Positions 1 through 64,000 of a DNA stretch of 64,000 bases are shown here, piece by piece; positions within the stretch are counted from its first letter, which is position 1, and every line of letters starts with the position of its first letter. Source of the DNA: Candidatus Liptonbacteria bacterium. Lineage in GTDB: Bacteria > Patescibacteriota > Minisyncoccia > UBA6257 > 2-01-FULL-56-20. Both the position numbers and the translations under genes were made by a program. The notes under the pieces were generated by a model. It was given only the letters and a program-made list of their open reading frames with translations, did not search any database and had not been told where the DNA came from. The stretch is from assembly GCA_023244935.1 (NCBI GenBank), contig JAHFLJ010000001.1, positions 13,327 through 77,326 on the forward strand, in the 5' to 3' direction.

Positions 1-796
1 CGACAACTCTTTCCGAAGCCGAAAATCCCGGCGAGTCGGAGTTGGTGCTATCGATAAAAATGCTATGAATTTTTTCTTCGGCCAGTCGATAAAAAATATC
101 CAAATTAGTCGGCTTTCCATTGGCATCGATATCCAATCGAAAATCCCCAAAATTAACCATCTTCCCTGCCGGAGTATTTAAAATAAAACCCAGAGCCTCG
201 GGGATGGTGTGTCCCACCGAAAAGAAATCGGCGGTCAAATGTTCCGATATCGGAATCTTGCTACCGTTTTTAACGGTAATGAAATTTAATTTTGGAGCAT
301 TCGGAAATTCCTCGTGTCTCTTCTCCACAATCGCTTTCGTAAACGGAGAAGTCAAAATCGGCGGGTTACCCAACTTCTCGATTAGATAATGAATCGCGGC
401 GATGTGATCGAAGTGGCCGTGAGTCAAAATAATTGCGCGAATATCCTTTTTACGATTTTCGAGAGATGAAACGTTGGGAATAATAAAATCTACTCCGGGG
501 GTTGCCTCTTCCGGAAACTGAATACCGACGTCGACTATTACAATCTCGTTCCCATATTCAAAATAAGAACAGTTTCTTCCGATTTCTTCCAATCCTCCCA
601 GCGGGATAAATTTAAGCTGAACTCCTTCGGAAGGAAGGAATCGCTCGTTATGTTTAGACGTTTGTTTTGTCGGTGCGCGTCTTACCGCACCGTGATGCGC
701 CGATCTTTCTTTTTTTACAAAGCCGGCGGTTCCCGACGCCCTCGAAGTCCTTTGTTGAGGACCGGAAGCGCGAGATCGTGATACATTCTGAATCAT
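1..796 (-). CDS. rnj: ribonuclease J (MBL/beta-CASP), N-terminal ~265 aa; gene runs off the window start
   Basis: Minus-strand ORF from ATG at 794-796. Translation ...LKFIPLGGLEEIGRNCSYFEYGNEIVIVDVG...ILTHGHFDHIAAIHYL matches the RNase J N-terminus and the MBL HxHxDH motif. An unusual ~58-aa basic N-terminal extension precedes it. Confidence 0.75.
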   Translation of the reverse strand, partial: MIQNVSRSRASGPQQRTSRASGTAGFVKKERSAHHGAVRRAPTKQTSKHNERFLPSEGVQLKFIPLGGLEEIGRNCSYFEYGNEIVIVDVGIQFPEEATPGVDFIIPNVSSLENRKKDIRAIILTHGHFDHIAAIHYLIEKLGNPPILTSPFTKAIVEKRHEEFPNAPKLNFITVKNGSKIPISEHLTADFFSVGHTIPEALGFILNTPAGKMVNFGDFRLDIDANGKPTNLDIFYRLAEEKIHSIFIDSTNSDSPGFSASERVV

Positions 797-945
797 TTTT
801 TTATTTGCTTTGGAGTAAAATTGATTAATATTGAGTTTTGACTAAAACAAAATCCAAAGCTATTTATAGAATTTTCGACAAATTCCATTTAGCTGGCGGT
901 GTTTATTCGATTAAATTATTTTAGGAATAAACTATTAACACCATC

Positions 946-1126
946 TGTGGACGAATAAGGAATTGAACCTTTAGACTGCCCTCACGCCAATGCCGTCTTT
1001 GTGCCGCGGGAGAGATTTGAACTCTCATGGTCTTGCGACCGCTGACACCTGAAGCCAGTGCGTCTGCCAGTTTCGCCACCGCGGCATTGGTATAAGGGAT
1101 GAAGCAACCAGCTTCACTACTCGTCC
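946..1126 (-). other. tRNA-like scaffold (acceptor, D-arm, T-arm) enclosing the tRNA-Leu; possible composite or permuted structured RNA
   Basis: Minus strand: 5' GGACGAG-TA-G-TGAA-GCTGGTTGC-TTCA...CCCTT // ...GAGGG-CAGTCT-AAAGG-TTCAATT-CCTTA-TTCGTCC-A-CA 3'. The acceptor (7 bp, one G-U), D-arm, T-loop TTCAATT and a 17-bp helix (983-999 vs 1082-1098) bracket the tRNA-Leu. See findings. Confidence 0.35.
1002..1085 (-). tRNA. tRNA-Leu (anticodon CAG), class II with long variable arm; CCA not encoded
   Basis: Reverse complement reads GCCGCGG-TG-GCG-AAACTGGCAGA-CGC-A-CTGGC-TTCAGGT-GTCAG-CGGTCGCAAGACCATG-GAGAG-TTCAAAT-CTCTC-CCGCGGC-A. It has a perfect 7-bp acceptor, D, anticodon, variable and T arms, and anticodon CAG. 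Confidence 0.85.
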
Positions 1127-1264
1127 GTTTAAATTTACAAATTGTTTCAAGTTATTTCGCCGGCCGATTTCAACCTGCGCGAGACCTACCCTGAATACAC
1201 ACAAAATGGAGAGTTAAACGTTAATCAGATTATACCTGAATCCCCAAAAAACACAACTCCCATA

Positions 1265-1352
1265 TAGAACCTAGAACGTAGAAAGTAGAATTTAGAATGG
1301 AATCAATGCATTATTCTATTTTCTAAATTCTATGTTCTACTTTCTAATTTTT
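1265..1352. repeat. TAGAA-rich palindromic repeat (inverted pair), family also at 9709-9750, 42746-42781 and 62394-62478
   Basis: tagaacgtagaaagtagaatttagaa ... ttctaaattctatgttctactttctaa form an imperfect inverted repeat. The consensus ATTCTAAATTCTATTTTCTAGGTTCTA recurs at 4 intergenic loci. Confidence 0.6.
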
Positions 1353-2990
1353 CTACTTGAACGTCCTCGCCACCTTCACATACCAATTCTTTAACTCTTT
1401 TGCCCTGTCCGAAAAATCTTCCAGATGCACCTCGTTAATCCCCTGAATATCTTTGCTGGTCAAGAATAAATACGGCTGACTATATAAAAATATTGCCGGC
1501 ACGTCCGCGCCAATCAGCCTCAGCAATTCGTTTTGGGCATTGTTCTTATTTTCAAAAGTTAAACTTCCACGAACATCTTCAATCAGTTTATCCACGGTTT
1601 TATTATTATAAATCGAAAGATTTAATCCCGGATAAAACCTTTCCGAAGAATGCCAGAAAGAGAATAAGTCTCCGGATGAATTTACCAAATTTCCAAAAAG
1701 AAGGGCTTGATAATTTCTATTTTTAATCGGCTCCGCCAAAATCTCTTCGGCGGTCGGGGTGGAAAGCCTCACCTCAACTCCAATACTCTTCCAGTCCTCG
1801 GCGATAAGTTCGGCTGTCTTTTTCAAAAAATCTTTTTGCGGAGAAAGGAGCTCAATCTGAAGTTTGACAATTTCTTTTTTATAAGTCTTTTGGCGAATTC
1901 CATCCTCGCCAATCTTCCATCCGGAGTTATCCAAAATCTCCTCGGCTTGGCCTTTGTCATATTTCTGTGAATCCGAGGACTCTCCCGACTCCGGCAGTGG
2001 CCCGGCCTGCTTCTTGCCGTATCCCAAAAGTGCGTCATTTATTATGCGATCTCGATTAACCGCCAAAGAAAGAGCTTCCCTGACCGCCTTATCTTCCAGT
2101 AATTCATTCTGACTTTGATTTAAAAATACTGCGTAATAGTTTGAAAGAGGGAAAGCATGCAAATCATATGTTCTTTTTATTTTGGAAATATCTTCCGGAG
2201 TTACCTGCGGAAGTCCGTCCGATAAACCGGAATTAAAACTATCAATCGCATCTTCTTGTTTTGTAAAAAAGTTCAACGTAACCCTCCCGATAAAAGCCGC
2301 CTTTCCGGAATAGAACTTATTGGGACGAAGTGAATAGCTGGAAATAAAACCATCGTCTCGCTTCTCCATCTCTTCAAAAACATAAGCCCCGGAACCGACC
2401 GGCTTCAGGTTATAATTTGCCAAGCGCCAGTTAGATGCCGGAGTATCCGCAAAAATGTATTTCGGAACCGGATACAAATTGGAAAGATTATCTTCAAAAA
2501 AACCGTATGGCGAAGAAAGATTAAACTGAACTTCCAATTCGCTCACTCGGCTTATCACCACCCCCTGCCAACTGCTAAAAAATGGGGATGAAGTTTGCGG
2601 ATCTTGAATTTTCTGCAATGTAAAAATGATATCGTCGCTAGTCAATTTTTCTCCACTAGACCAAAGCAAACCCTCTTTCAATCTGACCTTCCAAACCTTT
2701 CCGGTTTTATCGCTTTCAATTTTTTCCGCCAAATCGGAAACGGAAGCAAAAGTTAGCCTCGCGATAGTCTTATCCGTAAAGGTGTCCGCAAATAACGGAT
2801 TTATAAATGATGGCTGTCCGACTATTGCCTCCGAATATTCTCCTCCGCTTGCCGGAGCCGGACGAGTATTCTCTCTTACAAATATACCCAAAAGTAACAG
2901 GCCACTGACGGTTAGTGTTCCTAACGTAAGAATGAACGCCAATTTCTCCTTGGAAGAAAAGGCGGAAAATATTTTTTTAAGCCAACTCAT
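1353..2990 (-). CDS. ABC transporter substrate-binding protein, family 5 (Opp/Dpp-like), N-terminal membrane anchor
   Basis: 545-aa ORF with an N-terminal hydrophobic segment. Its overall pattern resembles solute-binding protein family 5 (peptide/nickel). Confidence 0.65.
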   Translation of the reverse strand: MSWLKKIFSAFSSKEKLAFILTLGTLTVSGLLLLGIFVRENTRPAPASGGEYSEAIVGQPSFINPLFADTFTDKTIARLTFASVSDLAEKIESDKTGKVWKVRLKEGLLWSSGEKLTSDDIIFTLQKIQDPQTSSPFFSSWQGVVISRVSELEVQFNLSSPYGFFEDNLSNLYPVPKYIFADTPASNWRLANYNLKPVGSGAYVFEEMEKRDDGFISSYSLRPNKFYSGKAAFIGRVTLNFFTKQEDAIDSFNSGLSDGLPQVTPEDISKIKRTYDLHAFPLSNYYAVFLNQSQNELLEDKAVREALSLAVNRDRIINDALLGYGKKQAGPLPESGESSDSQKYDKGQAEEILDNSGWKIGEDGIRQKTYKKEIVKLQIELLSPQKDFLKKTAELIAEDWKSIGVEVRLSTPTAEEILAEPIKNRNYQALLFGNLVNSSGDLFSFWHSSERFYPGLNLSIYNNKTVDKLIEDVRGSLTFENKNNAQNELLRLIGADVPAIFLYSQPYLFLTSKDIQGINEVHLEDFSDRAKELKNWYVKVARTFK

Positions 2991-3004
2991 TAATTGCTAA
3001 TTTT

Positions 3005-3220
3005 TTAATTCAAAAAAAGCTTATAGACCGATAGACCGATAAATACCACCGACAAGACGATTGTGGATACAAAAAAGAATTTATCCATTCCTCGCCTGGC
3101 CTGATAAAATCCACCGGCTTCTCCGCCTCCAAAAAGGCCGGACATTCCGACATTCCTCTGCTGAAGCAATACCAGCGTTATTAGTAAAACTGAAACTATT
3201 ATTAATGCTATTTCAATCAT
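3005..3220 (-). CDS. secG: preprotein translocase subunit SecG
   Basis: 71 aa with two TM segments flanking a Gly-rich loop (LLQQRNVGMSGLFGGGEAGGFYQARRG), typical of SecG. Confidence 0.75.
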   Translation of the reverse strand: MIEIALIIVSVLLITLVLLQQRNVGMSGLFGGGEAGGFYQARRGMDKFFFVSTIVLSVVFIGLSVYKLFLN

Positions 3221-3572
3221 TTTTTTCTGATATGTGTAATAAGAAGTTCAAGACGCTAATTGCCAGCGTGGCGATAATCAACGGCTCAACTCCACCAATT
3301 GTAAGCGCCGGGGACAAAAAGTCAACCAAAATCAGCATTAAGGCATTTACCACCAACAACCCCAATCCTAAGGTAAGAACGATTAGCGGTCCCAAAAAAA
3401 GCTTAACAATCGGACGTAAAATGAAATATAAAACCGTAAAAATTGCCGACAAAAGTAAAAGGTCTTTAATATCCGTCGCGACATAAAACCCTGTTACATA
3501 AGAACCCAAAGCAAAAAATGCCAAGGCATTCACGACTATTGATACCACTCCCCGAACTGCGTTCTTAATCAT
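3213..3572 (-). CDS. phage-holin-4_2-like small membrane protein (YvlD/DUF360-like)
   Basis: A ~119-aa protein with 3-4 TM helices starting MIKNAVRGVVSIVVNALAFFALG. The ATG at 3572 is preferred over 3599. An extended -10 (TGGTATAAT on the minus strand) lies at 3584-3595. Confidence 0.45.
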   Translation of the reverse strand: MIKNAVRGVVSIVVNALAFFALGSYVTGFYVATDIKDLLLLSAIFTVLYFILRPIVKLFLGPLIVLTLGLGLLVVNALMLILVDFLSPALTIGGVEPLIIATLAISVLNFLLHISEKND

Positions 3573-3603
3573 TTTTTTAATTATACCACAAGGAAGCACG
3601 CAA

Positions 3604-5139
3604 CTAAACCAAGTCTCTCAACAAATTTTTCCCGCTCATATCCTCCGGCTGTTTCAATCCCATAATATTCAAAATGGTCGGCGCCACATCCGAGATTATT
3701 CCGATTGGTTCATTCGCAACCGATTGCCAATTAATAAATTTTCTGCCCTTGAACTCTCTGGACATCAAGTAAAAAGGCACCGGCGAAGGGTCGTGCTGAG
3801 TTTCTACCCTGCCGGTCGCGGGATTAATAAGCTCTTCCATATTCCCGTGATCGGAAGTAATAATCACTATGGCATCGGTGTTTAACGCAACCTGGACCAC
3901 TCTCCCTATTTCGGCATCAATTGTTTTAACCGCTTCGAGCGATGCATGATAATTTCCGGAGTGAGCGATAGTATCTCCGTTAGCATAATTAACTAAAATA
4001 AAATCGAATGCCCTATTTTCCATTGCCTGAACAAGTCGGTCGGTAATAGCGGATGCCATCATTTGCGGATGTTCATCCGGATGAGGAATTGGCTCCGAAG
4101 GAACCAGGACCCTGTATTCTCCGGTGTATGGCGTTTCTACATAACTGTTAAAAAAATACGTTACGTGAGCATATTTATAGCTTTCGGCAAGTCTAAGCTG
4201 GGTCAATCCGGCATCGGAAATAACCTTCCCGAGTGGGCTTGTAATTACCTCCGGCGGATACGCCACCGGCACTTGAAATTTATCCATATAATGAGACATC
4301 GTCGCCACATGTAAATTCGGCATCTCTTTCCGTGGGAAGTTATCAAATTCTTTATCGATAAACGCCATAGCAATCTGTCGGATGCTGTCTTCTCTATAAT
4401 TAAAGAAGAAAAGAGCATCCCCATCTTTTATCCCGCAATCGGCCTGGACCTTAAGCGGAACCAAAAACTCCTCGTTTAATCCTTTGGCATAATTATTTTT
4501 TATCAATTCATCCAAATTCCCTCGCACCAGAGTTCCCCCGGATCCGGTCATGCAATCGTATGCCTCTTTAGTCAGTCGCCAGTTCCCCTCGCGGTCCATC
4601 GCGTAATATCTGCCGATAACCGTGGCGATTTTATCCATCGGCAATTCTTTAATTAATCCTTCCAAAGTTTTTGGCGACATATCCTTGCCATCTGCAAAAA
4701 GATGGAGCTTAACCTTGGTTATTCCTTGTTGCTCCGCAAATTTCAATAATGCCTTAACGTGTTCGATTGAGGCATGAACGTTCCCCTTGGAAAGAAGCCC
4801 TGCAAAATTTAGAGTGGAATCGTTTTTCTTGACGTGCTCGACACAGCCCAGAAGCGCCGGATTTTCAAAAAAAGTTCCATCCTGAATCGACATGGTAATC
4901 CTCGGATAATACTGATAGATAACCCGTCCCGACCCCAAAGTTAAGTGACCAACTTCACTATTCCCAACCTCTCCCCACGGAAGCCCGACAGAAATACCCG
5001 AAGCCTGCAGGCTGGTTATAGGATAATTTTCTTCTAAAAATTTAAAAGTTTTTGGCTGAACAACATGAATAGGATTGGATTCATCTTCCTTCCCAATCCC
5101 CCATCCGTCCAAAATTATTAATACAACAGTTCGCCGCAT
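3604..5139 (-). CDS. gpmI: 2,3-bisphosphoglycerate-independent phosphoglycerate mutase
   Basis: MRRTVVLIILDGWGIG... with iPGM metal-binding motifs (SDHGN, AHSGN). The start at ATG 5139 has TATAAT 7 nt upstream, so the mRNA is leaderless or has a short leader. The longer ORF to 5265 covers an intergenic repeat and is rejected. Confidence 0.85.
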   Translation of the reverse strand: MRRTVVLIILDGWGIGKEDESNPIHVVQPKTFKFLEENYPITSLQASGISVGLPWGEVGNSEVGHLTLGSGRVIYQYYPRITMSIQDGTFFENPALLGCVEHVKKNDSTLNFAGLLSKGNVHASIEHVKALLKFAEQQGITKVKLHLFADGKDMSPKTLEGLIKELPMDKIATVIGRYYAMDREGNWRLTKEAYDCMTGSGGTLVRGNLDELIKNNYAKGLNEEFLVPLKVQADCGIKDGDALFFFNYREDSIRQIAMAFIDKEFDNFPRKEMPNLHVATMSHYMDKFQVPVAYPPEVITSPLGKVISDAGLTQLRLAESYKYAHVTYFFNSYVETPYTGEYRVLVPSEPIPHPDEHPQMMASAITDRLVQAMENRAFDFILVNYANGDTIAHSGNYHASLEAVKTIDAEIGRVVQVALNTDAIVIITSDHGNMEELINPATGRVETQHDPSPVPFYLMSREFKGRKFINWQSVANEPIGIISDVAPTILNIMGLKQPEDMSGKNLLRDLV

Positions 5140-5150
5140 ATCGTAGATTA

Positions 5151-5245
5151 TAACGTGTAACGCGTAACTTGTAACGCGTAGCACAAAGACGTGTAGCGTA
5201 TAGCATGTAACTTGTAGCGTGGAATACAAGTTGTATTTGTCATCC
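5151..5245. repeat. two ~33-bp direct repeat units upstream of gpmI
   Basis: acgtgtaacgcgtaacttgtaacgcgtagcac and acgtgtagcgtatagcatgtaacttgtagcgtgg occur in tandem. Confidence 0.4.
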
Positions 5246-5268
5246 CGGGCCTGCTTGCCCGCCAAAGC

Positions 5269-5288
5269 CCTGCCTGCCGGCAGGCAGG
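5269..5288. repeat. perfect 20-bp palindrome CCTGCCTGCCGGCAGGCAGG (also 9664-9683; 16-bp core at 9491-9506; variant at 50974-50989)
   Basis: An exact self-complementary 20-mer found at three loci, each adjacent to an ATTCGTA-rich sequence. Confidence 0.7.
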
Positions 5289-5399
5289 AATATACTAATG
5301 TCTGCGAATTATACGAATAATACTAATAATAAGATTTAGCGAGATAGACACCAAAAAGAGATAAATCAACGAAAAGCATCCAATCACGCGGAGAATAGT

Positions 5400-5530
5400 T
5401 CTTCTTGGCCGGGCTACGAAGTTTGCCGAGCATGGTCTCCGCCTGTCGGCGGAGTCGGCAAGCTGAGTGCCAGTTCAAAACCCGCTGGGGTTTTGAATGT
5501 AGGCCAAAAAGGACTATTCGGAGCGCCCTG
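5400..5530. repeat. GC-rich structured element (hairpin ttcaaaaccc-gctg-gggttttgaa); related motif at 15295-15340
   Basis: A local GC spike in an AT-rich intergenic region. It shares ccgccNgtcggcgg...ggag(a)agtcgg with the element downstream of the 14811 gene. Confidence 0.35.
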
Positions 5531-5643
5531 GACGAGTATGCCAATACTCTGTATACTATCAAAGTCCATTCAAAAGTCTTAACACTTCAGTAGGAGCCCC
5601 CCGAAAGGGATTTTAATGAAGATTTTAATCACAAAAAAATACA

Positions 5644-7164
5644 ATGTATACATATTTAGCAGCCATCGTGGCGCTGGTTTTAGGTTTAGGAATCGGATAC
5701 ATAGTCCGAAAAAAAATAGTAGCTAAACAGCTCGGAAGTCTGGACCAACAACTACAACAAAGAACGTCTGAAGCTGAAAACAAAGCCAAAGAGATTCTTT
5801 TTACCGCCAAAGAAAAAGCCTCGGAGATACTCGAAGAAACCCAGAAAGAAGAAAAAGAAAGAAAACGTGAAATTCTGGCGCTGGAAACAAAGATACACGA
5901 ACGCGAAGAAGCCATCGACAAAAAACTAAATACCCTCGAATACGAATCAAATTCCTTACGAAAAGAACGGGAGGTTATTGAAGGTAAAGTTAAAGAACTC
6001 GAAGAAGTAAAAGAAAAAACAAAAAAGGAACTGGAAAGGATTGGTGGCTTGAGCCGAGACGAAGCCCGCGAAGCATTGTTCACGGAAATAAAAGAAAAAA
6101 GCCGTGACGACCTTGCTCGGACCTCGCAAAAACTGGAAAAAGATCTTCGGGATGAAATCGAGAAAAAAGCTAAGGAAGTTATCACCATAGCCCTTCAACG
6201 CTATGCCCGTTCCCACGTTTCCGAATTAACCACCAGTGTGTTTCACCTCCAAGATGAAGAAATCAAAGGAAAAATTATCGGTCGCGAAGGTAGAAATATT
6301 CGCGCCCTGGAAAGAGCCACCGGTGTAGAATTTATTATGGACGAAACTCCGGACACGATTGTCATTTCTTCATTCGATCCATTCCGACGTGAAGTCGCCA
6401 GTCTCGCCTTAGAAAAACTTATTAAAGACGGCCGAATTCAGCCAGCCAAAGTTGAAGAAAAAGTAGAAGAGGCTAAAGAAGAACTAACCAAAAGAATGTC
6501 GGAAATCGGCGAAGCCGCCGCGATGGAAGTTGGAGTTTATGATTTACCGAAAGAAATCCTCCAACTGCTCGGCCGACTTCACTTCCGAACCAGTTTTGGC
6601 CAGAATGTTTTAACTCACTCGATTGAAATGACTTACCTGGCCGGAATGATTGCCGGAGAACTTGGACTCAATGTTGCCCTTGCGAAGAAAGGCGCGCTGG
6701 TCCACGATATCGGAAAAGCAATTGACCACGAAGTTGAAGGGACCCACGTGGAGCTTGGTATTAAAATCTTGCGCAAATATGGAGTTGGCGAAGACGTTAT
6801 CAACGCCATGCGCTCTCACCACGAAGACTATCCTTATGCATCCCCGGAATCTTTTGTGGTTACCGCCGTTGATGTCCTCTCTGCCGCCAGACCCGGAGCC
6901 AGACGTGGAACAATGGAAAATTATATTAAACGTCTCGGTGACTTGGAAAAAATTGCCGGCGAATTTCCGGGAGTTAAACAAGCCTATGCAATTTCTGCCG
7001 GACGCGAACTCCGAGTATTCGTTACTCCGGAAAAGATTGATGACTTTGGCGCTTTGGAAATGGCTCGCTCAATCGCCAACCGAATTCAATCCGAACTTAA
7101 GTTCCCAGGAGAAATTAAAGTTAATGTCATCCGCGAGACCAGAGCAGTGGAATACGCAAGATAG
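5644..7164 (+). CDS. rny: ribonuclease Y
   Basis: An N-terminal TM helix, a long coiled coil, a KH domain (IGREGRNIRALE) and an HD domain (HDIGKAIDHE) give the classic RNase Y architecture. Confidence 0.9.
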   Translation: MYTYLAAIVALVLGLGIGYIVRKKIVAKQLGSLDQQLQQRTSEAENKAKEILFTAKEKASEILEETQKEEKERKREILALETKIHEREEAIDKKLNTLEYESNSLRKEREVIEGKVKELEEVKEKTKKELERIGGLSRDEAREALFTEIKEKSRDDLARTSQKLEKDLRDEIEKKAKEVITIALQRYARSHVSELTTSVFHLQDEEIKGKIIGREGRNIRALERATGVEFIMDETPDTIVISSFDPFRREVASLALEKLIKDGRIQPAKVEEKVEEAKEELTKRMSEIGEAAAMEVGVYDLPKEILQLLGRLHFRTSFGQNVLTHSIEMTYLAGMIAGELGLNVALAKKGALVHDIGKAIDHEVEGTHVELGIKILRKYGVGEDVINAMRSHHEDYPYASPESFVVTAVDVLSAARPGARRGTMENYIKRLGDLEKIAGEFPGVKQAYAISAGRELRVFVTPEKIDDFGALEMARSIANRIQSELKFPGEIKVNVIRETRAVEYAR

Positions 7165-7200
7165 ACTAATAACTTATCACTAATAACTGATAACTAAAAG

Positions 7201-7231
7201 ATCCCTGAGAATTCAGGGATTTTTATTTTTC
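7201..7231 (+). terminator. intrinsic terminator after rny
   Basis: atccctgagaattcagggat hairpin followed by ttttattttt. Confidence 0.7.
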
Positions 7232-7289
7232 ACTTTGCCTATACCGTTTTAATTATTAATTGTTGGTAATAATTTATTTATTGAACCAC

Positions 7290-7559
7290 TTAGTCCAAAG
7301 ATTGATAAATATCCTTTCTCTGCCCGATTGCGAACAGAATAATGTCCTGACTATTCAACCGAAAAATTCCACGATAAACACGAGTAACCCTGAAAGAAAA
7401 GACTCTATCACTACCGAATCCTTTCAGTTTTTTAGTATGAAGTTTCGAATTAAACATATTTTTGCTCAATAAGACTTCTTGTTTCAACAAAAATTTCCTT
7501 TCTTTATCAGAAAGCAAGGCTGTCTCCTTGACATAATTCCTGCTTTTTAAAAGAATCAT
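7290..7559 (-). CDS. type II toxin, RelE/ParE family
   Basis: 89 aa with C-terminal FRVTRVYRGIFRLNSQDIILFAIGQRKDIYQ, typical of RelE/ParE. It overlaps the upstream antitoxin gene by 4 nt. Confidence 0.6.
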   Translation of the reverse strand: MILLKSRNYVKETALLSDKERKFLLKQEVLLSKNMFNSKLHTKKLKGFGSDRVFSFRVTRVYRGIFRLNSQDIILFAIGQRKDIYQSLD

Positions 7560-7789
7560 CTTTGAAATTCTTTTAACGAATCCTTGTAAGAGGAGATTAT
7601 ATCTTTTTTATTGACATAAAGGCTCAACTCTTCAGTAGGCATCTTAGAAATCACGATGCCTTGATTTACGATAAACTGTCTGAGTGAGGCGTTAATAATA
7701 TCCGTCAAAGAAAACCCAAGCTCCCTGGCCAAATCTTGCGCCTGCACCTTCAATTCCTTTTTAGTTTTTATTAAAATAGTTGTGTCCAT
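7556..7789 (-). CDS. type II antitoxin, RelB/DinJ ribbon-helix-helix family
   Basis: MDTTILIKTKKELKVQAQDLARELGFSLTDIINASLRQFI is an RHH fold. The ATG at 7789 is preferred because the 7831 ATG lies within a TTGACA -35-like element. Confidence 0.55.
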   Translation of the reverse strand: MDTTILIKTKKELKVQAQDLARELGFSLTDIINASLRQFIVNQGIVISKMPTEELSLYVNKKDIISSYKDSLKEFQR

Positions 7790-7992
7790 ATCCGAAAGTA
7801 TATATAAACGGATAATATTGTCAAATGCCAAACTTCCGCCTCAACCCCCAGGAATCCGCGAGTTTTACGTACCCAAGCCAGGATTTTTCGGAAATTTATT
7901 TACAACCGGATACAACCAAAGCAAAAAATCGTAAGTCTTTTGATAAATTATTAGATCCTGAAGCATTTTGAAAATTAAATTCTATATTTTAT

Positions 7993-8035
7993 TTTCTCCT
8001 GTTCTTTCCGCTTAATCGGAAAGAACAGGAGAAAA
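7993..8035. terminator. bidirectional hairpin terminator downstream of the prepilin-FGE gene
   Basis: ttttctcctgttctttccg-cttaat-cggaaagaacaggagaaaa is a perfect 19-bp stem with A/T tracts on both sides. Confidence 0.6.
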
Positions 8036-8081
8036 TACAAAACCAATACTAGATTACAGATTTCAGATTACTAAACAACAA

Positions 8082-9653
8082 CTACCGAGCACAGCGGAAC
8101 CCGATGCTGCCGCCCGTATCCGTCGGACCAGTGCTCAAGATCAACGTCTCTACCCCAGCGTACGTGTCATAATACCAATCCCCACCGCGAACGAAGGCGT
8201 AAGGAGTTGACCCTCCGGCGGAGTATGAGGAATTTATCCTGCCAATTCCCTGAGTTGCGGTCCAGGCTGAATTTGAAGGTCCAGCGAGAGTTGGAGATAA
8301 GGTTCCCCAATTTGTTATGTTCGGAAACTCTCGCCATCCTGTCGGCTGTGGTTGATTTCCGTTGGTGATTGTGTCGTTAGTCCATTCCCAAACGTTCCCT
8401 GCCAAGTCCCAAATAATTTGACCATTCGAAAGAGTGTGGGCACGTCGGTGAGTGAAGTCGGCTGTGACAAGGTAGGTTGAATTGGTGTCGTCTGCAGATG
8501 CAATTTGCGCCGCAGAACCATTTGAATTTCCTCTGCCCAAGTATCCACTTCCGACTGAACTTCCGCTCCAATTACTTGATACACTCTGTGCATTCCAAGC
8601 AATTGTTTGCCATTCGTTGTTGGTGATGAGATGTGCTCCGATAGATTGGCAGTAAGAATGTGAAGTTGTTTGATCGATATTTGCGATTGGGTATCCGGCA
8701 GGAGTGGAAGTTAAATACCTTCCGGATGTATTACAAGGATATCCAGAATTATTATACGTTTGATATCCGGTATCGTAAGGTGCCGATCCAAGCGGACCCG
8801 TAGTATCCGCGCACTTGGCTTCGTATTTCATCACCCAAAAATCAGATGTTCCGAAGGTGGAGTTGCCAGGGACTCTAATCCAACCATTTGGAAAGATTCC
8901 TGCTCCAAGATTCATATTATTTCCCATTTCAAAAGAAGCGGGCGCTGTGCCTCCGTCGGTATTTCCTTGCACAATGTATTTTTGGGATTCCAGGGATACG
9001 GCGGTTAGCTTCCAGCTTCCTCCAGACATATAGGTGTAATAATTCAGACTTGTAGTGGTATTGATTGGATCGATGGGAAGTTGTGAAATTGGAGAATTGG
9101 ATGATATCTTTTGGAAGTTAACCGGAATCCAGCCGGTGCCGTCGGTTTTACGGAGATTGGCAGTGGTGACACAATTGTATTGCCAGCCGGTTGGGAGAGT
9201 TGGCAGACCTAAGTTGGCGCACGTTGAAGATATGTCCGGAATGGATACATAAACCACCGTGGGTGTTCCCATAGATCCTGTGGAGACATCTGCAGAAAAC
9301 AGATTAAGCGCGGTGTTGATTGTCGAGAGATCCGAGAATCGATTGGAATCTCTGGCTTGTTTGAGTAATTCCCCTGGGTTAAGAGCCATAATAACAACCA
9401 CACTTAAAATCGCGACTAGGGCGAGGACTACCAGGAGTTCGATAAGGGTAAAGCTTCCCCGTTTGTTTACCCTGAGAGTAGTCGAAGCCTTGCCTGCCGG
9501 CAGGCAGGGGTCAGTCTGAGCCTGCGAAGAATCTAAATTAGATCCTTCCCTGCGTTCAGGATGACAGAAAAGAGAATTCAAAAACCTGGATTGTCCAAGC
9601 AAGTTGGACAATGACAGAATAGAAAAGAAACTTCCTTTGTTTTTATTCTTCAT
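8082..9653 (-). CDS. prepilin-type N-terminal domain protein fused to a C-terminal FGE-sulfatase (SUMF1/C-type-lectin-fold) domain; start uncertain
   Basis: NKRGSFTLIELLVVLALVAIL is a class III signal. The C-terminus carries HLITNNEWQ, WDLAGNVWEWT, RGGDW and GFRCAR motifs of the FGE-sulfatase family. The gene is GC-richer than its neighbours. The ORF's first ~60 codons lie in a dispersed repeat, and no ATG/GTG/TTG lies between the repeat and the KRG site. Confidence 0.6.
   Translation of the reverse strand: MKNKNKGSFFSILSLSNLLGQSRFLNSLFCHPERREGSNLDSSQAQTDPCLPAGKASTTLRVNKRGSFTLIELLVVLALVAILSVVVIMALNPGELLKQARDSNRFSDLSTINTALNLFSADVSTGSMGTPTVVYVSIPDISSTCANLGLPTLPTGWQYNCVTTANLRKTDGTGWIPVNFQKISSNSPISQLPIDPINTTTSLNYYTYMSGGSWKLTAVSLESQKYIVQGNTDGGTAPASFEMGNNMNLGAGIFPNGWIRVPGNSTFGTSDFWVMKYEAKCADTTGPLGSAPYDTGYQTYNNSGYPCNTSGRYLTSTPAGYPIANIDQTTSHSYCQSIGAHLITNNEWQTIAWNAQSVSSNWSGSSVGSGYLGRGNSNGSAAQIASADDTNSTYLVTADFTHRRAHTLSNGQIIWDLAGNVWEWTNDTITNGNQPQPTGWREFPNITNWGTLSPTLAGPSNSAWTATQGIGRINSSYSAGGSTPYAFVRGGDWYYDTYAGVETLILSTGPTDTGGSIGFRCAR
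9510..9616. repeat. 107-bp dispersed repeat unit, copy A (copy B at 50990-51096, ~95% identical)
   Basis: gtcagtctgagcctgcgaagaatctaaattagatccttccctgcgttcaggatgac... plus the ttgtccaagcaagttggacaa hairpin. It is internally palindromic and flanked by CCTGCC...GGCAGG palindromes. Confidence 0.7.
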
Positions 9654-9881
9654 TCGTATAATTCCTGCCTGCCGGCAGGCAGGCGTATTGATTCGTAATT
9701 TCGTAATTATTCTAAATTCTATTTTCTGAGTTCTATATTCTATGTTCTAACTATACCACATTTTGCCTCTGGGGGGGGCAACAACAGCTGGGGATAGTTA
9801 AAGGACTCATAGCTTATCAACTTATAACAAATAACTAAAAAGAATTTGAGGCCGGAATTATTAGTGATTGGCGATAAGTCA

Positions 9882-11615
9882 TTAGCCATTCTTCAGCATC
9901 CCCAACATCCCTTCGACGTCTCTAGTATTTATTATATCACTTTTTTTCGCCCAACCGCGACGCGCCTGCGTAATCCCAAATTTCAAAAAATCAAAATGTT
10001 CCGAGGAATGCGCGTCGGAATCAATCGAAAGTTTCACGCCGGAATTTACGCATCTGCGAATATAATCGTCCTTCAAATCCAGCCTATCCGGGTATGCATC
10101 AATTTCTAATATCGTTCCGGTCTCTTTAGCTTTGCGGATAAGCGCCTCGGCGTCTACGGCATATGCCTCTCGCCTTTTAATAACTCTACCGGTTGGATGG
10201 AAAATTATATCTACGTTCTTATTCTCCATCGCTCTACAAATCCTTGCAGTCTGCTCTTTGCCGGATAAATTGAAATTTGAATGTACCGCTCCCCCCACCA
10301 CCTCCAACCTGGAAAGTGTTTTATCCGACAAATCCATGCTTCCGTCTTTTAAAATATCGCACTCACTTCCCTTCAAAATTCTTATCTTGCCGGCGAACTT
10401 TTTATTTAATTTATCAATCTCTGCCATCTGTTTTAAAATTTTTTTATCGTCTAAACCTCCGGTCATCGCCAATCGTTTTGTGTGATCGGTAATCGCGATA
10501 TATTTTAGTCCGCGAGAGATAGCCACCTTCGCCATCTGTTCTATGGAGTGCGCGCCGTCAGTCCAATCGGTTTGCACCTGCAAATCGCCCTGTAAATCCT
10601 TGTAGCCGATAAGTTTCGGCAATTTACCGATCATCGCCGACTCAATTTCACCGGTATTTTCTCTAATCTCCGGCTCGACATACTGAAGTCCAAGCGCGGA
10701 ATAAATCTCCTCCTCAGTTTTTCCGGCAATCTGCTTAAGTCCTCGATAAAGCCCATATTCATTAAGTTTATAGCCTTTTTTTATCGCAAGTTTTCTTAAG
10801 CCGATATTGTGCATCTTAGAGCCGGTAAAATAATTCAATGCCGACCCATAAGAATTTCTTGGCACCACGCGCAAATCAACATCCAATCCGTTTTTCAATT
10901 TTATTGATGACTTAGTTTCTCCATTGGCAACAACCTTGGCAACCGCCTGCATAGAAACAAACTCTTTCATAATTTTTTTGGAATCCTTCACGATTGCCAA
11001 AATATCCAGGTCTCCCACAGTTTCTTTTCCTCTGCGCGTTGACCCGGCAATAACAACGGTTTCAACTCCGGCAACCTCCAGAAGTTTTTCCTTAATTTTT
11101 TCGGCAAATGGCAACGCCTCACCCAAGGTAAATCGCCCACCGGATTTCTTAAGGAACTCGATGCTTTTCAAAATATTTTGTTCTGCCTTCGTTCCGAATC
11201 CTTCAAGCTTAGAAACTTTATGAGCGTTCACTGCTTTCTCGAGAGTAGCCAAGTCTTTTATTTTTAAAGCAAGATATAATTTTTTTATAGACTTAGGTCC
11301 GAGCCCTTCGATGGCGCTAAGCTCTTTTAAATTAACCGGCACGGCTTTTTGAAGCTCCGCGTAATGCGAAGACTTCCCCGTCAGAAGAAATTCTTCGATA
11401 GTTTGCGCAATTGATTTTCCAACCCCGGGAATATTCTCAATTCCTTTAATTCCGTTAGCTTTATAGATACTCACAACCGAATCGGAAAGCTCGGAAACCG
11501 AATCCCCCGCTTTTTCGTATGCTCTCGGCTTAAAAGGTTCTTCTTGCATCGCCAAAAATTCTCCTATTTCGTAAAGTAGTTCCGATACTTCTTCGTTTGT
11601 TTTCTCTTTAATCAC
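9882..11615 (-). CDS. polX: DNA polymerase X family protein with C-terminal PHP domain
   Basis: 577 aa with helix-hairpin-helix motifs (GIENIPGVGKSIA), a Pol-beta-like nucleotidyltransferase (GSTRRGKETVGDLDIL) and a PHP domain (H-rich C-terminal half). Confidence 0.85.
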   Translation of the reverse strand: MIKEKTNEEVSELLYEIGEFLAMQEEPFKPRAYEKAGDSVSELSDSVVSIYKANGIKGIENIPGVGKSIAQTIEEFLLTGKSSHYAELQKAVPVNLKELSAIEGLGPKSIKKLYLALKIKDLATLEKAVNAHKVSKLEGFGTKAEQNILKSIEFLKKSGGRFTLGEALPFAEKIKEKLLEVAGVETVVIAGSTRRGKETVGDLDILAIVKDSKKIMKEFVSMQAVAKVVANGETKSSIKLKNGLDVDLRVVPRNSYGSALNYFTGSKMHNIGLRKLAIKKGYKLNEYGLYRGLKQIAGKTEEEIYSALGLQYVEPEIRENTGEIESAMIGKLPKLIGYKDLQGDLQVQTDWTDGAHSIEQMAKVAISRGLKYIAITDHTKRLAMTGGLDDKKILKQMAEIDKLNKKFAGKIRILKGSECDILKDGSMDLSDKTLSRLEVVGGAVHSNFNLSGKEQTARICRAMENKNVDIIFHPTGRVIKRREAYAVDAEALIRKAKETGTILEIDAYPDRLDLKDDYIRRCVNSGVKLSIDSDAHSSEHFDFLKFGITQARRGWAKKSDIINTRDVEGMLGMLKNG

Positions 11616-14109
11616 CGCTTTTAAAAACTATTTTTTCGGATTCAATAACCACTCGGACATTACTGCCCTGATATATCTCTTTTCGCAAAATTTTCTGAGC
11701 CAGCTCGGCTCTAAATTTCTCTTCAATTGTCCTTCGGATTGGTCTCGCCCCAAAAGCTCGGTCATATCCGGCTTTAACAATATAAAGAGCCACTGAATCA
11801 TCAAACGATAATTCAATTCCCTGCTCCCCCAATGTCTCTGCCAGCTCGGCAAGTTGTAATTTTGCCACCACCGCCAACTCTTCAATTGAAAGCTCACGAA
11901 AAACCACAACCTTCGAAAAACGATTTATCAATTCCGGCTTAAAAACATCCGTAAGTTTTTTCTTCAAGTATTCGGAAATCTCGGTCATCGACTGTCCTGA
12001 ACCAAGTGCCGTATTAATTATGTCCGAATGAGCATTGGAAGTGGCGATAATAATCGTATTTTGAAAATCAACAACCCTACCCATTCCATCCGTTAGTCTC
12101 CCATCATCCATAACCTGCAAAAACAAATTCAAAATATCCGGATAAGCCTTCTCGAACTCATCCAGCAAAACCAAGCTATAAGGCTTTTCCAAAATCGCAT
12201 CCGTAAGCGCTCCGCGCACTCCTCCGTCAGCTGACCCGATAAATCTCTGGAAACTTTGCTTGTCCTGATATTCGGTCATATCAAATCTAACCATCATATC
12301 TTTGGATCCAAACTGCATTTTAGTAACAATTTTAGCCAGCTCGGTTTTTCCCACGCCGGTCGGCCCAACGAACAAAAAACTTGCGATAGGACCTCCCTTC
12401 CTTGCCAATCCGCTACGATATGCCCGCAACGAATCTCCCACCGCTTTGACGGCTTCTTCCTGATTTATAAATTTCTCATGAACTATTTTTTCAAAATTTA
12501 AAAGTTTTCCGGTTTCATCTTCGTCCGCTTCCTTAACCGGGATGTTAATTCTGGATTCCACCACATCCATAATTTCTTCCGCGGTTAATCTTTTTTTACC
12601 GCCGTCTTTCGCTCTGCCCGCCGCAAGTTTTAAAAGCTCATCCGCACTTGTCGGCAAAAACTTCCCTTTGCTAAAATATTTTTTAGCCAACTTTACGGCA
12701 GTTTTTATTGCGCCAAAACTAACCTCTATTTTCATCTGCTTCTCCAGTAGAATACTTGAAAGAGTCAATACTCGTTCAGCCTCTTCCACGCTGATTTCCT
12801 CAACATTAATACTCTCGAACAACCCGGCAAAGTCACTGTGCGCTTCAATGTCACGCTTCATCTCCCGCGGGTAAGTTGAGCCGATAACCGGAAATCTCCC
12901 GCTCTGAATAATCGGCAGCAACGCGTCCGCAGCCGACATATATGCCGATCCGGAAGTCTTAAGTAAATTGTGAATATCCGGTAAATAAAGAATTATATTT
13001 TCGGCGGAATATATTTCCTCAACAATTTTCTGAATGCGAGACTGAACTTCTTGCGGTTCCGCTCCGGCGATAAGCCTGGACAAATCCACGCCAACCAACC
13101 GCTTGTCAAAAAGTGCCGCCGGAACCTTATCTTTTATGATAGAAAAGGCGATGTGCTTTACTACCGACTCCTTCCCCACGCCGGACTCCCCAATTAAAAG
13201 GGCGTTCGGGCTAACTGATTTTGAAATGGCGTCTATTGTTCTCGCATACTCCTTTTCATGTCCAATTAACAATCCTATCGCTCCTTCTCTCGCCAAATCG
13301 GTATAGTCAATCCCAAAACTATCCAAAAGCGGTGTAGGCCTCGCTGTCCAGGCGCGATTCATAACCCGATGGCGAATTCGTTTATGACCTTCAGGAATCA
13401 TCCCGGACAAAGATAAGGCTCGCGCCCTACGCGACGCCTGAGAAAAAACCATCGCTTGCTCCAAATCTTGTGCAGTGAGTGAAAAAGTTCTAAAAAGTCT
13501 TCCCAACTCCGCATCCGGCGTGAGCGCCAAAGATGAAAAAATGTCGCAAACCAAAATTGATTTATGACCGGAAGAAAAAGCGGTTCTCAAAGCATCGGAT
13601 AACAAAGTCTCCAGCATTCTATATTTTTCTTCCCTGGTTGCCGGAATACTTGATTCCTTCAGCAGAGAAGATAATTTTTGAGAAAATTCATCCGGATCCA
13701 CATCTAGCCTGCGGAGCCCTTCTTCAACCATCTCCGCCTCAAATAAAGATTCTGCCAACTCCAGGTGCAAAGATGTCTGTTTAATAATGCTCCTTTCAAA
13801 AGCCTTCTCGATTAATCGAAAATTTTTCCCGGTTAAATAATCCGCGGAATTGATTTCCTCTTTTTTAGAGGCGTCCATCAGATGCTCGTTCCCCTCTTCT
13901 TTATTTATTAAACGATCAATAATCCCCAAAAATAACAAAACTCCCAAATATCTCAAATTGGAATCTTCGGAAATAACCAGCGCGATGGAAGCAAAAACAA
14001 AAACGATATCCCCAACTATAGCGAACAATCGTACCAAAAATCTTCCCCCATAAGTCATTCTAAGTCTCGGCTCATCCAAATATATTTTAATTGCTTGTCG
14101 TTCTTCCAT
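11608..14109 (-). CDS. Clp/Hsp100 AAA+ unfoldase (ClpC/ClpB-like, two ATPase domains) with predicted N-terminal transmembrane anchor
   Basis: Walker A GESGVGKES (D1) and GPTGVGKT (D2), with sensor motifs. Residues ~20-65 form two hydrophobic helices (FLVRLFAIVGDIVFVFASIALVI...YLGVLLFLGII), unusual for Clp ATPases. Confidence 0.8.
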   Translation of the reverse strand: MEERQAIKIYLDEPRLRMTYGGRFLVRLFAIVGDIVFVFASIALVISEDSNLRYLGVLLFLGIIDRLINKEEGNEHLMDASKKEEINSADYLTGKNFRLIEKAFERSIIKQTSLHLELAESLFEAEMVEEGLRRLDVDPDEFSQKLSSLLKESSIPATREEKYRMLETLLSDALRTAFSSGHKSILVCDIFSSLALTPDAELGRLFRTFSLTAQDLEQAMVFSQASRRARALSLSGMIPEGHKRIRHRVMNRAWTARPTPLLDSFGIDYTDLAREGAIGLLIGHEKEYARTIDAISKSVSPNALLIGESGVGKESVVKHIAFSIIKDKVPAALFDKRLVGVDLSRLIAGAEPQEVQSRIQKIVEEIYSAENIILYLPDIHNLLKTSGSAYMSAADALLPIIQSGRFPVIGSTYPREMKRDIEAHSDFAGLFESINVEEISVEEAERVLTLSSILLEKQMKIEVSFGAIKTAVKLAKKYFSKGKFLPTSADELLKLAAGRAKDGGKKRLTAEEIMDVVESRINIPVKEADEDETGKLLNFEKIVHEKFINQEEAVKAVGDSLRAYRSGLARKGGPIASFLFVGPTGVGKTELAKIVTKMQFGSKDMMVRFDMTEYQDKQSFQRFIGSADGGVRGALTDAILEKPYSLVLLDEFEKAYPDILNLFLQVMDDGRLTDGMGRVVDFQNTIIIATSNAHSDIINTALGSGQSMTEISEYLKKKLTDVFKPELINRFSKVVVFRELSIEELAVVAKLQLAELAETLGEQGIELSFDDSVALYIVKAGYDRAFGARPIRRTIEEKFRAELAQKILRKEIYQGSNVRVVIESEKIVFKSGD

Positions 14110-14111
14110 TT

Positions 14112-14471
14112 TTATTTAAGATTTTTACTTCCTCCAAAAGAAAAAGTTATTAAAATAATCGGCAAAAGTAGCCATGCCAAAACGATTAGCATAAAAATAG
14201 ATCCTAAAAATAGATAAATAACTCCTCCGATCAACAATCTAACTGACCTGAAAATTACACCCAGAACCCGCCCGACGATAGAATAATCCCGATACAAGGG
14301 AACGAAAAAATTTCTAAAAGTTATACCGAATGCGATCGACCTATCGGCCACTTCCATAAAATTAATAAACTTATAAAAAAGAAAGCGTGTCCCGTCTATA
14401 TAATAGTGGTGCAAAAATTTGCTTATCCTGAAAAGTCCTCGTTTTAATATGTATGCCGGCGCAAAATCCAT
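14112..14471 (-). CDS. small membrane protein, hypothetical; first gene of the clp operon
   Basis: 119 aa with a C-terminal TM segment. An extended -10 (TGGTAATAT on the minus strand) lies at ~14495-14507. It ends 2 nt before the clpC-like start. Confidence 0.4.
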   Translation of the reverse strand: MDFAPAYILKRGLFRISKFLHHYYIDGTRFLFYKFINFMEVADRSIAFGITFRNFFVPLYRDYSIVGRVLGVIFRSVRLLIGGVIYLFLGSIFMLIVLAWLLLPIILITFSFGGSKNLK

Positions 14472-14615
14472 TTTTATTTATATATTGATCTCGATATATA
14501 AATATTACCACAAAGATGAGCGTTAGTAATCAGCACTAGCCGATAGCCCCACCACCGAGCGAATTAATTTATTATGGTATTGAAGTCTCCTCGCCCCCCC
14601 CCAAATCCTTTAATT

Positions 14616-14740
14616 TTGAGGGATTTCGCGCAGGCTATTTTAGCTTGGTTTTCCGTCGAAGGCGAAAATAAAATAGCCGAGGGACAGTTATAAATTTCCG
14701 CGGAAGAAATTCAACAACAACCCCTCAAAATTACAAAAGA
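14616..14740. mobile_element. MITE-like element with TTTTGAGGG / CCCTCAAAA inverted termini and internal hairpin (family also at 27484-27664 and 55053-55280)
   Basis: cctttaattttgaggg ... cccctcaaaattacaaaag inverted repeats enclose gctattttagcttggttttccg...cgaaaataaaatagc. Confidence 0.45.
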
Positions 14741-14749
14741 TGAGCCAAA

Positions 14750-14777
14750 TTGACACCGAGTAATAAATTCGTATAGC
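14750..14777 (+). promoter_or_regulatory. sigma70-like promoter for the 14811 gene
   Basis: TTGACA(14750-14755)-16 nt-TATAGC. SD AGGAGGG lies 7 nt before the ATG. Confidence 0.5.
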
Positions 14778-14810
14778 ATTTGCTTAGCAATCAAAAAAAG
14801 GAGGGCCACA

Positions 14811-15185
14811 ATGGTCCGCTCAGTGATAACCGAACGATTCTACTGCGATACCTGTAATTGCGAATACGAGAACGAAGAAGAAGCCACTGCTTGTGAGGCT
14901 ATGAGCCTTGAATTCCGCCCGCCCTATGCGGAAGTCGGTCAAGAAATCGTAAGTGATTTTTTCTGTGGATACTGCCGAATCGGCTACACCGTCGGCGTGA
15001 TTACAGAAATAGAAGGGCCGGTTCCGGCTGACGAAGATATTGAACATCGCCTTATTCAAATCCAGGGAAGAGTCGGGGTTCTCCATGTTTATTATCTCCA
15101 CGTCAAAGCTCCTTGCCCTCTTTGTAAAAGAGAGCTTCCCTGGATTAAAGCCATCCCCCAAATCAGACCAAACAAAAGATTCTAA
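14811..15185 (+). CDS. cysteine-rich (4x CxxC, zinc-ribbon-like) hypothetical protein; compositionally GC-rich
   Basis: 124 aa containing CDTCNC...CEAM, FCGYC and CPLC. It has a strong SD and its own promoter and terminator. GC is clearly above its neighbours. Confidence 0.5.
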   Translation: MVRSVITERFYCDTCNCEYENEEEATACEAMSLEFRPPYAEVGQEIVSDFFCGYCRIGYTVGVITEIEGPVPADEDIEHRLIQIQGRVGVLHVYYLHVKAPCPLCKRELPWIKAIPQIRPNKRF

Positions 15186-15187
15186 TC

Positions 15188-15214
15188 GAGCACATGCCAT
15201 GTGCTCTTTTTTTT
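15188..15214 (+). terminator. intrinsic terminator
   Basis: gagcacatg-c-catgtgctc followed by nine T. Confidence 0.75.
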
Positions 15215-15441
15215 ATCAAGCACATGATATGTGTTCGGCAACCCTGCGCTACGCCCTGCGAAACTTTAGTGAAGCAGGGTAGCCACGCGCCATGTCCTGC
15301 AAATCCGCCAGTCGGCGGCTGGCGGAGAAGTCGGATAACCCCGCCTTGTCATCCCGGGCCACGACCCGGGATCCAGTATTCGTTTTCCGTAATTCCACAT
15401 TCGGCATCCTGCCTTCCACGCTATGCGCTACATATTACAAG

Positions 15442-16026
15442 CTACAGGTTTTTCATTTTCTCCACCTTCTTAATTATTGCCGGAATCCGTTTAAAACTCT
15501 TCTTTAAAGCACTGCCCATTCTTTCCGGAGATCGAAGAGCTGCCGCCGGATGAAATAGCGGATAGATATATCTGCCATCAATACAAAAAAGTTTCCCGTG
15601 ATCTCTACTAATTTTCGCCTCCGGTAAAAAATAATTTAGAGAGAATCTTCCCAAAGTAACGATAAGTTTTGGATCTATAATTTCAATTTGTTTTGATAGG
15701 TATGATTTATAAGCGGATATTTCTCGCAAAGATGGATCTCTATTCTCCGGAGGCCGCCGTTTCACAATGTTGGTTATATAAACATCTCCTCTCTCCCATC
15801 CCAAGCTCGCAAACAATTTATCCAATAGCTTTCCGGATCTACCTACAAATGGCCTAATTAATCTATCTTCTTCTCGCCCCGGAGCTTCCCCGATAAATAA
15901 AACTTTCGCGCCCACATTCCCCTCCCCAAAAACTAAATTAGACTTAAACGGCAACTTCGCATCCGCCATCATCTCTTCTTTAAGTTTTTCCAATTCTCTT
16001 TCTTTATTCATTACCTTATTTTTCAA
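15442..16026 (-). CDS. udg: uracil-DNA glycosylase, family 4
   Basis: GEAPGREEDRLIRPFVGRSGKLL and the HPAAALR motif are typical of family-4 UDG. Confidence 0.8.
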   Translation of the reverse strand: MKNKVMNKERELEKLKEEMMADAKLPFKSNLVFGEGNVGAKVLFIGEAPGREEDRLIRPFVGRSGKLLDKLFASLGWERGDVYITNIVKRRPPENRDPSLREISAYKSYLSKQIEIIDPKLIVTLGRFSLNYFLPEAKISRDHGKLFCIDGRYIYPLFHPAAALRSPERMGSALKKSFKRIPAIIKKVEKMKNL

Positions 16027-16138
16027 TCATTTTTCTCATATCATGTATGATATGAGAAAAATATTAGTTACAAATCTCTATATTTATTTTTTAAAAGTTA
16101 TTGGTTATAAGTCACAAGTCATAAGTCGCGCTCCGCGC

Positions 16139-17089
16139 TCACGGTTCTAAAATTCCCTCAGTCTTTCCCTCCACTGAAATTTTTACGCTCTTTACGGCCG
16201 GAAACTGCAAAAGAGTTTTTTCGATTTGAGTTCTAATTGCTAAAACGTTGCAAGATCCGGCGGTAGCCGAAAGTTCCTTGGAAAAATCAGCGGAAGCAAC
16301 CCCGTCTTCAATTTTCAAACTATTCAGCCATACCCCGCGAGGGATAGAAGACATGTAATCGGCATCCAACTCTTCTCCTCTCGGCCCCTCGAGCAAAAGA
16401 CGCAAGCTGGCCTCTCCTAAATTCTTAGTATCAAAAACCATTCTCTCGACCGGCACCACTTCCGCGCAGTCGCCATTCTTTTTAATCGAATCGTTCAAAA
16501 AATATACCTTGAAAGTTATTCCTGTAGGCATAACCGATGTTTTCTCGCCGGTAGTCAAAACAAACGACTCCAATAATCCCAACAACTCCCTACTAAAATT
16601 TTTTGACTCGGCATATACAAACCCGATTTCTGTTTTAAAAATCGCCACTTTATCTCCGGCTGACCCTTCGTAAGCTCCATCCGGAAATCTTCCGAACATT
16701 TTTACGCTCAAATTAACAACGTCATACATATCCGACCCCGATTCCCCCAGCGAAACATTCTCAAAAAATTCCTCGGCTCCCGAAAATCCCGCCGCGCCAT
16801 TATAAAAAATGCCTACTTTAGAAATATCTCCGCTTCGTAAATCTTTTATTTTAATTTCTGACTTACTCGGCAGATTTGCCACTCTAAAAACGGACGAGTC
16901 ATATGCAAATGAATAATTAAGAGATGTGAAATCTCCCTCATATCCTACGACATAAGAATCGGTAAATTCTATATTTTTGCCGGAAATTTCCCGCGCGCCG
17001 TTCGAAGCTATAAACGAAAGACCAAAAACAACCAATAGTGCCGCCACGGCAACAACCACTAATATTTGTGACCGCTTTTTTTCTTCCAT
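16139..17089 (-). CDS. GerMN-domain membrane-anchored protein
   Basis: An N-terminal TM is followed by a C-terminal GerMN-like segment (GSCNVLAIRTQIEKTLLQFPAVKSVKISVEG). Confidence 0.5.
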   Translation of the reverse strand: MEEKKRSQILVVVAVAALLVVFGLSFIASNGAREISGKNIEFTDSYVVGYEGDFTSLNYSFAYDSSVFRVANLPSKSEIKIKDLRSGDISKVGIFYNGAAGFSGAEEFFENVSLGESGSDMYDVVNLSVKMFGRFPDGAYEGSAGDKVAIFKTEIGFVYAESKNFSRELLGLLESFVLTTGEKTSVMPTGITFKVYFLNDSIKKNGDCAEVVPVERMVFDTKNLGEASLRLLLEGPRGEELDADYMSSIPRGVWLNSLKIEDGVASADFSKELSATAGSCNVLAIRTQIEKTLLQFPAVKSVKISVEGKTEGILEP

Positions 17090-17202
17090 AGATAAATTCT
17101 ATTCTACTCTACAAAATATCACAAAATAATGTATGTTCTCCACGCTTCGCGATTATATTTTTACTACTTGTATGACTATTATCTATTAGCTGACTGCTAC
17201 CT

Positions 17203-18312
17203 CTACCTAATCAAAAAATACACAATTTCGTAGATCGCCCCTAAAATAAACACAAGCCCGCAAATTCCGGCCAATACGGATTTCCACCCCTGAAGATTTA
17301 ACGCTTTTTCGCTGGCAAAGACCACTAAAACGTATTGAATAGCCAAAAACACGCCACCGACCAACGAAATAATCAACAAAAAATTATTCAAACCGGCCCA
17401 GAATAGCAATATCGGCAGAAAAATCGGCACGGCAAAACTTGCCGTCTCACTGAACTTTAAATCTCGGTGGATTGCTTTTTTTATTTCCAGAACTATCGGC
17501 AAATATGATGTCCAAATTGCCATAAGCCCCAAAAAAACGATTAACCCAAGCCCAAATCCGGATATCAAATCAATTCCGGCCAAAGAGTCTCCGGAAACAA
17601 AAGTTGATGACCCGAAAATTGCCATGGAAAAAATCAGATAAACGAACGCCACAATTAATGTTCCGTAACTTAAAATTTTAATCGGATGCTTTTGGATTCT
17701 ACCCCTGCCGGCTTCCCGAAGTAGCGGCTCGATCGCAGTCCACCCGGCAAGCGCGAAAAGAAACGGTCCGAATGGAAATAATATTTCTTTTAGATTAATT
17801 AATGGAGCAGAAAAAAAATTCCCGACTTCCGGAGCCACTAAAAATAAATATATAATCGAAATAACCATAGCCACGGCCCCGGCAACCTCCAAAAAAACAA
17901 AACGAGAAAAATTAAAAAGTATGGGAAGAGAACACAATATCCAAAAAAATAATACGGCGAGATATGACGGTATCGGCAAAATCTTTTGTAAAAAATTCCC
18001 GCCCAGAACAATATACGCGGATAGCGTAAGTAATAAACCTAAGATTATAGAGACAAAGCCTATCTTCTTCGCCCAACCGCCCAGCTCGGAGTCCACCAGC
18101 CCCAATAAGCTTGGCATCCCCTTCTTCTCAAGAGCCAGCCAATATATATAGTGCACATAAATTAAAACTCCCGAAAAACCCAGGAGGTAAATAATCCCCG
18201 GAAGCCAACCTCCGGTCTCAAAAGTTTTCGGCAAAGCAAAAATACCCGCGCCGATTGTCGAGGCAACCAAAATACCGACCGAACTAAAATATTTGCGAAT
18301 AGCCTTAAGCAC
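17203..18312 (-). CDS. APC-superfamily amino-acid-permease-like membrane protein
   Basis: ~11 TM helices. The N-terminal VASTIGAGIFALP motif resembles amino acid permeases. Confidence 0.5.
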   Translation of the reverse strand: MLKAIRKYFSSVGILVASTIGAGIFALPKTFETGGWLPGIIYLLGFSGVLIYVHYIYWLALEKKGMPSLLGLVDSELGGWAKKIGFVSIILGLLLTLSAYIVLGGNFLQKILPIPSYLAVLFFWILCSLPILFNFSRFVFLEVAGAVAMVISIIYLFLVAPEVGNFFSAPLINLKEILFPFGPFLFALAGWTAIEPLLREAGRGRIQKHPIKILSYGTLIVAFVYLIFSMAIFGSSTFVSGDSLAGIDLISGFGLGLIVFLGLMAIWTSYLPIVLEIKKAIHRDLKFSETASFAVPIFLPILLFWAGLNNFLLIISLVGGVFLAIQYVLVVFASEKALNLQGWKSVLAGICGLVFILGAIYEIVYFLIR

Positions 18313-18725
18313 TATTTTTCAATAAAAATCTCGTCCCCCTCTCTGACCCGCTTAGCAACCTTAAGTCCCAGAGATTGACCCTTCTTGGAAACCTTAACTT
18401 GCTCGTGCTCATATTGTAAAGATAAAATAACTTGAGAAAAATTTGTGGTAGCCCCTTTGAATAAAACTTTTGTTCCGACTTTGACCGGCTCTTTAAATTT
18501 AACTACGGCAACTTTTATTTTGTTGTAATAGTGAGTAATTACTCCAACGGGCTTCTCAACTTTAGCTTTTACGGCTTTGCTTTTTTTAGGAATAATCTCC
18601 TGCTTCTTTGTCGCAACTTTTTTCTTAACGGCGACTTTTTTCTTTTTTATGATAACCTTTGCCTTTTTAGCAATCTTTTTTGGCCTGGAAACTTTTTTAA
18701 CCTGCTTTTTAATTTTTTTCTTCAT
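18312..18725 (-). CDS. Lys-rich (histone-H1-like tail) protein with small C-terminal beta-barrel-like domain, hypothetical
   Basis: The first ~60 aa are >50% Lys. A C-terminal ~75-aa domain (VGVITHYYNKIKVAVVKF...GDEIFIEK) follows. Confidence 0.4.
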   Translation of the reverse strand: MKKKIKKQVKKVSRPKKIAKKAKVIIKKKKVAVKKKVATKKQEIIPKKSKAVKAKVEKPVGVITHYYNKIKVAVVKFKEPVKVGTKVLFKGATTNFSQVILSLQYEHEQVKVSKKGQSLGLKVAKRVREGDEIFIEK

Positions 18726-19335
18726 CTTTTTTTATTTGTTTATTGTCCTCTTCAATTAAGGCGATGACCTTTTCCAGCAATGCCTCCGGATCGCTGTCAA
18801 AAACAACCTTACCCGGCCCTCGGTGCGCCTTACTAATAATATCTTGTAACATGTCCGCCATCCCGCCACTTCCAAGCAAAACTCCTTGAGGCTTATTATC
18901 TTCAAACGCAATCGTAAATTCATTTAATGTTCCCATTCTTCCGCACACGGTTATAACCGCATCCGAGGATCTGGTTAAAAGCAAATTTCTGCCGGAATAA
19001 TCAAACCCGGTGTAGATAATTAAATCGTGATATTCTATCGGAAGCTTATAAAATTCCACGTGATGTTGTTGGGTTGTCGCCGGAGAAAGACCAACTACAA
19101 AACCTCCCGCCTTCTTGGCGCCTTTGGCGGCCCAGAAAGGAGCGCCGGTCGTTGCCCCGGTAACCAGAACTAAATTATGTTGCGCGATTAATTCTCCAAG
19201 CTTCTCGGAATTCTGCAAAGCAGTTTCGGAGCAATGTCCGGTCTCTGCTGCACCGGAAATACAAATTTTGTATTTCAAGTGATACACTCCACTGCCATGA
19301 CTATGTCCGTTTGTTTTTTTATCTTCTTTTTCCAT
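18709..19335 (-). CDS. TIGR00725/SLOG-family Rossmann-fold protein (LOG-like)
   Basis: LVLVTGATTGAPFWAAKGAKKAGGFVVGLSP...AVITVCGRMGTLNEF. The ATG at 19335 is preferred because the longer ORF overlaps the upstream gene. Confidence 0.55.
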   Translation of the reverse strand: MEKEDKKTNGHSHGSGVYHLKYKICISGAAETGHCSETALQNSEKLGELIAQHNLVLVTGATTGAPFWAAKGAKKAGGFVVGLSPATTQQHHVEFYKLPIEYHDLIIYTGFDYSGRNLLLTRSSDAVITVCGRMGTLNEFTIAFEDNKPQGVLLGSGGMADMLQDIISKAHRGPGKVVFDSDPEALLEKVIALIEEDNKQIKKDEEKN

Positions 19336-19342
19336 TTTTAAA

Positions 19343-20689
19343 TTATAACACAACCTCCTCGTGACCTTTTGGAACATAAGCGTCCACCGCAAACTCGTCC
19401 CGGAGCTTCTGCGCCAACACTTCGCTCGCGCCTTCTTCACCCTGAATAACAAAAACCTTCTTAAGCGTAGACTTCCTTGGCTCGACCCACTTCAAAAGCT
19501 TCGGCTGATCGGCATGCGCGGAATACGCGCTAATACTTCGAATTTTGCAATTAACCTGGATCGGCTCTCCGAAAATTTTAACCGTCTTTTCGCCGTCGAA
19601 AATTCTTCTGCCCAAAGTTCCTTTGGCCTGATAACCCACAAAAAGAATTGTACTCTTTGGATCGGATAAATATCTCTTCTCGTGGTGAAGAATTCTGCCA
19701 CCGTTCGACATACCGGATCCGGCAATAATTATTTTAGGCGCGGGAACATCATTAATTTCCTTGGATTGTTCTGTTGTTAAAGTTAATCGCAGTCCCGGGA
19801 AATTCAAAATATCTTCTCCGGACTTAACCAGTTTATATGTCTCGGCGTTAAAATATTTCTCATATTTTTTATAGACTGCGGTAATTTTTATCGCTAACGG
19901 GCTATCAATAAATACCGGCACTTTTGGAACACGTCCATGAGTGAATAAATCGTCCATGTGATACAAGAGCTCTTGAGTACGCTCCATTGCAAATGTTGGA
20001 ATCATCAAAACTCCACCATCCTTAACCGCGTCTTCAATTGCATCTTCCAAATCAGCCTCCCGGTTTTCTTCTCTCTCGTGGAATCTGTCGCCGTAAGTTG
20101 ATTCTATCAATAGATAATTCACATCTGGAAGATTTTCGGTGTTGTGGATTATTGGCGCCGGATAATTTCCTAAATCTCCGGAGAATGCCACTGACTTTCC
20201 CTCGGCTTCAACTTTAATAATTGCGGAACCTAAAATATGTCCGGCGTCATAAAGAGTCACTTTAAACGGACCGACTTCAACAGTTTCATGATACGGAACT
20301 CCCTGCCACCTAATCATTACTCTTTCGATATCTTCCACTTCGTAAAGCGGAGGTAGCCCGGCCTTGTCACTTTCCCCTTTTAATACGTGCTGAGAATCAA
20401 TCAACAGTAATTCCGCAAAATCTTTGGTCGGCGGAGTTGAATAGATTGTGCCGACAAAACCGTCATTGACTAATTTCGGCAATCGCCCCACGTGATCAAT
20501 GTGCGCGTGAGTAATAAACACCGCCTGCACCTCGCTCGGATTATATTGAAAATCCTCAAAATTACTTTTTTCCACAAAACTCCCTCCCTGCTCCAATCCG
20601 CAATCAATTAAAATTTTAGAATCACCGGACTCCAAAAGATAATTAGCCCCAGTTACGCTCCCTGCTCCTCCGTGAAAAGTTAGTTTCAT
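19343..20689 (-). CDS. MBL-fold metallo-hydrolase, beta-CASP RNA-metabolising nuclease
   Basis: HAHIDHVGRLP (HxHxDH), ~450 aa, with beta-CASP motifs. An extended -10 (TGGTATAAT on the minus strand) lies at 20712-20722. Confidence 0.75.
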   Translation of the reverse strand: MKLTFHGGAGSVTGANYLLESGDSKILIDCGLEQGGSFVEKSNFEDFQYNPSEVQAVFITHAHIDHVGRLPKLVNDGFVGTIYSTPPTKDFAELLLIDSQHVLKGESDKAGLPPLYEVEDIERVMIRWQGVPYHETVEVGPFKVTLYDAGHILGSAIIKVEAEGKSVAFSGDLGNYPAPIIHNTENLPDVNYLLIESTYGDRFHEREENREADLEDAIEDAVKDGGVLMIPTFAMERTQELLYHMDDLFTHGRVPKVPVFIDSPLAIKITAVYKKYEKYFNAETYKLVKSGEDILNFPGLRLTLTTEQSKEINDVPAPKIIIAGSGMSNGGRILHHEKRYLSDPKSTILFVGYQAKGTLGRRIFDGEKTVKIFGEPIQVNCKIRSISAYSAHADQPKLLKWVEPRKSTLKKVFVIQGEEGASEVLAQKLRDEFAVDAYVPKGHEEVVL

Positions 20690-20744
20690 AAATTTATTTT
20701 TTTGTCTTTAAATTATACCACGCATAATATATTTTTCATTCCAC

Positions 20745-20772
20745 TTTACATATTAAAGTTTTGTGATATAAT
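20745..20772 (+). promoter_or_regulatory. sigma70-like promoter with extended -10 for the 20809 gene
   Basis: TTTACA-16 nt-(TGa)TATAAT (20767-20772). Confidence 0.5.
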
Positions 20773-20808
20773 ACAGCGGCACATTTAATAGAAAGGGAGG
20801 AAGTCGTT

Positions 20809-21171
20809 TTGAAGAAAAAGGGTGCAATCGCAAAGGCGAAAACCAAATACCACATCTGGGGGAACATCGCCAACTCTAACATCACCTTCAATGAGTTCAC
20901 CTGCGCCTATTCCGAGGCACAGGCCAAGCTCGTCCTTCACCGCCGCCTGCAGGCTCGGTATCCGAGGATGGTAATTTTCCTCGACTACCGTGGCTGTAAG
21001 GCTACGGCAGTCCGCCCGAAGCTTTCGGGGATGATTCCCGAGAACGACTCGTCCTACCCCTGTACCGAGGGATGCGGCGGAGAGCCGGAGTTCGTCCCGC
21101 GGACCGAAAAAAAGCAGAAGACCAAAATCTTCCGCAGGACCGTTCGGTCGGCAAACCTCTCGCTCTTCTAG
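20809..21171 (+). CDS. small basic hypothetical protein, GC-rich, TTG start
   Basis: The 120-codon ORF starts with TTG 8 nt after SD AAGGGAGG. A terminator overlaps its stop codon. GC is ~55% versus a ~40% background. Confidence 0.45.
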   Translation: MKKKGAIAKAKTKYHIWGNIANSNITFNEFTCAYSEAQAKLVLHRRLQARYPRMVIFLDYRGCKATAVRPKLSGMIPENDSSYPCTEGCGGEPEFVPRTEKKQKTKIFRRTVRSANLSLF

Positions 21172-21194
21172 CCCCACGATGTGGGGCTTTTTTA
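21171..21194 (+). terminator. intrinsic terminator
   Basis: gccccacgatgtggggc followed by tttttt. Confidence 0.7.
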
Positions 21195-21256
21195 CACTTT
21201 GCAACTTATTTTGCGAAGGCTTCTGTCTTGCCGAGGCAAAACAAGTCGCAAAGTGG

Positions 21257-22501
21257 TTATAAATTAACCTTTTCCAATTCTTCTTCAAAAACCTTCCTTT
21301 CGTCCCAGGCAATTTTTTCGTCTTTTGACTGATGAATCCAAGACTCGCTTCCTTTTCCGGTTGACACAACCACATCTCCGGGATGAGCGGATCGAACCGC
21401 CAAAGCAATAGCCTCTCTTCTGTCTAAAATCTTAAAAACATTTCCCATGTCGTATCCGGCTTCGCGTATTCCGTTTTCAATTTCTTCCAATATTCTTTCC
21501 GGTTTTTCTTCGTATGGATCTTCATCGGTTAAAATTATCAAATCACAATATTTTGCCGCCACTCTTCCCATCATTGGCCTCTTCCACTTATCTCTTCCCC
21601 CACCAGCCGATCCTAAAACACAAATCAACCTGCCGTCCGGAATTCCCATTTTTAACGTCTTATAAATTGCCTCCAAGGAATCCGGCGTATGAGCGTAATC
21701 CACTACTACCGCAAATGGTTCTCTCTGAACGTATTCAACTCTTCCCGGAACCCCTTTAAAATTTTCTATTCCTTCAATAATTTTTTCTTCGGGAATACCC
21801 AACTTTCTGCATATCGAAATTGCCAATGCGATATTTTCCCGACTGAACTTCCCCGGCAAAATTTTATAAACCTCCTGCGTAAACTCCGGCAATTCTTCTG
21901 CATTGTAAACAACCACCTCGTTTTCTTTCAACTCCTTTTCAAAGAATCCGGCGCTAGGGTCATCGCCATTCACAAACACCGGAGCTCCCTGCATGCCGGC
22001 GTAATTCAAAAAAGAAAGCTTCGCTTCGCGGTATTTTTCAAACGACCCATGAGACTCGATGTGCTCCGGGTGCAAATTTGTAATTCCAACCATCGCCCAG
22101 TTAATGAACATATGTCTATATAAAACCGTGCCCTGAGACGTTGATTCAATTAAAGCATACTCGCAATCTGCGCTCACCGCTCGACGCAAAAATCGTTGAA
22201 TGAACATTCTTCCGGGCATCGTATTGCCGGTCATATTCTTTTTTGATTTTTCTCCAATTTTCACTCTAACCGAAGTCAAAAGCGCAGTCTTTTTACCGGC
22301 AGATTCCAAAATCGAATTGATTATTTCCAAAACCGTGCTCTTGCCTTTGGTTCCGGTAACCCCGATTACTTTTATCTTCCTGCTTGGAAATCTATAAATT
22401 AAAGCGCCCGAAACAGCAAAAAATATGTGGTATAGCCGAAGGAATATTGGCAGTCTGTATACCCAAGAAATAATCGGCAGTCTTTTGAGTTTTTCCAACA
22501 T
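21257..22501 (-). CDS. Mur ligase family protein (N-terminal TM anchor)
   Basis: GVTGTKGKST is the P-loop of Mur ligases. Central and C-terminal Mur ligase domains are present. Specificity is not assignable. Confidence 0.7.
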   Translation of the reverse strand: MLEKLKRLPIISWVYRLPIFLRLYHIFFAVSGALIYRFPSRKIKVIGVTGTKGKSTVLEIINSILESAGKKTALLTSVRVKIGEKSKKNMTGNTMPGRMFIQRFLRRAVSADCEYALIESTSQGTVLYRHMFINWAMVGITNLHPEHIESHGSFEKYREAKLSFLNYAGMQGAPVFVNGDDPSAGFFEKELKENEVVVYNAEELPEFTQEVYKILPGKFSRENIALAISICRKLGIPEEKIIEGIENFKGVPGRVEYVQREPFAVVVDYAHTPDSLEAIYKTLKMGIPDGRLICVLGSAGGGRDKWKRPMMGRVAAKYCDLIILTDEDPYEEKPERILEEIENGIREAGYDMGNVFKILDRREAIALAVRSAHPGDVVVSTGKGSESWIHQSKDEKIAWDERKVFEEELEKVNL

Positions 22502-22516
22502 ATTTTTATAAAATAA

Positions 22517-23098
22517 TTATTTATTTTTTCCGCTTAATATTTTCAAAGCCTCTTTTAATCTATTCTCGAGACCGATTGTATCCGCAGAGATTTTAGCCAG
22601 CGCCACTCGCGCGGTTTCTTTCCTGTAGCCCAAAGATGCCAAAGTCTCAACCAAATCTCCGTCTGACTCCATCGATTTTACAATTTCTTCCGACTGCAAA
22701 GTTGCCACCTTGCCCCTAAGTTCAATAATCACTTTTTCGGCGGTCTTTCTGCCGATACCCGAAGCTTGAGTTAAAAGATCCGGACGGTTTTCAATAATCG
22801 CCGCGGAAAGTTTTCCTATCTCGGCCACGTCCAAAATTGAAAGGGCTGATCTTGGACCTACTCCGGAAACCGAGATTAACAATTCAAAAAATGACAACTC
22901 GGACGGAGATAAAAATCCGTATAAATCCAATGCATCCTCTTTCACGTGTAAATGAGTAAAAATATTCAGCTCTTTTTCTTCCGAAAGATTTCCGAGATCC
23001 TTTTCGGACATGGCAATTTTAAACCCAACGCCGTTCACGTCAAGAACCGTGAATGTATTAAAAACTTTTTTTACCCTCCCATTTAAGCTATATATCAC
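22517..23098 (-). CDS. ruvA: Holliday junction branch migration protein RuvA
   Basis: 193 aa. The N-terminal OB domain and HhH motifs (GIGRKTAEKVIIELRGK) match RuvA. Confidence 0.85.
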   Translation of the reverse strand: MIYSLNGRVKKVFNTFTVLDVNGVGFKIAMSEKDLGNLSEEKELNIFTHLHVKEDALDLYGFLSPSELSFFELLISVSGVGPRSALSILDVAEIGKLSAAIIENRPDLLTQASGIGRKTAEKVIIELRGKVATLQSEEIVKSMESDGDLVETLASLGYRKETARVALAKISADTIGLENRLKEALKILSGKNK

Positions 23099-23183
23099 CC
23101 AATCATTATAGCAGAAATCCGCTGATTTAAAATTAATGTGGTTTCTGCTTATTATTCCCTAAAAACTATTGGCCAGTGGCTAA

Positions 23184-23864
23184 TTACTGCTCTTCCGTGC
23201 TGGTCGCACTCGTAGAAGTCGCGCGCTCGTCCGGTAGTTTTTCGTAAATAATTTCCCTCACCGCTTTTGTCTCGCCTCCTAAAAATTTCTTAGCAATAAC
23301 CTCTACCACATTCATTCCGGGGAACAAAGCCACATCCTTTTGCCACAATCCGTCTTTAATCTCGGCTCTTTCTCCATTTATATATATTTCATCGGCATTA
23401 ACCACCGTTCCGCTAATTAAAATCTTTTCTTCGCCATACATAATCCTCTGCTCGCGCGGATTCCCGATCGCAATTTCCGGTAATCCGGAAAGGCGTGGTA
23501 TTTGTAAAATTAAATATATAAGTATTAAAACTCCAAAAAGCCCTAACCAAAAATACTTGGCAATTGGCTTTCTGGAAAAACGATTGTGTGGCAATTTATC
23601 CAATGGCCCCGAACTCTTCATTTCCTCCTGCGCCTCGCCTTTCCATTTTTTAAATGCCTCCTCGCCGTCAAAGTCCAATATCTCTCCAAGTTTAATAAAA
23701 TATCCGTGTAGATACGGAGCTGCCGGCAAACTTTTATAATCCCCTTTCAGAATACTTTCCAAATTTCGCGCCGAGATACCGGAAATCTCCGCCAATTTTT
23801 CCAAGGTGAAATTTTTGTCTCGCAACTTCTCGGCAAAAAAAACACTAAATCCGTCTTTTTCCAT
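23184..23864 (-). CDS. RodZ-like HTH membrane protein
   Basis: An N-terminal XRE-type HTH (LEKLAEISGISARNLESILKG) is followed by a single TM and a C-terminal beta domain. Confidence 0.5.
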   Translation of the reverse strand: MEKDGFSVFFAEKLRDKNFTLEKLAEISGISARNLESILKGDYKSLPAAPYLHGYFIKLGEILDFDGEEAFKKWKGEAQEEMKSSGPLDKLPHNRFSRKPIAKYFWLGLFGVLILIYLILQIPRLSGLPEIAIGNPREQRIMYGEEKILISGTVVNADEIYINGERAEIKDGLWQKDVALFPGMNVVEVIAKKFLGGETKAVREIIYEKLPDERATSTSATSTEEQ

Positions 23865-23968
23865 CTTTATATTTTTTATTATGTATTCTCCGCGTTACTC
23901 GCCTCGCCCGCCTAGACTCGGCGAGGCTGGCTGACACTTGTCGAAGCGGGTAAGTTATGAGTCATACG

Positions 23969-26101
23969 TTACTCCGCCGGCTTTTCGAGATAAACTTCCC
24001 GTGGCTTCGCGCCGTTTCCCGGACCAATTACGCCCTTCTCTTCCATAAGATCCAGGAGCCGCGCGGCCCTTGAGTATCCGACCTGAAGTCGTCTTTGTAA
24101 AAGCGAAGCGGATGCTTTTTGAGCCGAAGTGACCACCGCTACGGCCTCATCATATAACTCATCCGAGTCGTCTTCAAGATACTCCGAAAAAATGTCTTTT
24201 TGAGGAATTGCCGTGGAGACCTGCTCAATTTGATCCGCGACCTGTGAAGCTTCCTGCCCCGGAACCTCGACGAACATTTTATTATGCTCTCGAATGAAAT
24301 CAGCGACTCTGTTTATCTCCCCTTCGGTAATATATGCTCCTTGAATTCTGCGTGGCTTAGAAAGTTCTGCGCTCATAAATAATAAATCTCCTCCGCCCAA
24401 AAGTTTTTCGGCTCCGGCTGTATCCAATATTGTTCTGGAGTCAATTTGACTCGCTACCTGCAAAGCAATACGACTTGGAATGTTCGCCTTAATTAGTCCC
24501 GTAATAACCTCAACCGACGGTCGTTGAGTAGAAAGAACCAGATGAATTCCCGTAGCTCGAGCCATTTGTGCCAATCTCACGATAGAACCTTCCACTTCTC
24601 TGCCGTAAGTGCTCATTAAATCCGCCATTTCATCGATGACTATCACCACGCTCGGCAAAGCTTCTTCTTTATGCCCGGCGTTATAACTTTTAATGTCTCG
24701 ATTTCCGGCTTTCTGTAAAAGCTCATAACGCCTGTCCATTTCTTGTAACGCCCACCTAAACACGCCCATCGCTTTTTTGTTTTCGGTAATTACCGGACTA
24801 ATTAAATGTGGTAATCCGGCATACGCCGAAAGTTCTACGCGCTTCGGATCTATTAAAATCATTCGAAGGGTTGAAGGACCATTCTTGTAGATTAAAGAAG
24901 TAATTATAGAGTGAATCATCACCGACTTTCCGCTACCGGTCGATCCGGCGACCAACAAATGCGGCATTTTTTGAATATCTCCGAATATCGGCTCACCGGT
25001 TACATCTCTTCCAATGACAAAACTAAGCGGTGGGCCATTTTGGAAATCATCATAGTTCATCAAGCTCCCCAAGCGAACCAACGCCGCAGTTTTGTTTGGA
25101 ACCTCGATCCCAACCAAAGATTTTCCCGGAATCGGGGCCTCGATACGAATCGGGTGCGCGGCAAGAGCCAAAGCCATGTCCTGCCCAAGCGCGGTTATTT
25201 TTGAGAGCTTTACGCCTTCGGCCGGCTTCAAAGTATAACGAGTAACTTTCGGTCCGATATTTATTTCTCCCATCTCTACCGGAATACCGAAACTCTCCAG
25301 AGTTCTTTTGATGATATTCGCATTCGCTCTCAAGTCCCCGGTTGTCGGCTTCTCGGTTGCCGAATCCAAAAGTGAAAGCGGAGGAGGAGTGTAATCTTTA
25401 AGTTGCATCTGTTGCTGCGTTTTATTTTTCTTTGGCGAGAAAAGCGCAAACTTTGGCTGCTCGGCAACATTTGGCTCAATCTCCGCTTCCTCCTCGCTTG
25501 TATCCTTATTCTTCTTTAATATTTGCTCCGCAACCTCGTCTTCTTCTTCCGCCTCCGAATCAATCTCCGGAATTTCAATCTCTATCTCTTTCGGCTTTTT
25601 ACTAAATTTCAATGGAACATTAAAAACAATTAAAATTGAAGCACACAAAACAATGAAGTTTATTATCGCCGAAGCAACATTCCCGAATGGATATTTTAAT
25701 GATCCGAGCGCCAATCCGATAAATCCTCCGCGCGCCGGAGAAAAAATATCAATAAGTCCTAATATGGCAAAAACGGCAAGTCCCGCCCCCATAGACGTTA
25801 CTCCTACGAAACGTCGTTTCCTTGAAGTCAAAAATACCCCGGCCAGTATAAATAATATTAGTGGACCCAAAAAATAACCCACTCCCAACAGCTTGGTCAA
25901 AACATTTTTTAAGAAATCGCCAACCGGCCCGGCAGAGTTAAAACCGGAAAGAGTCAAAACAACGGCTATCCCGACATAAATCAGCCCCCAAATGCTCTCC
26001 AGAGTATGAGGATGTAATTTACCGTCCGGTTCTACTTCATGGTTTGACTGCGCCTTCAAAATAGCCTGCTGTTCTTTTAACTTCTTTTTCTTTTTGGACA
26101 T
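23969..26101 (-). CDS. ftsK: DNA translocase FtsK/SpoIIIE
   Basis: N-terminal TM helices, a Walker A GSTGSGKS, and a C-terminal gamma winged-helix domain. The start at ATG 26101 (MSKKKKK...) is preferred over 26242. Confidence 0.9.
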   Translation of the reverse strand: MSKKKKKLKEQQAILKAQSNHEVEPDGKLHPHTLESIWGLIYVGIAVVLTLSGFNSAGPVGDFLKNVLTKLLGVGYFLGPLILFILAGVFLTSRKRRFVGVTSMGAGLAVFAILGLIDIFSPARGGFIGLALGSLKYPFGNVASAIINFIVLCASILIVFNVPLKFSKKPKEIEIEIPEIDSEAEEEDEVAEQILKKNKDTSEEEAEIEPNVAEQPKFALFSPKKNKTQQQMQLKDYTPPPLSLLDSATEKPTTGDLRANANIIKRTLESFGIPVEMGEINIGPKVTRYTLKPAEGVKLSKITALGQDMALALAAHPIRIEAPIPGKSLVGIEVPNKTAALVRLGSLMNYDDFQNGPPLSFVIGRDVTGEPIFGDIQKMPHLLVAGSTGSGKSVMIHSIITSLIYKNGPSTLRMILIDPKRVELSAYAGLPHLISPVITENKKAMGVFRWALQEMDRRYELLQKAGNRDIKSYNAGHKEEALPSVVIVIDEMADLMSTYGREVEGSIVRLAQMARATGIHLVLSTQRPSVEVITGLIKANIPSRIALQVASQIDSRTILDTAGAEKLLGGGDLLFMSAELSKPRRIQGAYITEGEINRVADFIREHNKMFVEVPGQEASQVADQIEQVSTAIPQKDIFSEYLEDDSDELYDEAVAVVTSAQKASASLLQRRLQVGYSRAARLLDLMEEKGVIGPGNGAKPREVYLEKPAE

Positions 26102-26322
26102 CTTGTTAAATTGTAATCCAATTTTACCGCGTTTTCCACCAGGTAGTAGAATTTCGCTCGCGCTTTTTAATTTTATCAACCATTCAAAATAAACACTTTT
26201 CGACAAGATCACTATTGCCCGGCACAGAATGCCGACTGGCACGACAGAAAATTAGCGAAATTTCACTACCGGGTCCACCCTACCTATTGGCTAATGGCTG
26301 TTTACTGGTTACTATTTAATAA

Positions 26323-26712
26323 ATGAAGGCTCATCCGCAAAAAGGAATTTGCTATTTACTGGAAAAAGAATTTGCCAAACCTCTGGCCGAAAGAATTTTT
26401 GATTCCCTTGGCAGGCATTTTGGCGCCGGAGAAATTATCCTGGGTTATTCCGATTCCTCCTCCCGATCTCACTACCAAACCGCGATTGAATCCCTGCTTG
26501 CTTCCAACGAGAAAATCTCTCTGGTTAAGTCCGGGATAATCAGCGAAAAACTTTTTGCCTTTCTTCTGGAAAGAACCGGAGCAACCGGTGGAGTATATTT
26601 TACCGGCGCGGATAAAAAAAATGTCTGCATTAAATTCTTCGGCAAAAATGCCAGGCCTCTAAATCAATCCGAACTGGCCAAAATCGGCAAAGTTATTAAA
26701 AAAAATGCTTAA
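26323..26712 (+). CDS. hypothetical protein (129 aa)
   Basis: The ORF precedes and overlaps the HAD phosphatase gene by 8 nt. I recognise no domain. Confidence 0.35.
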   Translation: MKAHPQKGICYLLEKEFAKPLAERIFDSLGRHFGAGEIILGYSDSSSRSHYQTAIESLLASNEKISLVKSGIISEKLFAFLLERTGATGGVYFTGADKKNVCIKFFGKNARPLNQSELAKIGKVIKKNA

Positions 26713-27466
26713 AAATATTTCCACAAAAAAACTATTTATTTTTGACCTCGATGGAACGCTAACCGAAAGCAAATCTCCGATTACTACAAAAATGGCGAAC
26801 CTTCTTTCGGCTCTCCTAACCGAAAAAAAAGTTGCGGTAATCTCCGGCGGTAAATTTGCCCAATTTAAAAAACAGTTTATTTCCAAACTAAAAACCGACG
26901 GCTCCGTCTTAAAAAATTTAACTCTATTCCCGACAAACTCCACGGCTTTCTACTCACCAGTTGGCTCGTCATGGAAAAAAATTTACGAAGAGACGCTCTC
27001 CCCGACCGAAAAAACAACGATATTATCTGCTCTAAAAAAACTTCAAAGTTCTCCCTTATACCGGAAACCAAAAAAAGTTTATGGAAAAATAATTGAAGAC
27101 AGAGCAACTCAAATAACTATTTCGGCGCTTGGTCAACTTGCGCCCGTAAGCGCGAAAAAAAAATGGAATAAAATTAGCGACCTCCGCACTATATATATCT
27201 CTGCCTTAAAAAAGGATCTTGGAAAATTTGAAATTAAAAAAGGAGGACTAACCTCGATTGACATAACCCGTGAAGGAATCGATAAAGCTCATGGTATTAA
27301 AAAAATACTCAAAGAATTAAACATTCCCAAAACAGATGCTGTTTTCATAGGAGATGCCTTCTACCCCGGAGGCAACGACGCTCCGGCCAGGAAGGCAGGA
27401 ATTGACTGCATCCCCGTCTCCGGCCCGAAAGAAACCGAAAAAATAATCAAGACGGCTCTCAAGTAG
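26705..27466 (+). CDS. HAD-IIB family hydrolase (phosphomannomutase-like sugar phosphatase)
   Basis: FIFDLDGTLT is HAD motif I. A cap-domain architecture is present, with a C-terminal GDAFYPGGND. Confidence 0.6.
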   Translation: MLKNISTKKLFIFDLDGTLTESKSPITTKMANLLSALLTEKKVAVISGGKFAQFKKQFISKLKTDGSVLKNLTLFPTNSTAFYSPVGSSWKKIYEETLSPTEKTTILSALKKLQSSPLYRKPKKVYGKIIEDRATQITISALGQLAPVSAKKKWNKISDLRTIYISALKKDLGKFEIKKGGLTSIDITREGIDKAHGIKKILKELNIPKTDAVFIGDAFYPGGNDAPARKAGIDCIPVSGPKETEKIIKTALK

Positions 27467-27483
27467 TTTTATCTGGCACTAGT

Positions 27484-27664
27484 GAGATTATTAGTTTTTG
27501 AGAGGTGTCTGAAAAACCTTTTAGCTCGATCCCGCCAAGGGCGGGTAAAAGGTTTTGAAGACAGTTAGATTTTTGCTGTGACTGAGCAAGAGCGAAGAAA
27601 TACCTAAGGCCAGCAGGCCGAGGCAGAAAAAAATCGACACGACCCCTCAAAACTAATAATTGAG
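27484..27664. mobile_element. MITE-like element with ~20-bp inverted termini and internal hairpin
   Basis: Left gagattattagtttttgagagg and right cccctcaaaactaataattgag are inverted repeats. The internal hairpin gtctgaaaaacctttt agctcgatcccgcc aaggg cgggtaaaaggttttgaagac is homologous to 55131-55165. Confidence 0.5.
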
Positions 27665-27705
27665 CGGGTTTGACTTGAATCAAACTTCTATATACCATAC
27701 GCCGC

Positions 27706-28308
27706 ATGGATACTCTAGTTTTCGACATCGAAACTTCCAACTTTTTTACCGACCCTGAAGTTGGTCGCGACAATTATGAGGCTTTAAAAATCTCCGTTGT
27801 TGGAGTGTATTCCTATAATCAAGATAAATACTTTTGCTACGAAGAATCCGAGATGGAAAAACTAGCCGAACTCTTTAAAGGGGACGTTAGAATCGTTGGC
27901 TTCTCCAGTAATCGCTACGACATTCCGGTACTAAACCTGTATTTCAAAAAGCTAAAAGACAGAGACCAATTAAATCTCTGGGAGAAAGATCGCGTAGACT
28001 TACTTCAAGAAGTAGAACTCGCGACCGGCGGACGCGTGAGTCTTAGCCGTCTAGCCGAAGCAAACCTCGGAGAAAAAAAGACCGGACATGGTTCCGAAGC
28101 AATTGGCTTATTTAAAGAAGGAAGAATTGAAGAGTTAAAAACCTACTGTCTTAAAGATGTAGAGCTGACTAAAAGACTTTATGACCTGTATATAAACAAC
28201 AAAGAATTATTGATCCCCAATAAAACAACCGGAGGAATAGATAAAATTTCCTTTGGTTTCGGCAACCCGGCTACTCCTGCCGATGGAGGAACCGCCACTC
28301 TTTTCTGA
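27706..28308 (+). CDS. DEDD-family 3'-5' exonuclease (standalone)
   Basis: The FDIET motif, NRYDIPVL and a YxxxD (YCLKD) C-terminal motif indicate a DEDDy exonuclease fold. Confidence 0.55.
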   Translation: MDTLVFDIETSNFFTDPEVGRDNYEALKISVVGVYSYNQDKYFCYEESEMEKLAELFKGDVRIVGFSSNRYDIPVLNLYFKKLKDRDQLNLWEKDRVDLLQEVELATGGRVSLSRLAEANLGEKKTGHGSEAIGLFKEGRIEELKTYCLKDVELTKRLYDLYINNKELLIPNKTTGGIDKISFGFGNPATPADGGTATLF

Positions 28309-28423
28309 ACCCCGCAGTGAATCGGGCGCCATCTTTACATTTATCCCGCCTTAGCGGGATTGTGCCCAATCTACTACAGGGATAAAGTTGGCATCTGCTT
28401 CCGCAAAATGCTAAAATCTAGCT

Positions 28424-29407
28424 ATGCAAAAGCCAATTTTAGTGTCAGGAATTCAACCAACCGGGAGGCTTCATTTAGGAAATTATTTGGGCGCTTTAAA
28501 AAACTTCGTCTCCCTCCAAAACACCAATAAATACGAGTGTTTTTTCTTTATTGCCGATCTTCATTCAATGACCGAAGAATTCACTCCGAAAGAAAAGGCT
28601 AAACAAATCATTGAACTCGCCGCCGATTTCCTTGCCGTGGGACTAAACCCAAAAAAGGCAACCTTATTCGCGCAGTCTGCAATCCCCGCTCACAATGAAC
28701 TTGCTTGGATTTTAAATACCATGACTCCGATGGGCGAACTTCGCCGAATGACTCAATTCAAAGATAAAGGAGGCGATCAAGAAACCGCCAATGTCGGTCT
28801 TTTCACTTACCCGGTGCTAATGGCGGCGGACATAATTCTTTACGATGCAAAATTTGTTCCGGTGGGAGACGATCAACTTCAACACCTTGAACTCGCGCGA
28901 ACCCTGGCGCGAAAGTTCAATTCCAAATTCGGAAAAACATTTACCGAACCACAACCACTCCTAACCCAGACCCCAAGAGTAATGAGCCTAGATGAACCGT
29001 CTAAAAAAATGAGCAAATCTCGACCACCCGGATGCATCTTTATGGACGACTCTCCGGAAGAAATTCACAAAAAAGTTATGCGTGCCACCACTGACTCCGA
29101 ATCTGTAATCCGCTACGATATTCAAACAAAGCCGGGCATCAGCAACCTTCTCCGCATTTATTCCTCGCTGAGCGGAGAGTTGATCCCTGATCTCGAAAAG
29201 AAATTTGCCGGAATGAATTATTCCGAACTAAAAATTGGACTGTCCAATTTAATCTCGAATTATTTTGCAGAATTCCGAAAAAATAAAAAGGAGATTTTAA
29301 AAAATAAAAAAGGAATAATCTCCGCGCTCTCGGCCGGAAATAAAAAGGCTTCTAAGATATCCGCAGAAAAAATAAAAAAGGTTAAAACCAAAATCGGCTT
29401 AATATAA
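28424..29407 (+). CDS. trpS: tryptophan--tRNA ligase
   Basis: HLGNYLGAL (HIGH region) and the KMSKS motif are present. 327 aa. Confidence 0.9.
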   Translation: MQKPILVSGIQPTGRLHLGNYLGALKNFVSLQNTNKYECFFFIADLHSMTEEFTPKEKAKQIIELAADFLAVGLNPKKATLFAQSAIPAHNELAWILNTMTPMGELRRMTQFKDKGGDQETANVGLFTYPVLMAADIILYDAKFVPVGDDQLQHLELARTLARKFNSKFGKTFTEPQPLLTQTPRVMSLDEPSKKMSKSRPPGCIFMDDSPEEIHKKVMRATTDSESVIRYDIQTKPGISNLLRIYSSLSGELIPDLEKKFAGMNYSELKIGLSNLISNYFAEFRKNKKEILKNKKGIISALSAGNKKASKISAEKIKKVKTKIGLI

Positions 29408-29409
29408 AA

Positions 29410-32400
29410 ATGCCAACAGAAAGAAAAATTGTCGGACAGGACGGACTATCGGAAGGCGAAAAAAAGGAACAAGAACGACAAATTCGCAAAATCAAGCAAG
29501 CTAGAAACTTCGACGAGCTTGCTGATGCCATGTCGGGAACAAAATTTGAAGACAGCATCAAAAATATTAAATTCGCGGGCAAAAGTGTCCGCGCCTTTAT
29601 CGATACGGATGGCCTGCGAAGAGATTATCTCGACCATGCAAACATCCTTCTGACGGAAAATACTGCCTTCCAAATACATATTAAAATGGGAGACCCAGTT
29701 GCTCTTGCAATTCTAAACCAAGGCAGAGAAATTCTTGAAAATGCCAAAAACACCGAAAAGGAGTCTCTCGATCTTCCGGATCCGACCGAAGAACCGGAAT
29801 CGCCCGAAACCTCTCCTATAGACGAAGAAACGGCGCCGGTGCAAGAGCCAATCCCCAATACTAGCGCCCCGGAACCAATAATTTCGGAAGTGGTTGGAGC
29901 CAACCCTCCGTCATCTCGAAGCGCCGAAAAAAGTGACCTGCCAAAAACCCTCGAAGACTACATACGCTTTACCGATAATCTGAGCGGACTCAGCGAGATC
30001 CTATCTGCTTACGGGGAAAAAGAAAACCGAGAAAAAATAACAAACATACTCACTAAGCTAATTTCAGCCGAATCCAAAGCAGAAGAAAGAAAAAATATAG
30101 CCGAAAATATCCAGGAGATTAGAAATCTTTTGTCGGATCTCGATAGCCCGCTGAAAGAAAAAGCTACCGAACTCGTAAAAAACGACCTGGCAAGAATTAT
30201 TGGGATTGATTTAGATGCTCCAGAAACATCCTCCTCTTCTGGAAACAACACAAATGAGAACACCCCTTCCCTGCCGGAAAAAATGAATGAAGATCCGCGT
30301 TTTTTAAGATTAGTGAATGACTTCAGCAAAAAATATTTTTTAGTAGATAACCCTAACTTTTCCAAAGAATTCTCCGGGGCTGTCTCCGTAAATGGACATA
30401 TGATGAGTGCGGACGGAAAAGAAACAAATTTTTTACCGAGTCAGATTATTGGAGTGGAAAGCTATCATACGGCACTCAAGGAAGCAGCAAAAAGATTTAA
30501 AGAATTATACCCGGAAGACTCTCAAGAATATGAAAAACGAAAAGAACCGGAGCTCATAATCTCGGGCATAGCCGGTGCAGCAGCTGAAAACATCTCTGCT
30601 CCTGAAAAGAAAATAACCGCCGAGGAGTTGAAAGAGAAAATAGTAGGGGCAAAATCTCTTGCCGAGCTCGCGGACACGCTAGAAAAACTAGAAGAAATCC
30701 CTACATCCTCCGGAGACTACACAAAAACCATGCCACTTGCCGTTTTATTGCGGGATACTAAAAATTTTGCATACATTGCCCCCGAAGCGATTAAAAGCAA
30801 GGTTGATAATTTTTGGAATCTATATCAAGACCGATTCACAAGGCAGGGAGGACTAAGAGAGAAAGTTTACTCCTTATTATCAGCCATCCTCGAAAACCCA
30901 GAGGCTCACGAAGAATCAAATGGTGCAGAAACTAACGAAATGTCAAAACCCGAGATGCGGTTTACGGGGATAGAAGATTTAAACATCGAAGCGAAAAATA
31001 AACCTATCCGGCCATTTCCGGATGCAGAACAGGCCCCTCCAAGGTTTACAGATATAGAAGAAAGCCCGCTAGATCGCGAAGCGGTTGAGGGCGAAATTGA
31101 ATCAACCATTGAAGAGGTTCTATCCGAACCGGCGACCCTAGAAGCTGCGACCGAAGCAATGTCTCCAGAATCAACTTCCGAAGAAAAACAAAAAATAAAA
31201 GAGGTGTTGAGCTCTCCTGATGCGAAAGAATCACTTATGAAACGGATTAAAAAACAAATGCGCGACCCGGCTTTTTGGCGCGACCTGGCAATCGGAACCG
31301 CGGCAGGAGGCACAACCAGAATGGTGGTCAGAAACTCAATTCGCTTTGCTCTTGGTCCGAACATCTTAGTTGGAATTGCAGCCGGAGGAATAGCCGGAGG
31401 TCTTGGAGCGGGAGTGGTTGAATTAATAAAAGAAAAAAGAATGATGCTCGGAACCGGCGCCTTGGAAAAACTTAAAAACGCTACCGACAACCTCGAAAGG
31501 GCAAAAATCTACGGCGAACTGAAGCGAATCTACGGCGAGAAAAAGATCTCAGGAACCGCGGAAGAAATCGAAGCGATAAACCAGGAGCTAATCCAAACCG
31601 AAACGATTCTAAAAACTGCACTGGAAACAAAGGACTTAGAAGGAAAAGATAAAATTTCGGCAATTCTTAAGATATCGGATGATTCCCGCGAAAGTCTTTC
31701 GAAAGAAGAACGGAAAGAAGTCAAAAAACTACTAAAAGAAATTAAATTTGAACGCGGGCCGGCAGATTGGAAAAAAATCAGCAAGTGCGCAACGAAAGGC
31801 GCCATAATGGGATCCATTGGTGGCGCGCTTGGAGGAGCCTTATCTTCGTGGCTATCCGGCAACTTAAATGGCGGAAACGCAACTGAGAAAGCCCTCGAGA
31901 AGGCTTCAGCGGCAAAAAAGGCAGCTGGGGAACTCTGGAATGAAAGATATGAAGCATGGAAATCAATGAAAGAACCGATATCTCGGGCTCAGGAAGTAGT
32001 ACGCGAGACAACGACATCAACGAGAGACAGTCTTTCCTCGAAATTCTTTGCAGTCACCACCGAGAAAGGTGAAGGCGTAACCCACTTGGCCAGAAAAGCG
32101 ATACATGAATATCTAGCAAATGACACCAAGCTAAATGGGACTCTAGGCAATACAATGAACACCGAAAAACTAGTTTATGCCGAAGACTACCTGCAAAAAC
32201 AACTCACCCCGCTGAATGCGCCGACCCTCCATCCCGGAGATTCATTCCAGATTGAAGGAAATAAAATAGCCGAGGCTCTCGAAAAAGCAGGTGTCTTAAA
32301 CGAAGAGCAAATAAGTTCGGTTGCCAAGGTAATTGAAAGTAATGGGGGCCTATCCGAAGAATCAAAAATGTTTATCTCTAACCCGGGGTTTGGCGTTCTC

Positions 32401-33285
32401 GACCCACAGAATGACTTTGTTGAAGCAATAAGCAAAAATACACCGGTAATATCCGAAGAAATTAACACTAGGATAGCTGAAGGTAGTGCAAAACAAGTAG
32501 CAGAAAATGCAGTTTCTGATATAAAAGAAGATTATGAGTATTTGTCCAAGGTAGAGAAGGGATGGTCTAATAAGCTCGGAAGTAGATTGTTCGAAGCGCA
32601 ACTCATAGATGGCGTTGTATCCTCGGGAATTGCACTGCCCGCAAGCGCGATAGCATTGTTTAGTAACCCGATAGACGAATATGATAGTTATGAAAAACAA
32701 GATCCTCTCGAAAAAGCTAAGGGGCTCGAAGATAAGTATGGTGTGACCCTGGAACATGGCGATGACCAGGAACTCACGAGTGAATCCGTCACAAAACTTG
32801 AGGGAATATTAGAAGAATTATCCGCTCAGTCCGATATTACCGGCCTGACGTTTATACATGCGAGCAATATTGATAGCGGTCTAATAGTAGATGATTATGG
32901 TCAAATTTTGGTTGACGTCGAAAATTATAATGAAGTCAAACCCGGCGCAATCCAAGAAGCGAAAGATAAAACAGCGAAAATGAAAGAACTGGATATTTTT
33001 ATAAGGAGTAAGAAGGCTGAAATTATAAAAATGGCCGGTAAATCTCCGATGTTCGAATTAATAGCGGATGAAAAATTAACAATAGATGAAACAAAAAAAC
33101 AGGCAGAGGCGGTGTTTTCGGCAGTACAAGAAGCTCTGGCTCAAGGAATTAAATTAAAAACAAAAAATATTATTATTTCTGATTACTATGACACAGCTAA
33201 AGGAGGAGCTAAGTTCGGTGTATGGATAAATCAAAACAGCAAAAAAGAAGAAATTGTCGAATTTCTTAAAAAAACATTCGCTTAA
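29410..33285 (+). CDS. giant hypothetical protein (1291 aa), acidic with coiled coils and two glycine-zipper hydrophobic segments
   Basis: The ORF starts 3 nt after the trpS stop. I recognise no catalytic motif. GxxxG zippers (LVGIAAGGIAGGLGAGVV; GAIMGSIGGALGGALSSWL) lie mid-protein, alongside Glu/Lys-rich low-complexity segments. Confidence 0.5.
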   Translation: MPTERKIVGQDGLSEGEKKEQERQIRKIKQARNFDELADAMSGTKFEDSIKNIKFAGKSVRAFIDTDGLRRDYLDHANILLTENTAFQIHIKMGDPVALAILNQGREILENAKNTEKESLDLPDPTEEPESPETSPIDEETAPVQEPIPNTSAPEPIISEVVGANPPSSRSAEKSDLPKTLEDYIRFTDNLSGLSEILSAYGEKENREKITNILTKLISAESKAEERKNIAENIQEIRNLLSDLDSPLKEKATELVKNDLARIIGIDLDAPETSSSSGNNTNENTPSLPEKMNEDPRFLRLVNDFSKKYFLVDNPNFSKEFSGAVSVNGHMMSADGKETNFLPSQIIGVESYHTALKEAAKRFKELYPEDSQEYEKRKEPELIISGIAGAAAENISAPEKKITAEELKEKIVGAKSLAELADTLEKLEEIPTSSGDYTKTMPLAVLLRDTKNFAYIAPEAIKSKVDNFWNLYQDRFTRQGGLREKVYSLLSAILENPEAHEESNGAETNEMSKPEMRFTGIEDLNIEAKNKPIRPFPDAEQAPPRFTDIEESPLDREAVEGEIESTIEEVLSEPATLEAATEAMSPESTSEEKQKIKEVLSSPDAKESLMKRIKKQMRDPAFWRDLAIGTAAGGTTRMVVRNSIRFALGPNILVGIAAGGIAGGLGAGVVELIKEKRMMLGTGALEKLKNATDNLERAKIYGELKRIYGEKKISGTAEEIEAINQELIQTETILKTALETKDLEGKDKISAILKISDDSRESLSKEERKEVKKLLKEIKFERGPADWKKISKCATKGAIMGSIGGALGGALSSWLSGNLNGGNATEKALEKASAAKKAAGELWNERYEAWKSMKEPISRAQEVVRETTTSTRDSLSSKFFAVTTEKGEGVTHLARKAIHEYLANDTKLNGTLGNTMNTEKLVYAEDYLQKQLTPLNAPTLHPGDSFQIEGNKIAEALEKAGVLNEEQISSVAKVIESNGGLSEESKMFISNPGFGVLDPQNDFVEAISKNTPVISEEINTRIAEGSAKQVAENAVSDIKEDYEYLSKVEKGWSNKLGSRLFEAQLIDGVVSSGIALPASAIALFSNPIDEYDSYEKQDPLEKAKGLEDKYGVTLEHGDDQELTSESVTKLEGILEELSAQSDITGLTFIHASNIDSGLIVDDYGQILVDVENYNEVKPGAIQEAKDKTAKMKELDIFIRSKKAEIIKMAGKSPMFELIADEKLTIDETKKQAEAVFSAVQEALAQGIKLKTKNIIISDYYDTAKGGAKFGVWINQNSKKEEIVEFLKKTFA

Positions 33286-33288
33286 CAA

Positions 33289-33606
33289 ATGAACGAAATA
33301 GAAACAATAATCAAAAAAAATCGAGAAGGGCTCCTGTCTCTCTTGGGGATTGAGAACCTAAAAGAAGAAGAAAAAGAAGCTACGGCCAATCAACTCTTCG
33401 AACACTTTAATAAAATAATTATTGAAACCTCGATATCCGCACTAAACGACGTGCAGGTGAAAGAATTCACTCGGTTAATGACTGCCGGACTACCCGAAGA
33501 AGGGATGGAAAAAATATTTGCCGAAACTCCGGGGCTTAAAGAAAAAATTCAAAACGCGTTAAGCCGAGAAGCAGAAACAATAAAGATTGCCTATAACAGT
33601 AAATAA
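33289..33606 (+). CDS. hypothetical protein (105 aa), translationally coupled partner of the giant protein
   Basis: It starts 4 nt after the giant ORF's stop and shares its terminator. Confidence 0.4.
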   Translation: MNEIETIIKKNREGLLSLLGIENLKEEEKEATANQLFEHFNKIIIETSISALNDVQVKEFTRLMTAGLPEEGMEKIFAETPGLKEKIQNALSREAETIKIAYNSK

Positions 33607-33615
33607 AGATTAATC

Positions 33616-33645
33616 AAAAACCCCGCTACTTGCGGGGTTTTTGAT
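33616..33645. terminator. bidirectional intrinsic terminator between the 33289 gene and ileS
   Basis: aaaaaccccgc-tact-tgcggggttttt is a perfect palindrome with flanking A and T runs. Confidence 0.8.
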
Positions 33646-33681
33646 TAATCCTATCCCCAAATAATTCGAGAACACTCTTCT

Positions 33682-36600
33682 CTAGCTTTTTCGTATTGCC
33701 AGCCAAATCACGCCATCATCAACTTTGATCTCGGTTTCAGTTAAGAATTTAGGCTCTTTTTTGAATATTATTTTTGTCGCCCCGGTCTCCTTCAATATGA
33801 ACTTCTGCCACCTCTCTAGAATTCCGGATGTCATCGGTGTCGAGGCAATCATAAGCAAAACCTTGTTCGAAGGCTTCAGCTCGGCTTTTTGTCTTAACTC
33901 CGAGACTCCCCGAATTAGTTCGCGAACCAAGCCTTCTTCTCGAAGCTCATCGGATATCTCTTTATTCAATTCAACTTTTTCACCTATCTCCTTTTTCAAG
34001 GAAATAGCTTTTACATTAACTTCATCCATAATAATCGACATCAGCTCTTCATATTTGGAAAGTAATTTATATGCGTTCTCTCCCAAATATAAATCTGCTA
34101 AAGGCTGCCTGACTTTCAAGGCGGAGCTAGCTCTTTCGGCAAGCGCCAAACTGGAAACATTCCTCGCCTGTTCCATGGCCGAAACAAATTCCAATTCTTT
34201 AGAAGTTATAGGTTTAAATTTATCCCAATCCGCCAAGTGAACCGAGGATTCCAATTTTATTCCTGAATATTTTTTAACGGCTCCAAATATTGCTTCGGAA
34301 AAGAACGGGATAAACGGCGCGGATAATTTTGTAAGTGAAATCAAAACTTTTTCCAATGTTGCCGACGCCTCCAAATATTCTTGCTTAGTTTCCGGCTTCT
34401 GCAGTCTTCTTCGAGATCTGCGAATATACCATCTGGAAAGGTCATCAACAAATGCTTCGAGCGCCAAAGCGGCTTCACGCACATCATACTTCTCCATATT
34501 TTCACTAACCGAATTCCCGGTCTGAGACAACCGCATCAAAATCCACTTATCCAAAACATTCTTGGATTGTTTTACCGATCGCGAGGCCCCGCCTTTTGCA
34601 TAGGTGCGATAGAAAACAAAGGAATTGTAATACAATAAGTGAAATTTCCTGTATACCTTAAGCAATTCCGCCTCGTCAAAATTTTTTGACTCCCCCGGCG
34701 GATTAACCACGTAAAAATACCATCTAATTGCATCCATCCCATACTTGTCCGCCAGCGCCCAAGGATCAACGATATTCCCTTTGGATTTACTCATCTTTAC
34801 TCCGTTCTTGTCGTTAATTAATCCCAAACAGATTACGTTTCGATATGGCGCCTCGTGCCCAAGCAGAGTTGAAGTTGCCAACATGGTATAGAACCATCCC
34901 CTGGTCTGATCCATTGCCTCGGAAATATAATCCGCCGGAAACTCCAATTTTTTCATCAGTTTGTTCGCGTCGGTGAGTGAAACGTTTTTACCGCCGGAAT
35001 ACTTAAACGGAAAATGATTTTGCGCATACGGCATGGCCCCCGAGTCAAACCAAACATCTGCCACCTCTTTCACTCGATTCGCTCGCCCTCCGCACTTATC
35101 GCACTTTAGAATAATTTCGTCGACGTAAGGTTTGTGCAAGTCCAACTCGCCTGAACGATTTATCGGCAATGAATAAAACTTTTCTTTCCTGATTTCTCCA
35201 AATCCATATTCTTTCGCGGTTACAAATTGTTTTATCGGCAAACCGTTCATCCCCAGGCTCAAAGTTAAAAGCGGGTCTCCGTGACTAACAATAACAATTT
35301 TTTGGTCCTTGTGCCGTGAATTTATTTCTTTAATAAATTCCATCATTCGTCGCGAAACATCAAAGACGCTTTCTCCTCCGGGAGGAGTTTTCGTAAGCCT
35401 CTCCTCTCCTTGTCCATGAAATTCCCGATACTCTTTTATCGGACGCCAGTTAAACACGCCGGTGTTTATTTCAGTCAACCGATTATCAAAGATTATTTCT
35501 GCGCCGGTTGCCGAACTTATTTCTCGAGCCAACTGCGAAGTCCTGGTCATCGGCGATGCGTAAATTACATCTATTTTCTCTTTATTCAATTTGCCTGCGG
35601 TTTTTTTAGCTTGTAACTCTCCTCTCTTGGTTAGAGGCGCGATATTCTTGCCGACCTCTATCCCGCTAGCAACAAATCCACCGACATTACTTTCCGCTTC
35701 GGTGTGACGCACCAAATAAAACGAATTCTTATAATAATCATTTTCTTTTATCTCGCTAACCGCTCCAATAACTTTTATCGCCGAGCAATCACCGCACCGC
35801 CAAATCGGGAGCGGAGTTCCCCAATATCGCTCACGAGAAATATTCCAATCTTTTGCCTCTTTCAGCCACTCGCCAAACCGCCCTTCTTTAATATGCTCCG
35901 GCACCCAAGCTATTTTTTCATTCTCCGCGGAAAGCTTACTTCGCAAACGACTAACCTCCAAAAACCAAGAACGGCGCGCGAAATATATTAGAGGAGAACC
36001 ACACCTCCAACAAAATGGATATTCGTGCTCGATTTTTCCGGAAGAGAACATCAACCCACGATTAACTAAATCCGCAGAGATATCCGCATCAGCTTCCTTA
36101 ATAAACTTTCCCTCCCCGGGAAGTCCGGCAATCACTTTTCCCTCATCGTTGATTGTTGTGAGTAATTCAATATCCGGATAATGCTCAGCAACCAACTGGA
36201 AATCCTCTTCTCCAAACGCCGGCGCAATATGAACAAACCCGGTTCCGTCTTCAGTGGAAATAAACCCTGCCGGCAAAACTTTAAACATTTTTTGGACATC
36301 TTGTCCGGCGACTTCAAATAGGGGCTTATATGAAAGACCTACCAATTTACTTCCGGAAATTTTTTCCACCGCCTCGGCAAAAATTTCTTTTCCGTTTTTA
36401 TCTTGAGTTGTCGGCGGAACACTATATGACCAAATATAGTCTCCTCCTACTTTATATTTTGTGTAAGTCAAATCCGCGCCAACCGCCACGAACATATTCG
36501 AAGGCAACGTCCACGGAGTTGTCGTCCAAATTAAAATGTATTCATTCTTATGCCCGGCATCCAAAACCTTCAACTTCACATAAACCGAAGGATCCGGAAC

Positions 36601-37203
36601 TTTTTTATAAACTCCCGGCTGAGCAATCTCGTGACTTGCCAGAGCCGTCTGACAACGAGAGCAATATGGAATAACCTTTCGCTTCTCTTTCAAAAATCCC
36701 CTATCGGCAATTGCCTTAAAAACCCACCACAAACTTTCGATGTAACTATTTTCATAGGTTACATACGGGTTCTTCATATCTAGCCAATATCCCATTCTTT
36801 CGGTTAATCTCTCCCACTCATCTTTGTATTTCCAGACAGACTCTTTTGCTTTTTCGTTAAACAAATTAATCCCGAACTTTTCCAAATCCCGCTTATTTTT
36901 TATTCCCAATTCTTTCTCTATTCCTACTTCAACTGGGAGGCCATGAGTATCCCAACCGGCGCGTCGCGGGACATAAAACCCGCGCATAGTTTTGTAGCGC
37001 AGAATTATGTCCTTAAAAGACCTAGCTAAAACGTGGTGAATTCCCGGTTGCCCGTTGGCTGTCGGCGGACCTTCATAAAAAACAAATTCTTTTTTGCCCT
37101 TTCGCTTCGATAAACTTTTCTCGAAAATTTTGTCTCGTTTCCAGAATTCTAAAACCTTTTTTTCAACTTCGGGTAGGCTAAATTCGGTGTTTTCGTTAAG
37201 CAT
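33682..37203 (-). CDS. ileS: isoleucine--tRNA ligase with an internal histidine-phosphatase (PGM-family) domain insertion
   Basis: HIGH (PPTANGQPGIHH), KMSKS, zinc knuckles CxxC (CSRCQ, WRCGDC, CDKCGG) and the anticodon-binding region are present. 1173 aa. Residues ~490-685 (LVRHTEAESN...PPGGES...VIVSHGD) form a histidine phosphatase fold between the two Zn knuckles. Confidence 0.9.
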   Translation of the reverse strand: MLNENTEFSLPEVEKKVLEFWKRDKIFEKSLSKRKGKKEFVFYEGPPTANGQPGIHHVLARSFKDIILRYKTMRGFYVPRRAGWDTHGLPVEVGIEKELGIKNKRDLEKFGINLFNEKAKESVWKYKDEWERLTERMGYWLDMKNPYVTYENSYIESLWWVFKAIADRGFLKEKRKVIPYCSRCQTALASHEIAQPGVYKKVPDPSVYVKLKVLDAGHKNEYILIWTTTPWTLPSNMFVAVGADLTYTKYKVGGDYIWSYSVPPTTQDKNGKEIFAEAVEKISGSKLVGLSYKPLFEVAGQDVQKMFKVLPAGFISTEDGTGFVHIAPAFGEEDFQLVAEHYPDIELLTTINDEGKVIAGLPGEGKFIKEADADISADLVNRGLMFSSGKIEHEYPFCWRCGSPLIYFARRSWFLEVSRLRSKLSAENEKIAWVPEHIKEGRFGEWLKEAKDWNISRERYWGTPLPIWRCGDCSAIKVIGAVSEIKENDYYKNSFYLVRHTEAESNVGGFVASGIEVGKNIAPLTKRGELQAKKTAGKLNKEKIDVIYASPMTRTSQLAREISSATGAEIIFDNRLTEINTGVFNWRPIKEYREFHGQGEERLTKTPPGGESVFDVSRRMMEFIKEINSRHKDQKIVIVSHGDPLLTLSLGMNGLPIKQFVTAKEYGFGEIRKEKFYSLPINRSGELDLHKPYVDEIILKCDKCGGRANRVKEVADVWFDSGAMPYAQNHFPFKYSGGKNVSLTDANKLMKKLEFPADYISEAMDQTRGWFYTMLATSTLLGHEAPYRNVICLGLINDKNGVKMSKSKGNIVDPWALADKYGMDAIRWYFYVVNPPGESKNFDEAELLKVYRKFHLLYYNSFVFYRTYAKGGASRSVKQSKNVLDKWILMRLSQTGNSVSENMEKYDVREAALALEAFVDDLSRWYIRRSRRRLQKPETKQEYLEASATLEKVLISLTKLSAPFIPFFSEAIFGAVKKYSGIKLESSVHLADWDKFKPITSKELEFVSAMEQARNVSSLALAERASSALKVRQPLADLYLGENAYKLLSKYEELMSIIMDEVNVKAISLKKEIGEKVELNKEISDELREEGLVRELIRGVSELRQKAELKPSNKVLLMIASTPMTSGILERWQKFILKETGATKIIFKKEPKFLTETEIKVDDGVIWLAIRKS

Positions 37204-37366
37204 ATTTTTGTAGTTAAATGATATCTAAAACCCCACCGCTCTGCAACGTGGTCGCGGGAACTCGCCAACTATCGCTTATAACTAATGGCTAGTAACTAAT
37301 ATTACAAAATTCCCGCCTTTGGTTATCGGTGATAAGTTATTAGTGGTATTCCATGCACTCCGCGTC

Positions 37367-39067
37367 CTATATTTCCTCCGGCGATTCAATTCCCAAAAGC
37401 CCGAGCCCTTTTTTAATTACCGATGAAATTGAAGTAATAAGTGCCAGATATGCCTGCTTTTTCTTTTTATTCTCCTCTTTCAGAATATGAGTAGTTTCGT
37501 AAAATTTATTCGCCAAAACTGCCAATGAGAATAAATAACCGGCTAAATTATTTGTATATAACGTTTCAGCGCTCTTTTTTATTTCCTCAGGAAAATCCAA
37601 AAGTTTTTTAATCAAATTCAACTCGAGGTCTTTGTCCAGCATCGTAAAATCTACATTCGAAATTTTTCCCCCTTTCTTTATTATCCTGCTAAGTCTTGCC
37701 CTGGTGTATTGCAAATACGGAGCGCTGTTGCCGGAGAAATCCAGCATCCGATTCCAATCGAAAACAATATCGGAGTTTCTGTTCTCTTTAAGATCATTAT
37801 ATTTAAGCGCGCCGATTCCGATTGCCTTGGCTATCTTTTTCCTCTTCACGGCGGATAAATTCATATTCTTTTTAGTAATTGCGTCTTCCGCTAAAACCAA
37901 AATTTTAGCGATTAATTCCGAAAGTTGTATGGCGCGTCCCTCTCGAGTAGAAAGTTTTTTACGATCCTCGCCTAACACTAAACCAAACTTGGCATGCCGC
38001 AATTCTGCGCCGTCGATACCCATTTTTTTAGCGACCGCGAACATCTGCTCAAAATGCAAAGTCTGCTCATTCGCCACCACGTAAATAATCTGCTCCGGCT
38101 TATATTTTTTGTTCCTATCTCGAACACTCGCTAAATCCCTTGTTAAATAAAGGCTCGCACCGTCTGACTTCGCAACCAACGCCACCGGCAAGCCTTGCTC
38201 AGCCAAATCAACAACCAAAGCGCCTTCGCTCAAAGTGGCGATGCCTTTCTTTTTCATCTCAGAGATTATCGGCGCCATCTGTTGCTCGTAGGCGCTCTCC
38301 CCAACCCAAACGTCAAAGTCTATCCCAAGCAATTTGTACACTTTTTTGAATTCTTTAAGAGACTCCTCTCTAAACCATTTCCAAAGAGCCCGGTTTTCTT
38401 TGTCGCCTCTCTCCAATTTATTAAACTCTTCTCTGCCTTTATCGTCCAGCAACGCATCCGTTTTTACCCGATCGTGAAAGTAAACGTATAATCTCAATAA
38501 TTCTTCAATTGGATTCTTCTTTACTGCCGACTTATTTCCCCAAGTCTTATACGCATAAATTAGTTTTCCGAATTGAGTTCCCCAATCTCCTAAATAATTC
38601 CAGCGGATTACTTTATATCCGCACTCCTCCAGTATGTTCGCCAAGGCATCGCCGATAATCGTCGAGCGCAAATGTCCGACATGCATTTTCTTGGCAATGT
38701 TCGGCTGAGAATATTCCACAATAACCTTCTTGCCTTTCCCGGAGCTCAACTTACCGTATTTATTTTTTTCTTTATATATATTTTTAAGCTCCGCCTGTAA
38801 TGTTTTCGGAGAAAGATAGAAATTAACAAATCCCGGACCGGCAACTTCTATCTTAGAAAAAAACCCTTTCGGCGCGGCTATCTCTAGGCTTGCTACTAAT
38901 TCCCTCCCAACCTCCTGTGGATTTTTACCCTGTTCTTTTGCCAACCTCATAGCCACATTCGTAGAATAATGTCCAAGTGTTGGATTCTCGGTACTCGAAA
39001 TCTCCGCTCCTGAAATTTCCGGAAGTTGCGACTCAACCAATTTTTTTATTTTTTCCTTTATTCTCAT
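37367..39067 (-). CDS. argS: arginine--tRNA ligase
   Basis: HVGHLRSTIIGD (HIGH) and a DALR anticodon-binding C-terminus are present. 566 aa. Confidence 0.9.
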   Translation of the reverse strand: MRIKEKIKKLVESQLPEISGAEISSTENPTLGHYSTNVAMRLAKEQGKNPQEVGRELVASLEIAAPKGFFSKIEVAGPGFVNFYLSPKTLQAELKNIYKEKNKYGKLSSGKGKKVIVEYSQPNIAKKMHVGHLRSTIIGDALANILEECGYKVIRWNYLGDWGTQFGKLIYAYKTWGNKSAVKKNPIEELLRLYVYFHDRVKTDALLDDKGREEFNKLERGDKENRALWKWFREESLKEFKKVYKLLGIDFDVWVGESAYEQQMAPIISEMKKKGIATLSEGALVVDLAEQGLPVALVAKSDGASLYLTRDLASVRDRNKKYKPEQIIYVVANEQTLHFEQMFAVAKKMGIDGAELRHAKFGLVLGEDRKKLSTREGRAIQLSELIAKILVLAEDAITKKNMNLSAVKRKKIAKAIGIGALKYNDLKENRNSDIVFDWNRMLDFSGNSAPYLQYTRARLSRIIKKGGKISNVDFTMLDKDLELNLIKKLLDFPEEIKKSAETLYTNNLAGYLFSLAVLANKFYETTHILKEENKKKKQAYLALITSISSVIKKGLGLLGIESPEEI

Positions 39068-39099
39068 TTGACAATAATTACAAAGTATTTATTATATAA

Positions 39100-39258
39100 A
39101 TTACCTCGGCTGATGCCACGGCCGAAAATCGGGTCCCGCCAAGAGAATTCTGCCGAAACACCGCTCGAACCCTCTTATTCTCACCGGCAATCCCACCTCT
39201 TACGCCCGATCCCCATTGGCAACCCCCGCGGCGAGGACACCCTCGCCGCCTTTTCTTT
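39100..39258 (+). ncRNA. GC-rich long-hairpin element ending in an intrinsic terminator (candidate sRNA)
   Basis: The 5' half (atcgggtcccgccaagagaattctgccg) is imperfectly complementary to the 3' half (cggcaatcccacctcttacgcccgat). It ends with gcggcgagg-acac-cctcgccgc + cttttcttt (39228-39258). TTGACA lies at 39068-39073 but the -10 is weak. Confidence 0.3.
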
Positions 39259-39380
39259 AGAATATCACCTCTTCGTGGTCACAACAAATTTGCCTTCTTG
39301 GCGGAACGGTATTAATTATCAGCAATAAGTCATTGGTCATTGGTTATCGGTGACCAGTTGTTTTATGTTATTCTAAATAC

Positions 39381-39818
39381 ATGTCCATTATCGCCGAAAA
39401 TCGCAAAGCCCACTTCGACTATATTATAGAAGAAACCATAGAAGCAGGCATCAAACTGCTTGGTTTTGAAGTTAAAAGCGCCAAACACGGTAAACTCGAG
39501 CTCGCCGGAAGCTACGTGATTATTCGTGGCGGAGAGGCCTGGCTGATAAATTCAAAAATTGCCCCGGAACAACCCAAAAATGCCCCTGCAGATTATGAAC
39601 CATCCCATATCCGCAAACTACTTTTAAATAAAAAGGAGATCTCTCGGCTCGCCGGCGTATTAGATCAAAAAACATATTCTGCAGTAGGCCTCTCGGCAAA
39701 AGTAAAAAAGAATTTAATTAAAATCGAAATCGGAGTTGGGCGCTCGAAGAAAAAATCCGACAAACGTGAAACTATTAAAAAACGAGAGACTTTAAGAGAA
39801 ATTCGAAGAGAGGTTTAG
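39381..39818 (+). CDS. smpB: SsrA-binding protein SmpB
   Basis: 145 aa. KAHFDYIIEETIEAGIKLLGFEVKS...KLLLNKKE matches SmpB. Confidence 0.9.
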   Translation: MSIIAENRKAHFDYIIEETIEAGIKLLGFEVKSAKHGKLELAGSYVIIRGGEAWLINSKIAPEQPKNAPADYEPSHIRKLLLNKKEISRLAGVLDQKTYSAVGLSAKVKKNLIKIEIGVGRSKKKSDKRETIKKRETLREIRREV

Positions 39819-39895
39819 TCCTTTATTTTTTGAACTTCGAAACTCACCTTCGCTGGATTTGTCAATAACACACTTTTGTGTTATTATTCAAACAC

Positions 39896-40263
39896 GGGGA
39901 TGATGGGCTTCGCCGAGAGACGGAGAGCTTCCCTGCGAGCCGAGCGCAATCTCGCAAATCTTGCACAAACTACTAACTGCCAACTTTAAAGTTGCAGCTC
40001 CTGCCTACGCCTACGCGTAACGCACGGGGATCTCCTGCCTGATTTATCACGCAAGAGGATCGGCTAGCCTTTGCCCTTTGGGTTAATACCGGTCTTATAT
40101 AAAAGGACTACTTCGCGAAGAGGCGACACGACTCTCGCGGATAAAAAATCGTGTCGTCCTGATCAAAAATCAGAACCGTTTCAAATTTATTTTTGAAACT
40201 ACGCTCGTAGACGGGCTGTCTTTGCCCCTTTCGCACGAGGGTTCAACTCCCTCCATCTCCACA
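39896..40263 (+). ncRNA. ssrA: tmRNA (SsrA)
   Basis: 5' GGGGATGATGGGCTTCGCC...GCGAGCCGAG... and 3' GGACGAGGGTTCAACTCCCTCCATCTCC-ACA are clearly alignable to Bacillus-type tmRNA. The tag ORF GCC AAC TTT AAA GTT GCA GCT CCT GCC TAC GCC TAC GCG TAA (39979-40020) gives ANFKVAAPAYAYA. The promoter TTGTCA-17-TATTAT ends 8 nt before the 5' G. Confidence 0.85.
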
Positions 40264-40266
40264 AAC

Positions 40267-40301
40267 AAAAACACCGACCATGAAGGTTGGTGTTTTTGTT
40301 T
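40267..40301 (+). terminator. intrinsic terminator after ssrA
   Basis: aaaaacaccgacc-atgaa-ggttggtgttttt followed by gtttg. Confidence 0.7.
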
Positions 40302-40376
40302 GCGAAATTAGGGGAGGGATTTAAACGGAAAGGCATCTTGCGCTAAAAAGTCCCGCGAGACGTTATTCTCCCCACC

Positions 40377-41999
40377 CTACGATACAATTGAAACCAATAG
40401 CGCGCTCAAAACAAGAAACACAAAAAAGAGAAGGAATATATAATTCTCTTGGTATGGTCTCCTGGTTGCAAACCTATACGCCAAAAAACCTGAAGGTAAT
40501 CCCAAAAAATATAAATAATAGTTAGAAAAGAAAATTGGCACCAGCAAAAAACTTAACCCCAATAGAGCTCCGGTTATTTCTACTCCGCGCGCGCCAAGAA
40601 TAACGGGAAGCGTCATTATGCCCCCGGCCCGATCTCCATCCACGTCTTTAATATCTCGCATATTTGACGCCAACGTCATCATGACAATCACCCCATAAAT
40701 TAAAATCGCCGGAAACGCGCTGAATTTTTTGTCGCCGGAAATCCAAAAGAATCCGGACAAAATTGTTGAAAGGCATGCGATAGATATGAGGAAAGAAGAC
40801 AAAATAGGAATCCTTTTAAGCCTATATGGATTCGCGGAATATACATAATAAGCAGAGGTAAAAACCAAAATCATAAAGAATGGATAGTATCCGACGGAAT
40901 AAGCTCCCAAAAGAGACGCCACGAACCAGATGTAACCAAGTTCCTTCATCTCCTCTTTACTCATTTCTCCGCTAATCAAAGGCCGAGATGGATTCGATAT
41001 CGCGTCGATTGAGATATCCTCTTTATCATTCACATGTATCGCAAAAAAACATGCCAAAATCCAAGAAGTCACAAGACACAAAACGCCTAAAACATCTACC
41101 CAGCTAAAATTTTTAATTGTTGCTTGAGCGCCGGCAACCAAAACTCCGACCCCAAGAAGACTGATATAAAAAGCTAAGCGTTCCGGCCTGGAATTTTTAA
41201 AAACCGCTAAAAATTTACTTTTTTGCTCCTTCCAAAAAATAATTAAGAAAAAAATCAGGGATATTAAAAACAGAATCTGAGAAGAAAATTTATTGAACCC
41301 AAGTTCATAAGCTCCGGTATATGTTTTTGTAGACAATGAACCGCCCAAAGCGTTTTCCGGAATTAAAGACGCATCTATTATTTTTTCGATGTACACGCTT
41401 ACTCCTGACCCTCCCGCCTCAACGTAGCCGGCCGGACTTGCCACCAGATAAACGATACTTGGAAAAGATCCGAGAATAAAAATCAGTATATAAGAGAAAA
41501 GCACGGAACCAATCGTTGCGGAAATTTTCTTTCGCTTAGTCCAAACGTAATAGCCTATAAACACTAAAATTAAAAATATCTCCACCTTCATCCCGAGGGT
41601 CACTCCTTTCGCAAAACCGAAAAACGACAAAAAACTATAAAGCAACTCTTTCGGAACCTTGAAAATATACATCATTCTTGCTCCGGCCGCCCCGCTAGTT
41701 AAAAGATCTACAAGCGGCGGTAGCCAAATAATCGGTAATCCGAAAAATAAAATATTCATCACCGAACCGCTACCTCCGGCGAAAAATTTAACCACCAAGA
41801 AAAGCCCGAGAGCGGCTGCAAGATAAAATAATCCGTAATGAACCAGCGTTCCCCCGTCCACCGTCATATATCCGGAATTTGAAGGGCTAGACATAAACTC
41901 CAAAAAAAACCTTATAAAAACCACGCCGGTAAACCCGGCCATCCACCCCAGAACAGAAGTGTGAGCTTTTTCAATGGTAGAAATAATTTTATTCAACAT
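40377..41999 (-). CDS. UbiA-family prenyltransferase domain (C-terminal half) fused to an N-terminal ~280-aa polytopic membrane domain
   Basis: HVNDKEDISIDAISNPSRPLISG (NDxxDxxxD) and DIKDVDGDRAGGIMTLPV (DxxGD second motif) are present. 540 aa and ~16 predicted TM helices. Confidence 0.6.
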   Translation of the reverse strand: MLNKIISTIEKAHTSVLGWMAGFTGVVFIRFFLEFMSSPSNSGYMTVDGGTLVHYGLFYLAAALGLFLVVKFFAGGSGSVMNILFFGLPIIWLPPLVDLLTSGAAGARMMYIFKVPKELLYSFLSFFGFAKGVTLGMKVEIFLILVFIGYYVWTKRKKISATIGSVLFSYILIFILGSFPSIVYLVASPAGYVEAGGSGVSVYIEKIIDASLIPENALGGSLSTKTYTGAYELGFNKFSSQILFLISLIFFLIIFWKEQKSKFLAVFKNSRPERLAFYISLLGVGVLVAGAQATIKNFSWVDVLGVLCLVTSWILACFFAIHVNDKEDISIDAISNPSRPLISGEMSKEEMKELGYIWFVASLLGAYSVGYYPFFMILVFTSAYYVYSANPYRLKRIPILSSFLISIACLSTILSGFFWISGDKKFSAFPAILIYGVIVMMTLASNMRDIKDVDGDRAGGIMTLPVILGARGVEITGALLGLSFLLVPIFFSNYYLYFLGLPSGFLAYRFATRRPYQENYIFLLFFVFLVLSALLVSIVS

Positions 42000-42097
42000 C
42001 TATCTTATTATAGTATTATTTGCGAAAATATAAACATTATAACCCAACTAAAAAATCGCCCCTCACAGGCGATTTTTTAGTTTGCATTTATCGAAGT

Positions 42098-42631
42098 TTA
42101 TGTAGTTAATTGTTTTTCTTTCCGCGAGCCGAAAACTGCAAGCGCGACCGCGGCGAGCAATAAAACGATTCCTATCAACTTTCTTGGCCAGACTGTCGCC
42201 CAAAGAGAAGCCAGCGCGCCTTTCTTAGCTTGGTTGTCACTCTCAGTTTGATTGCCGGAGCCTAAAGCCTCTTCGGAAACAGAAATATTATTCGCTTCCT
42301 GTGAATATAAACTCCCGGTGCCGGGATAATTCCCTGCCGAGCCATTACCGCCCGCCATATAGAGGTTCACGGCCGAAAGGCTTGATCCCAAAGAAGATAA
42401 CGCTTTAGATATCACTATTTTCTTCTCGCCGGAAAGTTCGTTTCTGGCAATCTTCGCTTCTATGTCTTTTAAAACCAAACCGATAACATCCAAAGTTTGT
42501 TTTAAAATCTTAGCCTCGGCCGGAGAAATCTCCGAACCGGAACCGACTACCTCGGCTTTCGCCTGCGGAACAAAAACAACTCCTCCTATAAAAACTAGAC
42601 CGATAAATGCAAATATAGTTATTTTTTTCAT
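42098..42631 (-). CDS. secreted/surface hypothetical protein (signal peptide, C-terminal TM anchor)
   Basis: MKKITIFAFIGLVFIGGVVFVPQAKA is a signal peptide. The body is Gly/Ser-rich. A C-terminal hydrophobic helix is followed by a basic tail. Confidence 0.4.
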   Translation of the reverse strand: MKKITIFAFIGLVFIGGVVFVPQAKAEVVGSGSEISPAEAKILKQTLDVIGLVLKDIEAKIARNELSGEKKIVISKALSSLGSSLSAVNLYMAGGNGSAGNYPGTGSLYSQEANNISVSEEALGSGNQTESDNQAKKGALASLWATVWPRKLIGIVLLLAAVALAVFGSRKEKQLTT

Positions 42632-42800
42632 GTATATTTGTTTTTTTCGGTCGACGTTTATGCAAATCAAAGAGCTAATACTGATTAAAATAATGCATCC
42701 CCGAAGAAGTTCTTGCAAGCCCCGCGACTGCTTTCTCTTACCTTGTATTCTAAATTCTATTTTCTAGGTTCTATTTTCTATCCACGTTATAATTCCTCCT

Positions 42801-43346
42801 ATGAGTGTTTTTTATACCGGAAAAGGAGATGGCGGGGAAAGCCTTCTTTGGGACAATAAAAAAATAGATAAGTCCTCAAAGGAGGTTGAATTATTGGGCA
42901 ACTTAGACGAACTAAATAGCACCTTAGGGATAATTAGAAGTATGGCAAATAAAAATTTAGCGAAGCGACTACTGGAAATCCAGCAGAATATATTTTCAAT
43001 CCAGGCGAATATTTTTTATATAATCATTAATAGAAAAAAAGAGGCACCAAAATTCGAATCCGAAAAAACAACCAATCTCGAAAAAGAAATTGCGGAAATC
43101 GAAAAATTATTCCCGCCACAAAAGAAATTTATCATTCCCGGAGAATCCCCTCTTCCCGCCTGGCTGGATTTAGCAAGAACCACCACGAGAAAAGTAGAAC
43201 GGTCCGCTTTCGTTTTCAATAAAACAAAAAAAATCCCCAAGGAAATTCTTTCATATTTGAATCGCCTCTCCAGCCTCTTTTTCGCAATGGCGCGACAAGA
43301 AGCGAGAGTTGAGGGGGTGAGAGAAAACAATCCTCAGTATAAATAA
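42801..43346 (+). CDS. PduO-type ATP:cob(I)alamin adenosyltransferase
   Basis: YTGKGDGGESLL, LLGNLDELNS and the IPGES...LDLARTTTRKVER motifs match the PduO/MMAB family. Confidence 0.75.
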   Translation: MSVFYTGKGDGGESLLWDNKKIDKSSKEVELLGNLDELNSTLGIIRSMANKNLAKRLLEIQQNIFSIQANIFYIIINRKKEAPKFESEKTTNLEKEIAEIEKLFPPQKKFIIPGESPLPAWLDLARTTTRKVERSAFVFNKTKKIPKEILSYLNRLSSLFFAMARQEARVEGVRENNPQYK

Positions 43347-43364
43347 AATGCCCCATAATTGGGG

Positions 43365-43775
43365 CTAAAGCAAAGAGCTAATAGGCAGAGGATCCTCGGA
43401 AGCATCCATCAGATTTACTCTTCGGACAAACTCCTCAAAATTGACCGGAGCTCCAAGTCTCCATCTGAGACTGAGCGTCCTAAGAAGAAAGTTTCTCTCG
43501 TCCGGCGGAAAAGCCACCGGAGATTCGTCATAGTAGGTTTTCATATATCTGAATATCCCAAGAAAATACTCCTCCTCTTCCCTGGAAAGAATCTGAACGC
43601 CGAGCCGTTCTGCAAGAAAAGATTTACTGATGACAAGTCTGTCGTTTCCTTTCTCGCCGAACATCAATGAAAAAAACAAATTCATTTTCTGTTGATAGAC
43701 TTCTATCTCCGTATCCGTTATTACCTTCACGGCTGCGGCTTTCTGAATGTCGGGATCGTCTCGAATTTCCTGCAC
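43365..43775 (-). CDS. hypothetical protein (136 aa)
   Basis: ORF only. I recognise no motif. Confidence 0.3.
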   Translation of the reverse strand: MQEIRDDPDIQKAAAVKVITDTEIEVYQQKMNLFFSLMFGEKGNDRLVISKSFLAERLGVQILSREEEEYFLGIFRYMKTYYDESPVAFPPDERNFLLRTLSLRWRLGAPVNFEEFVRRVNLMDASEDPLPISSLL

Positions 43776-43850
43776 TTCTCTCTCCTTATTTTTTTGCGAA
43801 GAACTGAGGTAGATTCTATACCATTTACAAGAATATTCAATACTCCCGAG

Positions 43851-44153
43851 TTAAGATTTTGTAATTTTTTTAATAACAGCGTCTACAAATAAACGGAAGG
43901 CTGGCCGTTTTTCTTTTTTGTAGATTATTTTCGCTCCTAACAGATGCTCTTTTTTACAGCTCAACATCTTATTATTAATAGGAACATCGGGCTTGGTTAT
44001 GCGATCAAGATACATCCTTCTTAAATTCCCCGGTCCATCCTTTTGATAAAAACAAATAAAACCTCTGCATTTTTCGCAAGAAATCTCCAATAAACGAGAG
44101 TATCCTCCTCTTTTGTTTCTATATTTATCGTTTTTTAAAACAGACTTCCTCAT
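43851..44153 (-). CDS. hypothetical zinc-ribbon-like protein (100 aa)
   Basis: CEKC...C...C spacing with a basic tail. No family assignment. Confidence 0.3.
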   Translation of the reverse strand: MRKSVLKNDKYRNKRGGYSRLLEISCEKCRGFICFYQKDGPGNLRRMYLDRITKPDVPINNKMLSCKKEHLLGAKIIYKKEKRPAFRLFVDAVIKKITKS

Positions 44154-44493
44154 AAATTTAGTATAATCACAACCTCAGAATTAACAAATTGAGTCCCTTG
44201 GGCGAGGACTCCGACCCCAACTCCTCCCACCTGTCGAGCAAATTAATTTCTGAGATTCTAGGAATTTTTCCTACCACCAGCGAGCCCCTCCAATTTTAAA
44301 GGGGTATAGCGGAATTATTTTCAGCTTGTTCTCCCGCTTTAGCGGGAGTGAAAATAATGAGCTATAGGTGCCTCTCCTGCTAGAAGGAGAGGACTCCGAC
44401 CCCTTAAAATTCGGAGGGCGAGCCGCTTTGACAGGAACCCCCAAAAATCTTATGATTAGCCAATAAAAGCCTGCGCGAAAGCGCCCAATTCCC

Positions 44494-45003
44494 ATAAAGA
44501 ACGTAAGAATAAACAATCAAATAATCGCACCGGAGGTCAGAGTTATTGATGCTGAAGGAAAGAATCTCGGCGTTTTACCAACAAGCGAAGCCCTTAAACT
44601 TGCCCCGCACGGATCCGGACTCGATTTAATTGAAATCTCTCCAACCGCCAAACCTCCGGTCGCCAGAATAATGAGCTTCGACAAATATCGCTATGAGCAG
44701 GAGAAAGTTGAGAAAAAGCAAAGGCAAGCCAATAAAAACACCGGAATTAAACACGTTCAGATTAGTGCCAGGTCCGCCCAAAATGACTTGCAGGTTAAAC
44801 TCGCCCGCTTGGAAGAGTTTATGAGCGAAGGCCATCCGATTGAGATAGTTATGCGTCTCAAGGGACGCGAAAAAGCCAACAAAGAATTTGCCGGCAAAAA
44901 ACTCACGGAATTTATGGGTATGATTAAAACCGAATACAAAATCATCTCCCCTCCAAAATATGCCGGCAACGGTTTTTCCGCCCAAATTACCAAAAAGGAA
45001 TAG
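44494..45003 (+). CDS. infC: translation initiation factor IF-3 (non-AUG start, ATA/ATT)
   Basis: The reading frame is open from 44467. IKNVRINNQIIAPEVRVIDAEGKNLGVL... aligns to the IF-3 N-terminus. The first ATG (44671) would truncate the N-domain. The ATA at 44494 or ATT at 44488 is a candidate start, as in other bacteria. Confidence 0.8.
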   Translation: MKNVRINNQIIAPEVRVIDAEGKNLGVLPTSEALKLAPHGSGLDLIEISPTAKPPVARIMSFDKYRYEQEKVEKKQRQANKNTGIKHVQISARSAQNDLQVKLARLEEFMSEGHPIEIVMRLKGREKANKEFAGKKLTEFMGMIKTEYKIISPPKYAGNGFSAQITKKE

Positions 45004-45053
45004 GTCCTTGCTTTTTCGGCAGATTTAAGTAGAATATAAAGCACTTCATAGAT

Positions 45054-45227
45054 ATGAAAAAAAGCGTAAGTAAAAGAATCAAAGTTACCAAAAACGGAAA
45101 GATTTTAAGGCGAGCTATGCGCATTAATCATTTTCGCACTCGAAAAACTACCAAGAACATAAAATCTAAAACTAAGATGTTCGGGTTAGACCATCCAACC
45201 AAAAAAATCTTAGCTACCGCTAAATAA
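45054..45227 (+). CDS. rpmI: 50S ribosomal protein L35
   Basis: A 57-aa ORF, MKKSVSKRIKVTKNGKILRRAMRINHF..., absent from the ORF track because it is under 60 aa. It sits between infC and rplT. Confidence 0.85.
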   Translation: MKKSVSKRIKVTKNGKILRRAMRINHFRTRKTTKNIKSKTKMFGLDHPTKKILATAK

Positions 45228-45231
45228 AAAC

Positions 45232-45579
45232 ATGCCAAGAGTAAAAAGAGGAACAACCGCCAACCGAAAAAGAGCTAAGGTTTTAAAACAAACCAAAGGT
45301 TTTCGTTGGAGCAGAAAATCTAAAGAAAGAGCGGCCAAAGAAGCCCTTCTTCACGCTCAAAGCCGAATGTTCAGGGGCCGGAAAGAGAAAAAACGAACCG
45401 CCAGAAACACTTGGAGCGTTAAGATTGGAGCTGCCTGCAAAGCCGAAGGAACATCTTATAGTAAATTAATCGGCGCTCTTAAAAAAGCGGAGATTAAATT
45501 GGACAGAAAAATACTCGCCGACCTTGCCCAAAACAATCCGGAAACATTCAAAGAAATCATCAAAAAAGCCACTTCCTAG
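45232..45579 (+). CDS. rplT: 50S ribosomal protein L20
   Basis: MPRVKRGTTANRKRAKVLKQTKGFRWSRK is a conserved L20 N-terminus. Confidence 0.9.
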   Translation: MPRVKRGTTANRKRAKVLKQTKGFRWSRKSKERAAKEALLHAQSRMFRGRKEKKRTARNTWSVKIGAACKAEGTSYSKLIGALKKAEIKLDRKILADLAQNNPETFKEIIKKATS

Positions 45580-45594
45580 GAAGTGGCTTTTTCT
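45564..45594 (+). terminator. intrinsic terminator after rplT (overlaps its stop codon)
   Basis: aaaagccacttcc-tagg-aagtggcttttt. Confidence 0.7.
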
Positions 45595-46211
45595 TCGGAC
45601 TTATGTATTGCCGGTGGATGCTCGTGAGATATCGGCTTTCTTAAAACAGGATGTCGATTCTGCGCTACCGAACGAACAACTCCCGAATGTGGATGACCTC
45701 CGGGTTGAGCTCTTCTTTTCTGCGCATTTTTAATAAAATCATTTGCCAACTTTAAAACTCTTTTTGTTCCGGCATATTGCTTCCCTACTGTTTTTAGCGC
45801 GTCATGATATAAAAACCAGGCAAACCCACTATGCTCCCGAGGAGAGATAGAGACATTCGCGCTCCTAGTTTCCGCTAAATACAGAATAACCGTATCGTGT
45901 ATTCTCTCCTTACCTCGGTCAAAATAAAATTTTTCGTATGCGCGAAATCCTGGGATTATTCTTAAATCCTCTTTTCCGATTCCTGTTTCTTCTTGCGTTT
46001 CCCTAAGTGCAGTGTCCAAGCTAGTCTCCCCAAGTTCAAAATGTCCTTTTGGAAAGTTCCAATATTGTCCCCTTCTGTAAAGAAGCAAATACTTTGGCCC
46101 ATCTTCGGTTCGTCTGAAAATAACAAACCCCGCCACTATCTGCTTCTTAATAGACATCTCGCGACGCTTAGCCGGTCCCTGATTTAAGGAAAATTCTTCT
46201 TTCCCTTGCAT
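45576..46211 (-). CDS. NUDIX hydrolase
   Basis: GHFELGETSLDTALRETQEETGI is the Nudix box. An alternative start lies at ATG 46157. Confidence 0.7.
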   Translation of the reverse strand: MQGKEEFSLNQGPAKRREMSIKKQIVAGFVIFRRTEDGPKYLLLYRRGQYWNFPKGHFELGETSLDTALRETQEETGIGKEDLRIIPGFRAYEKFYFDRGKERIHDTVILYLAETRSANVSISPREHSGFAWFLYHDALKTVGKQYAGTKRVLKLANDFIKNAQKRRAQPGGHPHSGVVRSVAQNRHPVLRKPISHEHPPAIHKSEEKATS

Positions 46212-46389
46212 AGCTTAAGACTAGCAGATTGGAGGACTAAATCAAAATCACTAACGCGGGAAGCGTTAGTGCCGAGTACATTCCTTGTGCTCGGCTTATA
46301 TTAACCGCGAAAGCCAATAGCGACTAGCCACTAGAAATTAGTCGTTAATTTTATTTGTATAATTCGTAGAGATTCGTAATTTCATAACA

Positions 46390-47727
46390 CTAATATTCCA
46401 ACGGCACCTCTTTCGGCGGAATTAACGACGTGTCCACCGGCAAAGTAAAGGAGAATATGCTCCCCCTGCCAAGTTCGGATTCAACCCGCATACTCCCGCC
46501 GTGCGCTCGCACAATATTTTGCGCGATATACAACCCTAAACCGGAACCTTCGGTCGCAAATTTCAAAGCATTTGAGGCGCGAAAAAATTTAACAAACAGT
46601 TTTTGAACTTCTTCCGGCGGGATTCCAATTCCGGTGTCTCTGACTGAAATTTCCACGTATGGCGCATCCGAAAGTTTTTTCGCGGAGACGATGACCTCTC
46701 CGTTTTTGACGTTGTATCTAATCGCATTATCAATCAAATTAGAAAGAACCATGGAAAGCTTTTGCGGGTCAATAGTCACCTCCGGCAGTTGTTCGGCCGG
46801 CCTGTCAAAAAGTATTTTAATTCCCAACTGACGAGCGGTCTCGCTGGCCGGCTTCAAAATTTCCTCAATGAAACCGAATAGATTCATTTTTTGGAATTGA
46901 TATCCAAATCGCCCCTCTTCGATTCGTGAAATATTTAACAAGTCCTCAACTATTTCTCGAAGTTGAATCGCTGACGCATACGCATTTTGGGCGAGAGCGC
47001 TCATTTCCGGCGAAAGTGTCGGCTCTTTGGTTATCGCTTCCAACCCCCAAACTACATGCGTAAGCGGAGTTCGAAGCTGATGCGAAGTAACCGTCACGAA
47101 TTCGGTTTTTTCTTTGGAAAGAGAAACTTCACGCGTTCTATCCCTAATTATTTTCATAAACCCGACTAAATTCCCGCTTTCGTCGGTTATCGGCGAAGTA
47201 AAAGTTCGAAGCTCCAGATAAGGGTCGTCGAAAGACAAATCGACAACCTGCGGATATTTACCGGAAGGAGACCGAGAAATCATCGATGGAGCAAGCGATG
47301 GAAAAACAACCTGAACCAATCTTCTTAAAACCGAATTTTCGGCGAGCTTCGGATCAATCTGCTTTCCAACAAAATCCGCACTCTTAAGTCCGAACAATCT
47401 TTCGGATGATCCGTTCAAAAATAACACTTTGAAATTTTGATCATATACCAAAAGCGCGTCATCCATTGTGCTAATAATGCTTTTAAGTTGATTCCGCTCA
47501 AGGCTAACTCCGGAAGTTGTCGCCCCGGCTTTAAGAATTAAATCGTAAACCAAAAAAATTGCGCCTACCGAAAAAATTGCGCCGGCTAAAGGAAAAATCC
47601 AGTTTGAAAAAACTACCCCGAGAAATCCTAAAATAATTGCCCCTACCAAAAGACCAATTGCAAAATAAAGACTTTGTTTGTTTTGTGTGGCACCATTGGC
47701 CTTGTTTTCGGGAGAAGATCCGCTCAT
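46390..47727 (-). CDS. sensor histidine kinase (TM, PAS, HisKA, HATPase_c); no cognate response regulator in the window
   Basis: TSHQLRTPLT is the H-box, followed by N, G1 and G2 boxes (DTGIGIP, GSGLGL). Confidence 0.8.
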   Translation of the reverse strand: MSGSSPENKANGATQNKQSLYFAIGLLVGAIILGFLGVVFSNWIFPLAGAIFSVGAIFLVYDLILKAGATTSGVSLERNQLKSIISTMDDALLVYDQNFKVLFLNGSSERLFGLKSADFVGKQIDPKLAENSVLRRLVQVVFPSLAPSMISRSPSGKYPQVVDLSFDDPYLELRTFTSPITDESGNLVGFMKIIRDRTREVSLSKEKTEFVTVTSHQLRTPLTHVVWGLEAITKEPTLSPEMSALAQNAYASAIQLREIVEDLLNISRIEEGRFGYQFQKMNLFGFIEEILKPASETARQLGIKILFDRPAEQLPEVTIDPQKLSMVLSNLIDNAIRYNVKNGEVIVSAKKLSDAPYVEISVRDTGIGIPPEEVQKLFVKFFRASNALKFATEGSGLGLYIAQNIVRAHGGSMRVESELGRGSIFSFTLPVDTSLIPPKEVPLEY

Positions 47728-47756
47728 ATCTTTAACTATAACATTTTTAACGGATT

Positions 47757-48647
47757 TTAAAACAAAGATTTCTGAGGATCTATAACTTCTTCTTTTTTTG
47801 CTTTTTCTTTCTGAGACAAAGAACTAAATCCCATCTTCTCGAAATATCCGGCTAAGTCCGACCCCCCTCCCAGTTTTAACTCTTCAATTTTAACATCTAT
47901 CGGAGCATCCTTTCTTAATTTTACCAACCCTCGAGAAAATTCCGCTTCCTTCCTGTTGTTTTTAACCTTCAAAACCGCCGGCCCCTCGTCTTTAGTTGTA
48001 AATATAGTGTCCAGATTTCCATATTTATTCAAAAGCGTCATTGCGGTTTTTGGGCCGACCCCGGCGACCCCTTTAATATTATCGGAAGAATCTCCAACCA
48101 ACGACTTATAGTCGGTCATCTGTTTTGGCAATATCCCAAACTTCTCTACCGTAGACTTTTCATCATATACAAAAATCTCGCTTATCCCTTTAACCGGAGT
48201 CCATAAAACAATTTTTTCCTTGTCCACCAACTGAATCCCATCTCGGTCACCGGACAGGATAACAATTTGTAAATCTTTTTCTTTTTTGAACTTCTCCACA
48301 AACGTCGCGATAAGATCATCCGCCTCGAAGCCGGCCAGCTCAAAAGTCTTTATTCCAAAAGCTTTGAATAAATTATGAGCCTCGATTAACTGAGAGATTA
48401 ATTCATTCGGAGTTTCCGGCCTCCCGGCTTTGTATTCCGCATACATCTCATCGCGATGAGTCGGCTCCGGTCGGTCAAAAAGAGCCGCGACATATTCCGG
48501 ATTTTCTTCTTTTATTAATCTTGAAAGCATCCGCGACAATCCATAGATCGCCTGACTTGGTAATCCGGAAGGAGTTGTTAGTGGTGGTAATGCGTGGAAG
48601 GCTCGATGGATTAAAGAATTCGCGTCTATTAAAAACAATCTTTTCAT
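47757..48647 (-). CDS. 5'-3' exonuclease (FEN/Pol I N-terminal-domain-like, standalone)
   Basis: LFLIDANSLIHRAFHAL, the SGDRDGIQL carboxylate cluster and H3TH (VGDSSDNIKGVAGVGPKTA) are present. Confidence 0.8.
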   Translation of the reverse strand: MKRLFLIDANSLIHRAFHALPPLTTPSGLPSQAIYGLSRMLSRLIKEENPEYVAALFDRPEPTHRDEMYAEYKAGRPETPNELISQLIEAHNLFKAFGIKTFELAGFEADDLIATFVEKFKKEKDLQIVILSGDRDGIQLVDKEKIVLWTPVKGISEIFVYDEKSTVEKFGILPKQMTDYKSLVGDSSDNIKGVAGVGPKTAMTLLNKYGNLDTIFTTKDEGPAVLKVKNNRKEAEFSRGLVKLRKDAPIDVKIEELKLGGGSDLAGYFEKMGFSSLSQKEKAKKEEVIDPQKSLF

Positions 48648-49090
48648 TTTTTAATTTCTATAATCCTCTCGTTCTCTTTTTTTCCGTGAGAAAATTTTAT
48701 CCAAATAGCATCTTTCGGAATCGCCTTTTTTATATTCCCGGCCCACTCCACGATTGTCAGCGACGCGGGAGTCTTTAACATTTCGAAAAAACCTATACCG
48801 AATAATTCCTCTTCCTTCTTTAGTCTGTAAGCATCCATATGAAAAACGTTTTTTATTACTTTATTAGCCGTTTTCTTTTTCCTAACAATAATAAAGGTTG
48901 GACTAAGCGCGGATCCTTTGATTTTAAGCGCCGAGAATATTCCCTTCACAAAAGTTGTTTTCCCGGCGCCGAGGTCGCCCTCCAACGCCAAAACCACCGA
49001 TTCTTTATTCTTCAAAAATGAAATCAGGCCGGAAATAAATTTTTTGGCGACCAACTCCGTGTCTTTACTTGAACCGGTTTTTATTTTCAC
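48644..49090 (-). CDS. tsaE: tRNA threonylcarbamoyladenosine biosynthesis ATPase TsaE
   Basis: The LEGDLGAGKTTFVKG P-loop in a ~150-aa protein. It overlaps the upstream gene by 4 nt. Confidence 0.8.
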   Translation of the reverse strand: MKIKTGSSKDTELVAKKFISGLISFLKNKESVVLALEGDLGAGKTTFVKGIFSALKIKGSALSPTFIIVRKKKTANKVIKNVFHMDAYRLKKEEELFGIGFFEMLKTPASLTIVEWAGNIKKAIPKDAIWIKFSHGKKENERIIEIKK

Positions 49091-49095
49091 AAAAG

Positions 49096-49614
49096 TTAAG
49101 GAAGTTTATAATCTATTGATTCAAATTGCCAAACCGGAGACCCTTCGTATCCGGGGACTTTTCTAAACTCCATATCAATAGGGTTGGAAATCTTGAAACT
49201 GTCACCCTCCGGACGGATTCCTTTATATTCTTTTTCCGACACTCTCAAAACTTCTACAAATTTCCGCATATTTGGCTCGGAAATATCTTTAAGTTTTTCA
49301 AGGTGAGCCATTCGAGTTTCCCGAGTAAAAAATGTGCTGGCGAGCGGATACTGTTGAGACTCTAAAAATTCATAATACATATAAATTGTCCCCGCCGGAG
49401 TGTCTGCTCCGTAATTCGCTTTTGTGTTACGAATGTAGGCCATGTCCTCTACGACTTTGAGTTTCGCCAGTAGTTCTTCTTGATACGCCGTTTTTTTGGC
49501 TTCCGAATAAGAGAAATAAACAAATATCGAACCTAAAATAACCAGATACGCGCAAACCGTCCAAAAAAACGCCTCCAAAACCCACTGCAAATTAATTTTT
49601 TTAATGTTTTTCAT
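49096..49614 (-). CDS. hypothetical membrane-anchored protein (172 aa)
   Basis: A single N-terminal TM. An extended -10 (TGGTAATAT on the minus strand) lies ~15 nt upstream of the start. Confidence 0.35.
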   Translation of the reverse strand: MKNIKKINLQWVLEAFFWTVCAYLVILGSIFVYFSYSEAKKTAYQEELLAKLKVVEDMAYIRNTKANYGADTPAGTIYMYYEFLESQQYPLASTFFTRETRMAHLEKLKDISEPNMRKFVEVLRVSEKEYKGIRPEGDSFKISNPIDMEFRKVPGYEGSPVWQFESIDYKLP

Positions 49615-49638
49615 TCTTTCTGTATATTACCACAAAAA

Positions 49639-50643
49639 TTAAAGCAATTCCCCCGGACGACGTTTTTTAAGGTGGTCGTAGGCCGGAGCCAACACTACCC
49701 TGCCTCCGGGAGTTCGTTGTAAAAATCCCAAACTCATTAAATATGGCTCATAAATATCCTCAATAACTCCACGCTCCTCGCTAAGCGCCGCCGCCAACGT
49801 GTTCACGCCAACCGGCCCGCCGTTAAATTTCTCGATCATCATCAGCAATAATTTTCGGTCATTTGGTTCCAGCCCCAGCTCATCAATTTCCAAAAGTTCC
49901 AACGCGTGCATCGCAATTTCTTCATCAATTTTACCGACCGCATTGATCTGCGCAAAATCTCTGGCTCGCTTCAACAGTCTATTTGCGATACGCGGAGTCG
50001 CGCGCGAAGCTCTGGCCAAAACCGAAAGAGAATCCTCGGTTGCGGTTACCCCTAAAATTTTAGCGGAACGCTCCAATATTTTTTTAATATCTTCCACGGA
50101 ATAATAATCTAATCTTAAAATTGCCCCGAACCTGGAACGGAGCGGATGGGATAATAAATTTTCTCGAGTTGTCGCCGCGATCAAAGTAAACGGCGGAAGA
50201 TCCAAGCTTAAAGTCCTGGCGCTCGGCCCCTTTCCGATTACCAAATGAAGCTTGCGCGACTCCATTGCCGGATAAAGAACCTCTTCAATCATCCGATTAA
50301 TTCGATGGGCCTCATCTATAAAAAGAACCTCGCCCGGCTCCAGGTTAGTTAGAATTGCCGCCATATCCCCCATTTTCTCCAAAGCTGGTCCGGAAGTTGT
50401 CCTAACGGGCACTTCCATTTCCCGAGCCACTAAATAAGCCAGGGTGGTCTTGCCAAGTCCGGCCGGTCCCGAAAAAAGAAGATGGTCCATTGATTCTCCT
50501 CGTTTTTTAGCGGCCTCGATAATAACCTTCAGATTCCTTTTAATCTTGTCCTGCCCTACATATTCATCCCAAACCGCCGGACGTAAAGCCTGATCTATTC
50601 CTAAATCGTCTGGGGAAAAACTGTTGATATTTTTAGCGTCCAT
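49639..50643 (-). CDS. ruvB: Holliday junction DNA helicase RuvB
   Basis: Walker A GPAGLGKTTLA, sensor motifs, and a C-terminal winged helix. 334 aa. Confidence 0.9.
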   Translation of the reverse strand: MDAKNINSFSPDDLGIDQALRPAVWDEYVGQDKIKRNLKVIIEAAKKRGESMDHLLFSGPAGLGKTTLAYLVAREMEVPVRTTSGPALEKMGDMAAILTNLEPGEVLFIDEAHRINRMIEEVLYPAMESRKLHLVIGKGPSARTLSLDLPPFTLIAATTRENLLSHPLRSRFGAILRLDYYSVEDIKKILERSAKILGVTATEDSLSVLARASRATPRIANRLLKRARDFAQINAVGKIDEEIAMHALELLEIDELGLEPNDRKLLLMMIEKFNGGPVGVNTLAAALSEERGVIEDIYEPYLMSLGFLQRTPGGRVVLAPAYDHLKKRRPGELL

Positions 50644-50713
50644 TTGACTTGTATTTTATATTTCTATGTTATAATGTGAACTCCCGCCAAGCAATTGTGT
50701 CGCGCGGTAAGAC

Positions 50714-50742
50714 TTGACAAATTTATCTAGGAGTGCTATCAT
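50714..50742 (+). promoter_or_regulatory. sigma70-like promoter TTGACA-17-TATCAT driving a non-coding unit
   Basis: The -35 is at 50714-50719 and the -10 at 50737-50742. Confidence 0.55.
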
Positions 50743-50748
50743 ATACCC

Positions 50749-50953
50749 AATCTCGAAGTGTTCATTTCAAATCTGGGGGCAGGAATTTTTCTCAGTTTTA
50801 GGATGGTTTGGCTTCGGCGAAACCTCTCCTCGGTTTAATTCTATCCTCTTTCCGTTTTACGCGAAAGAGAACCAAATCCATTTATGGACGTCCCCAGGTT
50901 TGAGTTGATCACTTCTCATCCGGACACTGCATGCAGTGTCCGGGTTTTGTTTT
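50749..50953 (+). ncRNA. candidate ~200-nt structured sRNA (6S-like closing helix) with its own promoter and terminator
   Basis: No credible ORF. The 5' cgaagtg...ttcaaatctgggg pairs with the 3' ccccaggtttga...cacttct (6 + 12 bp). The terminator is ccggacactgca-tgcagtgtccgg + gttttgtttt (50920-50953). Confidence 0.4.
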
Positions 50954-50989
50954 ACATATTCATTCGTAAAATTCCTGCCGATAGGCAGG

Positions 50990-51096
50990 GTCATTCTGAG
51001 CCCGCGAAGAATCTAAATTAGATCCTTCCCTGCGTTCAGGATGACAGAAAAAAGAATTCAAAAAACTGGATTGTCCAAGCAAGTTGGACAATGACA
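50990..51096. repeat. 107-bp dispersed repeat unit, copy B
   Basis: ~95% identical to 9510-9616, preceded by the cctgccgataggcagg palindrome and followed by an ATTCGTA-rich sequence. It generates the spurious ORF 50960-51175. Confidence 0.7.
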
Positions 51097-51202
51097 AACC
51101 GAAAAGCTTCTTTCTCTTGTTCGTATTATTTTTATTATTCGTAGACATTCGTATATTAATATTGTTATGAGTCACAAGTTATAAGTTATTAGTCATAAGT
51201 TC

Positions 51203-52879
51203 CTAAATCCACGGAATCGGCCCGGTCGTCCCCTCAACTTCGTCAAAAGTAGTCATCCCGGACAAAACTTTCAAAACTCCGTCTTGTTGCATGGTCACCA
51301 TCATCTGCTTCTCCGCCAGCTTTCGGAGAGAGCGCTCGGAAACTTCGGTTAAAATAACTTCTTCCAACTCCGGCCCACCTTTGAAAAACTCGAAAATTCC
51401 TCGTCTTCCTTTATAGCCAAAACCATTACAAGTCTCACAGCCAACCGGCGCGAAAACCGTTATTTTTTCATATGGTTTTTTATCTACTCTTGCCGGAACC
51501 TTTTCCAAATATTTTTTTATCTGCTCGATTTTTTTTGCGTCCAAATCAACCGGTTTTTTACAATTGTCGCAAAGCTTCCTAACTAAGCGTTGAGCAATGA
51601 TTAAAGTAACCGCCGGACCGATGCTTGCCGGCTTTACGCCAACGTCAACAAGACGCGGGATTGCGCCGACCGCGCTATTGGTATGAAGCGTAGACAAAAC
51701 CAAATGCCCGGTTAACGCTGCTTGAATCGCAATTTCCGCAGTCTCTTGATCGCGGATTTCACCGACGAGAAGCACATCCGGGTCTTGACGCACGATTGCT
51801 CTTAATCCTCCGGCGAAAGTATACCCGGCGTCCGGATCAACTTGTGTTTGCTCAATTCCTAAAATTCTATATTCAATCGGATCTTCAACGGTAATAATTT
51901 TTGTTTCCGGGTCAACCAACTTTCGGAGGAACGCGTAAAGAGTCGTGGTTTTTCCGGAGCCGGTCGGTCCTGTATTCAAAATCAGTCCATTTGGCCTTTT
52001 TAGCTCCGCTTCCACCAGAGCCAGGTCGTCCTCTCGCAGACCGAGCTGTGGCAAGGTCACATTAATTCCCGCCGGATCCAAAATACGCATAACAATTGTT
52101 TCTCCGAATTCCGAAGGGATAAGCGAAACGCGCATTTCGATTTCTTTTTCCGGCAACCCTATTGTAAATCTTCCGTCTTGTGGCTCGGAATGAACATTTA
52201 ATTTTAATTCGCAAAGTAATTTTATTCTGGTAACCAAGCTGACATAGTTTTTTATCGGCAAATTTGCGATGTCGTGAAGTAGTCCATCCACGCGATACCT
52301 AACCCGCGCATCTTTTTCTTGAGCTTCAAAATGAACGTCAGAGGCTCTGGTGGTTAACGCTCCGGCTAAAAGTGTTTCCAAAAGACTCGACACGCTTGCG
52401 GATTTATAATCAAAGGTTGCCAGGGTCTGTTGAACCATCTGAAAAGTCTTAAACTTTTGCATATCCTCAGCGAATCTCACCGCGTCGATATTTATTCCGC
52501 CGGTAATTGACTCTTTCCCTTTAGAAACAAATTTATAAAATTCCAGGGCTTGTTTAACCGCCGACAAAGAGACTACGAACGGCTTAATTTTATATCCCTT
52601 TTCTTCCAAATAGGTAATCGCTTTTTGCGCCTCTTCGGTTGTTGGGTCATAAAAAATTACCGCTAAGTCTTTATTATTTAATTGTATGCCAACTCCCAAA
52701 GCCTTCCTTGCTTCCTCTTCCGGAAGCAAAGCAACCGCCTCAATCGAAATCGGAGTTTTCCCTAGGTCAGCGTAAGTCAACTTAAGTCTCTCGGCGCGAC
52801 GCTTCGCTTCCCGCTCCTCTCCGGCGCGCCTAATTGCTTCTAATTTATTCGTTAACTCACCTTGGGGTGTAAGGTTCAT
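51203..52879 (-). CDS. pilB: type II/IV secretion system ATPase (PilB/GspE family)
   Basis: Walker A GPTGSGKTTT, Asp box, Walker B and His box, a tetracysteine motif CDNC...CETC, and an N-terminal GSPII-like domain. Confidence 0.85.
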   Translation of the reverse strand: MNLTPQGELTNKLEAIRRAGEEREAKRRAERLKLTYADLGKTPISIEAVALLPEEEARKALGVGIQLNNKDLAVIFYDPTTEEAQKAITYLEEKGYKIKPFVVSLSAVKQALEFYKFVSKGKESITGGINIDAVRFAEDMQKFKTFQMVQQTLATFDYKSASVSSLLETLLAGALTTRASDVHFEAQEKDARVRYRVDGLLHDIANLPIKNYVSLVTRIKLLCELKLNVHSEPQDGRFTIGLPEKEIEMRVSLIPSEFGETIVMRILDPAGINVTLPQLGLREDDLALVEAELKRPNGLILNTGPTGSGKTTTLYAFLRKLVDPETKIITVEDPIEYRILGIEQTQVDPDAGYTFAGGLRAIVRQDPDVLLVGEIRDQETAEIAIQAALTGHLVLSTLHTNSAVGAIPRLVDVGVKPASIGPAVTLIIAQRLVRKLCDNCKKPVDLDAKKIEQIKKYLEKVPARVDKKPYEKITVFAPVGCETCNGFGYKGRRGIFEFFKGGPELEEVILTEVSERSLRKLAEKQMMVTMQQDGVLKVLSGMTTFDEVEGTTGPIPWI

Positions 52880-52943
52880 ATTTACTAAGTTTATATTTAA
52901 ATACTCTTCCCCGCAAAGAAGAATTTGTGTAAAGATGCTCTCT

Positions 52944-52972
52944 TTGACTTTTTTGCTATTTTATAGTATAAT
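52944..52972 (+). promoter_or_regulatory. consensus sigma70 promoter TTGACT-17-TATAAT for the 53018 gene
   Basis: TTGACT at 52944-52949 and TATAAT at 52967-52972. Confidence 0.6.
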
Positions 52973-53017
52973 ATACTCAGATATTTGAATAAAAACTGAA
53001 AGGAAAAAGGAGTCGTT

Positions 53018-53803
53018 GTGAAGCTTTTCGTTGCTCTACTTGTCGCGGTTCTCTCATTTCTCGCGACCGGATGCGGGGTGGTCATCGAGGCGACAAAGTC
53101 GTCGCTCTCGGGAATAAAAATTTCGTCCCCGGTCGTCGACCAGCTCGGCTTCCGAGCCGAATCTCACAAGCTCATCATCAAAAACCGCTCGTCTCTTACG
53201 GCGGGAATCATTATCAACGGGTACAACTCCAAATTGGAGTTGTACCCCAACGAGGACTTGGTCTTTACCAGCTCGTGGGAGCCGTTCGTCAATGCCGAAA
53301 TGACCATCGTCCTCGTTTTTCGCGAAACCGACGGTTCATACGGCGGCTACGCGGAGAAGACTTTCAATTCGGGCAGCTTTGCCCAGTCGGAAGCGTGGAC
53401 ACTCTTCGCCTCCGACATCACCTGCTATGGTCAACGACTCGCGGAGTCGGACGATGCCCCCGAATTCGAACCGAGAGTTAGGCAGTTTCGCCTTCCTCGC
53501 GAGTGGTTCAATGGGACAAGCTTCTTCGGGATGATTAATGACACGCAAGGAGAGTTGCGCGTCACCACCAACGGATCCGTCCGCACCGAAACCCTCGCAC
53601 CCGGCGAAGTCTACACGGTTCGGACAAGAGACTGGTCATCGTCTTCTCGTTGGGGAAACCGCCAACCTGTGATCATCCAGCTCGAAGGCTGGGATGATGA
53701 TGGTCGATACATCGGAATTTGTGAACGACATTTCTATCCGACCTCGGACGGCGTCCGTTCACAGTTCGAGGCCGTGGCTCCCTCCTCCCTTTATCGTCGC
53801 TAG
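53018..53803 (+). CDS. hypothetical lipoprotein (GTG start), strongly GC-rich relative to the window
   Basis: The lipobox LATGC follows the signal peptide MKLFVALLVAVLSFLATGC. SD AAAGGAG lies 5-6 nt upstream. A terminator follows. GC is ~55%. Confidence 0.5.
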   Translation: MKLFVALLVAVLSFLATGCGVVIEATKSSLSGIKISSPVVDQLGFRAESHKLIIKNRSSLTAGIIINGYNSKLELYPNEDLVFTSSWEPFVNAEMTIVLVFRETDGSYGGYAEKTFNSGSFAQSEAWTLFASDITCYGQRLAESDDAPEFEPRVRQFRLPREWFNGTSFFGMINDTQGELRVTTNGSVRTETLAPGEVYTVRTRDWSSSSRWGNRQPVIIQLEGWDDDGRYIGICERHFYPTSDGVRSQFEAVAPSSLYRR

Positions 53804-53824
53804 CCTTTGTCTCCATTAATCACC

Positions 53825-53853
53825 GCCGCCCGAAAGGGCGGCTTTTCACTTTT
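53825..53853 (+). terminator. intrinsic terminator
   Basis: gccgccc-gaaa-gggcggc followed by ttttcactttt. Confidence 0.7.
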
Positions 53854-53972
53854 ACGGATAAATTCCTTAAAAATGACCCTTCGTAGCCACGCGCTACGGG
53901 GCGAAGTAGAGTTCCGCGAAGTCGCGGCTAGTTATTAGTGATAAGTAATTAGTTATAAGTTATTATTAACCC

Positions 53973-54509
53973 ATGTCAGGACACTCTCATTGGTCAGGAA
54001 TAAAACATCAAAAAGAAATTACCGACAAAAAACGAGGCGTGGTTTTCTCTAAACTTTTAATGGCAATTTCCGCCTCCGCGAAATCTGACCCGGATCCAAA
54101 CTTTAACCCCCGTCTCCGAAGCGCAATCGAAAAAGCGGAAGAAAACAATGTTCCCGCCGAAAATATTGCCCGAGCCATAAAACGCGCCAAAGAAAGCGCC
54201 GAAGGAGTTGAAGAACTTATTTTTGAAGGATATGGACCGGCTGGTGTCGGAATTATAATTTCGGTCATCACCTCCAACAGTAATCGCGCCATTTCTGAAA
54301 TTAAAAGTATTCTAATCAAGGCCGGAGCCCGCTGGGCAGATCCCGGAAGTGTTAAATGGGCATTTGAAACTCCTAAGTCTTTTGGCGGAGACTGGATTCC
54401 AAAGCATTTAATTCCCATTGAAGAAGAGGACGCGAAAAAATTAAGTTCTATTATTGACTCCTTAGAATCTCACGATGACGTCCAAAAAATTTTTACGAAT
54501 GCCGAATAA
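53973..54509 (+). CDS. YebC/PmpR-family DNA-binding regulator (short, 178 aa)
   Basis: MSGHSHWSGIKHQKEITDKKRGVVFSKL is a conserved YebC N-terminus. It is shorter than the usual ~240 aa. Confidence 0.75.
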   Translation: MSGHSHWSGIKHQKEITDKKRGVVFSKLLMAISASAKSDPDPNFNPRLRSAIEKAEENNVPAENIARAIKRAKESAEGVEELIFEGYGPAGVGIIISVITSNSNRAISEIKSILIKAGARWADPGSVKWAFETPKSFGGDWIPKHLIPIEEEDAKKLSSIIDSLESHDDVQKIFTNAE

Positions 54510-55011
54510 TTTTGAAAAAATAAATATTCTCGGAATCGACCCTGGCACAAAACGCGCCGGTTTCGGAGTTATATCCAAAGAAGGAAACATTTTGCGGCTC
54601 CTTGACGCGGGAATTTTTGCCGTCGGAAAATCCACTACAAATGAATCTCTCTTAATTATAAAAAATCAAATAGACCTTTTGATAAAAAAATATAACCCTT
54701 CTGTATTCGCGATAGAAAAACTTTTTTTCTCCACCAATCAAAAAACCGCGATGAGCGTCGCGGAGTCTCGCGGAGTTTGTATCCTCTCTGCTTTAGAAAA
54801 AAATATTCCTATTTTGGAGTTTTCCCCTAACGAAATCAAAAGCTCAATAGCCGGATTCGGAATGGCCGACAAAAAAGCTATTTTGAAAATGGTGCGACTG
54901 ATTCTAAAAGAACCAAATTTAAAAGTCATAGATGACGCCAGCGATGCACTTGCCATTGCAATCGTGGGAGCCCAAAACCTTAGACTTATAAAAACAGAGG
55001 GTGGCCACTAG
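54499..55011 (+). CDS. ruvC: crossover junction endodeoxyribonuclease RuvC
   Basis: ILGIDPGTKRAGFGVI and the catalytic Asp/Glu pattern are present. The start MPNNFEK at 54499 overlaps the yebC-like end. Confidence 0.85.
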   Translation: MPNNFEKINILGIDPGTKRAGFGVISKEGNILRLLDAGIFAVGKSTTNESLLIIKNQIDLLIKKYNPSVFAIEKLFFSTNQKTAMSVAESRGVCILSALEKNIPILEFSPNEIKSSIAGFGMADKKAILKMVRLILKEPNLKVIDDASDALAIAIVGAQNLRLIKTEGGH

Positions 55012-55052
55012 CCAATAGGCGACACCAAAGACTATTAGATTTGTATTTTCTC

Positions 55053-55280
55053 CCCAGCGAATCCTTTAATTTTGAGGGGTACCTCGTGGATTTCTTCTCT
55101 TTACCCCAAACGAGATTGTTGGTTTTGCGGGGTGTCTGAGAAACCTTTTAGCTTGGTCCCGCCTCTTTCCTCCCATCGACGAGCAAACTAATTTTCGGAG
55201 GTGTCGCGCAGTTCATTCCGGCTTGGTCCCCGCCGATTAGGCGGGGCGGAATGAACGAGCGGCAGCGCTAATTTCCGCAG
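55053..55280. repeat. composite hairpin-repeat region (TTTTGAGGG-type terminus plus two AGCTTGGTCCC(C)GCC hairpin modules)
   Basis: ccccagcgaatcctttaattttgagggg. The sequence ggtgtctgagaaaccttttagcttggtcccgcc is homologous to 27495-27528. A second module is ttcattccg gcttggtccccgcc gattag gcggggc ggaatgaa. Confidence 0.4.
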
Positions 55281-55377
55281 GAGAAATTAGACAGCGACCT
55301 CCGGAAATTACGTTTGTGAGCGGCATTGACAAGTTTCTTTAACTTTTTATACTGTATTCCATAAAAAAGATATAAAT

Positions 55378-55626
55378 ATGAAAGCAAAAAAAAATTATTC
55401 TTTCTCGGGAAACAGAGACGAGGACGCTATTCCCGAAGAGGAGCTTAAAGGAGACCCGTTTCTCTCGATGTCTCCCGCGTCTGAAGTCGACGAAGAAAAC
55501 GTTGATGACGATGACGGAATAACCGACGGACTACTCACCGAAGATGCCGAAGATGAAGAAAGCGAAGAATCTCTGGGGGCTAATGGTTTTACAATTGTAA
55601 CCGGAGAAAAAGACGACGAAATGTAA
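55378..55626 (+). CDS. small highly acidic hypothetical protein (82 aa)
   Basis: Asp/Glu-rich (VDEENVDDDDGITDGLLTEDAEDEESEE). It has its own strong terminator. Confidence 0.4.
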   Translation: MKAKKNYSFSGNRDEDAIPEEELKGDPFLSMSPASEVDEENVDDDDGITDGLLTEDAEDEESEESLGANGFTIVTGEKDDEM

Positions 55627-55630
55627 AATT

Positions 55631-55668
55631 AAAACCCGGACAGTCCATGGACTGTCCGGGTTTTTTTT
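55631..55668 (+). terminator. intrinsic terminator
   Basis: cccggacagtccatggactgtccggg is a perfect 26-bp palindrome followed by tttttttt. Confidence 0.8.
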
Positions 55669-55686
55669 GGTAAAATCAAGACCTAA

Positions 55687-58122
55687 ATGATTAAAGTTTT
55701 AAGTAAAATGAGCAGGTTCTTAAAGCGCAAAAGTAAAAAAGAACTATTTTTATATTTGCTCGGGATTATTGGAATTATAATTTTAGCCGGAGGCCTTTTT
55801 GTTCTTTATTTAATCAAAACCCTTCCCTCTGTAGAACAAATTAAAACCAGAGAAATGTCCCAGTCTACCAAAATTTTTGACCGAAGCGGAACGGTTCTTT
55901 TATATGAAATTAGCGCCGGAGAAAAGCGCACGGTTATTCCGGAAGATAAGATTCCCCAATCTCTAAAAGACGCGATACTTTCGATTGAAGATGAAAAATT
56001 TTATGAAGAACCGGCTTTTGACTGGAGATCGATGATCCGCGCGCTTCTCGCCAATCTAAAAAGTGGAGAAGTGGTGCAAGGAGGATCAACCATAACTCAG
56101 CAGTTGGCAAAAAACGCGTTCCTTTCGGCTGAACAAACTATTCTACGCAAAGTTAAAGAGTTGATTCTGGCGGTAAGAATTAATCAATATTATTCGAAAG
56201 ACAAAATCCTTTGGCTTTATATAAACGAAGTTCCTTTCGGACCTACTGTTTATGGGGCGGAGTCCGCGAGTTTTTTATATTTCGGGAAATCCGCAACTGA
56301 CCTTTCTGTTCCCGAAAGCGCGGTTCTCGCCGCCATACTCAAAGCGCCAAGCTACTATTATCCGGGAGGAAATCACGTGCCCGAACTTTTAAAACGAAAA
56401 GATTTGGTCTTAAAAAAGATGAAAGATCTCGGAAAAATATCCGAAAAAGAATTTTCCTCCGCGATTAAAGAAAAAATTAAATTTATTCCGATTATCTCCG
56501 GCATAAAAGCCCCTCATTTTGTTATGACGGTACAAGATTATTTAATAAATAAATATGGAGAAGAATTGGTAAGAAAGGGTGGTCTTCAGATTACAACTAC
56601 TCTCGATTGGTCTTTGCAACAAGCCGCGGAAAAGGCAGTTAAAGATGGTGCTTTAAACAACGAAAAACTTTACAAGGGAAAGAATGCCGCGCTGGTAGCT
56701 GAAAACGCAACCTCGGGTCAAATTTTGGCGCTGGTTGGCTCTCGGGACTACTTCGAGACTGAAAATGATGGAAATTTTAATGTCGCCACTCAAGGACTTC
56801 GCCAGCCGGGATCTTCTCTTAAGCCTTTCGTATATCTAGCGGCTTTTGAAAAAGGATTGACTCCCGACACGATTCTTTTTGATGTCCCCACGGAGTTTTC
56901 CGCAAACAACGCTGTCTGTCCGCCGGTTCCTAATTATAAAAGCGAAAACACAAAATGTTTTCATCCGGAAAATTTTGACCATATTTTTGTCGGCCCGGTT
57001 AGCATGAGAGATGCGCTGGCTCAATCAATCAATATTCCTGCGGTAAAAACCCTTTATATTGCCGGTCTCAATAATGTTATCAAAAAAGCTAATCTATTCG
57101 GACTTCAAACTCTTAACGACCCCTCTATATACGGACTCTCTTTGGTTTTAGGTGGAGGAGCGGTTCACTTAATCGACTCGGTTGAAGCTTATTCAACTCT
57201 CGCAAACGATGGAGAAAGAGCGGAACAATCCTATATCCTCGAAATTAAAGATGCCAAAGGAAATATTTTAGAAAAATATTCTCCTAAAATCTCCAGAGCT
57301 ACCGAACCTCAATATGCCCGAGAAATAAATAATATTCTTTCTGATGCAACTGCTCGCGGGCCTCTTTTCCAGAATAGTCTTGATTTAACCGTTTTCCCGG
57401 GAAAAGACGTAGCTATGAAGACCGGTACCAGCAATGATTATCGAGATGCGTGGACTCTTGGTTATACTCCTGAATTAGTTGTAGGTGTTTGGGCTGGAAA
57501 CAACGATAACTCCCCGATGCAAAGAAGTGGCTCAAGCCTCTTGGCGGCTGTTCCGATTTGGAATGCTTTTATGAAAGAAGCTTTGAAAATAATTCCAACC
57601 GGAGCATTTATAAAACCTGATATCAGAATTCCGGAAAAACCTATTTTACGTGGAGAATATGTAGTTAATGGTCAAATTCATAATATTCTTTATTATATCG
57701 ACAAAAATAATCCAACCGGACCGGTTCCGGAGAACCCTCAAGAAGATTCTCAATTTATTAATTGGGAAACCGGAGTTCTTTCTTGGGTTTCTCGACACGC
57801 AACTGAACTCCAAACGAGGTTTTCCTCCTCCGGGTTTGGACAAATAGACGTCAAAATAAATAATCCACAAAATAATTCTTTTTCTTCCGGAGAAATATTT
57901 CTTAATACTTCAATCTCCTCACTCAATAATTTATCGGAAGTAAGAGTTTATTTTAATGATACTTTAATTTACAATGCCGGACTTCCTAAAGAAAAAACTT
58001 ATAATTTTGTTTGGTCTTTTACTCCTGTTCAAATAAATCAACAAAATACCTTATCGGTTGAGGTCTTTGATGAGACCGGGAAAAGTAGCAAATCTTCGGT
58101 TATAATTTATAAACAAAATTAA
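55687..58122 (+). CDS. penicillin-binding protein 1A (bifunctional glycosyltransferase/transpeptidase)
   Basis: An N-terminal TM is followed by GT51 motifs (EDEKFYEEP, GGSTITQQLAKN) and transpeptidase SxxK (SSLKP), SxN and KTG(T) motifs. Confidence 0.85.
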   Translation: MIKVLSKMSRFLKRKSKKELFLYLLGIIGIIILAGGLFVLYLIKTLPSVEQIKTREMSQSTKIFDRSGTVLLYEISAGEKRTVIPEDKIPQSLKDAILSIEDEKFYEEPAFDWRSMIRALLANLKSGEVVQGGSTITQQLAKNAFLSAEQTILRKVKELILAVRINQYYSKDKILWLYINEVPFGPTVYGAESASFLYFGKSATDLSVPESAVLAAILKAPSYYYPGGNHVPELLKRKDLVLKKMKDLGKISEKEFSSAIKEKIKFIPIISGIKAPHFVMTVQDYLINKYGEELVRKGGLQITTTLDWSLQQAAEKAVKDGALNNEKLYKGKNAALVAENATSGQILALVGSRDYFETENDGNFNVATQGLRQPGSSLKPFVYLAAFEKGLTPDTILFDVPTEFSANNAVCPPVPNYKSENTKCFHPENFDHIFVGPVSMRDALAQSINIPAVKTLYIAGLNNVIKKANLFGLQTLNDPSIYGLSLVLGGGAVHLIDSVEAYSTLANDGERAEQSYILEIKDAKGNILEKYSPKISRATEPQYAREINNILSDATARGPLFQNSLDLTVFPGKDVAMKTGTSNDYRDAWTLGYTPELVVGVWAGNNDNSPMQRSGSSLLAAVPIWNAFMKEALKIIPTGAFIKPDIRIPEKPILRGEYVVNGQIHNILYYIDKNNPTGPVPENPQEDSQFINWETGVLSWVSRHATELQTRFSSSGFGQIDVKINNPQNNSFSSGEIFLNTSISSLNNLSEVRVYFNDTLIYNAGLPKEKTYNFVWSFTPVQINQQNTLSVEVFDETGKSSKSSVIIYKQN

Positions 58123-59225
58123 GACTTAAGTATCGGCATTAATATATACACAAACGATCCTTCATTCGGCTCTCGAATTGTCGCCGGTTTACTTTCGTCG
58201 TTTATTCCGATAAAAACTTCTTCGGTTTTTACGGCTCTTACTCCGTCACTTAAATATTTCCAATTAAAGCTTATTTTTTCGAATGAGCCTTTTATTTTTG
58301 AAGAAAGAGTATAAACATTTTCTCCGACAGATTCTTCGTTAGAAAATATTTTAATTGCTCGGTCTCCTTCTTTTTCAATATTTATCTCGTTAGTTCTTGA
58401 ACTTAAAATCGAGGATAATTTTAAGGCATTTAATAAATCATTTTTATTTATGACTACTTCGGCATCTACCTTTTTAGGTATCAGCTGTTTATAATCCGGA
58501 AATTTATTATCCAGTAAACGAGAAATTATCTCTACTTTTTCGTTTTCCAATAAAATTTGGCTTTCTTCGATATATATATTCACTTCGCCTTCTTTAAAAA
58601 TTTTTGAAGCTTCCACCGCGGTTTTCAAAGGGATCAAACAAGTAATATTTTCCATTCCTTCTTGTTTAAAATCTCCCTCTTTTATTTTTTTCTCGGCAAG
58701 CCGGAAGCTATCCGTGGAAGTTAAAACTAAAAACTCGTTCTCCAGCGTGAATAAAACTGAATTTAGATCCGGTCGGTTTTCTAATACCTGCGCCGCGGAG
58801 AGAACTTGTTCAAGTGAGCTTTTAAAATTGTCGGCACTCATCGAAATAAAATTCTTTTTACTTTTTATTTTAGGAATTAGAGGATATTCATCCGAAGAAA
58901 TACACTGAAGCTTGGCATTATAGTTATCCGTCTTAATATCTAAAACTCCGTTTTTAACTTCCAAATTTATTCTTTCGGTTTGGATTCCATTTACTATTCC
59001 TGAAAATAAAGCCAACGGTATTGTCGTCACTCCTTCTTCAATTACCTTCCCGGCTATGTAAGCGGTTATCGCAATTTCGAGGTTGGTCGAAACTAATTTA
59101 ATCTTATTATTTTTCGCCTCAAATAATATATTTTTTAATATCGGCAATTCTTTATTCTCTCCTCCTGATCTGGAAACAGAGTCTAATCCTTCTTTTAATT
59201 TTTCTTTAATTACTACTACATTCAT
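58119..59225 (-). CDS. dnaN: DNA polymerase III subunit beta (sliding clamp)
   Basis: 368 aa with three-domain clamp architecture, immediately downstream of dnaA. Confidence 0.85.
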   Translation of the reverse strand: MNVVVIKEKLKEGLDSVSRSGGENKELPILKNILFEAKNNKIKLVSTNLEIAITAYIAGKVIEEGVTTIPLALFSGIVNGIQTERINLEVKNGVLDIKTDNYNAKLQCISSDEYPLIPKIKSKKNFISMSADNFKSSLEQVLSAAQVLENRPDLNSVLFTLENEFLVLTSTDSFRLAEKKIKEGDFKQEGMENITCLIPLKTAVEASKIFKEGEVNIYIEESQILLENEKVEIISRLLDNKFPDYKQLIPKKVDAEVVINKNDLLNALKLSSILSSRTNEINIEKEGDRAIKIFSNEESVGENVYTLSSKIKGSFEKISFNWKYLSDGVRAVKTEEVFIGINDESKPATIREPNEGSFVYILMPILKS

Positions 59226-59345
59226 GTATTAATAAGATAGTTGTTGTTGTAGAGACGACTAATTCTGTGGATAAATCGGTTTGTTCTAGGTTTTAATTGA
59301 ATCGGTGTTGTGGATAAAAACGCTTTTGCCCGGGGATTAAGGGGA
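59226..59345. promoter_or_regulatory. candidate oriC segment with two perfect DnaA boxes
   Basis: tgtggataa (reverse complement TTATCCACA) at 59266-59274 and 59309-59317, in the dnaA-dnaN gap. A third near-consensus box (tgttgataa) lies at 60773-60781 upstream of dnaA, together with AT-rich tracts. Confidence 0.55.
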
Positions 59346-60704
59346 TTATTCCTTGAAAACAAGTTCTTTAATTAAATTCATTTTTTGGCTCAAGGAAGAA
59401 TTTTGGTTGATTTCCCTGGAGATTTTCTCAACCGCGTGAATTGCAGTGGTATGATCCCTACCCATCTTTTCCCCAATGTGTGGGTAAGACATCTCCAGGA
59501 TTTCCCTAATTAAGAACATCGCTACTTGGCGAGGCTCAACAATCTCCTTTTTTCGCACTCTCCCGGTCATTTCTTCCACGGAGATATTGTAAAAATCGGA
59601 AACAGCTTTAATAATTTGATCTTCGGAAACTCGATGAGAAAAATCTTTAACCGTTTTTCGAATAATCTCTTCAACCTCTTTTGGATTAAGGTCAATTCTT
59701 TTGGCTTCTCGATAAAAAAGTATTTTATTTAAAACTCCTTCGATTTCTCGGACGTTCTTTTTTACTTTTCTTGCTATTAGATCAATAACCTCTTCACTTA
59801 GATTCCTATCTTGTTCTAATAATTTACTCTTAATAATCGCCACCCGCATCTCGTATTCCGGAAACCCGATGTCTGCGGTCAGTCCTGCCTCAAAACGCGA
59901 CCTGAGGCGTTCCTCAAGGGTTGGTAGGGATTGTGGAGGACGGTCGGAAGAAATTATTATTTGTTTGTTTAGTTCATGCAGAGCGTTAAAAGTATAGAAA
60001 AATTCTTCTTCGGTTGCTCTTTTACCGCCCACAAACTGAATATCATCGATAATTAAAAGATCGCAGTCTCGATATCTCCTTTTAACGTCTTCCATTCTTT
60101 TATTTTTTATTCCCCAAATCACATCGCTGGTAAATTTTTCGGAGGTCACATATCGCGGCCGTAATTTTCCTCCGTATCGCGCCTTAACTTCATTTCCAAT
60201 GCCTTGTATTAAATGAGTTTTTCCTAAACCAACCCCTCCATAAACAAAGAAAGGATTATATTTGGTTCCAATCTCGTCGATAATCGCGTTTGCGGCCGCG
60301 AAGGCCAATTCGTTTGAAGAACCAACCACAAAAGATTTTAAAGTGTAGCGGGAATTTAAATTTGTCTCCGGATCTATCTTAAAATCCAAATTTATTTTAT
60401 TTTCGAATCGTTGAAAATCCCCCGTGGTAATTTTTTGAGTTTTCGGCTCAAGCACGGCAGTGCTATGAACTACAAACTCCAAGTTTTTTGTAGAAGGGTC
60501 AAAATTTCTAACCGCTCCGAGAATATTTTTATTATATTTATTTTCAACCCACTCCTTCGCGAAATTATTCGGCAAAGAGATAATCAAAGTTCCATCTCGC
60601 TTATCGACAATCCTGCTATTTTTAAGCCAGGTTGCAAAATTAGCCCTAGAAAGCTGAACCTCCATCTCACCTAAAGCAGACTGCCAAAGTTTTTCCAAAT
60701 CCAT
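59346..60704 (-). CDS. dnaA: chromosomal replication initiator DnaA
   Basis: AAA+ Walker A GGVGLGKTHL, sensor motifs, and a C-terminal DNA-binding signature (HTTAIHAVEKI). 452 aa. Confidence 0.9.
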   Translation of the reverse strand: MDLEKLWQSALGEMEVQLSRANFATWLKNSRIVDKRDGTLIISLPNNFAKEWVENKYNKNILGAVRNFDPSTKNLEFVVHSTAVLEPKTQKITTGDFQRFENKINLDFKIDPETNLNSRYTLKSFVVGSSNELAFAAANAIIDEIGTKYNPFFVYGGVGLGKTHLIQGIGNEVKARYGGKLRPRYVTSEKFTSDVIWGIKNKRMEDVKRRYRDCDLLIIDDIQFVGGKRATEEEFFYTFNALHELNKQIIISSDRPPQSLPTLEERLRSRFEAGLTADIGFPEYEMRVAIIKSKLLEQDRNLSEEVIDLIARKVKKNVREIEGVLNKILFYREAKRIDLNPKEVEEIIRKTVKDFSHRVSEDQIIKAVSDFYNISVEEMTGRVRKKEIVEPRQVAMFLIREILEMSYPHIGEKMGRDHTTAIHAVEKISREINQNSSLSQKMNLIKELVFKE

Positions 60705-60808
60705 TGATAGTATTCTATGCGTAAAATCAGATTCGTCAAAGGACGCTGTTTTTAGGTAACTGCGGATATCCTGTTGATAACTTATTTTTTTTGTGATAAA
60801 ATAGAATC

Positions 60809-60943
60809 ATGTCCCAAACATACAACCCTAAAAAGAAAAAAAGAGTAAGAACTCATGGGTTTCTGACCAGAAACACAACAAAAGGAGGAAAAAAGGTATT
60901 AAAACGCAGAAGAGCCAAAGGAAGAAAGAAGCTTTCCGTTTAA
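60809..60943 (+). CDS. rpmH: 50S ribosomal protein L34
   Basis: A 44-aa [47 protein letters not shown], absent from the ORF track. It holds the canonical position upstream of rnpA. Confidence 0.85.
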
Positions 60944-60948
60944 AAACC

Positions 60949-61260
60949 ATGCTAAATAAAAAGAATAGGCTATCCCCTACGGAATTTAGGGGGCAAAAAG
61001 CCCATTCTTTTTTTATTTCAAAATTTAAAGTGTTATTTGTCAAAAAAAATGAAGGAGTTAATCGTTTTGCGGTTATTATTCCGGCTACAGTAGTAAAAAA
61101 AGCCGTCGATAGGCATTATTGGAGGCGGAGGATAGCTGAAACTGCCAGACTGTGGAAAAATAAAGGATTAGATGCTATTATCTTTGTTAAGAATGCCCCG
61201 CAGAAAAAGGAAAAAGATGAGTTGCTATCGGCTCTATCTAAAGAAATTAATAAAATATAA
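60949..61260 (+). CDS. rnpA: ribonuclease P protein component
   Basis: 103 aa, basic, with the RNR-like motif region (HYWRRRIAE). Flanked by rpmH and yidC. Confidence 0.8.
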   Translation: MLNKKNRLSPTEFRGQKAHSFFISKFKVLFVKKNEGVNRFAVIIPATVVKKAVDRHYWRRRIAETARLWKNKGLDAIIFVKNAPQKKEKDELLSALSKEINKI

Positions 61261-61968
61261 ATGATCGGCTCACTATTTAACACAATCCTCTACAAACCAC
61301 TCTTAAACCTTCTTATTCTGCTATATGAGCATGTAACCTTCGGAGATTTAGGGCTGGCCATTATATTAATAACCATTCTCGTTAGAATTGTTCTTTTACC
61401 GCTTTTTGAAAAACAAACCAGGTATCAGCTGGTGATGCAAAAAATTCAGCCTCAAATAAAAGAAGTGGAAAAAAAGCACAAAGGAGATAAAGCTAAACAA
61501 ACCGAGGCAATGATGGCGATTTATAAGGAACACAAAACAAATCCTTTTTCCGGCTTTTTAATCCTATTCATTCAAATTCCGATACTTATCGCGCTATATA
61601 AGATAATCTCGGCCGTGGTGGGCGCAGCTGGGTTTTCCGGTGACCTGTATTCTTTTGTCCCGGCCCCCGAAACAATCAATATTATGTTCTTGGGCTTGAT
61701 AAATTTAGGAAAAGCCAATATCCTAATCGTAGTTCTGGCGGCTCTAGCTCAGTTTTTCCAAGCTAAAACCACCATGTTCAAAAAGAAGCCCGGAGAGGAG
61801 GAGACTCCTCAGGAGAAAGCGGGAAGAACGATGGTCTATGTAACTCCCCTTCTAACCGTTTTTCTGTTTTATAACTTTCCGGCGGCCATCTCTCTCTATT
61901 GGCTCGTGGCTTCAGCGCTTTCCATTATCCAGCAGATAATAATTAAGAGAAAAATAGCAAATGATTAA
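61261..61968 (+). CDS. yidC: membrane protein insertase YidC (short Gram-positive-type)
   Basis: 235 aa with 5 TM helices and a conserved Arg in TM1 (ILVRIVLLPL). Confidence 0.85.
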   Translation: MIGSLFNTILYKPLLNLLILLYEHVTFGDLGLAIILITILVRIVLLPLFEKQTRYQLVMQKIQPQIKEVEKKHKGDKAKQTEAMMAIYKEHKTNPFSGFLILFIQIPILIALYKIISAVVGAAGFSGDLYSFVPAPETINIMFLGLINLGKANILIVVLAALAQFFQAKTTMFKKKPGEEETPQEKAGRTMVYVTPLLTVFLFYNFPAAISLYWLVASALSIIQQIIIKRKIAND

Positions 61969-62395
61969 TTGGGAAGAATATACAAAAGAATTATTCAACA
62001 AAATGGGGTTTGCGGACTTCAGTTTTGACTTTGACGCCGAACACCGGCACGGCGGAGTTTTTCTATATGAAAAAGATCTGATAATAAAGGACAACCTGGC
62101 TTTTTTTGTCGAGAATCTAAACCACGTTTTGCAGTTGGTTGCTCAAAAAAATGGCGAAGATAAAGTTTATATAGATATAAACAATTATAGGAAAGAAAGA
62201 GAAAAACTTCTTATAGAATTGGCCAAAGCCGCCGCTCGCAAAGCCGTCTCCACCAAGCAAGAGATTCCGTTACCGGCAATGAATTCTTATGAGAGAAGAA
62301 TTGTCCACGCGGAGTTGTCCGCCCGACCCGATGTAAAGACCGAAAGCCAAGGGATGGGAAGAGAAAGATTTATAACAATAAAACCGCTCGATTAG
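61961..62395 (+). CDS. jag: Jag/KhpB-like R3H-domain RNA-binding protein
   Basis: A C-terminal R3H region (YERRIVHAEL). Canonical position after yidC. Confidence 0.7.
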   Translation: MINWEEYTKELFNKMGFADFSFDFDAEHRHGGVFLYEKDLIIKDNLAFFVENLNHVLQLVAQKNGEDKVYIDINNYRKEREKLLIELAKAAARKAVSTKQEIPLPAMNSYERRIVHAELSARPDVKTESQGMGRERFITIKPLD

Positions 62396-62478
62396 AAAAT
62401 AGAACATGGAATTTAGAAAATAGAATAATACATCGATTTCATTCTAAATTCTATTTTCTACGTTCTAGGTTCTAACCG
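62394..62478. repeat. TAGAA-family palindromic repeat (inverted pair) between convergent genes
   Basis: tagaaaatagaacatggaatttagaaaatagaata ... cattctaaattctattttctacgttctaggttcta. It probably acts as a bidirectional terminator. Confidence 0.6.
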
Positions 62479-62551
62479 CCCACATTCTGTCATCCTGAAC
62501 AAAGGGAATGTTCTCTTCTTATTAATACACTAGATTTCCTGCCTAAAGTTA

Positions 62552-63835
62552 TTATCTATTTGGAACCGAGTAGAGGAAATTATTATTCCTATTTATAAAA
62601 TAAATTTCGTTTTCGCCGGAGAAAGGTTTGTATATATCCATCTGCGCTTCTGTCGGCGAGAATACATATCCCAATGAACCATCGTCCAGATTAATTTTAA
62701 CCAAGTCGTCGCTCATCACTAATGATCCACGATAATATTCATCCGGCAAAATAGCTGACTCAAAAGCCTTGGTGTCTCTGGGAAACGCGCAGTAGAGCTC
62801 ATTTTGTGAATGCGTAGGAGTTGTGCTGGCAGAAGTCGAAGTGGCGACCTTAGTTTTAACAACCGAGGTCGTGGCCATCTCAAAATATGAACGAGGGTGA
62901 AAAAAAGAACATTTTTCGGCAAGAGTTGTGACCGTAAGTTTGCTGGACTCTTCTCCTCCGGCTAGACGAATCCTAAGGTTTCCGCCTCGATAGGTTTCGT
63001 TCCCATAAAAAGCCAAACCCATAGATCCCAAATCGTTCCAAACTACGCTTAACGCATATTCGTCTTTTATGAGCGGAATGGCGGTTTTTTTGGAAAGGTT
63101 AAAAGCGATTATGGTATTTTTGATATATGCGGAAGGTCGGCTATTTATCAAAAGAGTATCCTTATCTCTCCACGATAAAATCGGATCTTCTATTTGCAGA
63201 GAGGAGATTTGTTGAGGGGTTGTTTTTGGTTTATCTAAATCCCAAATAAATAAGTTTTTTGTTCCCATTTTCTCATATAAATAAACAACTTCATGGGTTT
63301 TAGGGCGGATTGTCGCGGTAGTATTTGCTAAAATCGGTTGCCAAGTACTTGAGGCAACATCATAGACACTAAACTGTGGAGCGGTTATCTTTCCATAGGT
63401 TAAAAGAATTTTTTTACCATCATTTGAGAATACAACTTCGAGCGGATTCTCAATTTCGGAATTATTCAACTCTCTAGTCTCTCCGGTAGTGGAAACCGAA
63501 GCAACTACTCCCTTTTGGGTCACTAAAATAACTCCTCCGTCCGCAACAGGAGAGAACCCTAAAATTGGTTCTTTATATAAAATTTTCGAACCCAACACGG
63601 TTGTTACTACGTCTTCGCCGGCCAGATTTCCCCCGGTTGCTTCGCTACTACTCCCATTTTCCCCGATAGGTAGCTCAGAAGTTTCTCCCGTCTGTCCGGA
63701 GGGTAGAGTGGCTCCAGAGTCGGTGCCTGTTGGGACTCCGGCGACCTGGTCGGTTCTAGTCCCAAAATAAACACCGGCGCCAACAACTCCCGCAACTGCC
63801 AGAAATATCAATATTATTTTTATCGTTTTGGACAT
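62552..63835 (-). CDS. membrane-anchored beta-propeller (PD40/TolB-like) hypothetical protein
   Basis: The start MSKTIKIILIFLAVAG at 63835 is preferred. A Thr/Ser/Gly linker is followed by repeated hydrophobic-Asp/Gly patterns (SNDGKKILLTYG, WRDKDTLLINS). Confidence 0.45.
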   Translation of the reverse strand: MSKTIKIILIFLAVAGVVGAGVYFGTRTDQVAGVPTGTDSGATLPSGQTGETSELPIGENGSSSEATGGNLAGEDVVTTVLGSKILYKEPILGFSPVADGGVILVTQKGVVASVSTTGETRELNNSEIENPLEVVFSNDGKKILLTYGKITAPQFSVYDVASSTWQPILANTTATIRPKTHEVVYLYEKMGTKNLFIWDLDKPKTTPQQISSLQIEDPILSWRDKDTLLINSRPSAYIKNTIIAFNLSKKTAIPLIKDEYALSVVWNDLGSMGLAFYGNETYRGGNLRIRLAGGEESSKLTVTTLAEKCSFFHPRSYFEMATTSVVKTKVATSTSASTTPTHSQNELYCAFPRDTKAFESAILPDEYYRGSLVMSDDLVKINLDDGSLGYVFSPTEAQMDIYKPFSGENEIYFINRNNNFLYSVPNR

Positions 63836-64000
63836 TTTAGTTACTTGTTTTACACACATCTGAAGTTGTCTGCACGCAAAAATCTCCGATATTATCGGCT
63901 CCGTATTGCTTAAGTAAATTAACACAATTGGAGTCGCAATAAGATTTAGTCCTCGGTGTACCGTCGGGAGAAGTTCGGCTCACGCAAGAGAGCCATCTTT

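Follow-up and report, generated by a model that had tools for sequence, protein, structure and literature searches.

A family of three-way-junction hairpin repeats at promoter edges in Candidatus Liptonbacteria, probably of the MITE/REPIN kind

The intergenic gaps of a 64-kb stretch of a Candidatus Liptonbacteria genome, from the Parcubacteria/Paceibacteria branch of the Patescibacteria (hereafter the window, meaning the whole stretch of DNA that was analysed) carry dispersed hairpin repeats, and we could confirm that these make up a real family of structured intergenic repeats, far beyond what chance would produce. We read them, with a probability of roughly 0.55, as lineage-restricted, non-autonomous mobile repeats of a MITE/REPIN-like sort, which recombine with one another at promoter edges and are probably handled as single-stranded DNA. 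An earlier note, made from the letters of the window, had proposed a MITE-like mobile family, and the comparisons bear this proposal out: the hairpins are dispersed and non-coding, they vary in presence and are replaced by other subtypes between species, truncated remnants are nested beside them, and the copies are more alike than neutral sites would allow.

Scanning both strands of the window with R1, a covariance model of the hairpin P2, returned five full copies, here named A to E, and all five lie on the + strand. The minus strand of the window holds no copy, and R1 matches beyond the five reached the level of ordinary hairpins at most. The full copies span 127-174 nt (the body is quoted as ~130-175 nt), are intergenic and non-coding without exception, and have a density of roughly one per 13 kb; two further stretches, 55060-55163 and 44196-44256, hold truncated remnants. 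In the list that follows, R2 is the full-length covariance model, P1 to P3 are the stems of the common fold, and the relatives cited here and below are L003 (CAZTBQ01), L023 (CAYQKB01), L164 (SRR21915725), and L166 and L167 (the SRR29243431 assembly).

5337-5350, + strand: TAGCGAGATAGACA, remains of the 5′ part of an older B-type copy, decayed and situated upstream of E; L003 and L167 show it more clearly
5394-5520, + strand: copy E (E-type), ahead of rny; the syntenic copy of L003 is 93% identical to it
5520-5557, + strand: 3′ junction of copy E and rny promoter, GGAGC-gccc-TGGACG (5529-5534)-N17-TATACT (5552-5557)
14607-14740, + strand: copy B (B/C-type, partly decayed), an R2 match whose stem mismatches are five A-C and three other
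14742-14777, + strand: 3′ junction of copy B, GAGC-caaa-TTGACA (14750-14755)-N16-TATAGC, the promoter of a 124-aa CxxC gene (14811); a separate promoter scan called the -10 box as TAGCAT at 18-nt spacing
27466-27487, + strand: A-type 5′ module (ttttatctggcactagtGAG), which also accompanies the A-type copy of species L164
27488-27661, + strand: copy A (A-type), full element, R2 match of 57 bits from outside the training set
27484-27505 and 27643-27664: the two arms of P1 in copy A
27506-27563: P2 of copy A, with bulge GCTCGAT; an extra internal hairpin and P3 (~27609-27620) are further parts of this copy
27662-27698, + strand: 3′ junction of copy A, GAGC (27662-27665), four bases, -35 box TTGACT (27670-27675), 17-nt spacer, TACCAT; the exonuclease gene downstream starts at 27706
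44196-44256, + strand: fragments D′ (3′ half of P3 plus GACTCCGACCCC) and D″ (5′ module plus GAGCaaatTAATTTctgag, the start of P1)
44268-44419, + strand: copy D (D-type) with its 5′ module ttcctaccaccagcGAGC; element proper 44287-44419, with 50 of 50 model pairs Watson-Crick
44420-44456, + strand: 3′ junction of copy D, GAGC-cgct-TTGACA (44428-44433)-N17-TATGAT, the promoter upstream of infC-rplT
55060-55163, + strand: C1, a 3′-truncated mosaic remnant that ends at the P2 tip
55164-55317, + strand: copy C2 with its C-rich 5′ module (tctttcctcccatcgacGAGC), complete in P1, P2 and P3; element proper 55185-55317
55318-55353, + strand: 3′ junction of C2, GAGC-ggca-TTGACA (55326-55331)-N16-TATACT, the promoter of an 82-aa gene/PBP operon

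The stretch at 27484-27664, from which the earlier note had started, is thus a full copy, with a fold z-score of -6.2 and an untrained R2 match. Its supposed relative at 14616-14740 proved to be a full copy as well, partly decayed, although the claim that the two share the same termini did not hold, since the sequence of P1 is not conserved between copies. At 55053-55280, described as a terminus with two internal modules, there is indeed family DNA, but it consists of the truncated C1 and the complete C2, which runs past that end coordinate. Likewise, the related motifs reported at 44195-44425 are family DNA and more than motifs, being the complete copy D preceded by two fragments. Copy E, the three-way junction, the exact abutment on the -35 box and the single orientation of the copies go beyond what that note had described.

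A descriptor that constrained structure only (a stem of 7 bp or more, a 5′ bulge of 6-10 nt, a GC-rich stem at the tip and a 3-7-nt loop, with no sequence constraint, run on both strands) found only four sites on the + strand, one of them at 5420-5464 (copy E), and the bulge reads GCWYGDT in all four. The full-length model R2 (134 positions, 50 pairs, one branch point), trained on five copies, recovered three untrained copies at 56-60 bits. It returned no match in ~370 kb of more distant Patescibacteria loci. Metagenomes scanned with a pattern of 3′ arm, GAGC and -35 box gave two matches only, neither of which fits R1: one lies within a gene, and the other, L031, is non-coding and scores nothing with R2. 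On viral contigs the P2 pattern was matched 120 times by chance, with none of the matches fitting the model, and the P3 pattern not at all, giving no link to phages.

To the reading that these are unrelated look-alike hairpins or terminators, brought together by chance similarity or by an assembly artefact, we give next to no credence. Contigs of several assemblies do break inside the elements, which indicates that assembly is difficult there, but the same copies were assembled identically in independent samples and by independent assemblers. Moreover, model matches run from 56 to 137 bits overall against zero matches of R2 in 740 kb of unrelated viral DNA, and the junction pattern was observed three times where 0.00 matches were expected by chance.

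All copies share one fold, a three-way junction made up of an outer stem (P1, ~17-20 bp) and two hairpins (P2 and P3). P2 consists of a basal stem of 4-6 bp, a GA-type internal loop, a 10-bp stem, the 7-nt 5′ bulge GCWYGDT and a GC-rich tip of 6-7 bp; P3, the second hairpin, is followed by the joint GACnnCGA and then by the 3′ arm of P1. On the 5′ side of P1 lies a C-rich module that is specific to the subtype (TTCCTACCACCAGCGAGC in D-type copies, ATCTGGCACTAGTGAG in A-type copies) and ends in GAGC, with a spacer of ~4 nt before the body.

In an alignment of nine copies that was itself fitted to the model, both-side changes occur in 43 of 50 pairs, and paired cells amount to 93.2% as observed, versus 62.8% after shuffling (0 of 500 shuffles reach the observed value) and 40-52% with slid partners; the covariation is also seen by eye and in independent MAFFT/RNAalifold runs, and compensatory changes are present within a single subtype too. 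These data show that the three-way-junction structure is kept by compensatory change. The ends of P1 are no exception: 13 of 17 pairs have changed on both sides, so that the sequence of the ends differs among copies while complementarity is kept. The conserved termini that the earlier note had read as TTTTGAGGG/CCCTCAAAA therefore dissolve into a freely covarying stem, in which the outer sequence changes from copy to copy and stays complementary.

On what molecule this structure acts is suggested by the stems themselves. Copy D is fully Watson-Crick, and across the stems G-U (14) and A-C (12) are similarly frequent. As A-C is as common as G-U, both strands fold with equal strength, no conserved promoter or terminator accompanies the copies and Rfam offers no match, the stem pattern favours a structure that acts in DNA over selection on a one-strand RNA. 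With Rfam (15), gathering scores were reached in the window only by tRNA and tmRNA, and permissive scans of A, D and C stayed at chance level.

A structured RNA family, whether small RNA genes or cis-regulatory leaders, with the fold selected on either strand and the repeats being paralogous genes, is therefore an improbable account. It would fit the very strong covariation in the three-way junction, the conservation of unpaired nucleotides (the bulge GCWYGDT, the GA-rich internal loop and the joint GACnnCGA) and RNA fold z-scores of -5 to -6, and read-through transcription is probable for the A, C and L023 copies, which stand between co-directional genes. Against it speak, besides the lack of a G-U excess over A-C, the perfectly Watson-Crick stems of some copies and the equal folding of both strands, that no upstream promoter is conserved and no terminator is present (the DNA 5′ of E cannot even be aligned between species), that a position ahead of the -35 box puts the element outside the downstream mRNA, that B, D and E have a divergent gene on their upstream side, and that subtypes are interchangeable at one locus. 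The unpaired motifs, conserved on one strand in bulge, GA loop and joint, look like features for recognition by a protein.

Each of the five window copies is joined to a promoter in the same manner. On the 3′ side of P1 stands (n)GAGC, followed by four variable bases, a -35 hexamer, a spacer of 16-17 nt and a -10 hexamer, such that GAGC ends up exactly 4 nt ahead of the sigma-70-type -35 box of a + strand gene in five of five cases; the arrangement occurs at none of the other ~15 promoter-like sites of the window. The TA or TTA target-site duplication predicted by the earlier note is absent, and what is found instead is GAGC on both flanks, the 5′ GAGC being part of the subtype-specific module. 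The genes downstream are rny, the gene of a small CxxC protein, that of an RNase-H-fold exonuclease, infC-rplT, and the gene of an 82-aa protein followed by PBP, while the upstream neighbour is divergent for three of the five (B, D and E). Lying upstream of -35, and with a divergent neighbour in three cases, the element is neither a terminator of the upstream gene nor a part of the downstream mRNA. When relatives are included, all 10 copies and remnants that stand beside a co-oriented gene have one orientation and are directly upstream of the -35 box of its promoter; in two of these 10 the junction varies, reading GAAT-cccc in L167 and AGC-tcc in L164. Only one further copy was found, that of the more distant genome L023, where both flanking genes are on the opposite strand and neither a promoter nor a -35 box follows the element.

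Several known classes of structured sequence were considered and set aside. The copies are not intrinsic terminators, lacking a U-tract in a genome that uses canonical terminators elsewhere and standing in divergent spacers in three cases; a riboswitch or leader does not agree with a position upstream of the -35 box; and no model of the hammerhead or another ribozyme was matched.

The origin of replication was placed at ~60.7-60.95 kb by dnaN, dnaA, rnpA, yidC and jag. All five loci lie in one replichore with the same polarity, each preceding a + strand gene that is head-on to replication, and all five fit an orientation relative to the lagging-strand template; with a sample of only five loci in one replichore, this argument from strand and replichore is statistically weak. 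The GC skew of L023 gave no informative signal on the replication orientation of its copy.

To follow the copies through evolution, we compared the window with a genus-level cluster of at least five species in which four-fold degenerate sites are essentially saturated (34-63% identity). Against this background, same-subtype copies are 81-93% identical and hence more alike than neutral sites allow, and D-type copies at different loci of different species are 81-90% identical. The rny promoter carries an E-type copy in both the window and L003, and there the element (93%) exceeds the promoter (75%), the 5′UTR (80%) and the four-fold sites of the locus (46%), whereas the DNA upstream of copy E is unalignable between the two (26% identity). 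At the same place L167 has a D-type copy (127.8 bits). In L034, the closest relative of L167, the element is absent and the rny promoter is a normal one in a 146-nt spacer, and the rny promoters of L027 and L038 are without the element too. The high conservation of E could mean that it serves the host, that it was recently replaced from a conserved master, or that mobility itself is selected.

The B locus, at the promoter of the CxxC gene, is occupied by a decayed B-type copy in the window, a D-type copy in L003 and an A-type copy in L164, and the promoter and 5′UTR downstream are orthologous in all three. The D-type copy of L003 is 82-85% like window copy D and only ~60% like the syntenic B, and the A-type copy of L164 is ~96% identical to window copy A in the P3 region while its P1 is wholly different and yet complementary. 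At the C locus, L166 retains only ~45 nt, comprising the 5′ module, half of P3 and GAGCgggaTTGACA. L023, whose RNase Y is 61% identical, holds one full copy, in which the bulge is exact and P3 is that of C2.

The junctions behave differently from the bodies. At the B locus the window and L003 have GAGCCAAATTGACAC in common, L164 reading AGC-tcc-TTGACT instead; at rny cccTGGACGAGT..GCCAAT is common to the window and L167; and at the C locus GAGCGG[C/G]ATTGACAA is common to the window and L166. These two-genome comparisons show that body and 5′ module change subtype together, while GAGC-N4 and the promoter stay specific to the locus at B, rny and C, from which it follows that the exchangeable unit is the 5′ module plus the stretch from P1 to its 3′ arm.

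Copies are thus shown to be gained or lost between species, to be truncated and to be mosaic. At three loci an intact copy, always the promoter-proximal one, is preceded by decayed 5′ halves of older copies: C1 precedes C2, D′ and D″ precede D, and at rny a B-type 5′ half precedes E (in the window and L003) or the D-type copy (in L167). C1 and the remnant of L167 both stop at the P2 tip, and C1 is itself a mosaic, with a P1 5′ arm equal to that of copy B over 19 nt and a P2 5′ half of A-type. This polarity fits a history in which a new copy either inserted itself within a resident one or replaced it by gene conversion, and the repeated 3′ parts then recombined, so that the resident's GAGC-N4 would stay in place.

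Empty sites in relatives, which the earlier note had suggested as a check, were found in part. The rny promoters of L034, L027 and L038 are element-free, but none gives a clean empty site at nucleotide resolution, and in L034 the promoter without an element deviates in -35 box and spacer as well. In L167, the rny allele agrees with the window at 22 of 26 bases upstream of the -10 box and is identical to L034 from the -10 box onward. A recombinant-looking allele of this kind, with its breakpoint at -10, indicates that homologous exchange of whole alleles between species contributes to the pattern, and such exchange could explain the rny polymorphism of L167 and L034 in place of transposition.

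Much of the same evidence bears on a different account, in which the repeats are promoter-upstream modules (-40 to -175) selected by the host to tune or insulate the promoter and spread mainly by recombination or gene conversion, not by transposition. We consider this account rather unlikely. In it, such a module might work through, for example, a UP-like A-tract in the 3′ arm, a block to read-through or a platform for protein binding, acting as DNA or as transcript. The exact abutment on -35 at all five window loci speaks for it, as do the conservation of E above that of the promoter, 5′UTR and four-fold sites around it, the retention of some subtype at the B locus in each of three species, the lack of a transposase in ~72 kb and in related loci, and the fact that between strains 99.45% identical the elements are free of SNPs next to a SNP-dense spacer. 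Yet the orthologous rny promoters of L034, L027 and L038 are normal ones without the element, the C locus of L166 is down to a remnant, copy B and the L164 copy are decaying, ~10 other strong promoters of the window do without an element, and the L023 copy lies away from any promoter. Truncated remnants and mosaics, too, resemble turnover and not maintenance.

We therefore return to the reading of a mobile, recombining repeat and to the classes of element to which it is nearest. Small, non-coding, multi-copy and dispersed, with differing occupants at orthologous sites, the family resembles MITEs; sequence-conserved TIRs shared with a parent IS were not found in the window, nor was a fixed-length target-site duplication. 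Correia elements (NEMIS) have conserved 26-bp TIRs, TA duplications and promoter boxes of their own, and BOX elements are modular and mosaic. Like Correia, ERIC and BOX elements, which are ~100-150 bp intergenic long-hairpin repeats, often near genes and sometimes affecting promoters or transcripts, our copies are hairpins beside genes, but unlike Correia elements they have freely covarying stems, show no TA duplication and adjoin a promoter that is part of the locus; we claim no sequence similarity to any of these.

Integron attC sites are likewise imperfect palindromes in which structure is conserved over sequence, with strand-specific extrahelical bases; a folded single-stranded DNA form and repeated insertion at one site beside a promoter would be further likenesses. 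In contrast to attC, however, there are no gene cassettes here, and the copies lie upstream of the -35 box, attC downstream of the Pc promoter. We rejected an assignment to attC, as the core sites (R″/R′, RYYYAAC / GTTRRRY) and an integrase are lacking, the ends read ...TTTTGAGGG / CCCTCAAAA...GAGC, and the neighbours are syntenic housekeeping genes.

Of the two closest likenesses in behaviour, one is to REPINs and the REP-RAYT system, hairpins with compensatory changes that form clusters by inserting into one another (PMC3116915). These too are short, non-coding, extragenic and multi-copy, persist in lineages with sequence conservation, and can form a 'clover' of two inner hairpins within an outer stem (PMC3116915). 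A REPIN consists of two inverted copies of one REP, whereas P2 and P3 are unrelated and have conserved motifs of their own, and our elements differ further in having no GTAG-type REP head, a larger 50-bp three-way-junction body and an exact placement at -35. Pfam found no RAYT gene flanked by repeats in ~72 kb of genome, the ORFs of the window included, and the gene tables for related loci list none either.

The other is to IS200/IS605, whose members insert in one orientation 3′ of a short target, in a manner tied to the lagging-strand template (PMC5027513). Like these and their miniature derivatives, the PATEs, our elements lack classical conserved TIRs and TSDs, and it would be the structure of the ends, not their sequence, that is recognised. 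A single orientation beside a short specific target (TTAC for IS608) may be a further likeness: the promoter-linked copies lie, on the minus strand, 3′ of TGTCAA with GAGC-N4 between, on the lagging-strand template at five loci, and the element-free L034 allele is much diverged. The ends of IS200/IS605 are two small subterminal hairpins, in contrast to the long-range outer stem with a junction seen here, and neither tnpA nor tnpB was found in ~72 kb of genome. Taken together, the repeats are best filed as a new element of the MITE/REPIN sort, set apart by a three-way-junction body that is unusual and by a position at the promoter edge that is unusually exact.

If this filing is right, an enzyme supplied in trans, likely of the HUH/Y1 class as in REP-RAYT or IS200/IS605, would recognise the hairpins in single-stranded DNA. 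Integration would take place beside a short target on the lagging-strand template, here the minus strand, where each copy would owe its site to 5′-TGTCAA-3′, the complement of the -35 box, 3′ of which it sits. Targeting of TGTCAA on the lagging template would account together for the abutment on -35, the co-orientation with the downstream gene, and the lack of copies at the promoters of minus-strand genes. Subtypes would be replaced through nested insertion or gene conversion and subsequent recombination between the repeated 3′ parts, and a secondary effect for the host, exerted on the adjacent promoter through an upstream A-tract or insulation, is possible. Pfam searches identified no transposase, RAYT or recombinase in 30 window ORFs and ~72 kb of genome, nor did the gene tables of related loci list one, and a search of the window for an autonomous partner with the same ends (inverted repeats at most 3 kb apart; the AATTTTGAGGG motif) gave nothing above chance.

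Further observations sit uneasily with this mechanism. The 50-bp three-way junction is far more elaborate than the known IS200/REP hairpins; a syntenic copy conserved at 93% would be expected equally from a function at the level of the host; and the L023 copy has no -35 box after it.

A bolder version is possible but doubtful, namely that the repeats represent an undescribed class of single-stranded-DNA hairpins in the Candidate Phyla Radiation that home to the upstream edge of the -35 box, reading TGTCAA on the lagging template, overwrite earlier copies and so permanently 'cap' head-on housekeeping promoters with a three-way junction, being mobilised by some enzyme and perhaps co-opted as promoter-upstream modules. 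Our literature search on repeats, MITEs or structured RNAs of Patescibacteria found nothing relevant, and the mobile DNA of these tiny, reduced genomes has barely been described. Provided that the targeting is real, these repeats would exemplify natural recognition of promoter edges, which is of interest for transposon biology and for promoter evolution in reduced genomes and might lend itself to use as a targeting tool. The repeats also break metagenome assemblies, with contigs of three assemblies ending inside them, and their density matters for annotation; a full-length covariance model with which other genomes can be scanned now exists.

Contigs of three independent assemblies begin or end inside or immediately beside copies A (27488-27661) and C2 (55185-55317) of the three-way-junction element, at the following window positions:

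27545, start of contigs L001 and L002
55204, start of contig L039
55344, end of contig L032

De Bruijn assemblies of the window organism are disrupted by these repeats or hairpins. Comparison with L040, a strain with 99.45% identity, revealed clustered SNPs (about 20 in 160 nt) at window 54894-55055, covering the 3′ end of ruvC and the adjoining spacer and stopping precisely where the truncated remnant C1 begins on its 5′ side. Across the 335 nt that span C1, C2 and the promoter, the two strains do not differ; SNPs cluster a second time at 53013-53065.

Hairpins were also found near, or resembling, the elements. In L003 (9680-9712) and L167 (8875-8910), loci from other species of the genus-level cluster, an additional small hairpin, TGTCATCCCGGGCTCGACCCGGGATCCAGCGA, lies 5′ of the rny element; at that position the window has the palindrome CCTGCCTGCCGGCAGGCAGG in its place. 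A hairpin on the minus strand of L008, a related Paceibacterota genome (8710-8763), resembles the family design: its stem is 15 bp long, its bulge is the 6-nt TCCTCG and its tip reads TCCCCGC/GCGGGGA. This hairpin has none of the family sequence motifs and was matched by neither covariance model.

Between the promoter downstream of copy D and the first infC ORF beginning with ATG, GTG or TTG lie about 240 nt (window 44434-44670). That ORF encodes only the C-terminal domain of IF3, and infC probably starts at a non-canonical codon farther upstream. A tmRNA gene immediately 3′ of an smpB-sized ORF has its own promoter (TTGTCA-N17-TATTAT at 39859):

39896-40264 (region 39381-40264), tmRNA gene, tag ANFKVAAPAYAYA

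A second repeat of about 120 nt, unrelated to the three-way-junction family and without a match in Rfam, occupies two window loci (9489-9620 and 50970-51096) with 96% identity. It begins with the palindrome CCTGCC..GGCAGG and includes GTCAGTCTGAGCC...GGATGACAGAA plus TTGTCCAAGCAAGTTGGACAA; the palindrome occurs without the rest of the repeat at 5269 and 9664. Many spacers are filled by short arrays in which a 7-nt unit (TTCTAnn/TAGAAnn, GTAACGY or TTATAAG/TCATAAG) recurs, frequently laid out as inverted blocks, and similar arrays are present in L003 and L167:

Arrays of 7-nt units, window positions
1263-1355
5151-5229
9702-9759
9858-9893
16088-16126
39309-39344
42740-42783
51148-51200
53922-53967
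62393-62491

The chromosomal replication origin should lie in the spacer at 60705-60949, given the presence of the following genes:

58119-62395, dnaN (minus), dnaA (minus), rnpA (plus), yidC (plus) and jag/R3H (plus)

GC skew on the plus strand is negative over the entire window.

Follow-up and report, generated by a model that had tools for sequence, protein, structure and literature searches.

Mitochondrial Mic10 is a glycine-rich hairpin, and membrane-anchored PP2C Ser/Thr phosphatase systems include mycobacterial PstP and Bacillus SpoIIE. A glycine-zipper transmembrane hairpin has been described for SlyB (PMC12955049), and GxxxGxxxG motifs have been linked to oligomeric channels (Kim et al. 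2005 PNAS, as cited in PMC12955049). Approximately half of the genes of CPR/Patescibacteria are hypothetical, and the families enriched in CPR consist largely of membrane or extracellular proteins without annotation, which are thought to be important for host interaction or dependence (PMC6744442).

The window analysed here was a 64-kb stretch of Patescibacteria DNA. It contained a giant gene (29410-33285) encoding a protein of 1291 aa (142 kDa, pI 4.9) and, directly downstream, a partner gene (33289-33606) encoding 105 aa (pI 5.0). All features given below were on the plus strand, apart from a bidirectional terminator and the convergent ileS. Similar to known glycine-zipper membrane proteins, the giant protein had two segments with a near-invariant [GAS]xxxGxxxG periodicity and, like SlyB, its zipper region 1 was hairpin-like with both ends cytoplasmic according to the charge analysis. 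However, it had no sequence or profile similarity to SlyB, the channel-forming helices or Mic10. Moreover, those proteins are small, whereas the zippers of the giant were part of a modular protein of 142 kDa that had a conserved, predicted extracytoplasmic domain and a soluble partner. As in PstP and SpoIIE, a PP2C or PP2C-like domain was present on the predicted cytoplasmic side of three family members. In contrast to these phosphatases, the giant had no PP2C domain, most of its family had no such fusion, and the transmembrane and extracytoplasmic parts of the family were unrelated to theirs. As far as these comparisons went, the giant appeared to be unrelated to described families both in sequence and in structure, and no demonstrated new mechanism is claimed for it.

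A family of large membrane proteins

An exhaustive HMMER search showed that the giant was no lone oddity and placed it in a widespread family with 189 cluster representatives, 76 of which had a near-full core of ~490 aa. The similarity to P0006 had a phmmer E-value of 4e-77, and 16 representatives were found at E <1e-30. In the family core, pre-TM helices preceded glycine zipper 1, which was followed by a helical domain, by glycine zipper 2 and then by a domain that we call KGEG. The giant had the same order, which placed it in an unnamed family of large membrane proteins from Patescibacteria (representatives P0006-P0080). Among 51 loci from GTDB species representatives, 49 were titled Patescibacteria or unclassified bacterium, and the two with other labels were probably mis-binned. 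The giant gene was single-copy, and no relatives of it were present in IMG/VR. Judging from these sequences, the family and its gene pair are undescribed, conserved and confined to the ultra-small Patescibacteria (CPR).

The giant was acidic and rich in Glu and Lys, as the earlier note had stated (E 12.2%, K 9.6%, net charge -56). Its N-terminal region (aa 1-275; 29410-30234) was lineage-specific and acidic, with linkers rich in P, E and S, and was predicted to be cytoplasmic. No relatives of this region were in the retrieved set, the exhaustive search having covered the giant from aa 92 onwards. Two recurring modules followed. Module A (aa 289-374; 30274-30531), with the motif DPRF...GKETNFLPSQ, was found in 15 representatives, and it also occurred as stand-alone proteins of 105-160 aa and as a part of other multidomain proteins; its profile had no match among PDB sequences. 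Module B (aa 402-492; 30613-30885) was shared with P0103, P0149, P0118 and P0013, the last two of which had two copies each.

The conserved family core (aa 540-1030; 31027-32499) was modelled with an AF2 pLDDT of 74. It included a Gly-rich juxtamembrane segment (aa 621-645; 31270-31344) with conserved basic residues R637 and R641, the latter position being K or R in 96% of the family alignment. We interpret this segment either as the first of the two arms of a membrane hairpin or as a helix at the membrane interface. The next element was glycine zipper 1 (aa 647-668; 31348-31413), with the pattern [GA]xxxGxxxG and conservation of 92% for G659 and 98% for G663. It was followed by a basic inter-zipper helical domain (aa 673-792; 31426-31785; pI 9.2; AF2 pLDDT 80-92) that had flanks rich in K and R and was predicted to be cytoplasmic. 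Glycine zipper 2 (aa 796-818; 31795-31863) was a predicted transmembrane helix running from inside to outside, conserved at G797 (97%), G801 (98%), G804 (84%), G805 (74%) and G808 (78%). The two zipper segments quoted in the earlier note were indeed located, at aa 651-674 and 796-819. The giant contained 8 matches to the glycine-zipper motif, compared with 1.9 expected from shuffled sequences (p ~0.0005), and the GxxxGxxxG pattern was nearly invariant across ~85 family members. Searches with the whole giant and with the fragment aa 601-847 listed none of the Pfam glycine-zipper families (Gly-zipper_Omp, YMGG, OmpA), Transgly_assoc or Mic10 at E up to 1-5, and no channel family matched the giant at E up to 1.

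Downstream of the core, hydropathy revealed a third hydrophobic segment, TM3 (aa 1063-1088; 32596-32673), which the earlier note had overlooked. The C-terminal domain (aa 1090-1291; 32677-33282) was common to the closest relatives, with 62% identity to a fragment from locus L002 and an E-value of 1.6e-6 against the P0007 tail. It ended with ...EEIVEFLKKTFA, and this tail motif, EEIVEFLKKTFA, recurred in P0006, P0007 and L060. Across the family as a whole, the C-terminal tails differed greatly.

Predicted membrane topology and the KGEG domain

The topology was derived from charge statistics and hydropathy rather than from a dedicated predictor, and the zipper segments were only moderately hydrophobic because of their ~25% Gly content. 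The K+R values before and after zipper region 1 were similarly high (4.4 and 4.1), and they dropped from 5.0 to 1.3 across zipper 2. Around the equivalents of TM3, which were present in 46 of the 76 relatives, they rose from 2.3 to 4.1, whereas the flanks of the giant's own TM3 did not have this positive C-terminal bias. Moreover, PP2C domains were fused either at the N-terminal side (P0076 and, marginally, P0036) or after TM3 (P0039). Since PP2C was found at either end, the N- and C-termini were likely to be on the same, cytoplasmic, side.

Thus, the charge bias, the small anchored paralogs described below and the PP2C fusions at either end supported a model in which the giant would be a multi-pass membrane protein that is specific to Patescibacteria and contains glycine-zipper helices. 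Its acidic N-terminal arm (aa 1-620) would be cytoplasmic and assembled from exchangeable modules. Zipper region 1 (aa 621-668) would fold into a helical hairpin within the membrane, the two ends of which are cytoplasmic, leaving the basic helical domain (aa 673-792) on the cytoplasmic face. Zipper 2 would then cross outward and put the ~157-aa KGEG domain outside the cell, and TM3 would bring the chain back, so that the C-terminal domain would be cytoplasmic as well.

The KGEG domain (aa 869-1025; 32014-32484) consisted of a beta-alpha-alpha-beta unit plus five helices and showed the highest conservation within the family, with near-invariant residues G887, G889, T891, R895, E925 and D926. 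Structure prediction, which the earlier note had recommended, produced a confident model of this domain (pLDDT 92); in zipper region 1, including aa 621-645, the AF2 pLDDT was <50. The modelled domain had no recognisable solved relative and no similarity to known wall-binding or adhesin folds. LysM was considered and rejected, there being neither a Pfam LysM match nor a likeness to the LysM beta-alpha-alpha-beta fold. In many CPR lineages, the KGEG domain was also found on anchored paralogs of ~200 aa that had a low-complexity linker. Among these small paralogs, 37 of 43 had an N-terminal signal anchor before the domain, with K+R values of 3.1 before and 1.6 after it, and their neighbours were housekeeping genes (prfA, prmC and a sigma factor). 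The KGEG domain was probably extracytoplasmic and surface-exposed.

The partner and the conserved gene pair

The partner had a helical sequence pattern and no hydrophobic segment (maximum 19-residue hydropathy, KD19, of 0.55), and it was predicted to be a small soluble helical protein. Its residues 16-80 aligned with model positions 2-66 of 84 of Pfam DUF5663 (PF18908), but the scores of the window partner (15.7 bits) and of its 87% identical ortholog P0002 (17.3 bits) were below the gathering threshold of 23.7 bits. P0002 had a precomputed PF18908 match, and four of eight partner orthologs reached E <=0.1, the best E-value being 9e-4. The similarity to DUF5663 was therefore sub-threshold but plausible. 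Membership would give the partner no mechanism, since DUF5663 has no known function; in the literature we found no papers that mentioned DUF5663, nor any in which such a protein was strictly paired with a giant membrane protein.

The proposal of the earlier note that the giant and the partner were coupled was borne out by comparison of related loci. In divergent Patescibacteria, the partner adjoined the large gene of the core family in 15 of 15 informative loci (the window, L002, L003-L007, L012, L060-L063 and L065-L067), in one of them with swapped order. This included 6 of 6 GTDB loci with the large gene, the closest relative (L002), and 7 of 7 metagenome loci that were found with the partner as a seed and had enough flank, among them the order-swapped one. 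On the other hand, the partner was absent beside small KGEG-only genes (0 of 45). Compared with a second genome, both genes were under purifying selection, with a dN/dS of 0.15 for the C-terminus of the giant and 0.03 for the partner. The partner evolved more slowly (87% identity to the relative versus 62% for the giant), and its HMM gave E-values of 1e-25 to 1e-46 family-wide, while the tails of the giants varied. These sequence comparisons supported the view that the two proteins form a functional unit.

There were two links to known machinery. PP2C was fused in 2-3 of ~60 scanned family members (P0039, 50.5 bits; P0076, 35.1 bits; P0036, 23.1 bits, marginal) and adjacent to the pair in 1 of 15 loci. 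Namely, in L002 the gene directly after the partner matched the PP2C region of P0039 (E 1.9e-10). An FtsH gene with Walker A and HExxH motifs was adjacent in 4 of 6 GTDB loci and 4 of 15 loci overall. Neither gene was beside the pair in our window, and no PP2C ORF was present in its 64 kb.

Possible roles and setting of the pair

Our tentative reading, with a probability of about 0.4, is that the giant and its obligatory soluble partner constitute a transmembrane scaffold or sensor module with a cytoplasmic adaptor. With their invariant small residues, the zippers would allow helices of the same chain or of different chains to pack tightly. On the outside, the KGEG domain, which had an invariant Gly-rich strand-to-helix loop and conserved Thr, Arg, Glu and Asp residues, would probably bind a ligand or an envelope component. 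The cytoplasmic arms and the 12-kDa partner, which may bind each other, would recruit cytoplasmic effectors, including the PP2C Ser/Thr phosphatase in some lineages; FtsH was often encoded next door.

A more elaborate version, which we consider speculative and rather improbable, is that the pair forms the core of a hitherto unrecognised, Patescibacteria-wide transmembrane device for signalling or tethering. In such a device the new-fold surface domain would sense the cell envelope or a host cell or take hold of it, the zipper assembly would relay information inward to the modular acidic arms, and the DUF5663-like adaptor would couple it to PP2C phosphosignalling and/or FtsH-dependent turnover of membrane proteins. 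If true, it would give the first function for DUF5663-like proteins and reveal an envelope system that is specific to this lineage of ultra-small episymbionts. At the least, an anonymous giant ORF became a testable unit with a bounded core, two recurring modules, a modelled domain, a co-inherited partner, an explicit topology model and the PP2C and FtsH leads. If its function were solved, hundreds of large and small KGEG-domain proteins in the databases could be annotated, and a first way into DUF5663-like proteins would be available.

A structural rather than signalling role seemed doubtful. Here, the giant would be a surface tether or envelope organiser, with KGEG bound to the cell wall, an S-layer or a host surface and the rest anchoring this contact to cytoplasmic machinery such as FtsH, division or quality-control factors. 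The display of KGEG on small N-anchored proteins with low-complexity linkers in many CPR lineages and the adjacency of ftsH in 4 loci were consistent with this, as was the candidacy of CPR-enriched membrane and extracellular families for host interaction (PMC6744442). However, KGEG resembled neither LysM nor another wall-binding or adhesin fold, the exposed part (~240 aa between TM2 and TM3) was small for an adhesin, and the small paralogs were located among housekeeping genes. The tether and the scaffold or sensor module overlap heavily and cannot be separated computationally.

It was also unlikely that the giant was a channel or a membrane-shaping oligomer, in which the zippers would drive homo-oligomerisation into a pore or a curvature-inducing assembly, much as expected of the hairpins of SlyB or Mic10, under regulation by the soluble arms. 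The enrichment and near-invariance of GxxxGxxxG would fit such an assembly, and the same topology would serve it, including the hairpin-like zipper region 1. In addition, the only weak PDB matches of the core profile were to the glycine-zipper segment of the prion protein, and the literature connects motifs of this kind with pores and oligomeric channels as well as with transmembrane hairpins (PMC12955049). Yet the motif on its own cannot tell a pore from helices that are tightly packed in the ordinary way, and at E up to 1 Pfam gave no match to a Gly-zipper, Mic10 or channel family. The 142-kDa protein was mostly soluble, with just three or four membrane segments, and a channel would leave the KGEG domain and the obligatory soluble partner without a use. 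The pore-forming or membrane-remodelling role suggested in the earlier note had the motif as its one argument and was not upheld: there was no secretion domain, the zippers were mid-protein, the soluble partner was better conserved than the giant, and the setting was housekeeping.

A pore-forming glycine-zipper toxin with a downstream immunity gene, or a toxin-antitoxin-like pair with a TacA/DUF1778-type partner, was largely refuted. LXG/T7SS and other polymorphic toxins typically have this layout of a large zipper protein immediately followed by a small co-oriented gene (PMC12955049), as in TelE, TspA, LXG-T2, the T6SS protein Tse4 and CdzC/D, and the C-terminal tails of the family were highly variable. 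Unlike in those pairs, no LXG, WXG, Rhs, PAAR or similar secretion or trafficking domain was found (Pfam, NCBIfam, PHROGs), and the zippers were in the conserved core rather than in a variable C-terminal toxin. Immunity to glycine-zipper toxins usually comes from proteins that span the membrane several times (PMC12955049), whereas the immunity candidate here was soluble and more conserved than the supposed toxin, without co-diversification. The single-copy giant also had a housekeeping context and no IMG/VR relatives. As to an antitoxin, the partner profile had a borderline match to the DUF1778 structure 7zg6_A (hmmsearch E 0.0018) and weak matches to Pfam TacA1, but hhalign against TacA gave a probability of 7.5% over 42 columns. 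Genuine DUF1778 genes have GNAT genes after them, and no GNAT (TacT) toxin gene was present at the locus, where the neighbours were the giant and ileS.

Finally, it was scarcely credible that the adjacency was meaningless, with two unrelated hypothetical genes side by side in a compact genome (33% of same-strand junctions in the window were <=10 nt, at a coding density of ~86%), since the pair was kept in all 15 loci with cores just 25-37% identical, survived a swap of gene order and had flanking genes, trpS included, that were not conserved.

The same frequency of short junctions made tight spacing weak evidence in itself. The giant gene started 3 nt past the trpS stop and the partner 4 nt past the giant stop, exactly as noted earlier, leaving gaps of 2 and 3 nt. 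The shared transcription unit with trpS (28424-29407; Pfam tRNA-synt_1b, E 6e-75) turned out to have no wider meaning, as trpS was missing upstream in all relatives examined and lay outside the conserved unit. The bidirectional terminator described at the end of the pair was found at 33607-33651: a perfect, G+C-cored 20-bp hairpin flanked on both sides by A/T runs and common to the partner and the convergent ileS. Upstream of trpS, a sigma-70-like candidate promoter (28388-28417; TTGGCA-18-TAAAAT with TG) was a possible local transcript start, such matches being no more frequent in the region than expected by chance. Public gene calls gave an alternative trpS start at 28487.

Conservation of the gene pair

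The gene encoding the giant 1291-aa protein (29410-33285, +) was located between trpS (28424-29407, +) and a 105-aa partner ORF (33289-33606, +), with gaps of 2 nt and 3 nt, respectively. A perfect 20-bp hairpin flanked by A/T runs (33607-33651) was common to the partner and the convergent ileS gene (33682-37203, -) and represented the sole strong terminator-like site of the region. The ORF map and this hairpin matched the layout described in the earlier note, namely trpS, giant, partner and a common terminator. On their own, these short gaps said little about coupling, as junctions of ≤10 nt made up one third of all same-strand junctions in this window. Translational coupling could not be judged from Shine-Dalgarno placement either, since Shine-Dalgarno-like motifs were almost absent from the 20 nt upstream of the window genes; A/T-rich leaders were found throughout the window, including those of the giant and the partner. 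The trpS start itself was ambiguous, with 28424 giving the longest ORF (327 aa) and 28487 corresponding to the public gene call (306 aa), and products of both lengths were found among cluster members.

Comparison with the closest relative (locus L002, GCA_035911915.1) produced dN/dS values of 0.15 for the last 128 codons of the giant and 0.03 for the partner, with synonymous sites near saturation. Judged by these ratios, both were genuine genes. The partner was 87% identical to its ortholog in this relative versus 62% for the giant and, on the available alignments, evolved more slowly.

Sequence searches of Pfam, NCBIfam, PHROGs and PDB returned no match for the giant, in agreement with the earlier note, which had recognized no enzymatic motif in it. 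A word-indexed search with the full protein returned only itself, and the core profile retrieved almost nothing, since low-complexity words limited the search. An exhaustive HMMER search with aa 92-1291 as the query identified 189 cluster representatives at E ≤1e-3, 75 at ≤1e-10 and 16 at ≤1e-30. Thus, the apparent orphan status of the giant was a word-search artefact and was rejected. The hits mapped to a conserved core (aa 540-1030), which was nearly complete in 76 representatives. Core-bearing proteins were 390-2260 aa long and usually had the core near the N-terminus followed by variable tails; a few members (the giant and representatives P0006, P0007, P0013 and P0036) had long N-terminal extensions. 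Public databases listed family members only as 'hypothetical protein'.

A GTDB scan covering one genome per species, with the most conserved domain as the query, returned 51 loci. All of them belonged to Patescibacteria or unclassified MAGs, except two with other labels. The labels included Parcubacteria/Paceibacteria, Wolfe-, Nealson-, Moran-, Portnoy- and Andersenbacteria as well as 'Saccharibacteria'-labelled MAGs. The two exceptions, L017 (uncultured Gammaproteobacteria MAG) and L026 (uncultured Bdellovibrionales MAG), carried small genes for the KGEG domain described below and were probably mis-binned CPR contigs. We rejected an origin from a phage or mobile element, since neither the giant nor this domain had IMG/VR relatives and there was no PHROG hit or BFVD fold match.

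The large gene with a full core was present in six of the 51 loci (L003-L007 and L012), and a partner homolog of 101-109 aa followed it directly in all six (gaps from -8 to +21 nt, phmmer E from 5e-18 to 1e-4). A partner HMM matched those six ORFs only; no match was found among genes adjoining the 45 small KGEG genes or in any other ORF of the window. In the reverse test, a partner-seeded scan of metagenome contigs gave nine loci, and a core-family gene was adjacent in all seven that had enough flanking sequence. With the window and L002 included, the pair was kept in 15/15 informative loci, so that its joint conservation, which the earlier note had proposed to check, was borne out. Across the paired loci the cores were only 25-37% identical and the flanking genes were not conserved. 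No trpS gene lay near the pair in any of the relatives examined, and conservation of a trpS-giant operon was therefore rejected. At one metagenomic locus (L067, 7947-13389) the order was swapped, with the partner preceding a 1686-aa P0018-like member whose core started at residue ~17.

The partner had a pI of 5.0, lacked a hydrophobic segment and resembled DUF5663 only below the Pfam threshold. Neither DUF5663 nor the family of the giant was mentioned in any paper retrieved by our literature search. Homology of the partner to TacA/DUF1778 was considered and rejected: hmmsearch gave a borderline E of 0.0018 and Pfam weak TacA1 matches, but hhalign against a TacA profile built from six plasmid genes (genuine TacA proteins) yielded a probability of 7.5%.

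Core anatomy and predicted topology

The giant had a mass of 142 kDa, a pI of 4.9 and a net charge of -56 with 12.2% E and 9.6% K, consistent with the acidic, Glu- and Lys-rich composition noted earlier. Both glycine-zipper segments quoted in the earlier note were present, and zipper motifs ([GAS]xxxGxxxG or GxxxGxxx[GST]) occurred 8 times versus 1.9 expected from shuffles (p ~0.0005). A third hydrophobic segment that the note had not listed (TM3) was located at aa 1063-1088. Self-BLAST detected no internal repeats. Fifteen representatives contained Module A (aa 289-374, motif DPRF...GKETNFLPSQ), some of them being stand-alone proteins of 105-160 aa, and a few others contained Module B (aa 402-492). 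Within the family set, the C-terminal ~200 aa aligned to the tail of P0007 (E 1.6e-6), and the '...IVEF[IL]KK' ending recurred in P0006, P0007 and L060. The retrieved set, obtained with a query beginning at aa 92, contained no detectable relatives of aa 1-275.

Core statistics were obtained from the closest-relative alignment and from per-column conservation over about 85-124 family sequences. The Gly-rich region at aa 621-645 had conserved basic residues, with K/R at position R641 in 96%. Zipper 1 (aa 647-668) contained G659 (92%) and G663 (98%), and G/A/S occupied positions 655, 660, 664 and 668 in 81-96%. It was followed by a helical domain (aa 673-792) that was basic in the giant (pI 9.2) and by zipper 2 (aa 796-818) with G797 (97%), G801 (98%), G804 (84%), G805 (74%, 100% G/A/S) and G808 (78%). 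The KGEG domain (aa 869-1025) carried the motifs KGxGxTHxAR and (V/I)YxEDxLQK, in which G887, G889, T891, R895, E925 and D926 were 87-99% conserved. An AF2 model of the core (33 sequences) had an overall pLDDT of 74. The values reached 92-97 in the last domain and 80-92 in the helical domain between the zippers but were low in zipper 1. Modelled alone (62 sequences), the KGEG domain reached pLDDT 92 and pTM 0.85, with five predicted helices after a beta-alpha-alpha-beta unit. Its invariant Gly-rich strand-to-helix loop together with the Thr, Arg, Glu and Asp residues suggested a site for binding or catalysis. Neither the core nor this domain was covered by any family in Pfam, NCBIfam or PDB.

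Many proteins of ~170-330 aa also carried the KGEG domain at their C-terminal end, after an N-terminal membrane anchor and a low-complexity linker. These small proteins, encoded at 45 loci within L008-L053 (e.g., P0082, P0087 and P0095), were not covered by any Pfam family, and many had an 'MPGPQF' motif near the N-terminus. Recurrent neighbours of their genes were prfA, prmC and a sigma-factor-like gene. One of them, the 143-aa P0106, started with a zinc-finger fragment of the DnaG CHC2 type (Zn_ribbon_DnaG, E 5e-16) joined directly to the KGEG domain and was probably a chimeric or frameshifted gene call.

From three independent lines that agreed with each other, namely charge bias, the small paralogs and PP2C fusions, we infer the following topology. 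The N-terminus of the giant would be inside, zipper region 1 would form a hairpin with both ends inside, and the basic helical domain between the zippers would be cytoplasmic. Zipper 2 would cross outward placing the KGEG domain outside, and TM3 would cross inward returning the C-terminal domain to the cytoplasm. Over about 60 members, the K+R counts before and after were 4.4 and 4.1 for zipper region 1 and 5.0 and 1.3 for zipper 2; those around the third segment, found in 46/76 members, were 2.3 and 4.1. The anchor of the small paralogs had 3.1 before and 1.6 after, and therefore these proteins were predicted to be N-in with the KGEG domain out. PP2C domains, assumed here to be cytoplasmic as is general for PP2C enzymes, were fused N-terminal to the core in P0076 (and marginally P0036) and C-terminal to TM3 in P0039; therefore, both ends would have to be on the same side, with an even number of membrane crossings. 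A glycine-zipper transmembrane hairpin like that proposed for zipper region 1 has a precedent in SlyB (PMC12955049). The weak points of the topology were that zipper 1 was not confident in AF2, the zippers were only moderately hydrophobic, and TM3 of the giant itself had no positive trailing flank.

The fused PP2C_2 domains spanned aa 751-964 in P0039 (50.5 bits) and aa 59-256 in P0076 (35.1 bits), and a match at aa 181-348 of P0036 was marginal (23.1 bits vs a threshold of 24). In L002, the gene immediately after the partner (724-1011) matched the PP2C region of P0039 (E 1.9e-10). No Pfam domains were detected in about 45 other large family members, and no PP2C ORF was present within the 64-kb window. 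In four Parcubacteria genomes, the pair was immediately followed by ftsH (612-622 aa, with the GPPGTGKT Walker A motif and HEGGH), at 9686-11521 (-) in L003, 9675-11513 in L004, 10250-12118 in L005 and 9507-11345 in L006. It was absent near the pair in the window and in the partner-seeded metagenome loci. The PP2C and FtsH links were thus hints from minority associations.

Possible function of the pair

The best-supported reading, to which we gave a probability of roughly 40%, was that the giant and its partner constitute a lineage-specific transmembrane scaffold or sensor. A glycine-zipper transmembrane assembly would display one conserved exposed domain, and modular cytoplasmic arms would be accompanied by the partner as a dedicated soluble adaptor. 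The architecture of the giant was probably as proposed, and the role as a scaffold or sensor was a tentative assignment. The mechanism is what we infer for a pair that lay outside all described families by sequence and structure.

The earlier note had compared the hydrophobic segments with those of pore-forming and membrane-remodelling proteins. The zipper motif stood and spoke for such a role of this part of the giant, but nothing beyond the motif supported it, and a pore or remodelling function seemed unlikely. It was similarly improbable that the giant is a purely structural tether, a reading computationally inseparable from the scaffold or sensor one. A toxin-immunity or toxin-antitoxin system was rejected on the lack of a secretion domain, the mid-protein position of the zippers, the soluble and slowly evolving partner, the absence of TacA homology and the housekeeping context.

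CPR genomes commonly encode conserved hypothetical membrane proteins. Most of the 106 families described as CPR-enriched by Méheust et al. (2019) lacked annotation and were membrane-associated (PMC6744442), and therefore the general class of the giant was expected in this group.

Other features of the window

A 540-aa protein (40377-41999, -) had a UbiA-family prenyltransferase domain only at residues ~286-522, and its ~280-aa N-terminal extension had no Pfam match. The first 8 nt of a HAD/eukaryotic-type phosphomannomutase gene (26705-27466, +) overlapped a 129-aa ORF (26323-26712, +). By eye, this ORF was similar to an N-terminal fragment of a phosphohexomutase, and it could represent a split gene or else a remnant. 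According to precomputed Pfam annotation, the ileS product (33682-37203, -) had a His_Phos_1 domain (PF00300) inserted between the halves of its catalytic domain, and both histidine-phosphatase catalytic motifs ('LVRHTEAESN' and 'VSHGD') were present in the translation. Such an embedded phosphatase-fold domain is unusual for an aminoacyl-tRNA synthetase.

What the first reader, a model, noticed from the sequence alone, without database searches (positions are those of the whole stretch)
35149..35736. IleS carries an internal histidine-phosphatase (phosphoglycerate-mutase-family) domain
The 1173-aa IleS has intact HIGH/KMSKS motifs and both zinc knuckles. Between WRCGDC...VIGAVSEI and LHKPYVDEI...CDKCGG there are ~190 extra residues (about aa 490-685). 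That gap is normally 20-40 aa. The extra segment has the histidine phosphatase clade-1 signature: LVRHTEAESN (RHG-type catalytic His), ASPMTRTSQLA, PPGGES and VIVSHGD (second catalytic His). Its fold is a phosphatase, not an intein or an editing domain, so an aaRS has a phosphatase fold in-frame.
Basis: partly seen in the sequence, partly recalled or inferred. Interest (0 to 1): 0.7.

Follow-up and report, generated by a model that had tools for sequence, protein, structure and literature searches.

The report
Histidine phosphatase nested inside IleRS
An essential protein-synthesis enzyme (isoleucyl-tRNA synthetase) of an ultra-small Patescibacteria/CPR bacterium carries a complete, apparently active phosphatase inside one of its surface loops, and related bacteria keep the same phosphatase as a separate gene next to ileS or have inserted it at other positions, which points to an undescribed working partnership between the two enzymes.

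Summary
ORF 33682..37203 (-) encodes a 1173-aa type-2 IleRS (TIGR00392, 846 bits). It holds a complete histidine-phosphatase (HP, Pfam His_Phos_1, E=5e-33) module at aa 489-676. The module sits between the two Cys pairs of the CP3 zinc knuckle, where about 200 residues replace about 10 residues of T. thermophilus IleRS.

The IleRS motifs are intact. The HP catalytic set (R499, H500, R554, E578, H641) is invariant in 120/120 homologues, and the insert is under purifying selection.

New here:
- The closest free relatives (~190 aa) lie next to ileS in 6 of 8 cases, mostly as argS-HP-ileS, in the same neighbourhood as the window.
- Other lineages carry HP at three further IleRS positions, sometimes as two divergent copies.
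- HP is also fused to ArgRS, TsaC, a QueC-family protein and ATP sulfurylase.

All partner enzymes form an adenylate from ATP and release pyrophosphate. I infer an active partner phosphatase, most likely removing PPi or another shared by-product; the substrate is unproven. I found no paper describing this.

The parts
33682..37203 (-). ileS ORF, 1173 aa plus stop; type-2 isoleucyl-tRNA synthetase with a nested phosphatase
   Evidence: TIGR00392 846 bits vs 621.4 cut-off; Foldseek best match P. megaterium IleRS2 8c8v, TMt 0.78; AF2 model mean pLDDT 89.2, pTM 0.81
35740..37203 (-). IleRS N-terminal part (aa 1-488): first Rossmann half with GIHH (37033..37044), CP core Cys pairs (36652..36663, 36001..36012), CP1 editing domain with WTTTPWT (36508..36528), CP2, and the first half of CP3
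   Evidence: Aligns to 1ILE 4-478; these motifs are invariant in 72 homologues; coordinates verified
35785..35796 (-). CP3 zinc-knuckle Cys pair 1 (C470-G-D-C473), equivalent to 1ILE C461/C464
   Evidence: at least 90% conserved; lost in some insert-bearing lineages
35176..35739 (-). Complete histidine-phosphatase (HP, His_Phos_1) module, aa 489-676, equivalent to a whole free ~190-aa protein
   Evidence: Pfam E=5e-33; profile of free homologues covers positions 3-182; pLDDT 85-95; pN 0.11-0.15 with saturated pS; GC 0.422 vs 0.429 for the rest of the gene
35704..35709 (-). R499-H500: RH(G/T) motif, with the predicted phospho-accepting histidine
   Evidence: Invariant 120/120; 108/112 embedded domains, the other 4 being gaps
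35542..35544 (-). R554, second phosphate-pocket arginine
   Evidence: Invariant 120/120
35470..35472 (-). E578, predicted general acid
   Evidence: Invariant 120/120; E or D in 111/112
35281..35283 (-). H641, second catalytic histidine (SHGDPLW subfamily signature)
   Evidence: Invariant 120/120
35143..35175 (-). Conserved connector (aa 677-687, YSLPINRSGEL) returning to CP3; N678 and P680 nearly invariant
   Evidence: N678 112/120, P680 119/120
35092..35103 (-). CP3 zinc-knuckle Cys pair 2 (C701-D-K-C704), equivalent to 1ILE C502/C504
33685..35142 (-). IleRS C-terminal part (aa 688-1173): DLHKP, WFDSG (35038..35052), DQTRGW, KMSKS (34783..34797), anticodon-binding domain, DUF5915 C-terminal domain
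   Evidence: Aligns to 1ILE 488-820; Pfam Anticodon_1 and DUF5915
37204..37366 (-). 163-nt argS-ileS spacer, the position where sister lineages encode the free HP gene; no HP remnant and no structured RNA detected
   Evidence: z-score -0.08; synteny
37367..39067 (-). argS (566 aa), upstream neighbour; part of the conserved SmpB / argS / (HP) / ileS neighbourhood

Best explanation
SHOWN. The gene encodes a normal, complete type-2 IleRS. Its synthetic-site motifs, editing domain and tRNA-binding domains are intact. A whole PhoE/PspA-like histidine phosphatase (HP) has been inserted into its peripheral CP3 zinc-knuckle loop. HP keeps every catalytic residue and evolves under purifying selection. 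In sister Patescibacteria the same HP is a free ~190-aa protein encoded directly next to ileS, typically in the order argS-HP-ileS. In other lineages it is inserted at three other IleRS positions, or fused to ArgRS, TsaC, a QueC-family PP-loop protein or ATP sulfurylase.

INFERRED. HP is a catalytically active second (third, counting editing) active site that works together with IleRS. Every partner enzyme uses ATP to make an adenylate and releases pyrophosphate. The most likely job is therefore hydrolysis of a terminal phosphate on a shared by-product of the adenylation step. My leading candidate is PPi -> 2 Pi through a phospho-His500 intermediate, with E578 as general acid. That would pull amino-acid activation forward and prevent pyrophosphorolysis of Ile-AMP.

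Sub-probabilities: nested architecture derived from the operon neighbour 0.9; catalytically active phosphatase 0.8; functionally coupled to IleRS rather than merely co-located 0.6; substrate is PPi 0.3.
For: IleRS is intact: TIGR00392 846 bits; HIGH-type, KMSKS, WFDSG, editing WTTTPWT and Zn Cys conserved; fold matches IleRS2 8c8v and 1ile. HP identity: PF00300 E=5e-33, PspA 4ij5 E=1.6e-21. Catalytic residues are invariant in 120/120 and kept in 103-111/112 embedded domains, including both copies of double inserts. Selection: pN 0.11-0.15 against saturated pS 0.7-0.8, similar to the IleRS C-terminal domain. Clade-wide: all 120 best homologues have PF00300+PF00133; 11 species-representative genomes have it, including Yanofskybacteria, Spechtbacterales, Minisyncoccia, Peregrinibacteria and Peribacteria. 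Gene neighbourhood: 6 of 8 free HP genes are adjacent to ileS, with 1-7 nt gaps in L086/L087 and a 4-nt overlap in L093; 5 follow argS; synteny matches the window. Recurrent attachment: four insertion sites mapped by motif order. Copies within one protein are only 23-30% identical, yet 72-80% conserved between orthologues. Other fusions: ArgRS-HP, TsaC-HP, QueC-family-HP and HP-PUA-ATP sulfurylase. The last comes from the Patescibacterial Sat/APS-kinase lineage; lengths and query coverage suggest HP sits where APS kinase normally does. Shared ATP -> AMP-X + PPi chemistry rests on established enzymology (EC 6.1.1.5, 6.1.1.19, 2.7.7.87, 2.7.7.4); the QueC family is drawn with AMP + PPi in PMC13329287. 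PPi hydrolysis by a histidine-phosphatase-superfamily member has one precedent, in branch 2 (PMC7926622).
Against: There is no biochemical data, and no branch-1 histidine phosphatase is known to me as a dedicated pyrophosphatase. The non-IleRS fusions are rare (1-3 clusters each). The ArgRS fusion could be a trivial read-through of adjacent genes. Adjacency to ileS raises the mutational opportunity for fusion, so recurrent insertion need not mean physical coupling. CP3 is a variable peripheral subdomain (PMC7191050) and may simply tolerate inserts. I could not read the model coordinates, so the distance from H500 to the synthetic site is unknown. Some Patescibacteria (L011, L023, Saccharibacteria L033/L044) have neither an insert nor an adjacent HP. 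I could not test whether HP-bearing genomes lack a canonical pyrophosphatase. Three of four non-IleRS partners also belong to tRNA biology, which fits a tRNA-linked role equally well.
Confidence: 0.45

Rival explanations
1. tRNA/RNA-end phosphatase. HP removes a 2'- or 3'-phosphate from the tRNA 3' end (or another RNA end), left for example after nuclease damage or cyclic-phosphate opening. This would restore a substrate for class I synthetases, which charge the 2'-OH of A76.
For: IleRS, ArgRS, TsaC and QueC-family partners all belong to tRNA biology. The conserved neighbourhood is translation-related: SmpB/tmRNA, IF3, L20/L35, argS, ileS. One distant free HP lies two genes from a LigT/2H cyclic phosphodiesterase and another near Pelota. 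His_Phos_1 is also fused to RNase H in the known PRK07238 family, which matched the insert at 66 bits.
Against: TsaC and QueC act on small molecules, not on tRNA. ATP sulfurylase has no tRNA link. No histidine phosphatase is known to me to heal RNA ends. PMC11685878 names CP3 only once, in its domain description; I did not read its account of tRNA contacts. It is unclear why such a repair function would be tied to IleRS rather than to the CCA-adding enzyme.
Confidence: 0.17
2. Unrelated housekeeping small-molecule phosphatase that hitch-hikes. HP has a metabolic role of its own (PhoE-like broad phosphatase, phosphoserine, sugar phosphate or similar). It is linked to ileS only for constitutive co-expression. 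In drift-prone, genome-reduced symbionts, fusions with the neighbouring gene became fixed neutrally.
For: Best matches are generic small-molecule phosphatases: PspA, PhoE, CobC and GpgP. JGI names free members 'broad specificity phosphatase PhoE'. Adjacency gives the mutational opportunity for fusion. CP3 is a permissive variable loop. HP evolves faster than the IleRS core.
Against: Four different insertion sites in an essential enzyme, each retained with intact catalytic residues over deep divergence, is a lot for neutral accidents. All additional partners share one type of chemistry. Adjacency is conserved, with overlapping or abutting stop and start codons, across divergent lineages.
Confidence: 0.22
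3. Regulatory module. HP acts as a protein phosphatase (SixA/PGAM5/Sts-like), or as a sensor for a phosphorylated metabolite that tunes IleRS activity to cellular state.
For: Protein phosphatases exist in the superfamily; SixA matched weakly (TIGR00249 E=5.7e-4). Invariant pocket residues would also be kept by a ligand sensor.
Against: The SixA match is far below its cut-off (19.8 vs 74.5 bits). The closest relatives are small-molecule enzymes. No cognate kinase is conserved nearby. The proton-donor Glu is conserved too, which points to turnover rather than binding alone.
Confidence: 0.08
4. Non-catalytic structural filler, or an artefact: an assembly chimera, a frameshift fusion, or an intein or mobile insertion.
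For: CP3 varies in topology between IleRSs, and several insert-bearing lineages have lost the zinc cysteines, so HP might simply replace a structural element.
Against: The catalytic residues are invariant. The protein is identical in two independent assemblies, and more than 120 full-length homologues exist. The ORF is continuous. No Hint/intein family matched. GC content equals that of the host gene.
Confidence: 0.03

Closest known systems
Type-2 (eukaryote/archaeal-like) bacterial IleRS, e.g. Thermus thermophilus IleRS (PDB 1ILE) and Priestia megaterium IleRS2 (8C8U/8C8V)
   Same: Same enzyme family and subtype: 753 bits to 1ILE and Foldseek TMt 0.78-0.88. It has the same CP core and CP3 zinc knuckles as 1ILE, an intact editing domain, KMSKS, and the DUF5915-type C-terminal domain.
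   Different: About 190 extra residues forming an autonomous enzyme domain sit inside CP3, where 1ILE has a ~10-residue loop. No solved IleRS has this.
Small metal-independent histidine phosphatases of branch 1: Hydrogenobacter PspA (4IJ5), Geobacillus PhoE (1EBB/1H2E), CobC (6NRU)
   Same: Same fold family and catalytic residues; size of ~190 aa without the mutase-type cap; 45-80 bits for PspA/PhoE and 31 bits for CobC.
   Different: None of the equivalog cut-offs is reached. It belongs to a distinct Patescibacteria/DPANN subfamily with an SHGDPLW signature and a conserved basic residue before PPGGES. It is linked to or inserted in aaRS genes. Its substrate is unknown.
CP1 editing domain of class Ia synthetases
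   Same: This is the precedent for a hydrolytic domain inserted into the Rossmann fold of IleRS/ValRS/LeuRS to give a second active site.
   Different: CP1 is universal, ancient and acts on aminoacyl esters. HP is lineage-specific, has an unrelated fold, performs phosphoryl-transfer chemistry, and sits at CP3 or other sites.
NCBIfam NF040702 'isoleucine--tRNA ligase, N-acetyltransferase domain-containing', and NF005567/PRK07238 'bifunctional RNase H/acid phosphatase'
   Same: These are precedents for an IleRS carrying an extra enzyme domain, and for His_Phos_1 fused to a nucleic-acid enzyme.
   Different: Different added domain or different host enzyme. Both models score far below cut-off here (256 vs 1999; 66 vs 326).
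ATP sulfurylase fused to enzymes that pull its reaction (APS kinase in PAPS synthases; pyrophosphatase fusions reported in some eukaryotes, the latter from my own knowledge and not checked here)
   Same: The logic of attaching a product-removing enzyme to an adenylate-forming enzyme. The HP-Sat fusion arose within the Patescibacterial APS-kinase/Sat lineage.
   Different: The attached enzyme here is a histidine phosphatase of unknown substrate, and the host is an aaRS.

Membership tests
Histidine phosphatase superfamily, branch 1 (Pfam PF00300) | Profile score above Pfam gathering threshold | tested here: met
   114.8 bits vs 21.7, aa 495-660, profile positions 1-166 of 194
Histidine phosphatase superfamily, branch 1 (Pfam PF00300) | Catalytic core: RHG-type Arg-His (nucleophile), second Arg, second His, acidic proton donor | tested here: met
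   R499/H500 (RHT here, RHG in most orthologues), R554, H641 and E578 are all invariant in 120/120
Histidine phosphatase superfamily, branch 1 (Pfam PF00300) | Homology to solved members / alpha-beta fold | tested here: met
   4ij5 E=1.6e-21 over 165 residues; alternating strand/helix pattern with pLDDT 85-95. No separate fold search of the isolated domain was run.
Histidine phosphatase superfamily, branch 1 (Pfam PF00300) | Phosphatase or mutase activity via a phospho-histidine intermediate | not testable with these tools
   Needs an enzyme assay
Cofactor-dependent phosphoglycerate mutase (dPGM) | Equivalog-level profile score | tested here: not met
   NF038349 81.7 vs 225; PRK01295 27.6 vs 316; TIGR01258 23.4 vs 81.7
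PspA-type phosphoserine phosphatase | Equivalog-level profile score | tested here: not met
   NF045917 85-90 bits vs 350, although PspA is the closest solved structure
CobC alpha-ribazole phosphatase | Equivalog-level profile score | tested here: not met
   TIGR03162 87-92 bits vs 162.9
Isoleucyl-tRNA synthetase (TIGR00392) | Equivalog score; class I signature motifs; editing domain | tested here: met
   846 bits vs 621.4; GIHH (a HIGH variant common in IleS2), KMSKS, WFDSG and WTTTPWT all present and conserved
Type-2 IleRS | Closer to T. thermophilus, eukaryotic and IleRS2 structures than to IleRS1; C-terminal domain of the DUF5915 type | tested here: met
   1ILE 753 bits and 8c8w 738 bits vs IleRS1 8c9f 301 bits; Foldseek ranking; PF19302
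Mupirocin-resistance IleRS MupA/MupB | Exception-level profile score | tested here: not met
   739 and 723 bits vs 1900
Intein | Hint/intein splicing domain and junction residues | tested here: not met
   No Hint-type family in the Pfam or NCBIfam scans of the insert. The junctions (..KENDYYKNSF.. and ..RSGELDLHKP..) lack the Cys/Ser/Thr ... His-Asn-Cys/Ser/Thr pattern.
Inorganic pyrophosphatase (functional class, not homology) | Hydrolysis of PPi; absence of another PPase in the genome | not tested
   No assay is possible. Only 64 kb of the genome is available; about 20 window ORFs scanned plus those annotated in L081 show no PPase, which is uninformative.

The most novel reading that the evidence does not exclude
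Patescibacteria (and perhaps DPANN) possess a dedicated histidine phosphatase that is an obligate catalytic partner of adenylate-forming enzymes, above all IleRS. It would act as a built-in pyrophosphatase-like 'third active site' of an aminoacyl-tRNA synthetase, or alternatively as a tRNA-end phosphatase. It has been physically captured by IleRS at least four independent times. That would be a new functional class of aaRS accessory domain and a new solution to PPi (or RNA-end) housekeeping in ultra-small cells.
Probability: 0.35. Interest if true: 0.85.

Novelty: new variant of a known kind. Interest (0 to 1): 0.72.

Why it matters
Aminoacyl-tRNA synthetases are among the best-studied enzymes. 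Apart from editing domains, added catalytic domains in bacterial aaRSs are rare. Here a second enzyme with an intact active site sits inside IleRS across a large part of the Patescibacteria. Three independent kinds of genomic evidence (conserved gene adjacency, recurrent insertion at different sites, and fusion to other adenylate-forming enzymes) argue that the phosphatase works with the synthetase.

If the substrate is pyrophosphate, this would show how minimal cells handle PPi and drive amino-acid activation. If it is a tRNA end, it would be a new repair activity coupled to charging.

There are two practical consequences:
- NCBI names these genes only 'class I tRNA ligase family protein', so IleRS may be under-called in CPR genomes.
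- The nested domain could in principle be miscounted as a phosphoglycerate mutase or phosphoserine phosphatase in metabolic reconstructions; I did not test this.

The hypothesis can be tested directly with recombinant protein.

Tried and rejected
- **Assembly chimera or frameshift fusion:** rejected. The ORF is continuous, the protein is identical in two assemblies, and more than 120 homologues exist.
- **Intein or mobile element:** rejected.
- **Recent foreign acquisition:** rejected. GC content equals that of the host gene and the insert is present clade-wide.
- **'Abnormal HIGH motif' (GIHH) as a sign of a defective synthetase:** rejected. The same variant is common in insert-free IleS2 of many phyla.
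- **True phosphoglycerate mutase, PspA or CobC:** all equivalog cut-offs are missed.
- **NJ tree of HP domains to prove a single origin:** unresolved. IleS-core NJ trees carry no support values and are used only as hints.
- **Remnant HP gene or regulatory RNA in the argS-ileS spacer:** none found.
- **Measuring the distance between active sites:** not possible, because the model coordinates are not exposed.
- **AFDB search for database twins:** the library was unavailable.
- **Cluster look-ups:** they gave almost no taxon names for free HPs.
- **Literature:** ten searches found no description of an IleRS or aaRS with a histidine phosphatase, and nothing on pyrophosphatase presence or absence in CPR.
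- **Canonical PPase or PGM in the window:** not seen in the ORFs scanned, but 64 kb cannot show absence.
Full report
**1. Observation**

The minus-strand ORF 33682..37203 encodes 1173 aa. Pfam finds tRNA-synt_1 split into two stretches. Between them lies His_Phos_1 (PF00300) at aa 495-660, with 114.8 bits and E=5.3e-33. Anticodon_1 and DUF5915 follow. NCBIfam calls the protein ileS (TIGR00392, 846 bits, cut-off 621.4), again in two stretches.

Against T. thermophilus IleRS (1ILE), residues 4-487 align to 4-478 and residues 687-1028 to 488-820. About 200 residues therefore replace a ~10-residue loop between the Cys pairs C470/C473 and C701/C704, which correspond to 1ILE C461/C464 and C502/C504.

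Among 80 IleS2 genes from species-representative genomes, the spacing between these Cys pairs is 30-54 aa (mostly 35-37) in 69 genes and 219-247 aa in 11 genes. The host element is the CP3 subdomain. It binds zinc only in the Thermus enzyme and has a different topology in each solved IleRS (PMC7191050). The identical protein occurs in two independent assemblies.

**2. The host enzyme is a working IleRS**

The following are all present, and the motifs named here apart from DQTRGW are shown to be invariant or nearly so in 72 homologues:
- both CP-core Cys pairs;
- the editing-site WTTTPWT and GTG-x-VH-x-AP motifs;
- WFDSG, DQTRGW and KMSKS;
- the anticodon-binding domain.

The HIGH motif reads GIHH. 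The same variant (PG[IVSL]HH) occurs in many insert-free IleS2 from Chloroflexota, Actinomycetota, Bacillota and others, so it is normal for this subtype.

An AlphaFold2 model built on 72 sequences has mean pLDDT 89.2 and pTM 0.81. The insert scores 85-95. The model superposes on P. megaterium IleRS2 and on yeast and Thermus IleRS.

**3. The insert is a complete, conserved phosphatase**

A profile built from free homologues covers aa 489-676 end to end. This includes the last beta-strand (GEIRK), which the free ~190-aa proteins also have.

The catalytic set R499, H500, R554, E578 and H641 is invariant in 120/120 homologues of 50-100% identity, as are S550/P551, G582, E611 and R619. In a wider sample the catalytic residues are retained in 103-111 of 112 embedded domains, Glu being the least conserved (103 Glu plus 8 Asp).

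Among the four closest orthologues, synonymous sites are saturated (pS 0.7-0.8). Non-synonymous divergence in the insert is 0.11-0.15, compared with 0.07-0.11 in the core and 0.12-0.155 in the IleRS C-terminal domain. GC content equals that of the rest of the gene.

The nearest solved protein is the metal-independent phosphoserine phosphatase PspA (4ij5, E=1.6e-21), followed by a PGM-family protein, PhoE and CobC. No NCBIfam equivalog cut-off (CobC, PspA, dPGM, GpmB) is reached. It is a member of the superfamily whose substrate cannot be read from homology.

**4. Distribution**

All 120 best database homologues (1031-1219 aa) carry PF00300 with PF00133. Those with names are Parcubacteria/Paceibacteria-type Patescibacteria: Liptonbacteria, Harrisonbacteria, Colwellbacteria, Minisyncoccota and Paceibacterota. 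NCBI names many of them only 'class I tRNA ligase family protein'.

In species-representative genomes the insert also occurs in Yanofskybacteria, Spechtbacterales, Peregrinibacteria and Peribacteria. It is absent from Saccharibacteria, from two other Patescibacteria (L011, L023) and from all non-CPR bacteria sampled.

**5. The free form and its gene neighbourhood**

An exhaustive search with the insert alone found 1107 relatives at E<1e-10. IleS-embedded copies and free ~190-aa proteins score similarly, at about 40% identity.

A profile of the free proteins retrieved a large standalone family. Its named members are Patescibacteria (for example Nealsonbacteria) and DPANN archaea. I examined eight free genes on longer contigs.

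The six closest to the insert lie next to ileS:

| Locus | Arrangement |
|---|---|
| L086, L087 | argS-HP-ileS, gaps of 1-7 nt |
| L092 | argS-HP-ileS |
| L093 | HP-ileS with a 4-nt overlap |
| L089 | two tandem HP genes directly upstream of ileS |
| L088 | argS-HP, with ileS nearby on the other strand |

These IleS proteins are insert-free (943-989 aa). The surrounding genes (L20, L35, IF3, SmpB, argS) match those around the window gene. In the window, argS and ileS are separated by a featureless 163-nt spacer where the free gene would be.

The two most distant free members are not linked to any aaRS gene. Insert-free L011, L023, L033 and L044 have no HP within 6 kb.

**6. Several insertion sites**

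Motif order shows at least four positions:

| Site | Position | Examples |
|---|---|---|
| 1 | PxPxW - HP - DLH(R/K)P | window and most lineages; junction distances constant at 30-35 and 187-194 aa |
| 2 | DLHK - HP - WFESG | second copy in L048 and P0234 |
| 3 | WFESG - HP - DQTRGW, with an uninterrupted 32-aa CP3 | P0247; first copy of P0246 |
| 4 | about 70 aa after KMSKS | second copy of P0246 |

The two copies within one protein are only 23-30% identical. Each copy is nevertheless 72-80% conserved between the L048 and P0234 orthologues, and both keep their catalytic residues. P0246 has six cluster members on contigs up to 1.06 Mb.

On unsupported NJ trees, free-HP and insert-bearing IleS interleave within one Patescibacterial IleS cluster. 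Several site-1 lineages have lost the zinc cysteines but kept HP.

**7. Other partners**

Among the 150 best relatives, the non-IleS multidomain proteins are:
- ArgRS with a C-terminal HP (P0190, on a 70-kb contig);
- Sua5/YrdC (TsaC) + HP (P0238);
- QueC-family + HP (P0227, two members on five contigs);
- HP + PUA_2 + ATP sulfurylase (P0144);
- a double HP (P0205, named Woesearchaeota).

The nearest relatives of the ATP-sulfurylase fusion are Patescibacterial bifunctional APS-kinase/ATP-sulfurylases. From the lengths and query coverage, HP appears to occupy the place of the kinase domain.

By established enzymology, IleRS, ArgRS, TsaC and ATP sulfurylase all convert ATP into an adenylate plus PPi. 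The QueC family is drawn the same way in PMC13329287.

**8. Interpretation**

*Shown.* A functional-looking IleRS2 contains a complete histidine phosphatase with conserved catalytic residues. That module is the same protein that sister lineages encode next to ileS. The association has been made physical repeatedly and in different ways.

*Inferred.* The phosphatase is active and works with IleRS. The feature common to all partners is release of PPi during adenylate formation. I therefore favour hydrolysis of PPi, or another terminal-phosphate by-product, through phospho-His500, which would pull activation forward (probability about 0.3).

The rivals are:
- a tRNA/RNA-end phosphatase (0.17), since most partners are tRNA-related;
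- an unrelated housekeeping phosphatase fused neutrally because it lies next door (0.22);
- a regulatory role (0.08);
- a structural filler or artefact (0.03).

Only weak precedent exists for PPi hydrolysis in this superfamily: a branch-2 enzyme (PMC7926622). I could not test whether HP-bearing genomes lack a canonical pyrophosphatase. I also could not measure the geometry between active sites, because the coordinates are not exposed.

**9. Novelty**

Ten full-text searches found no report of an IleRS or any aaRS with a histidine phosphatase. The architecture is visible in precomputed Pfam annotations but appears undescribed. I rate it a new variant of a known kind, namely aaRS domain accretion. 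It has an unusually strong comparative-genomic case for functional coupling and a hypothesis that can be tested directly.

Noticed in passing
window 37033..37044 (aa 54-57): The class I 'HIGH' signature reads G-I-H-H: the first His is replaced by Gly and the Gly by His, relative to HVGH in 1ILE. The same PG[IVSL]HH variant is widespread in insert-free IleS2 of many phyla, alternating with PH[IVAYF]GH.
   Followed up: partly
L003, L004, L009, L010, L048 (IleS genes): Several insert-bearing IleS have lost all four CP3 zinc-knuckle cysteines (e.g. T-SY, N-DQ, DTSE) but keep the phosphatase. The zinc site is therefore not needed to hold the insert.
   Followed up: partly
L073 (CAYUZV010000008.1, labelled Woesearchaeota archaeon), and P0205/P0355/P0396: An IleS from a DPANN-labelled MAG clusters with Patescibacterial IleS on the core tree. 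Free and double HP proteins of this subfamily are also labelled Nanoarchaeota/Woesearchaeota. This could be gene exchange between CPR and DPANN, or binning error.
   Followed up: no
window 29410..33285 (+) and 33289..33606 (+): A 1291-aa ORF and a 105-aa ORF lie directly downstream of ileS on the opposite strand. Neither has any Pfam hit on record. Both are conserved in the two assemblies that carry the identical IleS. The large protein has low-complexity acidic and Ser/Pro-rich stretches and Gly-rich hydrophobic segments.
   Followed up: no
window 39381..39818 (+) and 39896..40264 (+): SmpB lies immediately upstream of a full-length tmRNA gene (115 bits) and is divergently oriented from argS. 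The SmpB-argS arrangement is conserved in all HP/ileS loci examined.
   Followed up: partly
L090 (P0345 locus) 2869..5558; L091 3189..5258: The two most distant free HP genes are not aaRS-linked. One lies two genes downstream of a LigT/2H RNA 2',3'-cyclic phosphodiesterase-like gene. The other is near a Pelota (ribosome rescue) gene. Both are RNA-related neighbours.
   Followed up: no
L007 (Peregrinibacteria JACPMA010000018.1) 6001..9774: The tblastn match to IleS starts at 6001, but the table-11 ORF starts only at 6556. This could be an in-frame stop, a frameshift or a sequencing error in the N-terminal part of this insert-bearing ileS.
   Followed up: no
window 53973..54509 (+) and 54475..55011 (+): The YebC/TACO1-family ORF is only 178 aa, with its second and third domains matched only partially. 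It overlaps the start of the RuvC ORF by 35 nt. This may be a truncated YebC or a frameshift.
   Followed up: no
L089 6001..7182: Two tandem free HP genes (64% identical to each other) sit directly upstream of ileS. This is a recent duplication, in contrast to the very divergent (23-30%) copies inside double-insert IleS.
   Followed up: partly
P0401-P0518: Many Patescibacteria (Pacebacteria, Zambryskibacteria, Paceibacterota) encode a bifunctional APS-kinase/ATP-sulfurylase (PAPS-synthase-like) protein. That is unexpected for organisms usually described as lacking most biosynthesis.
   Followed up: no
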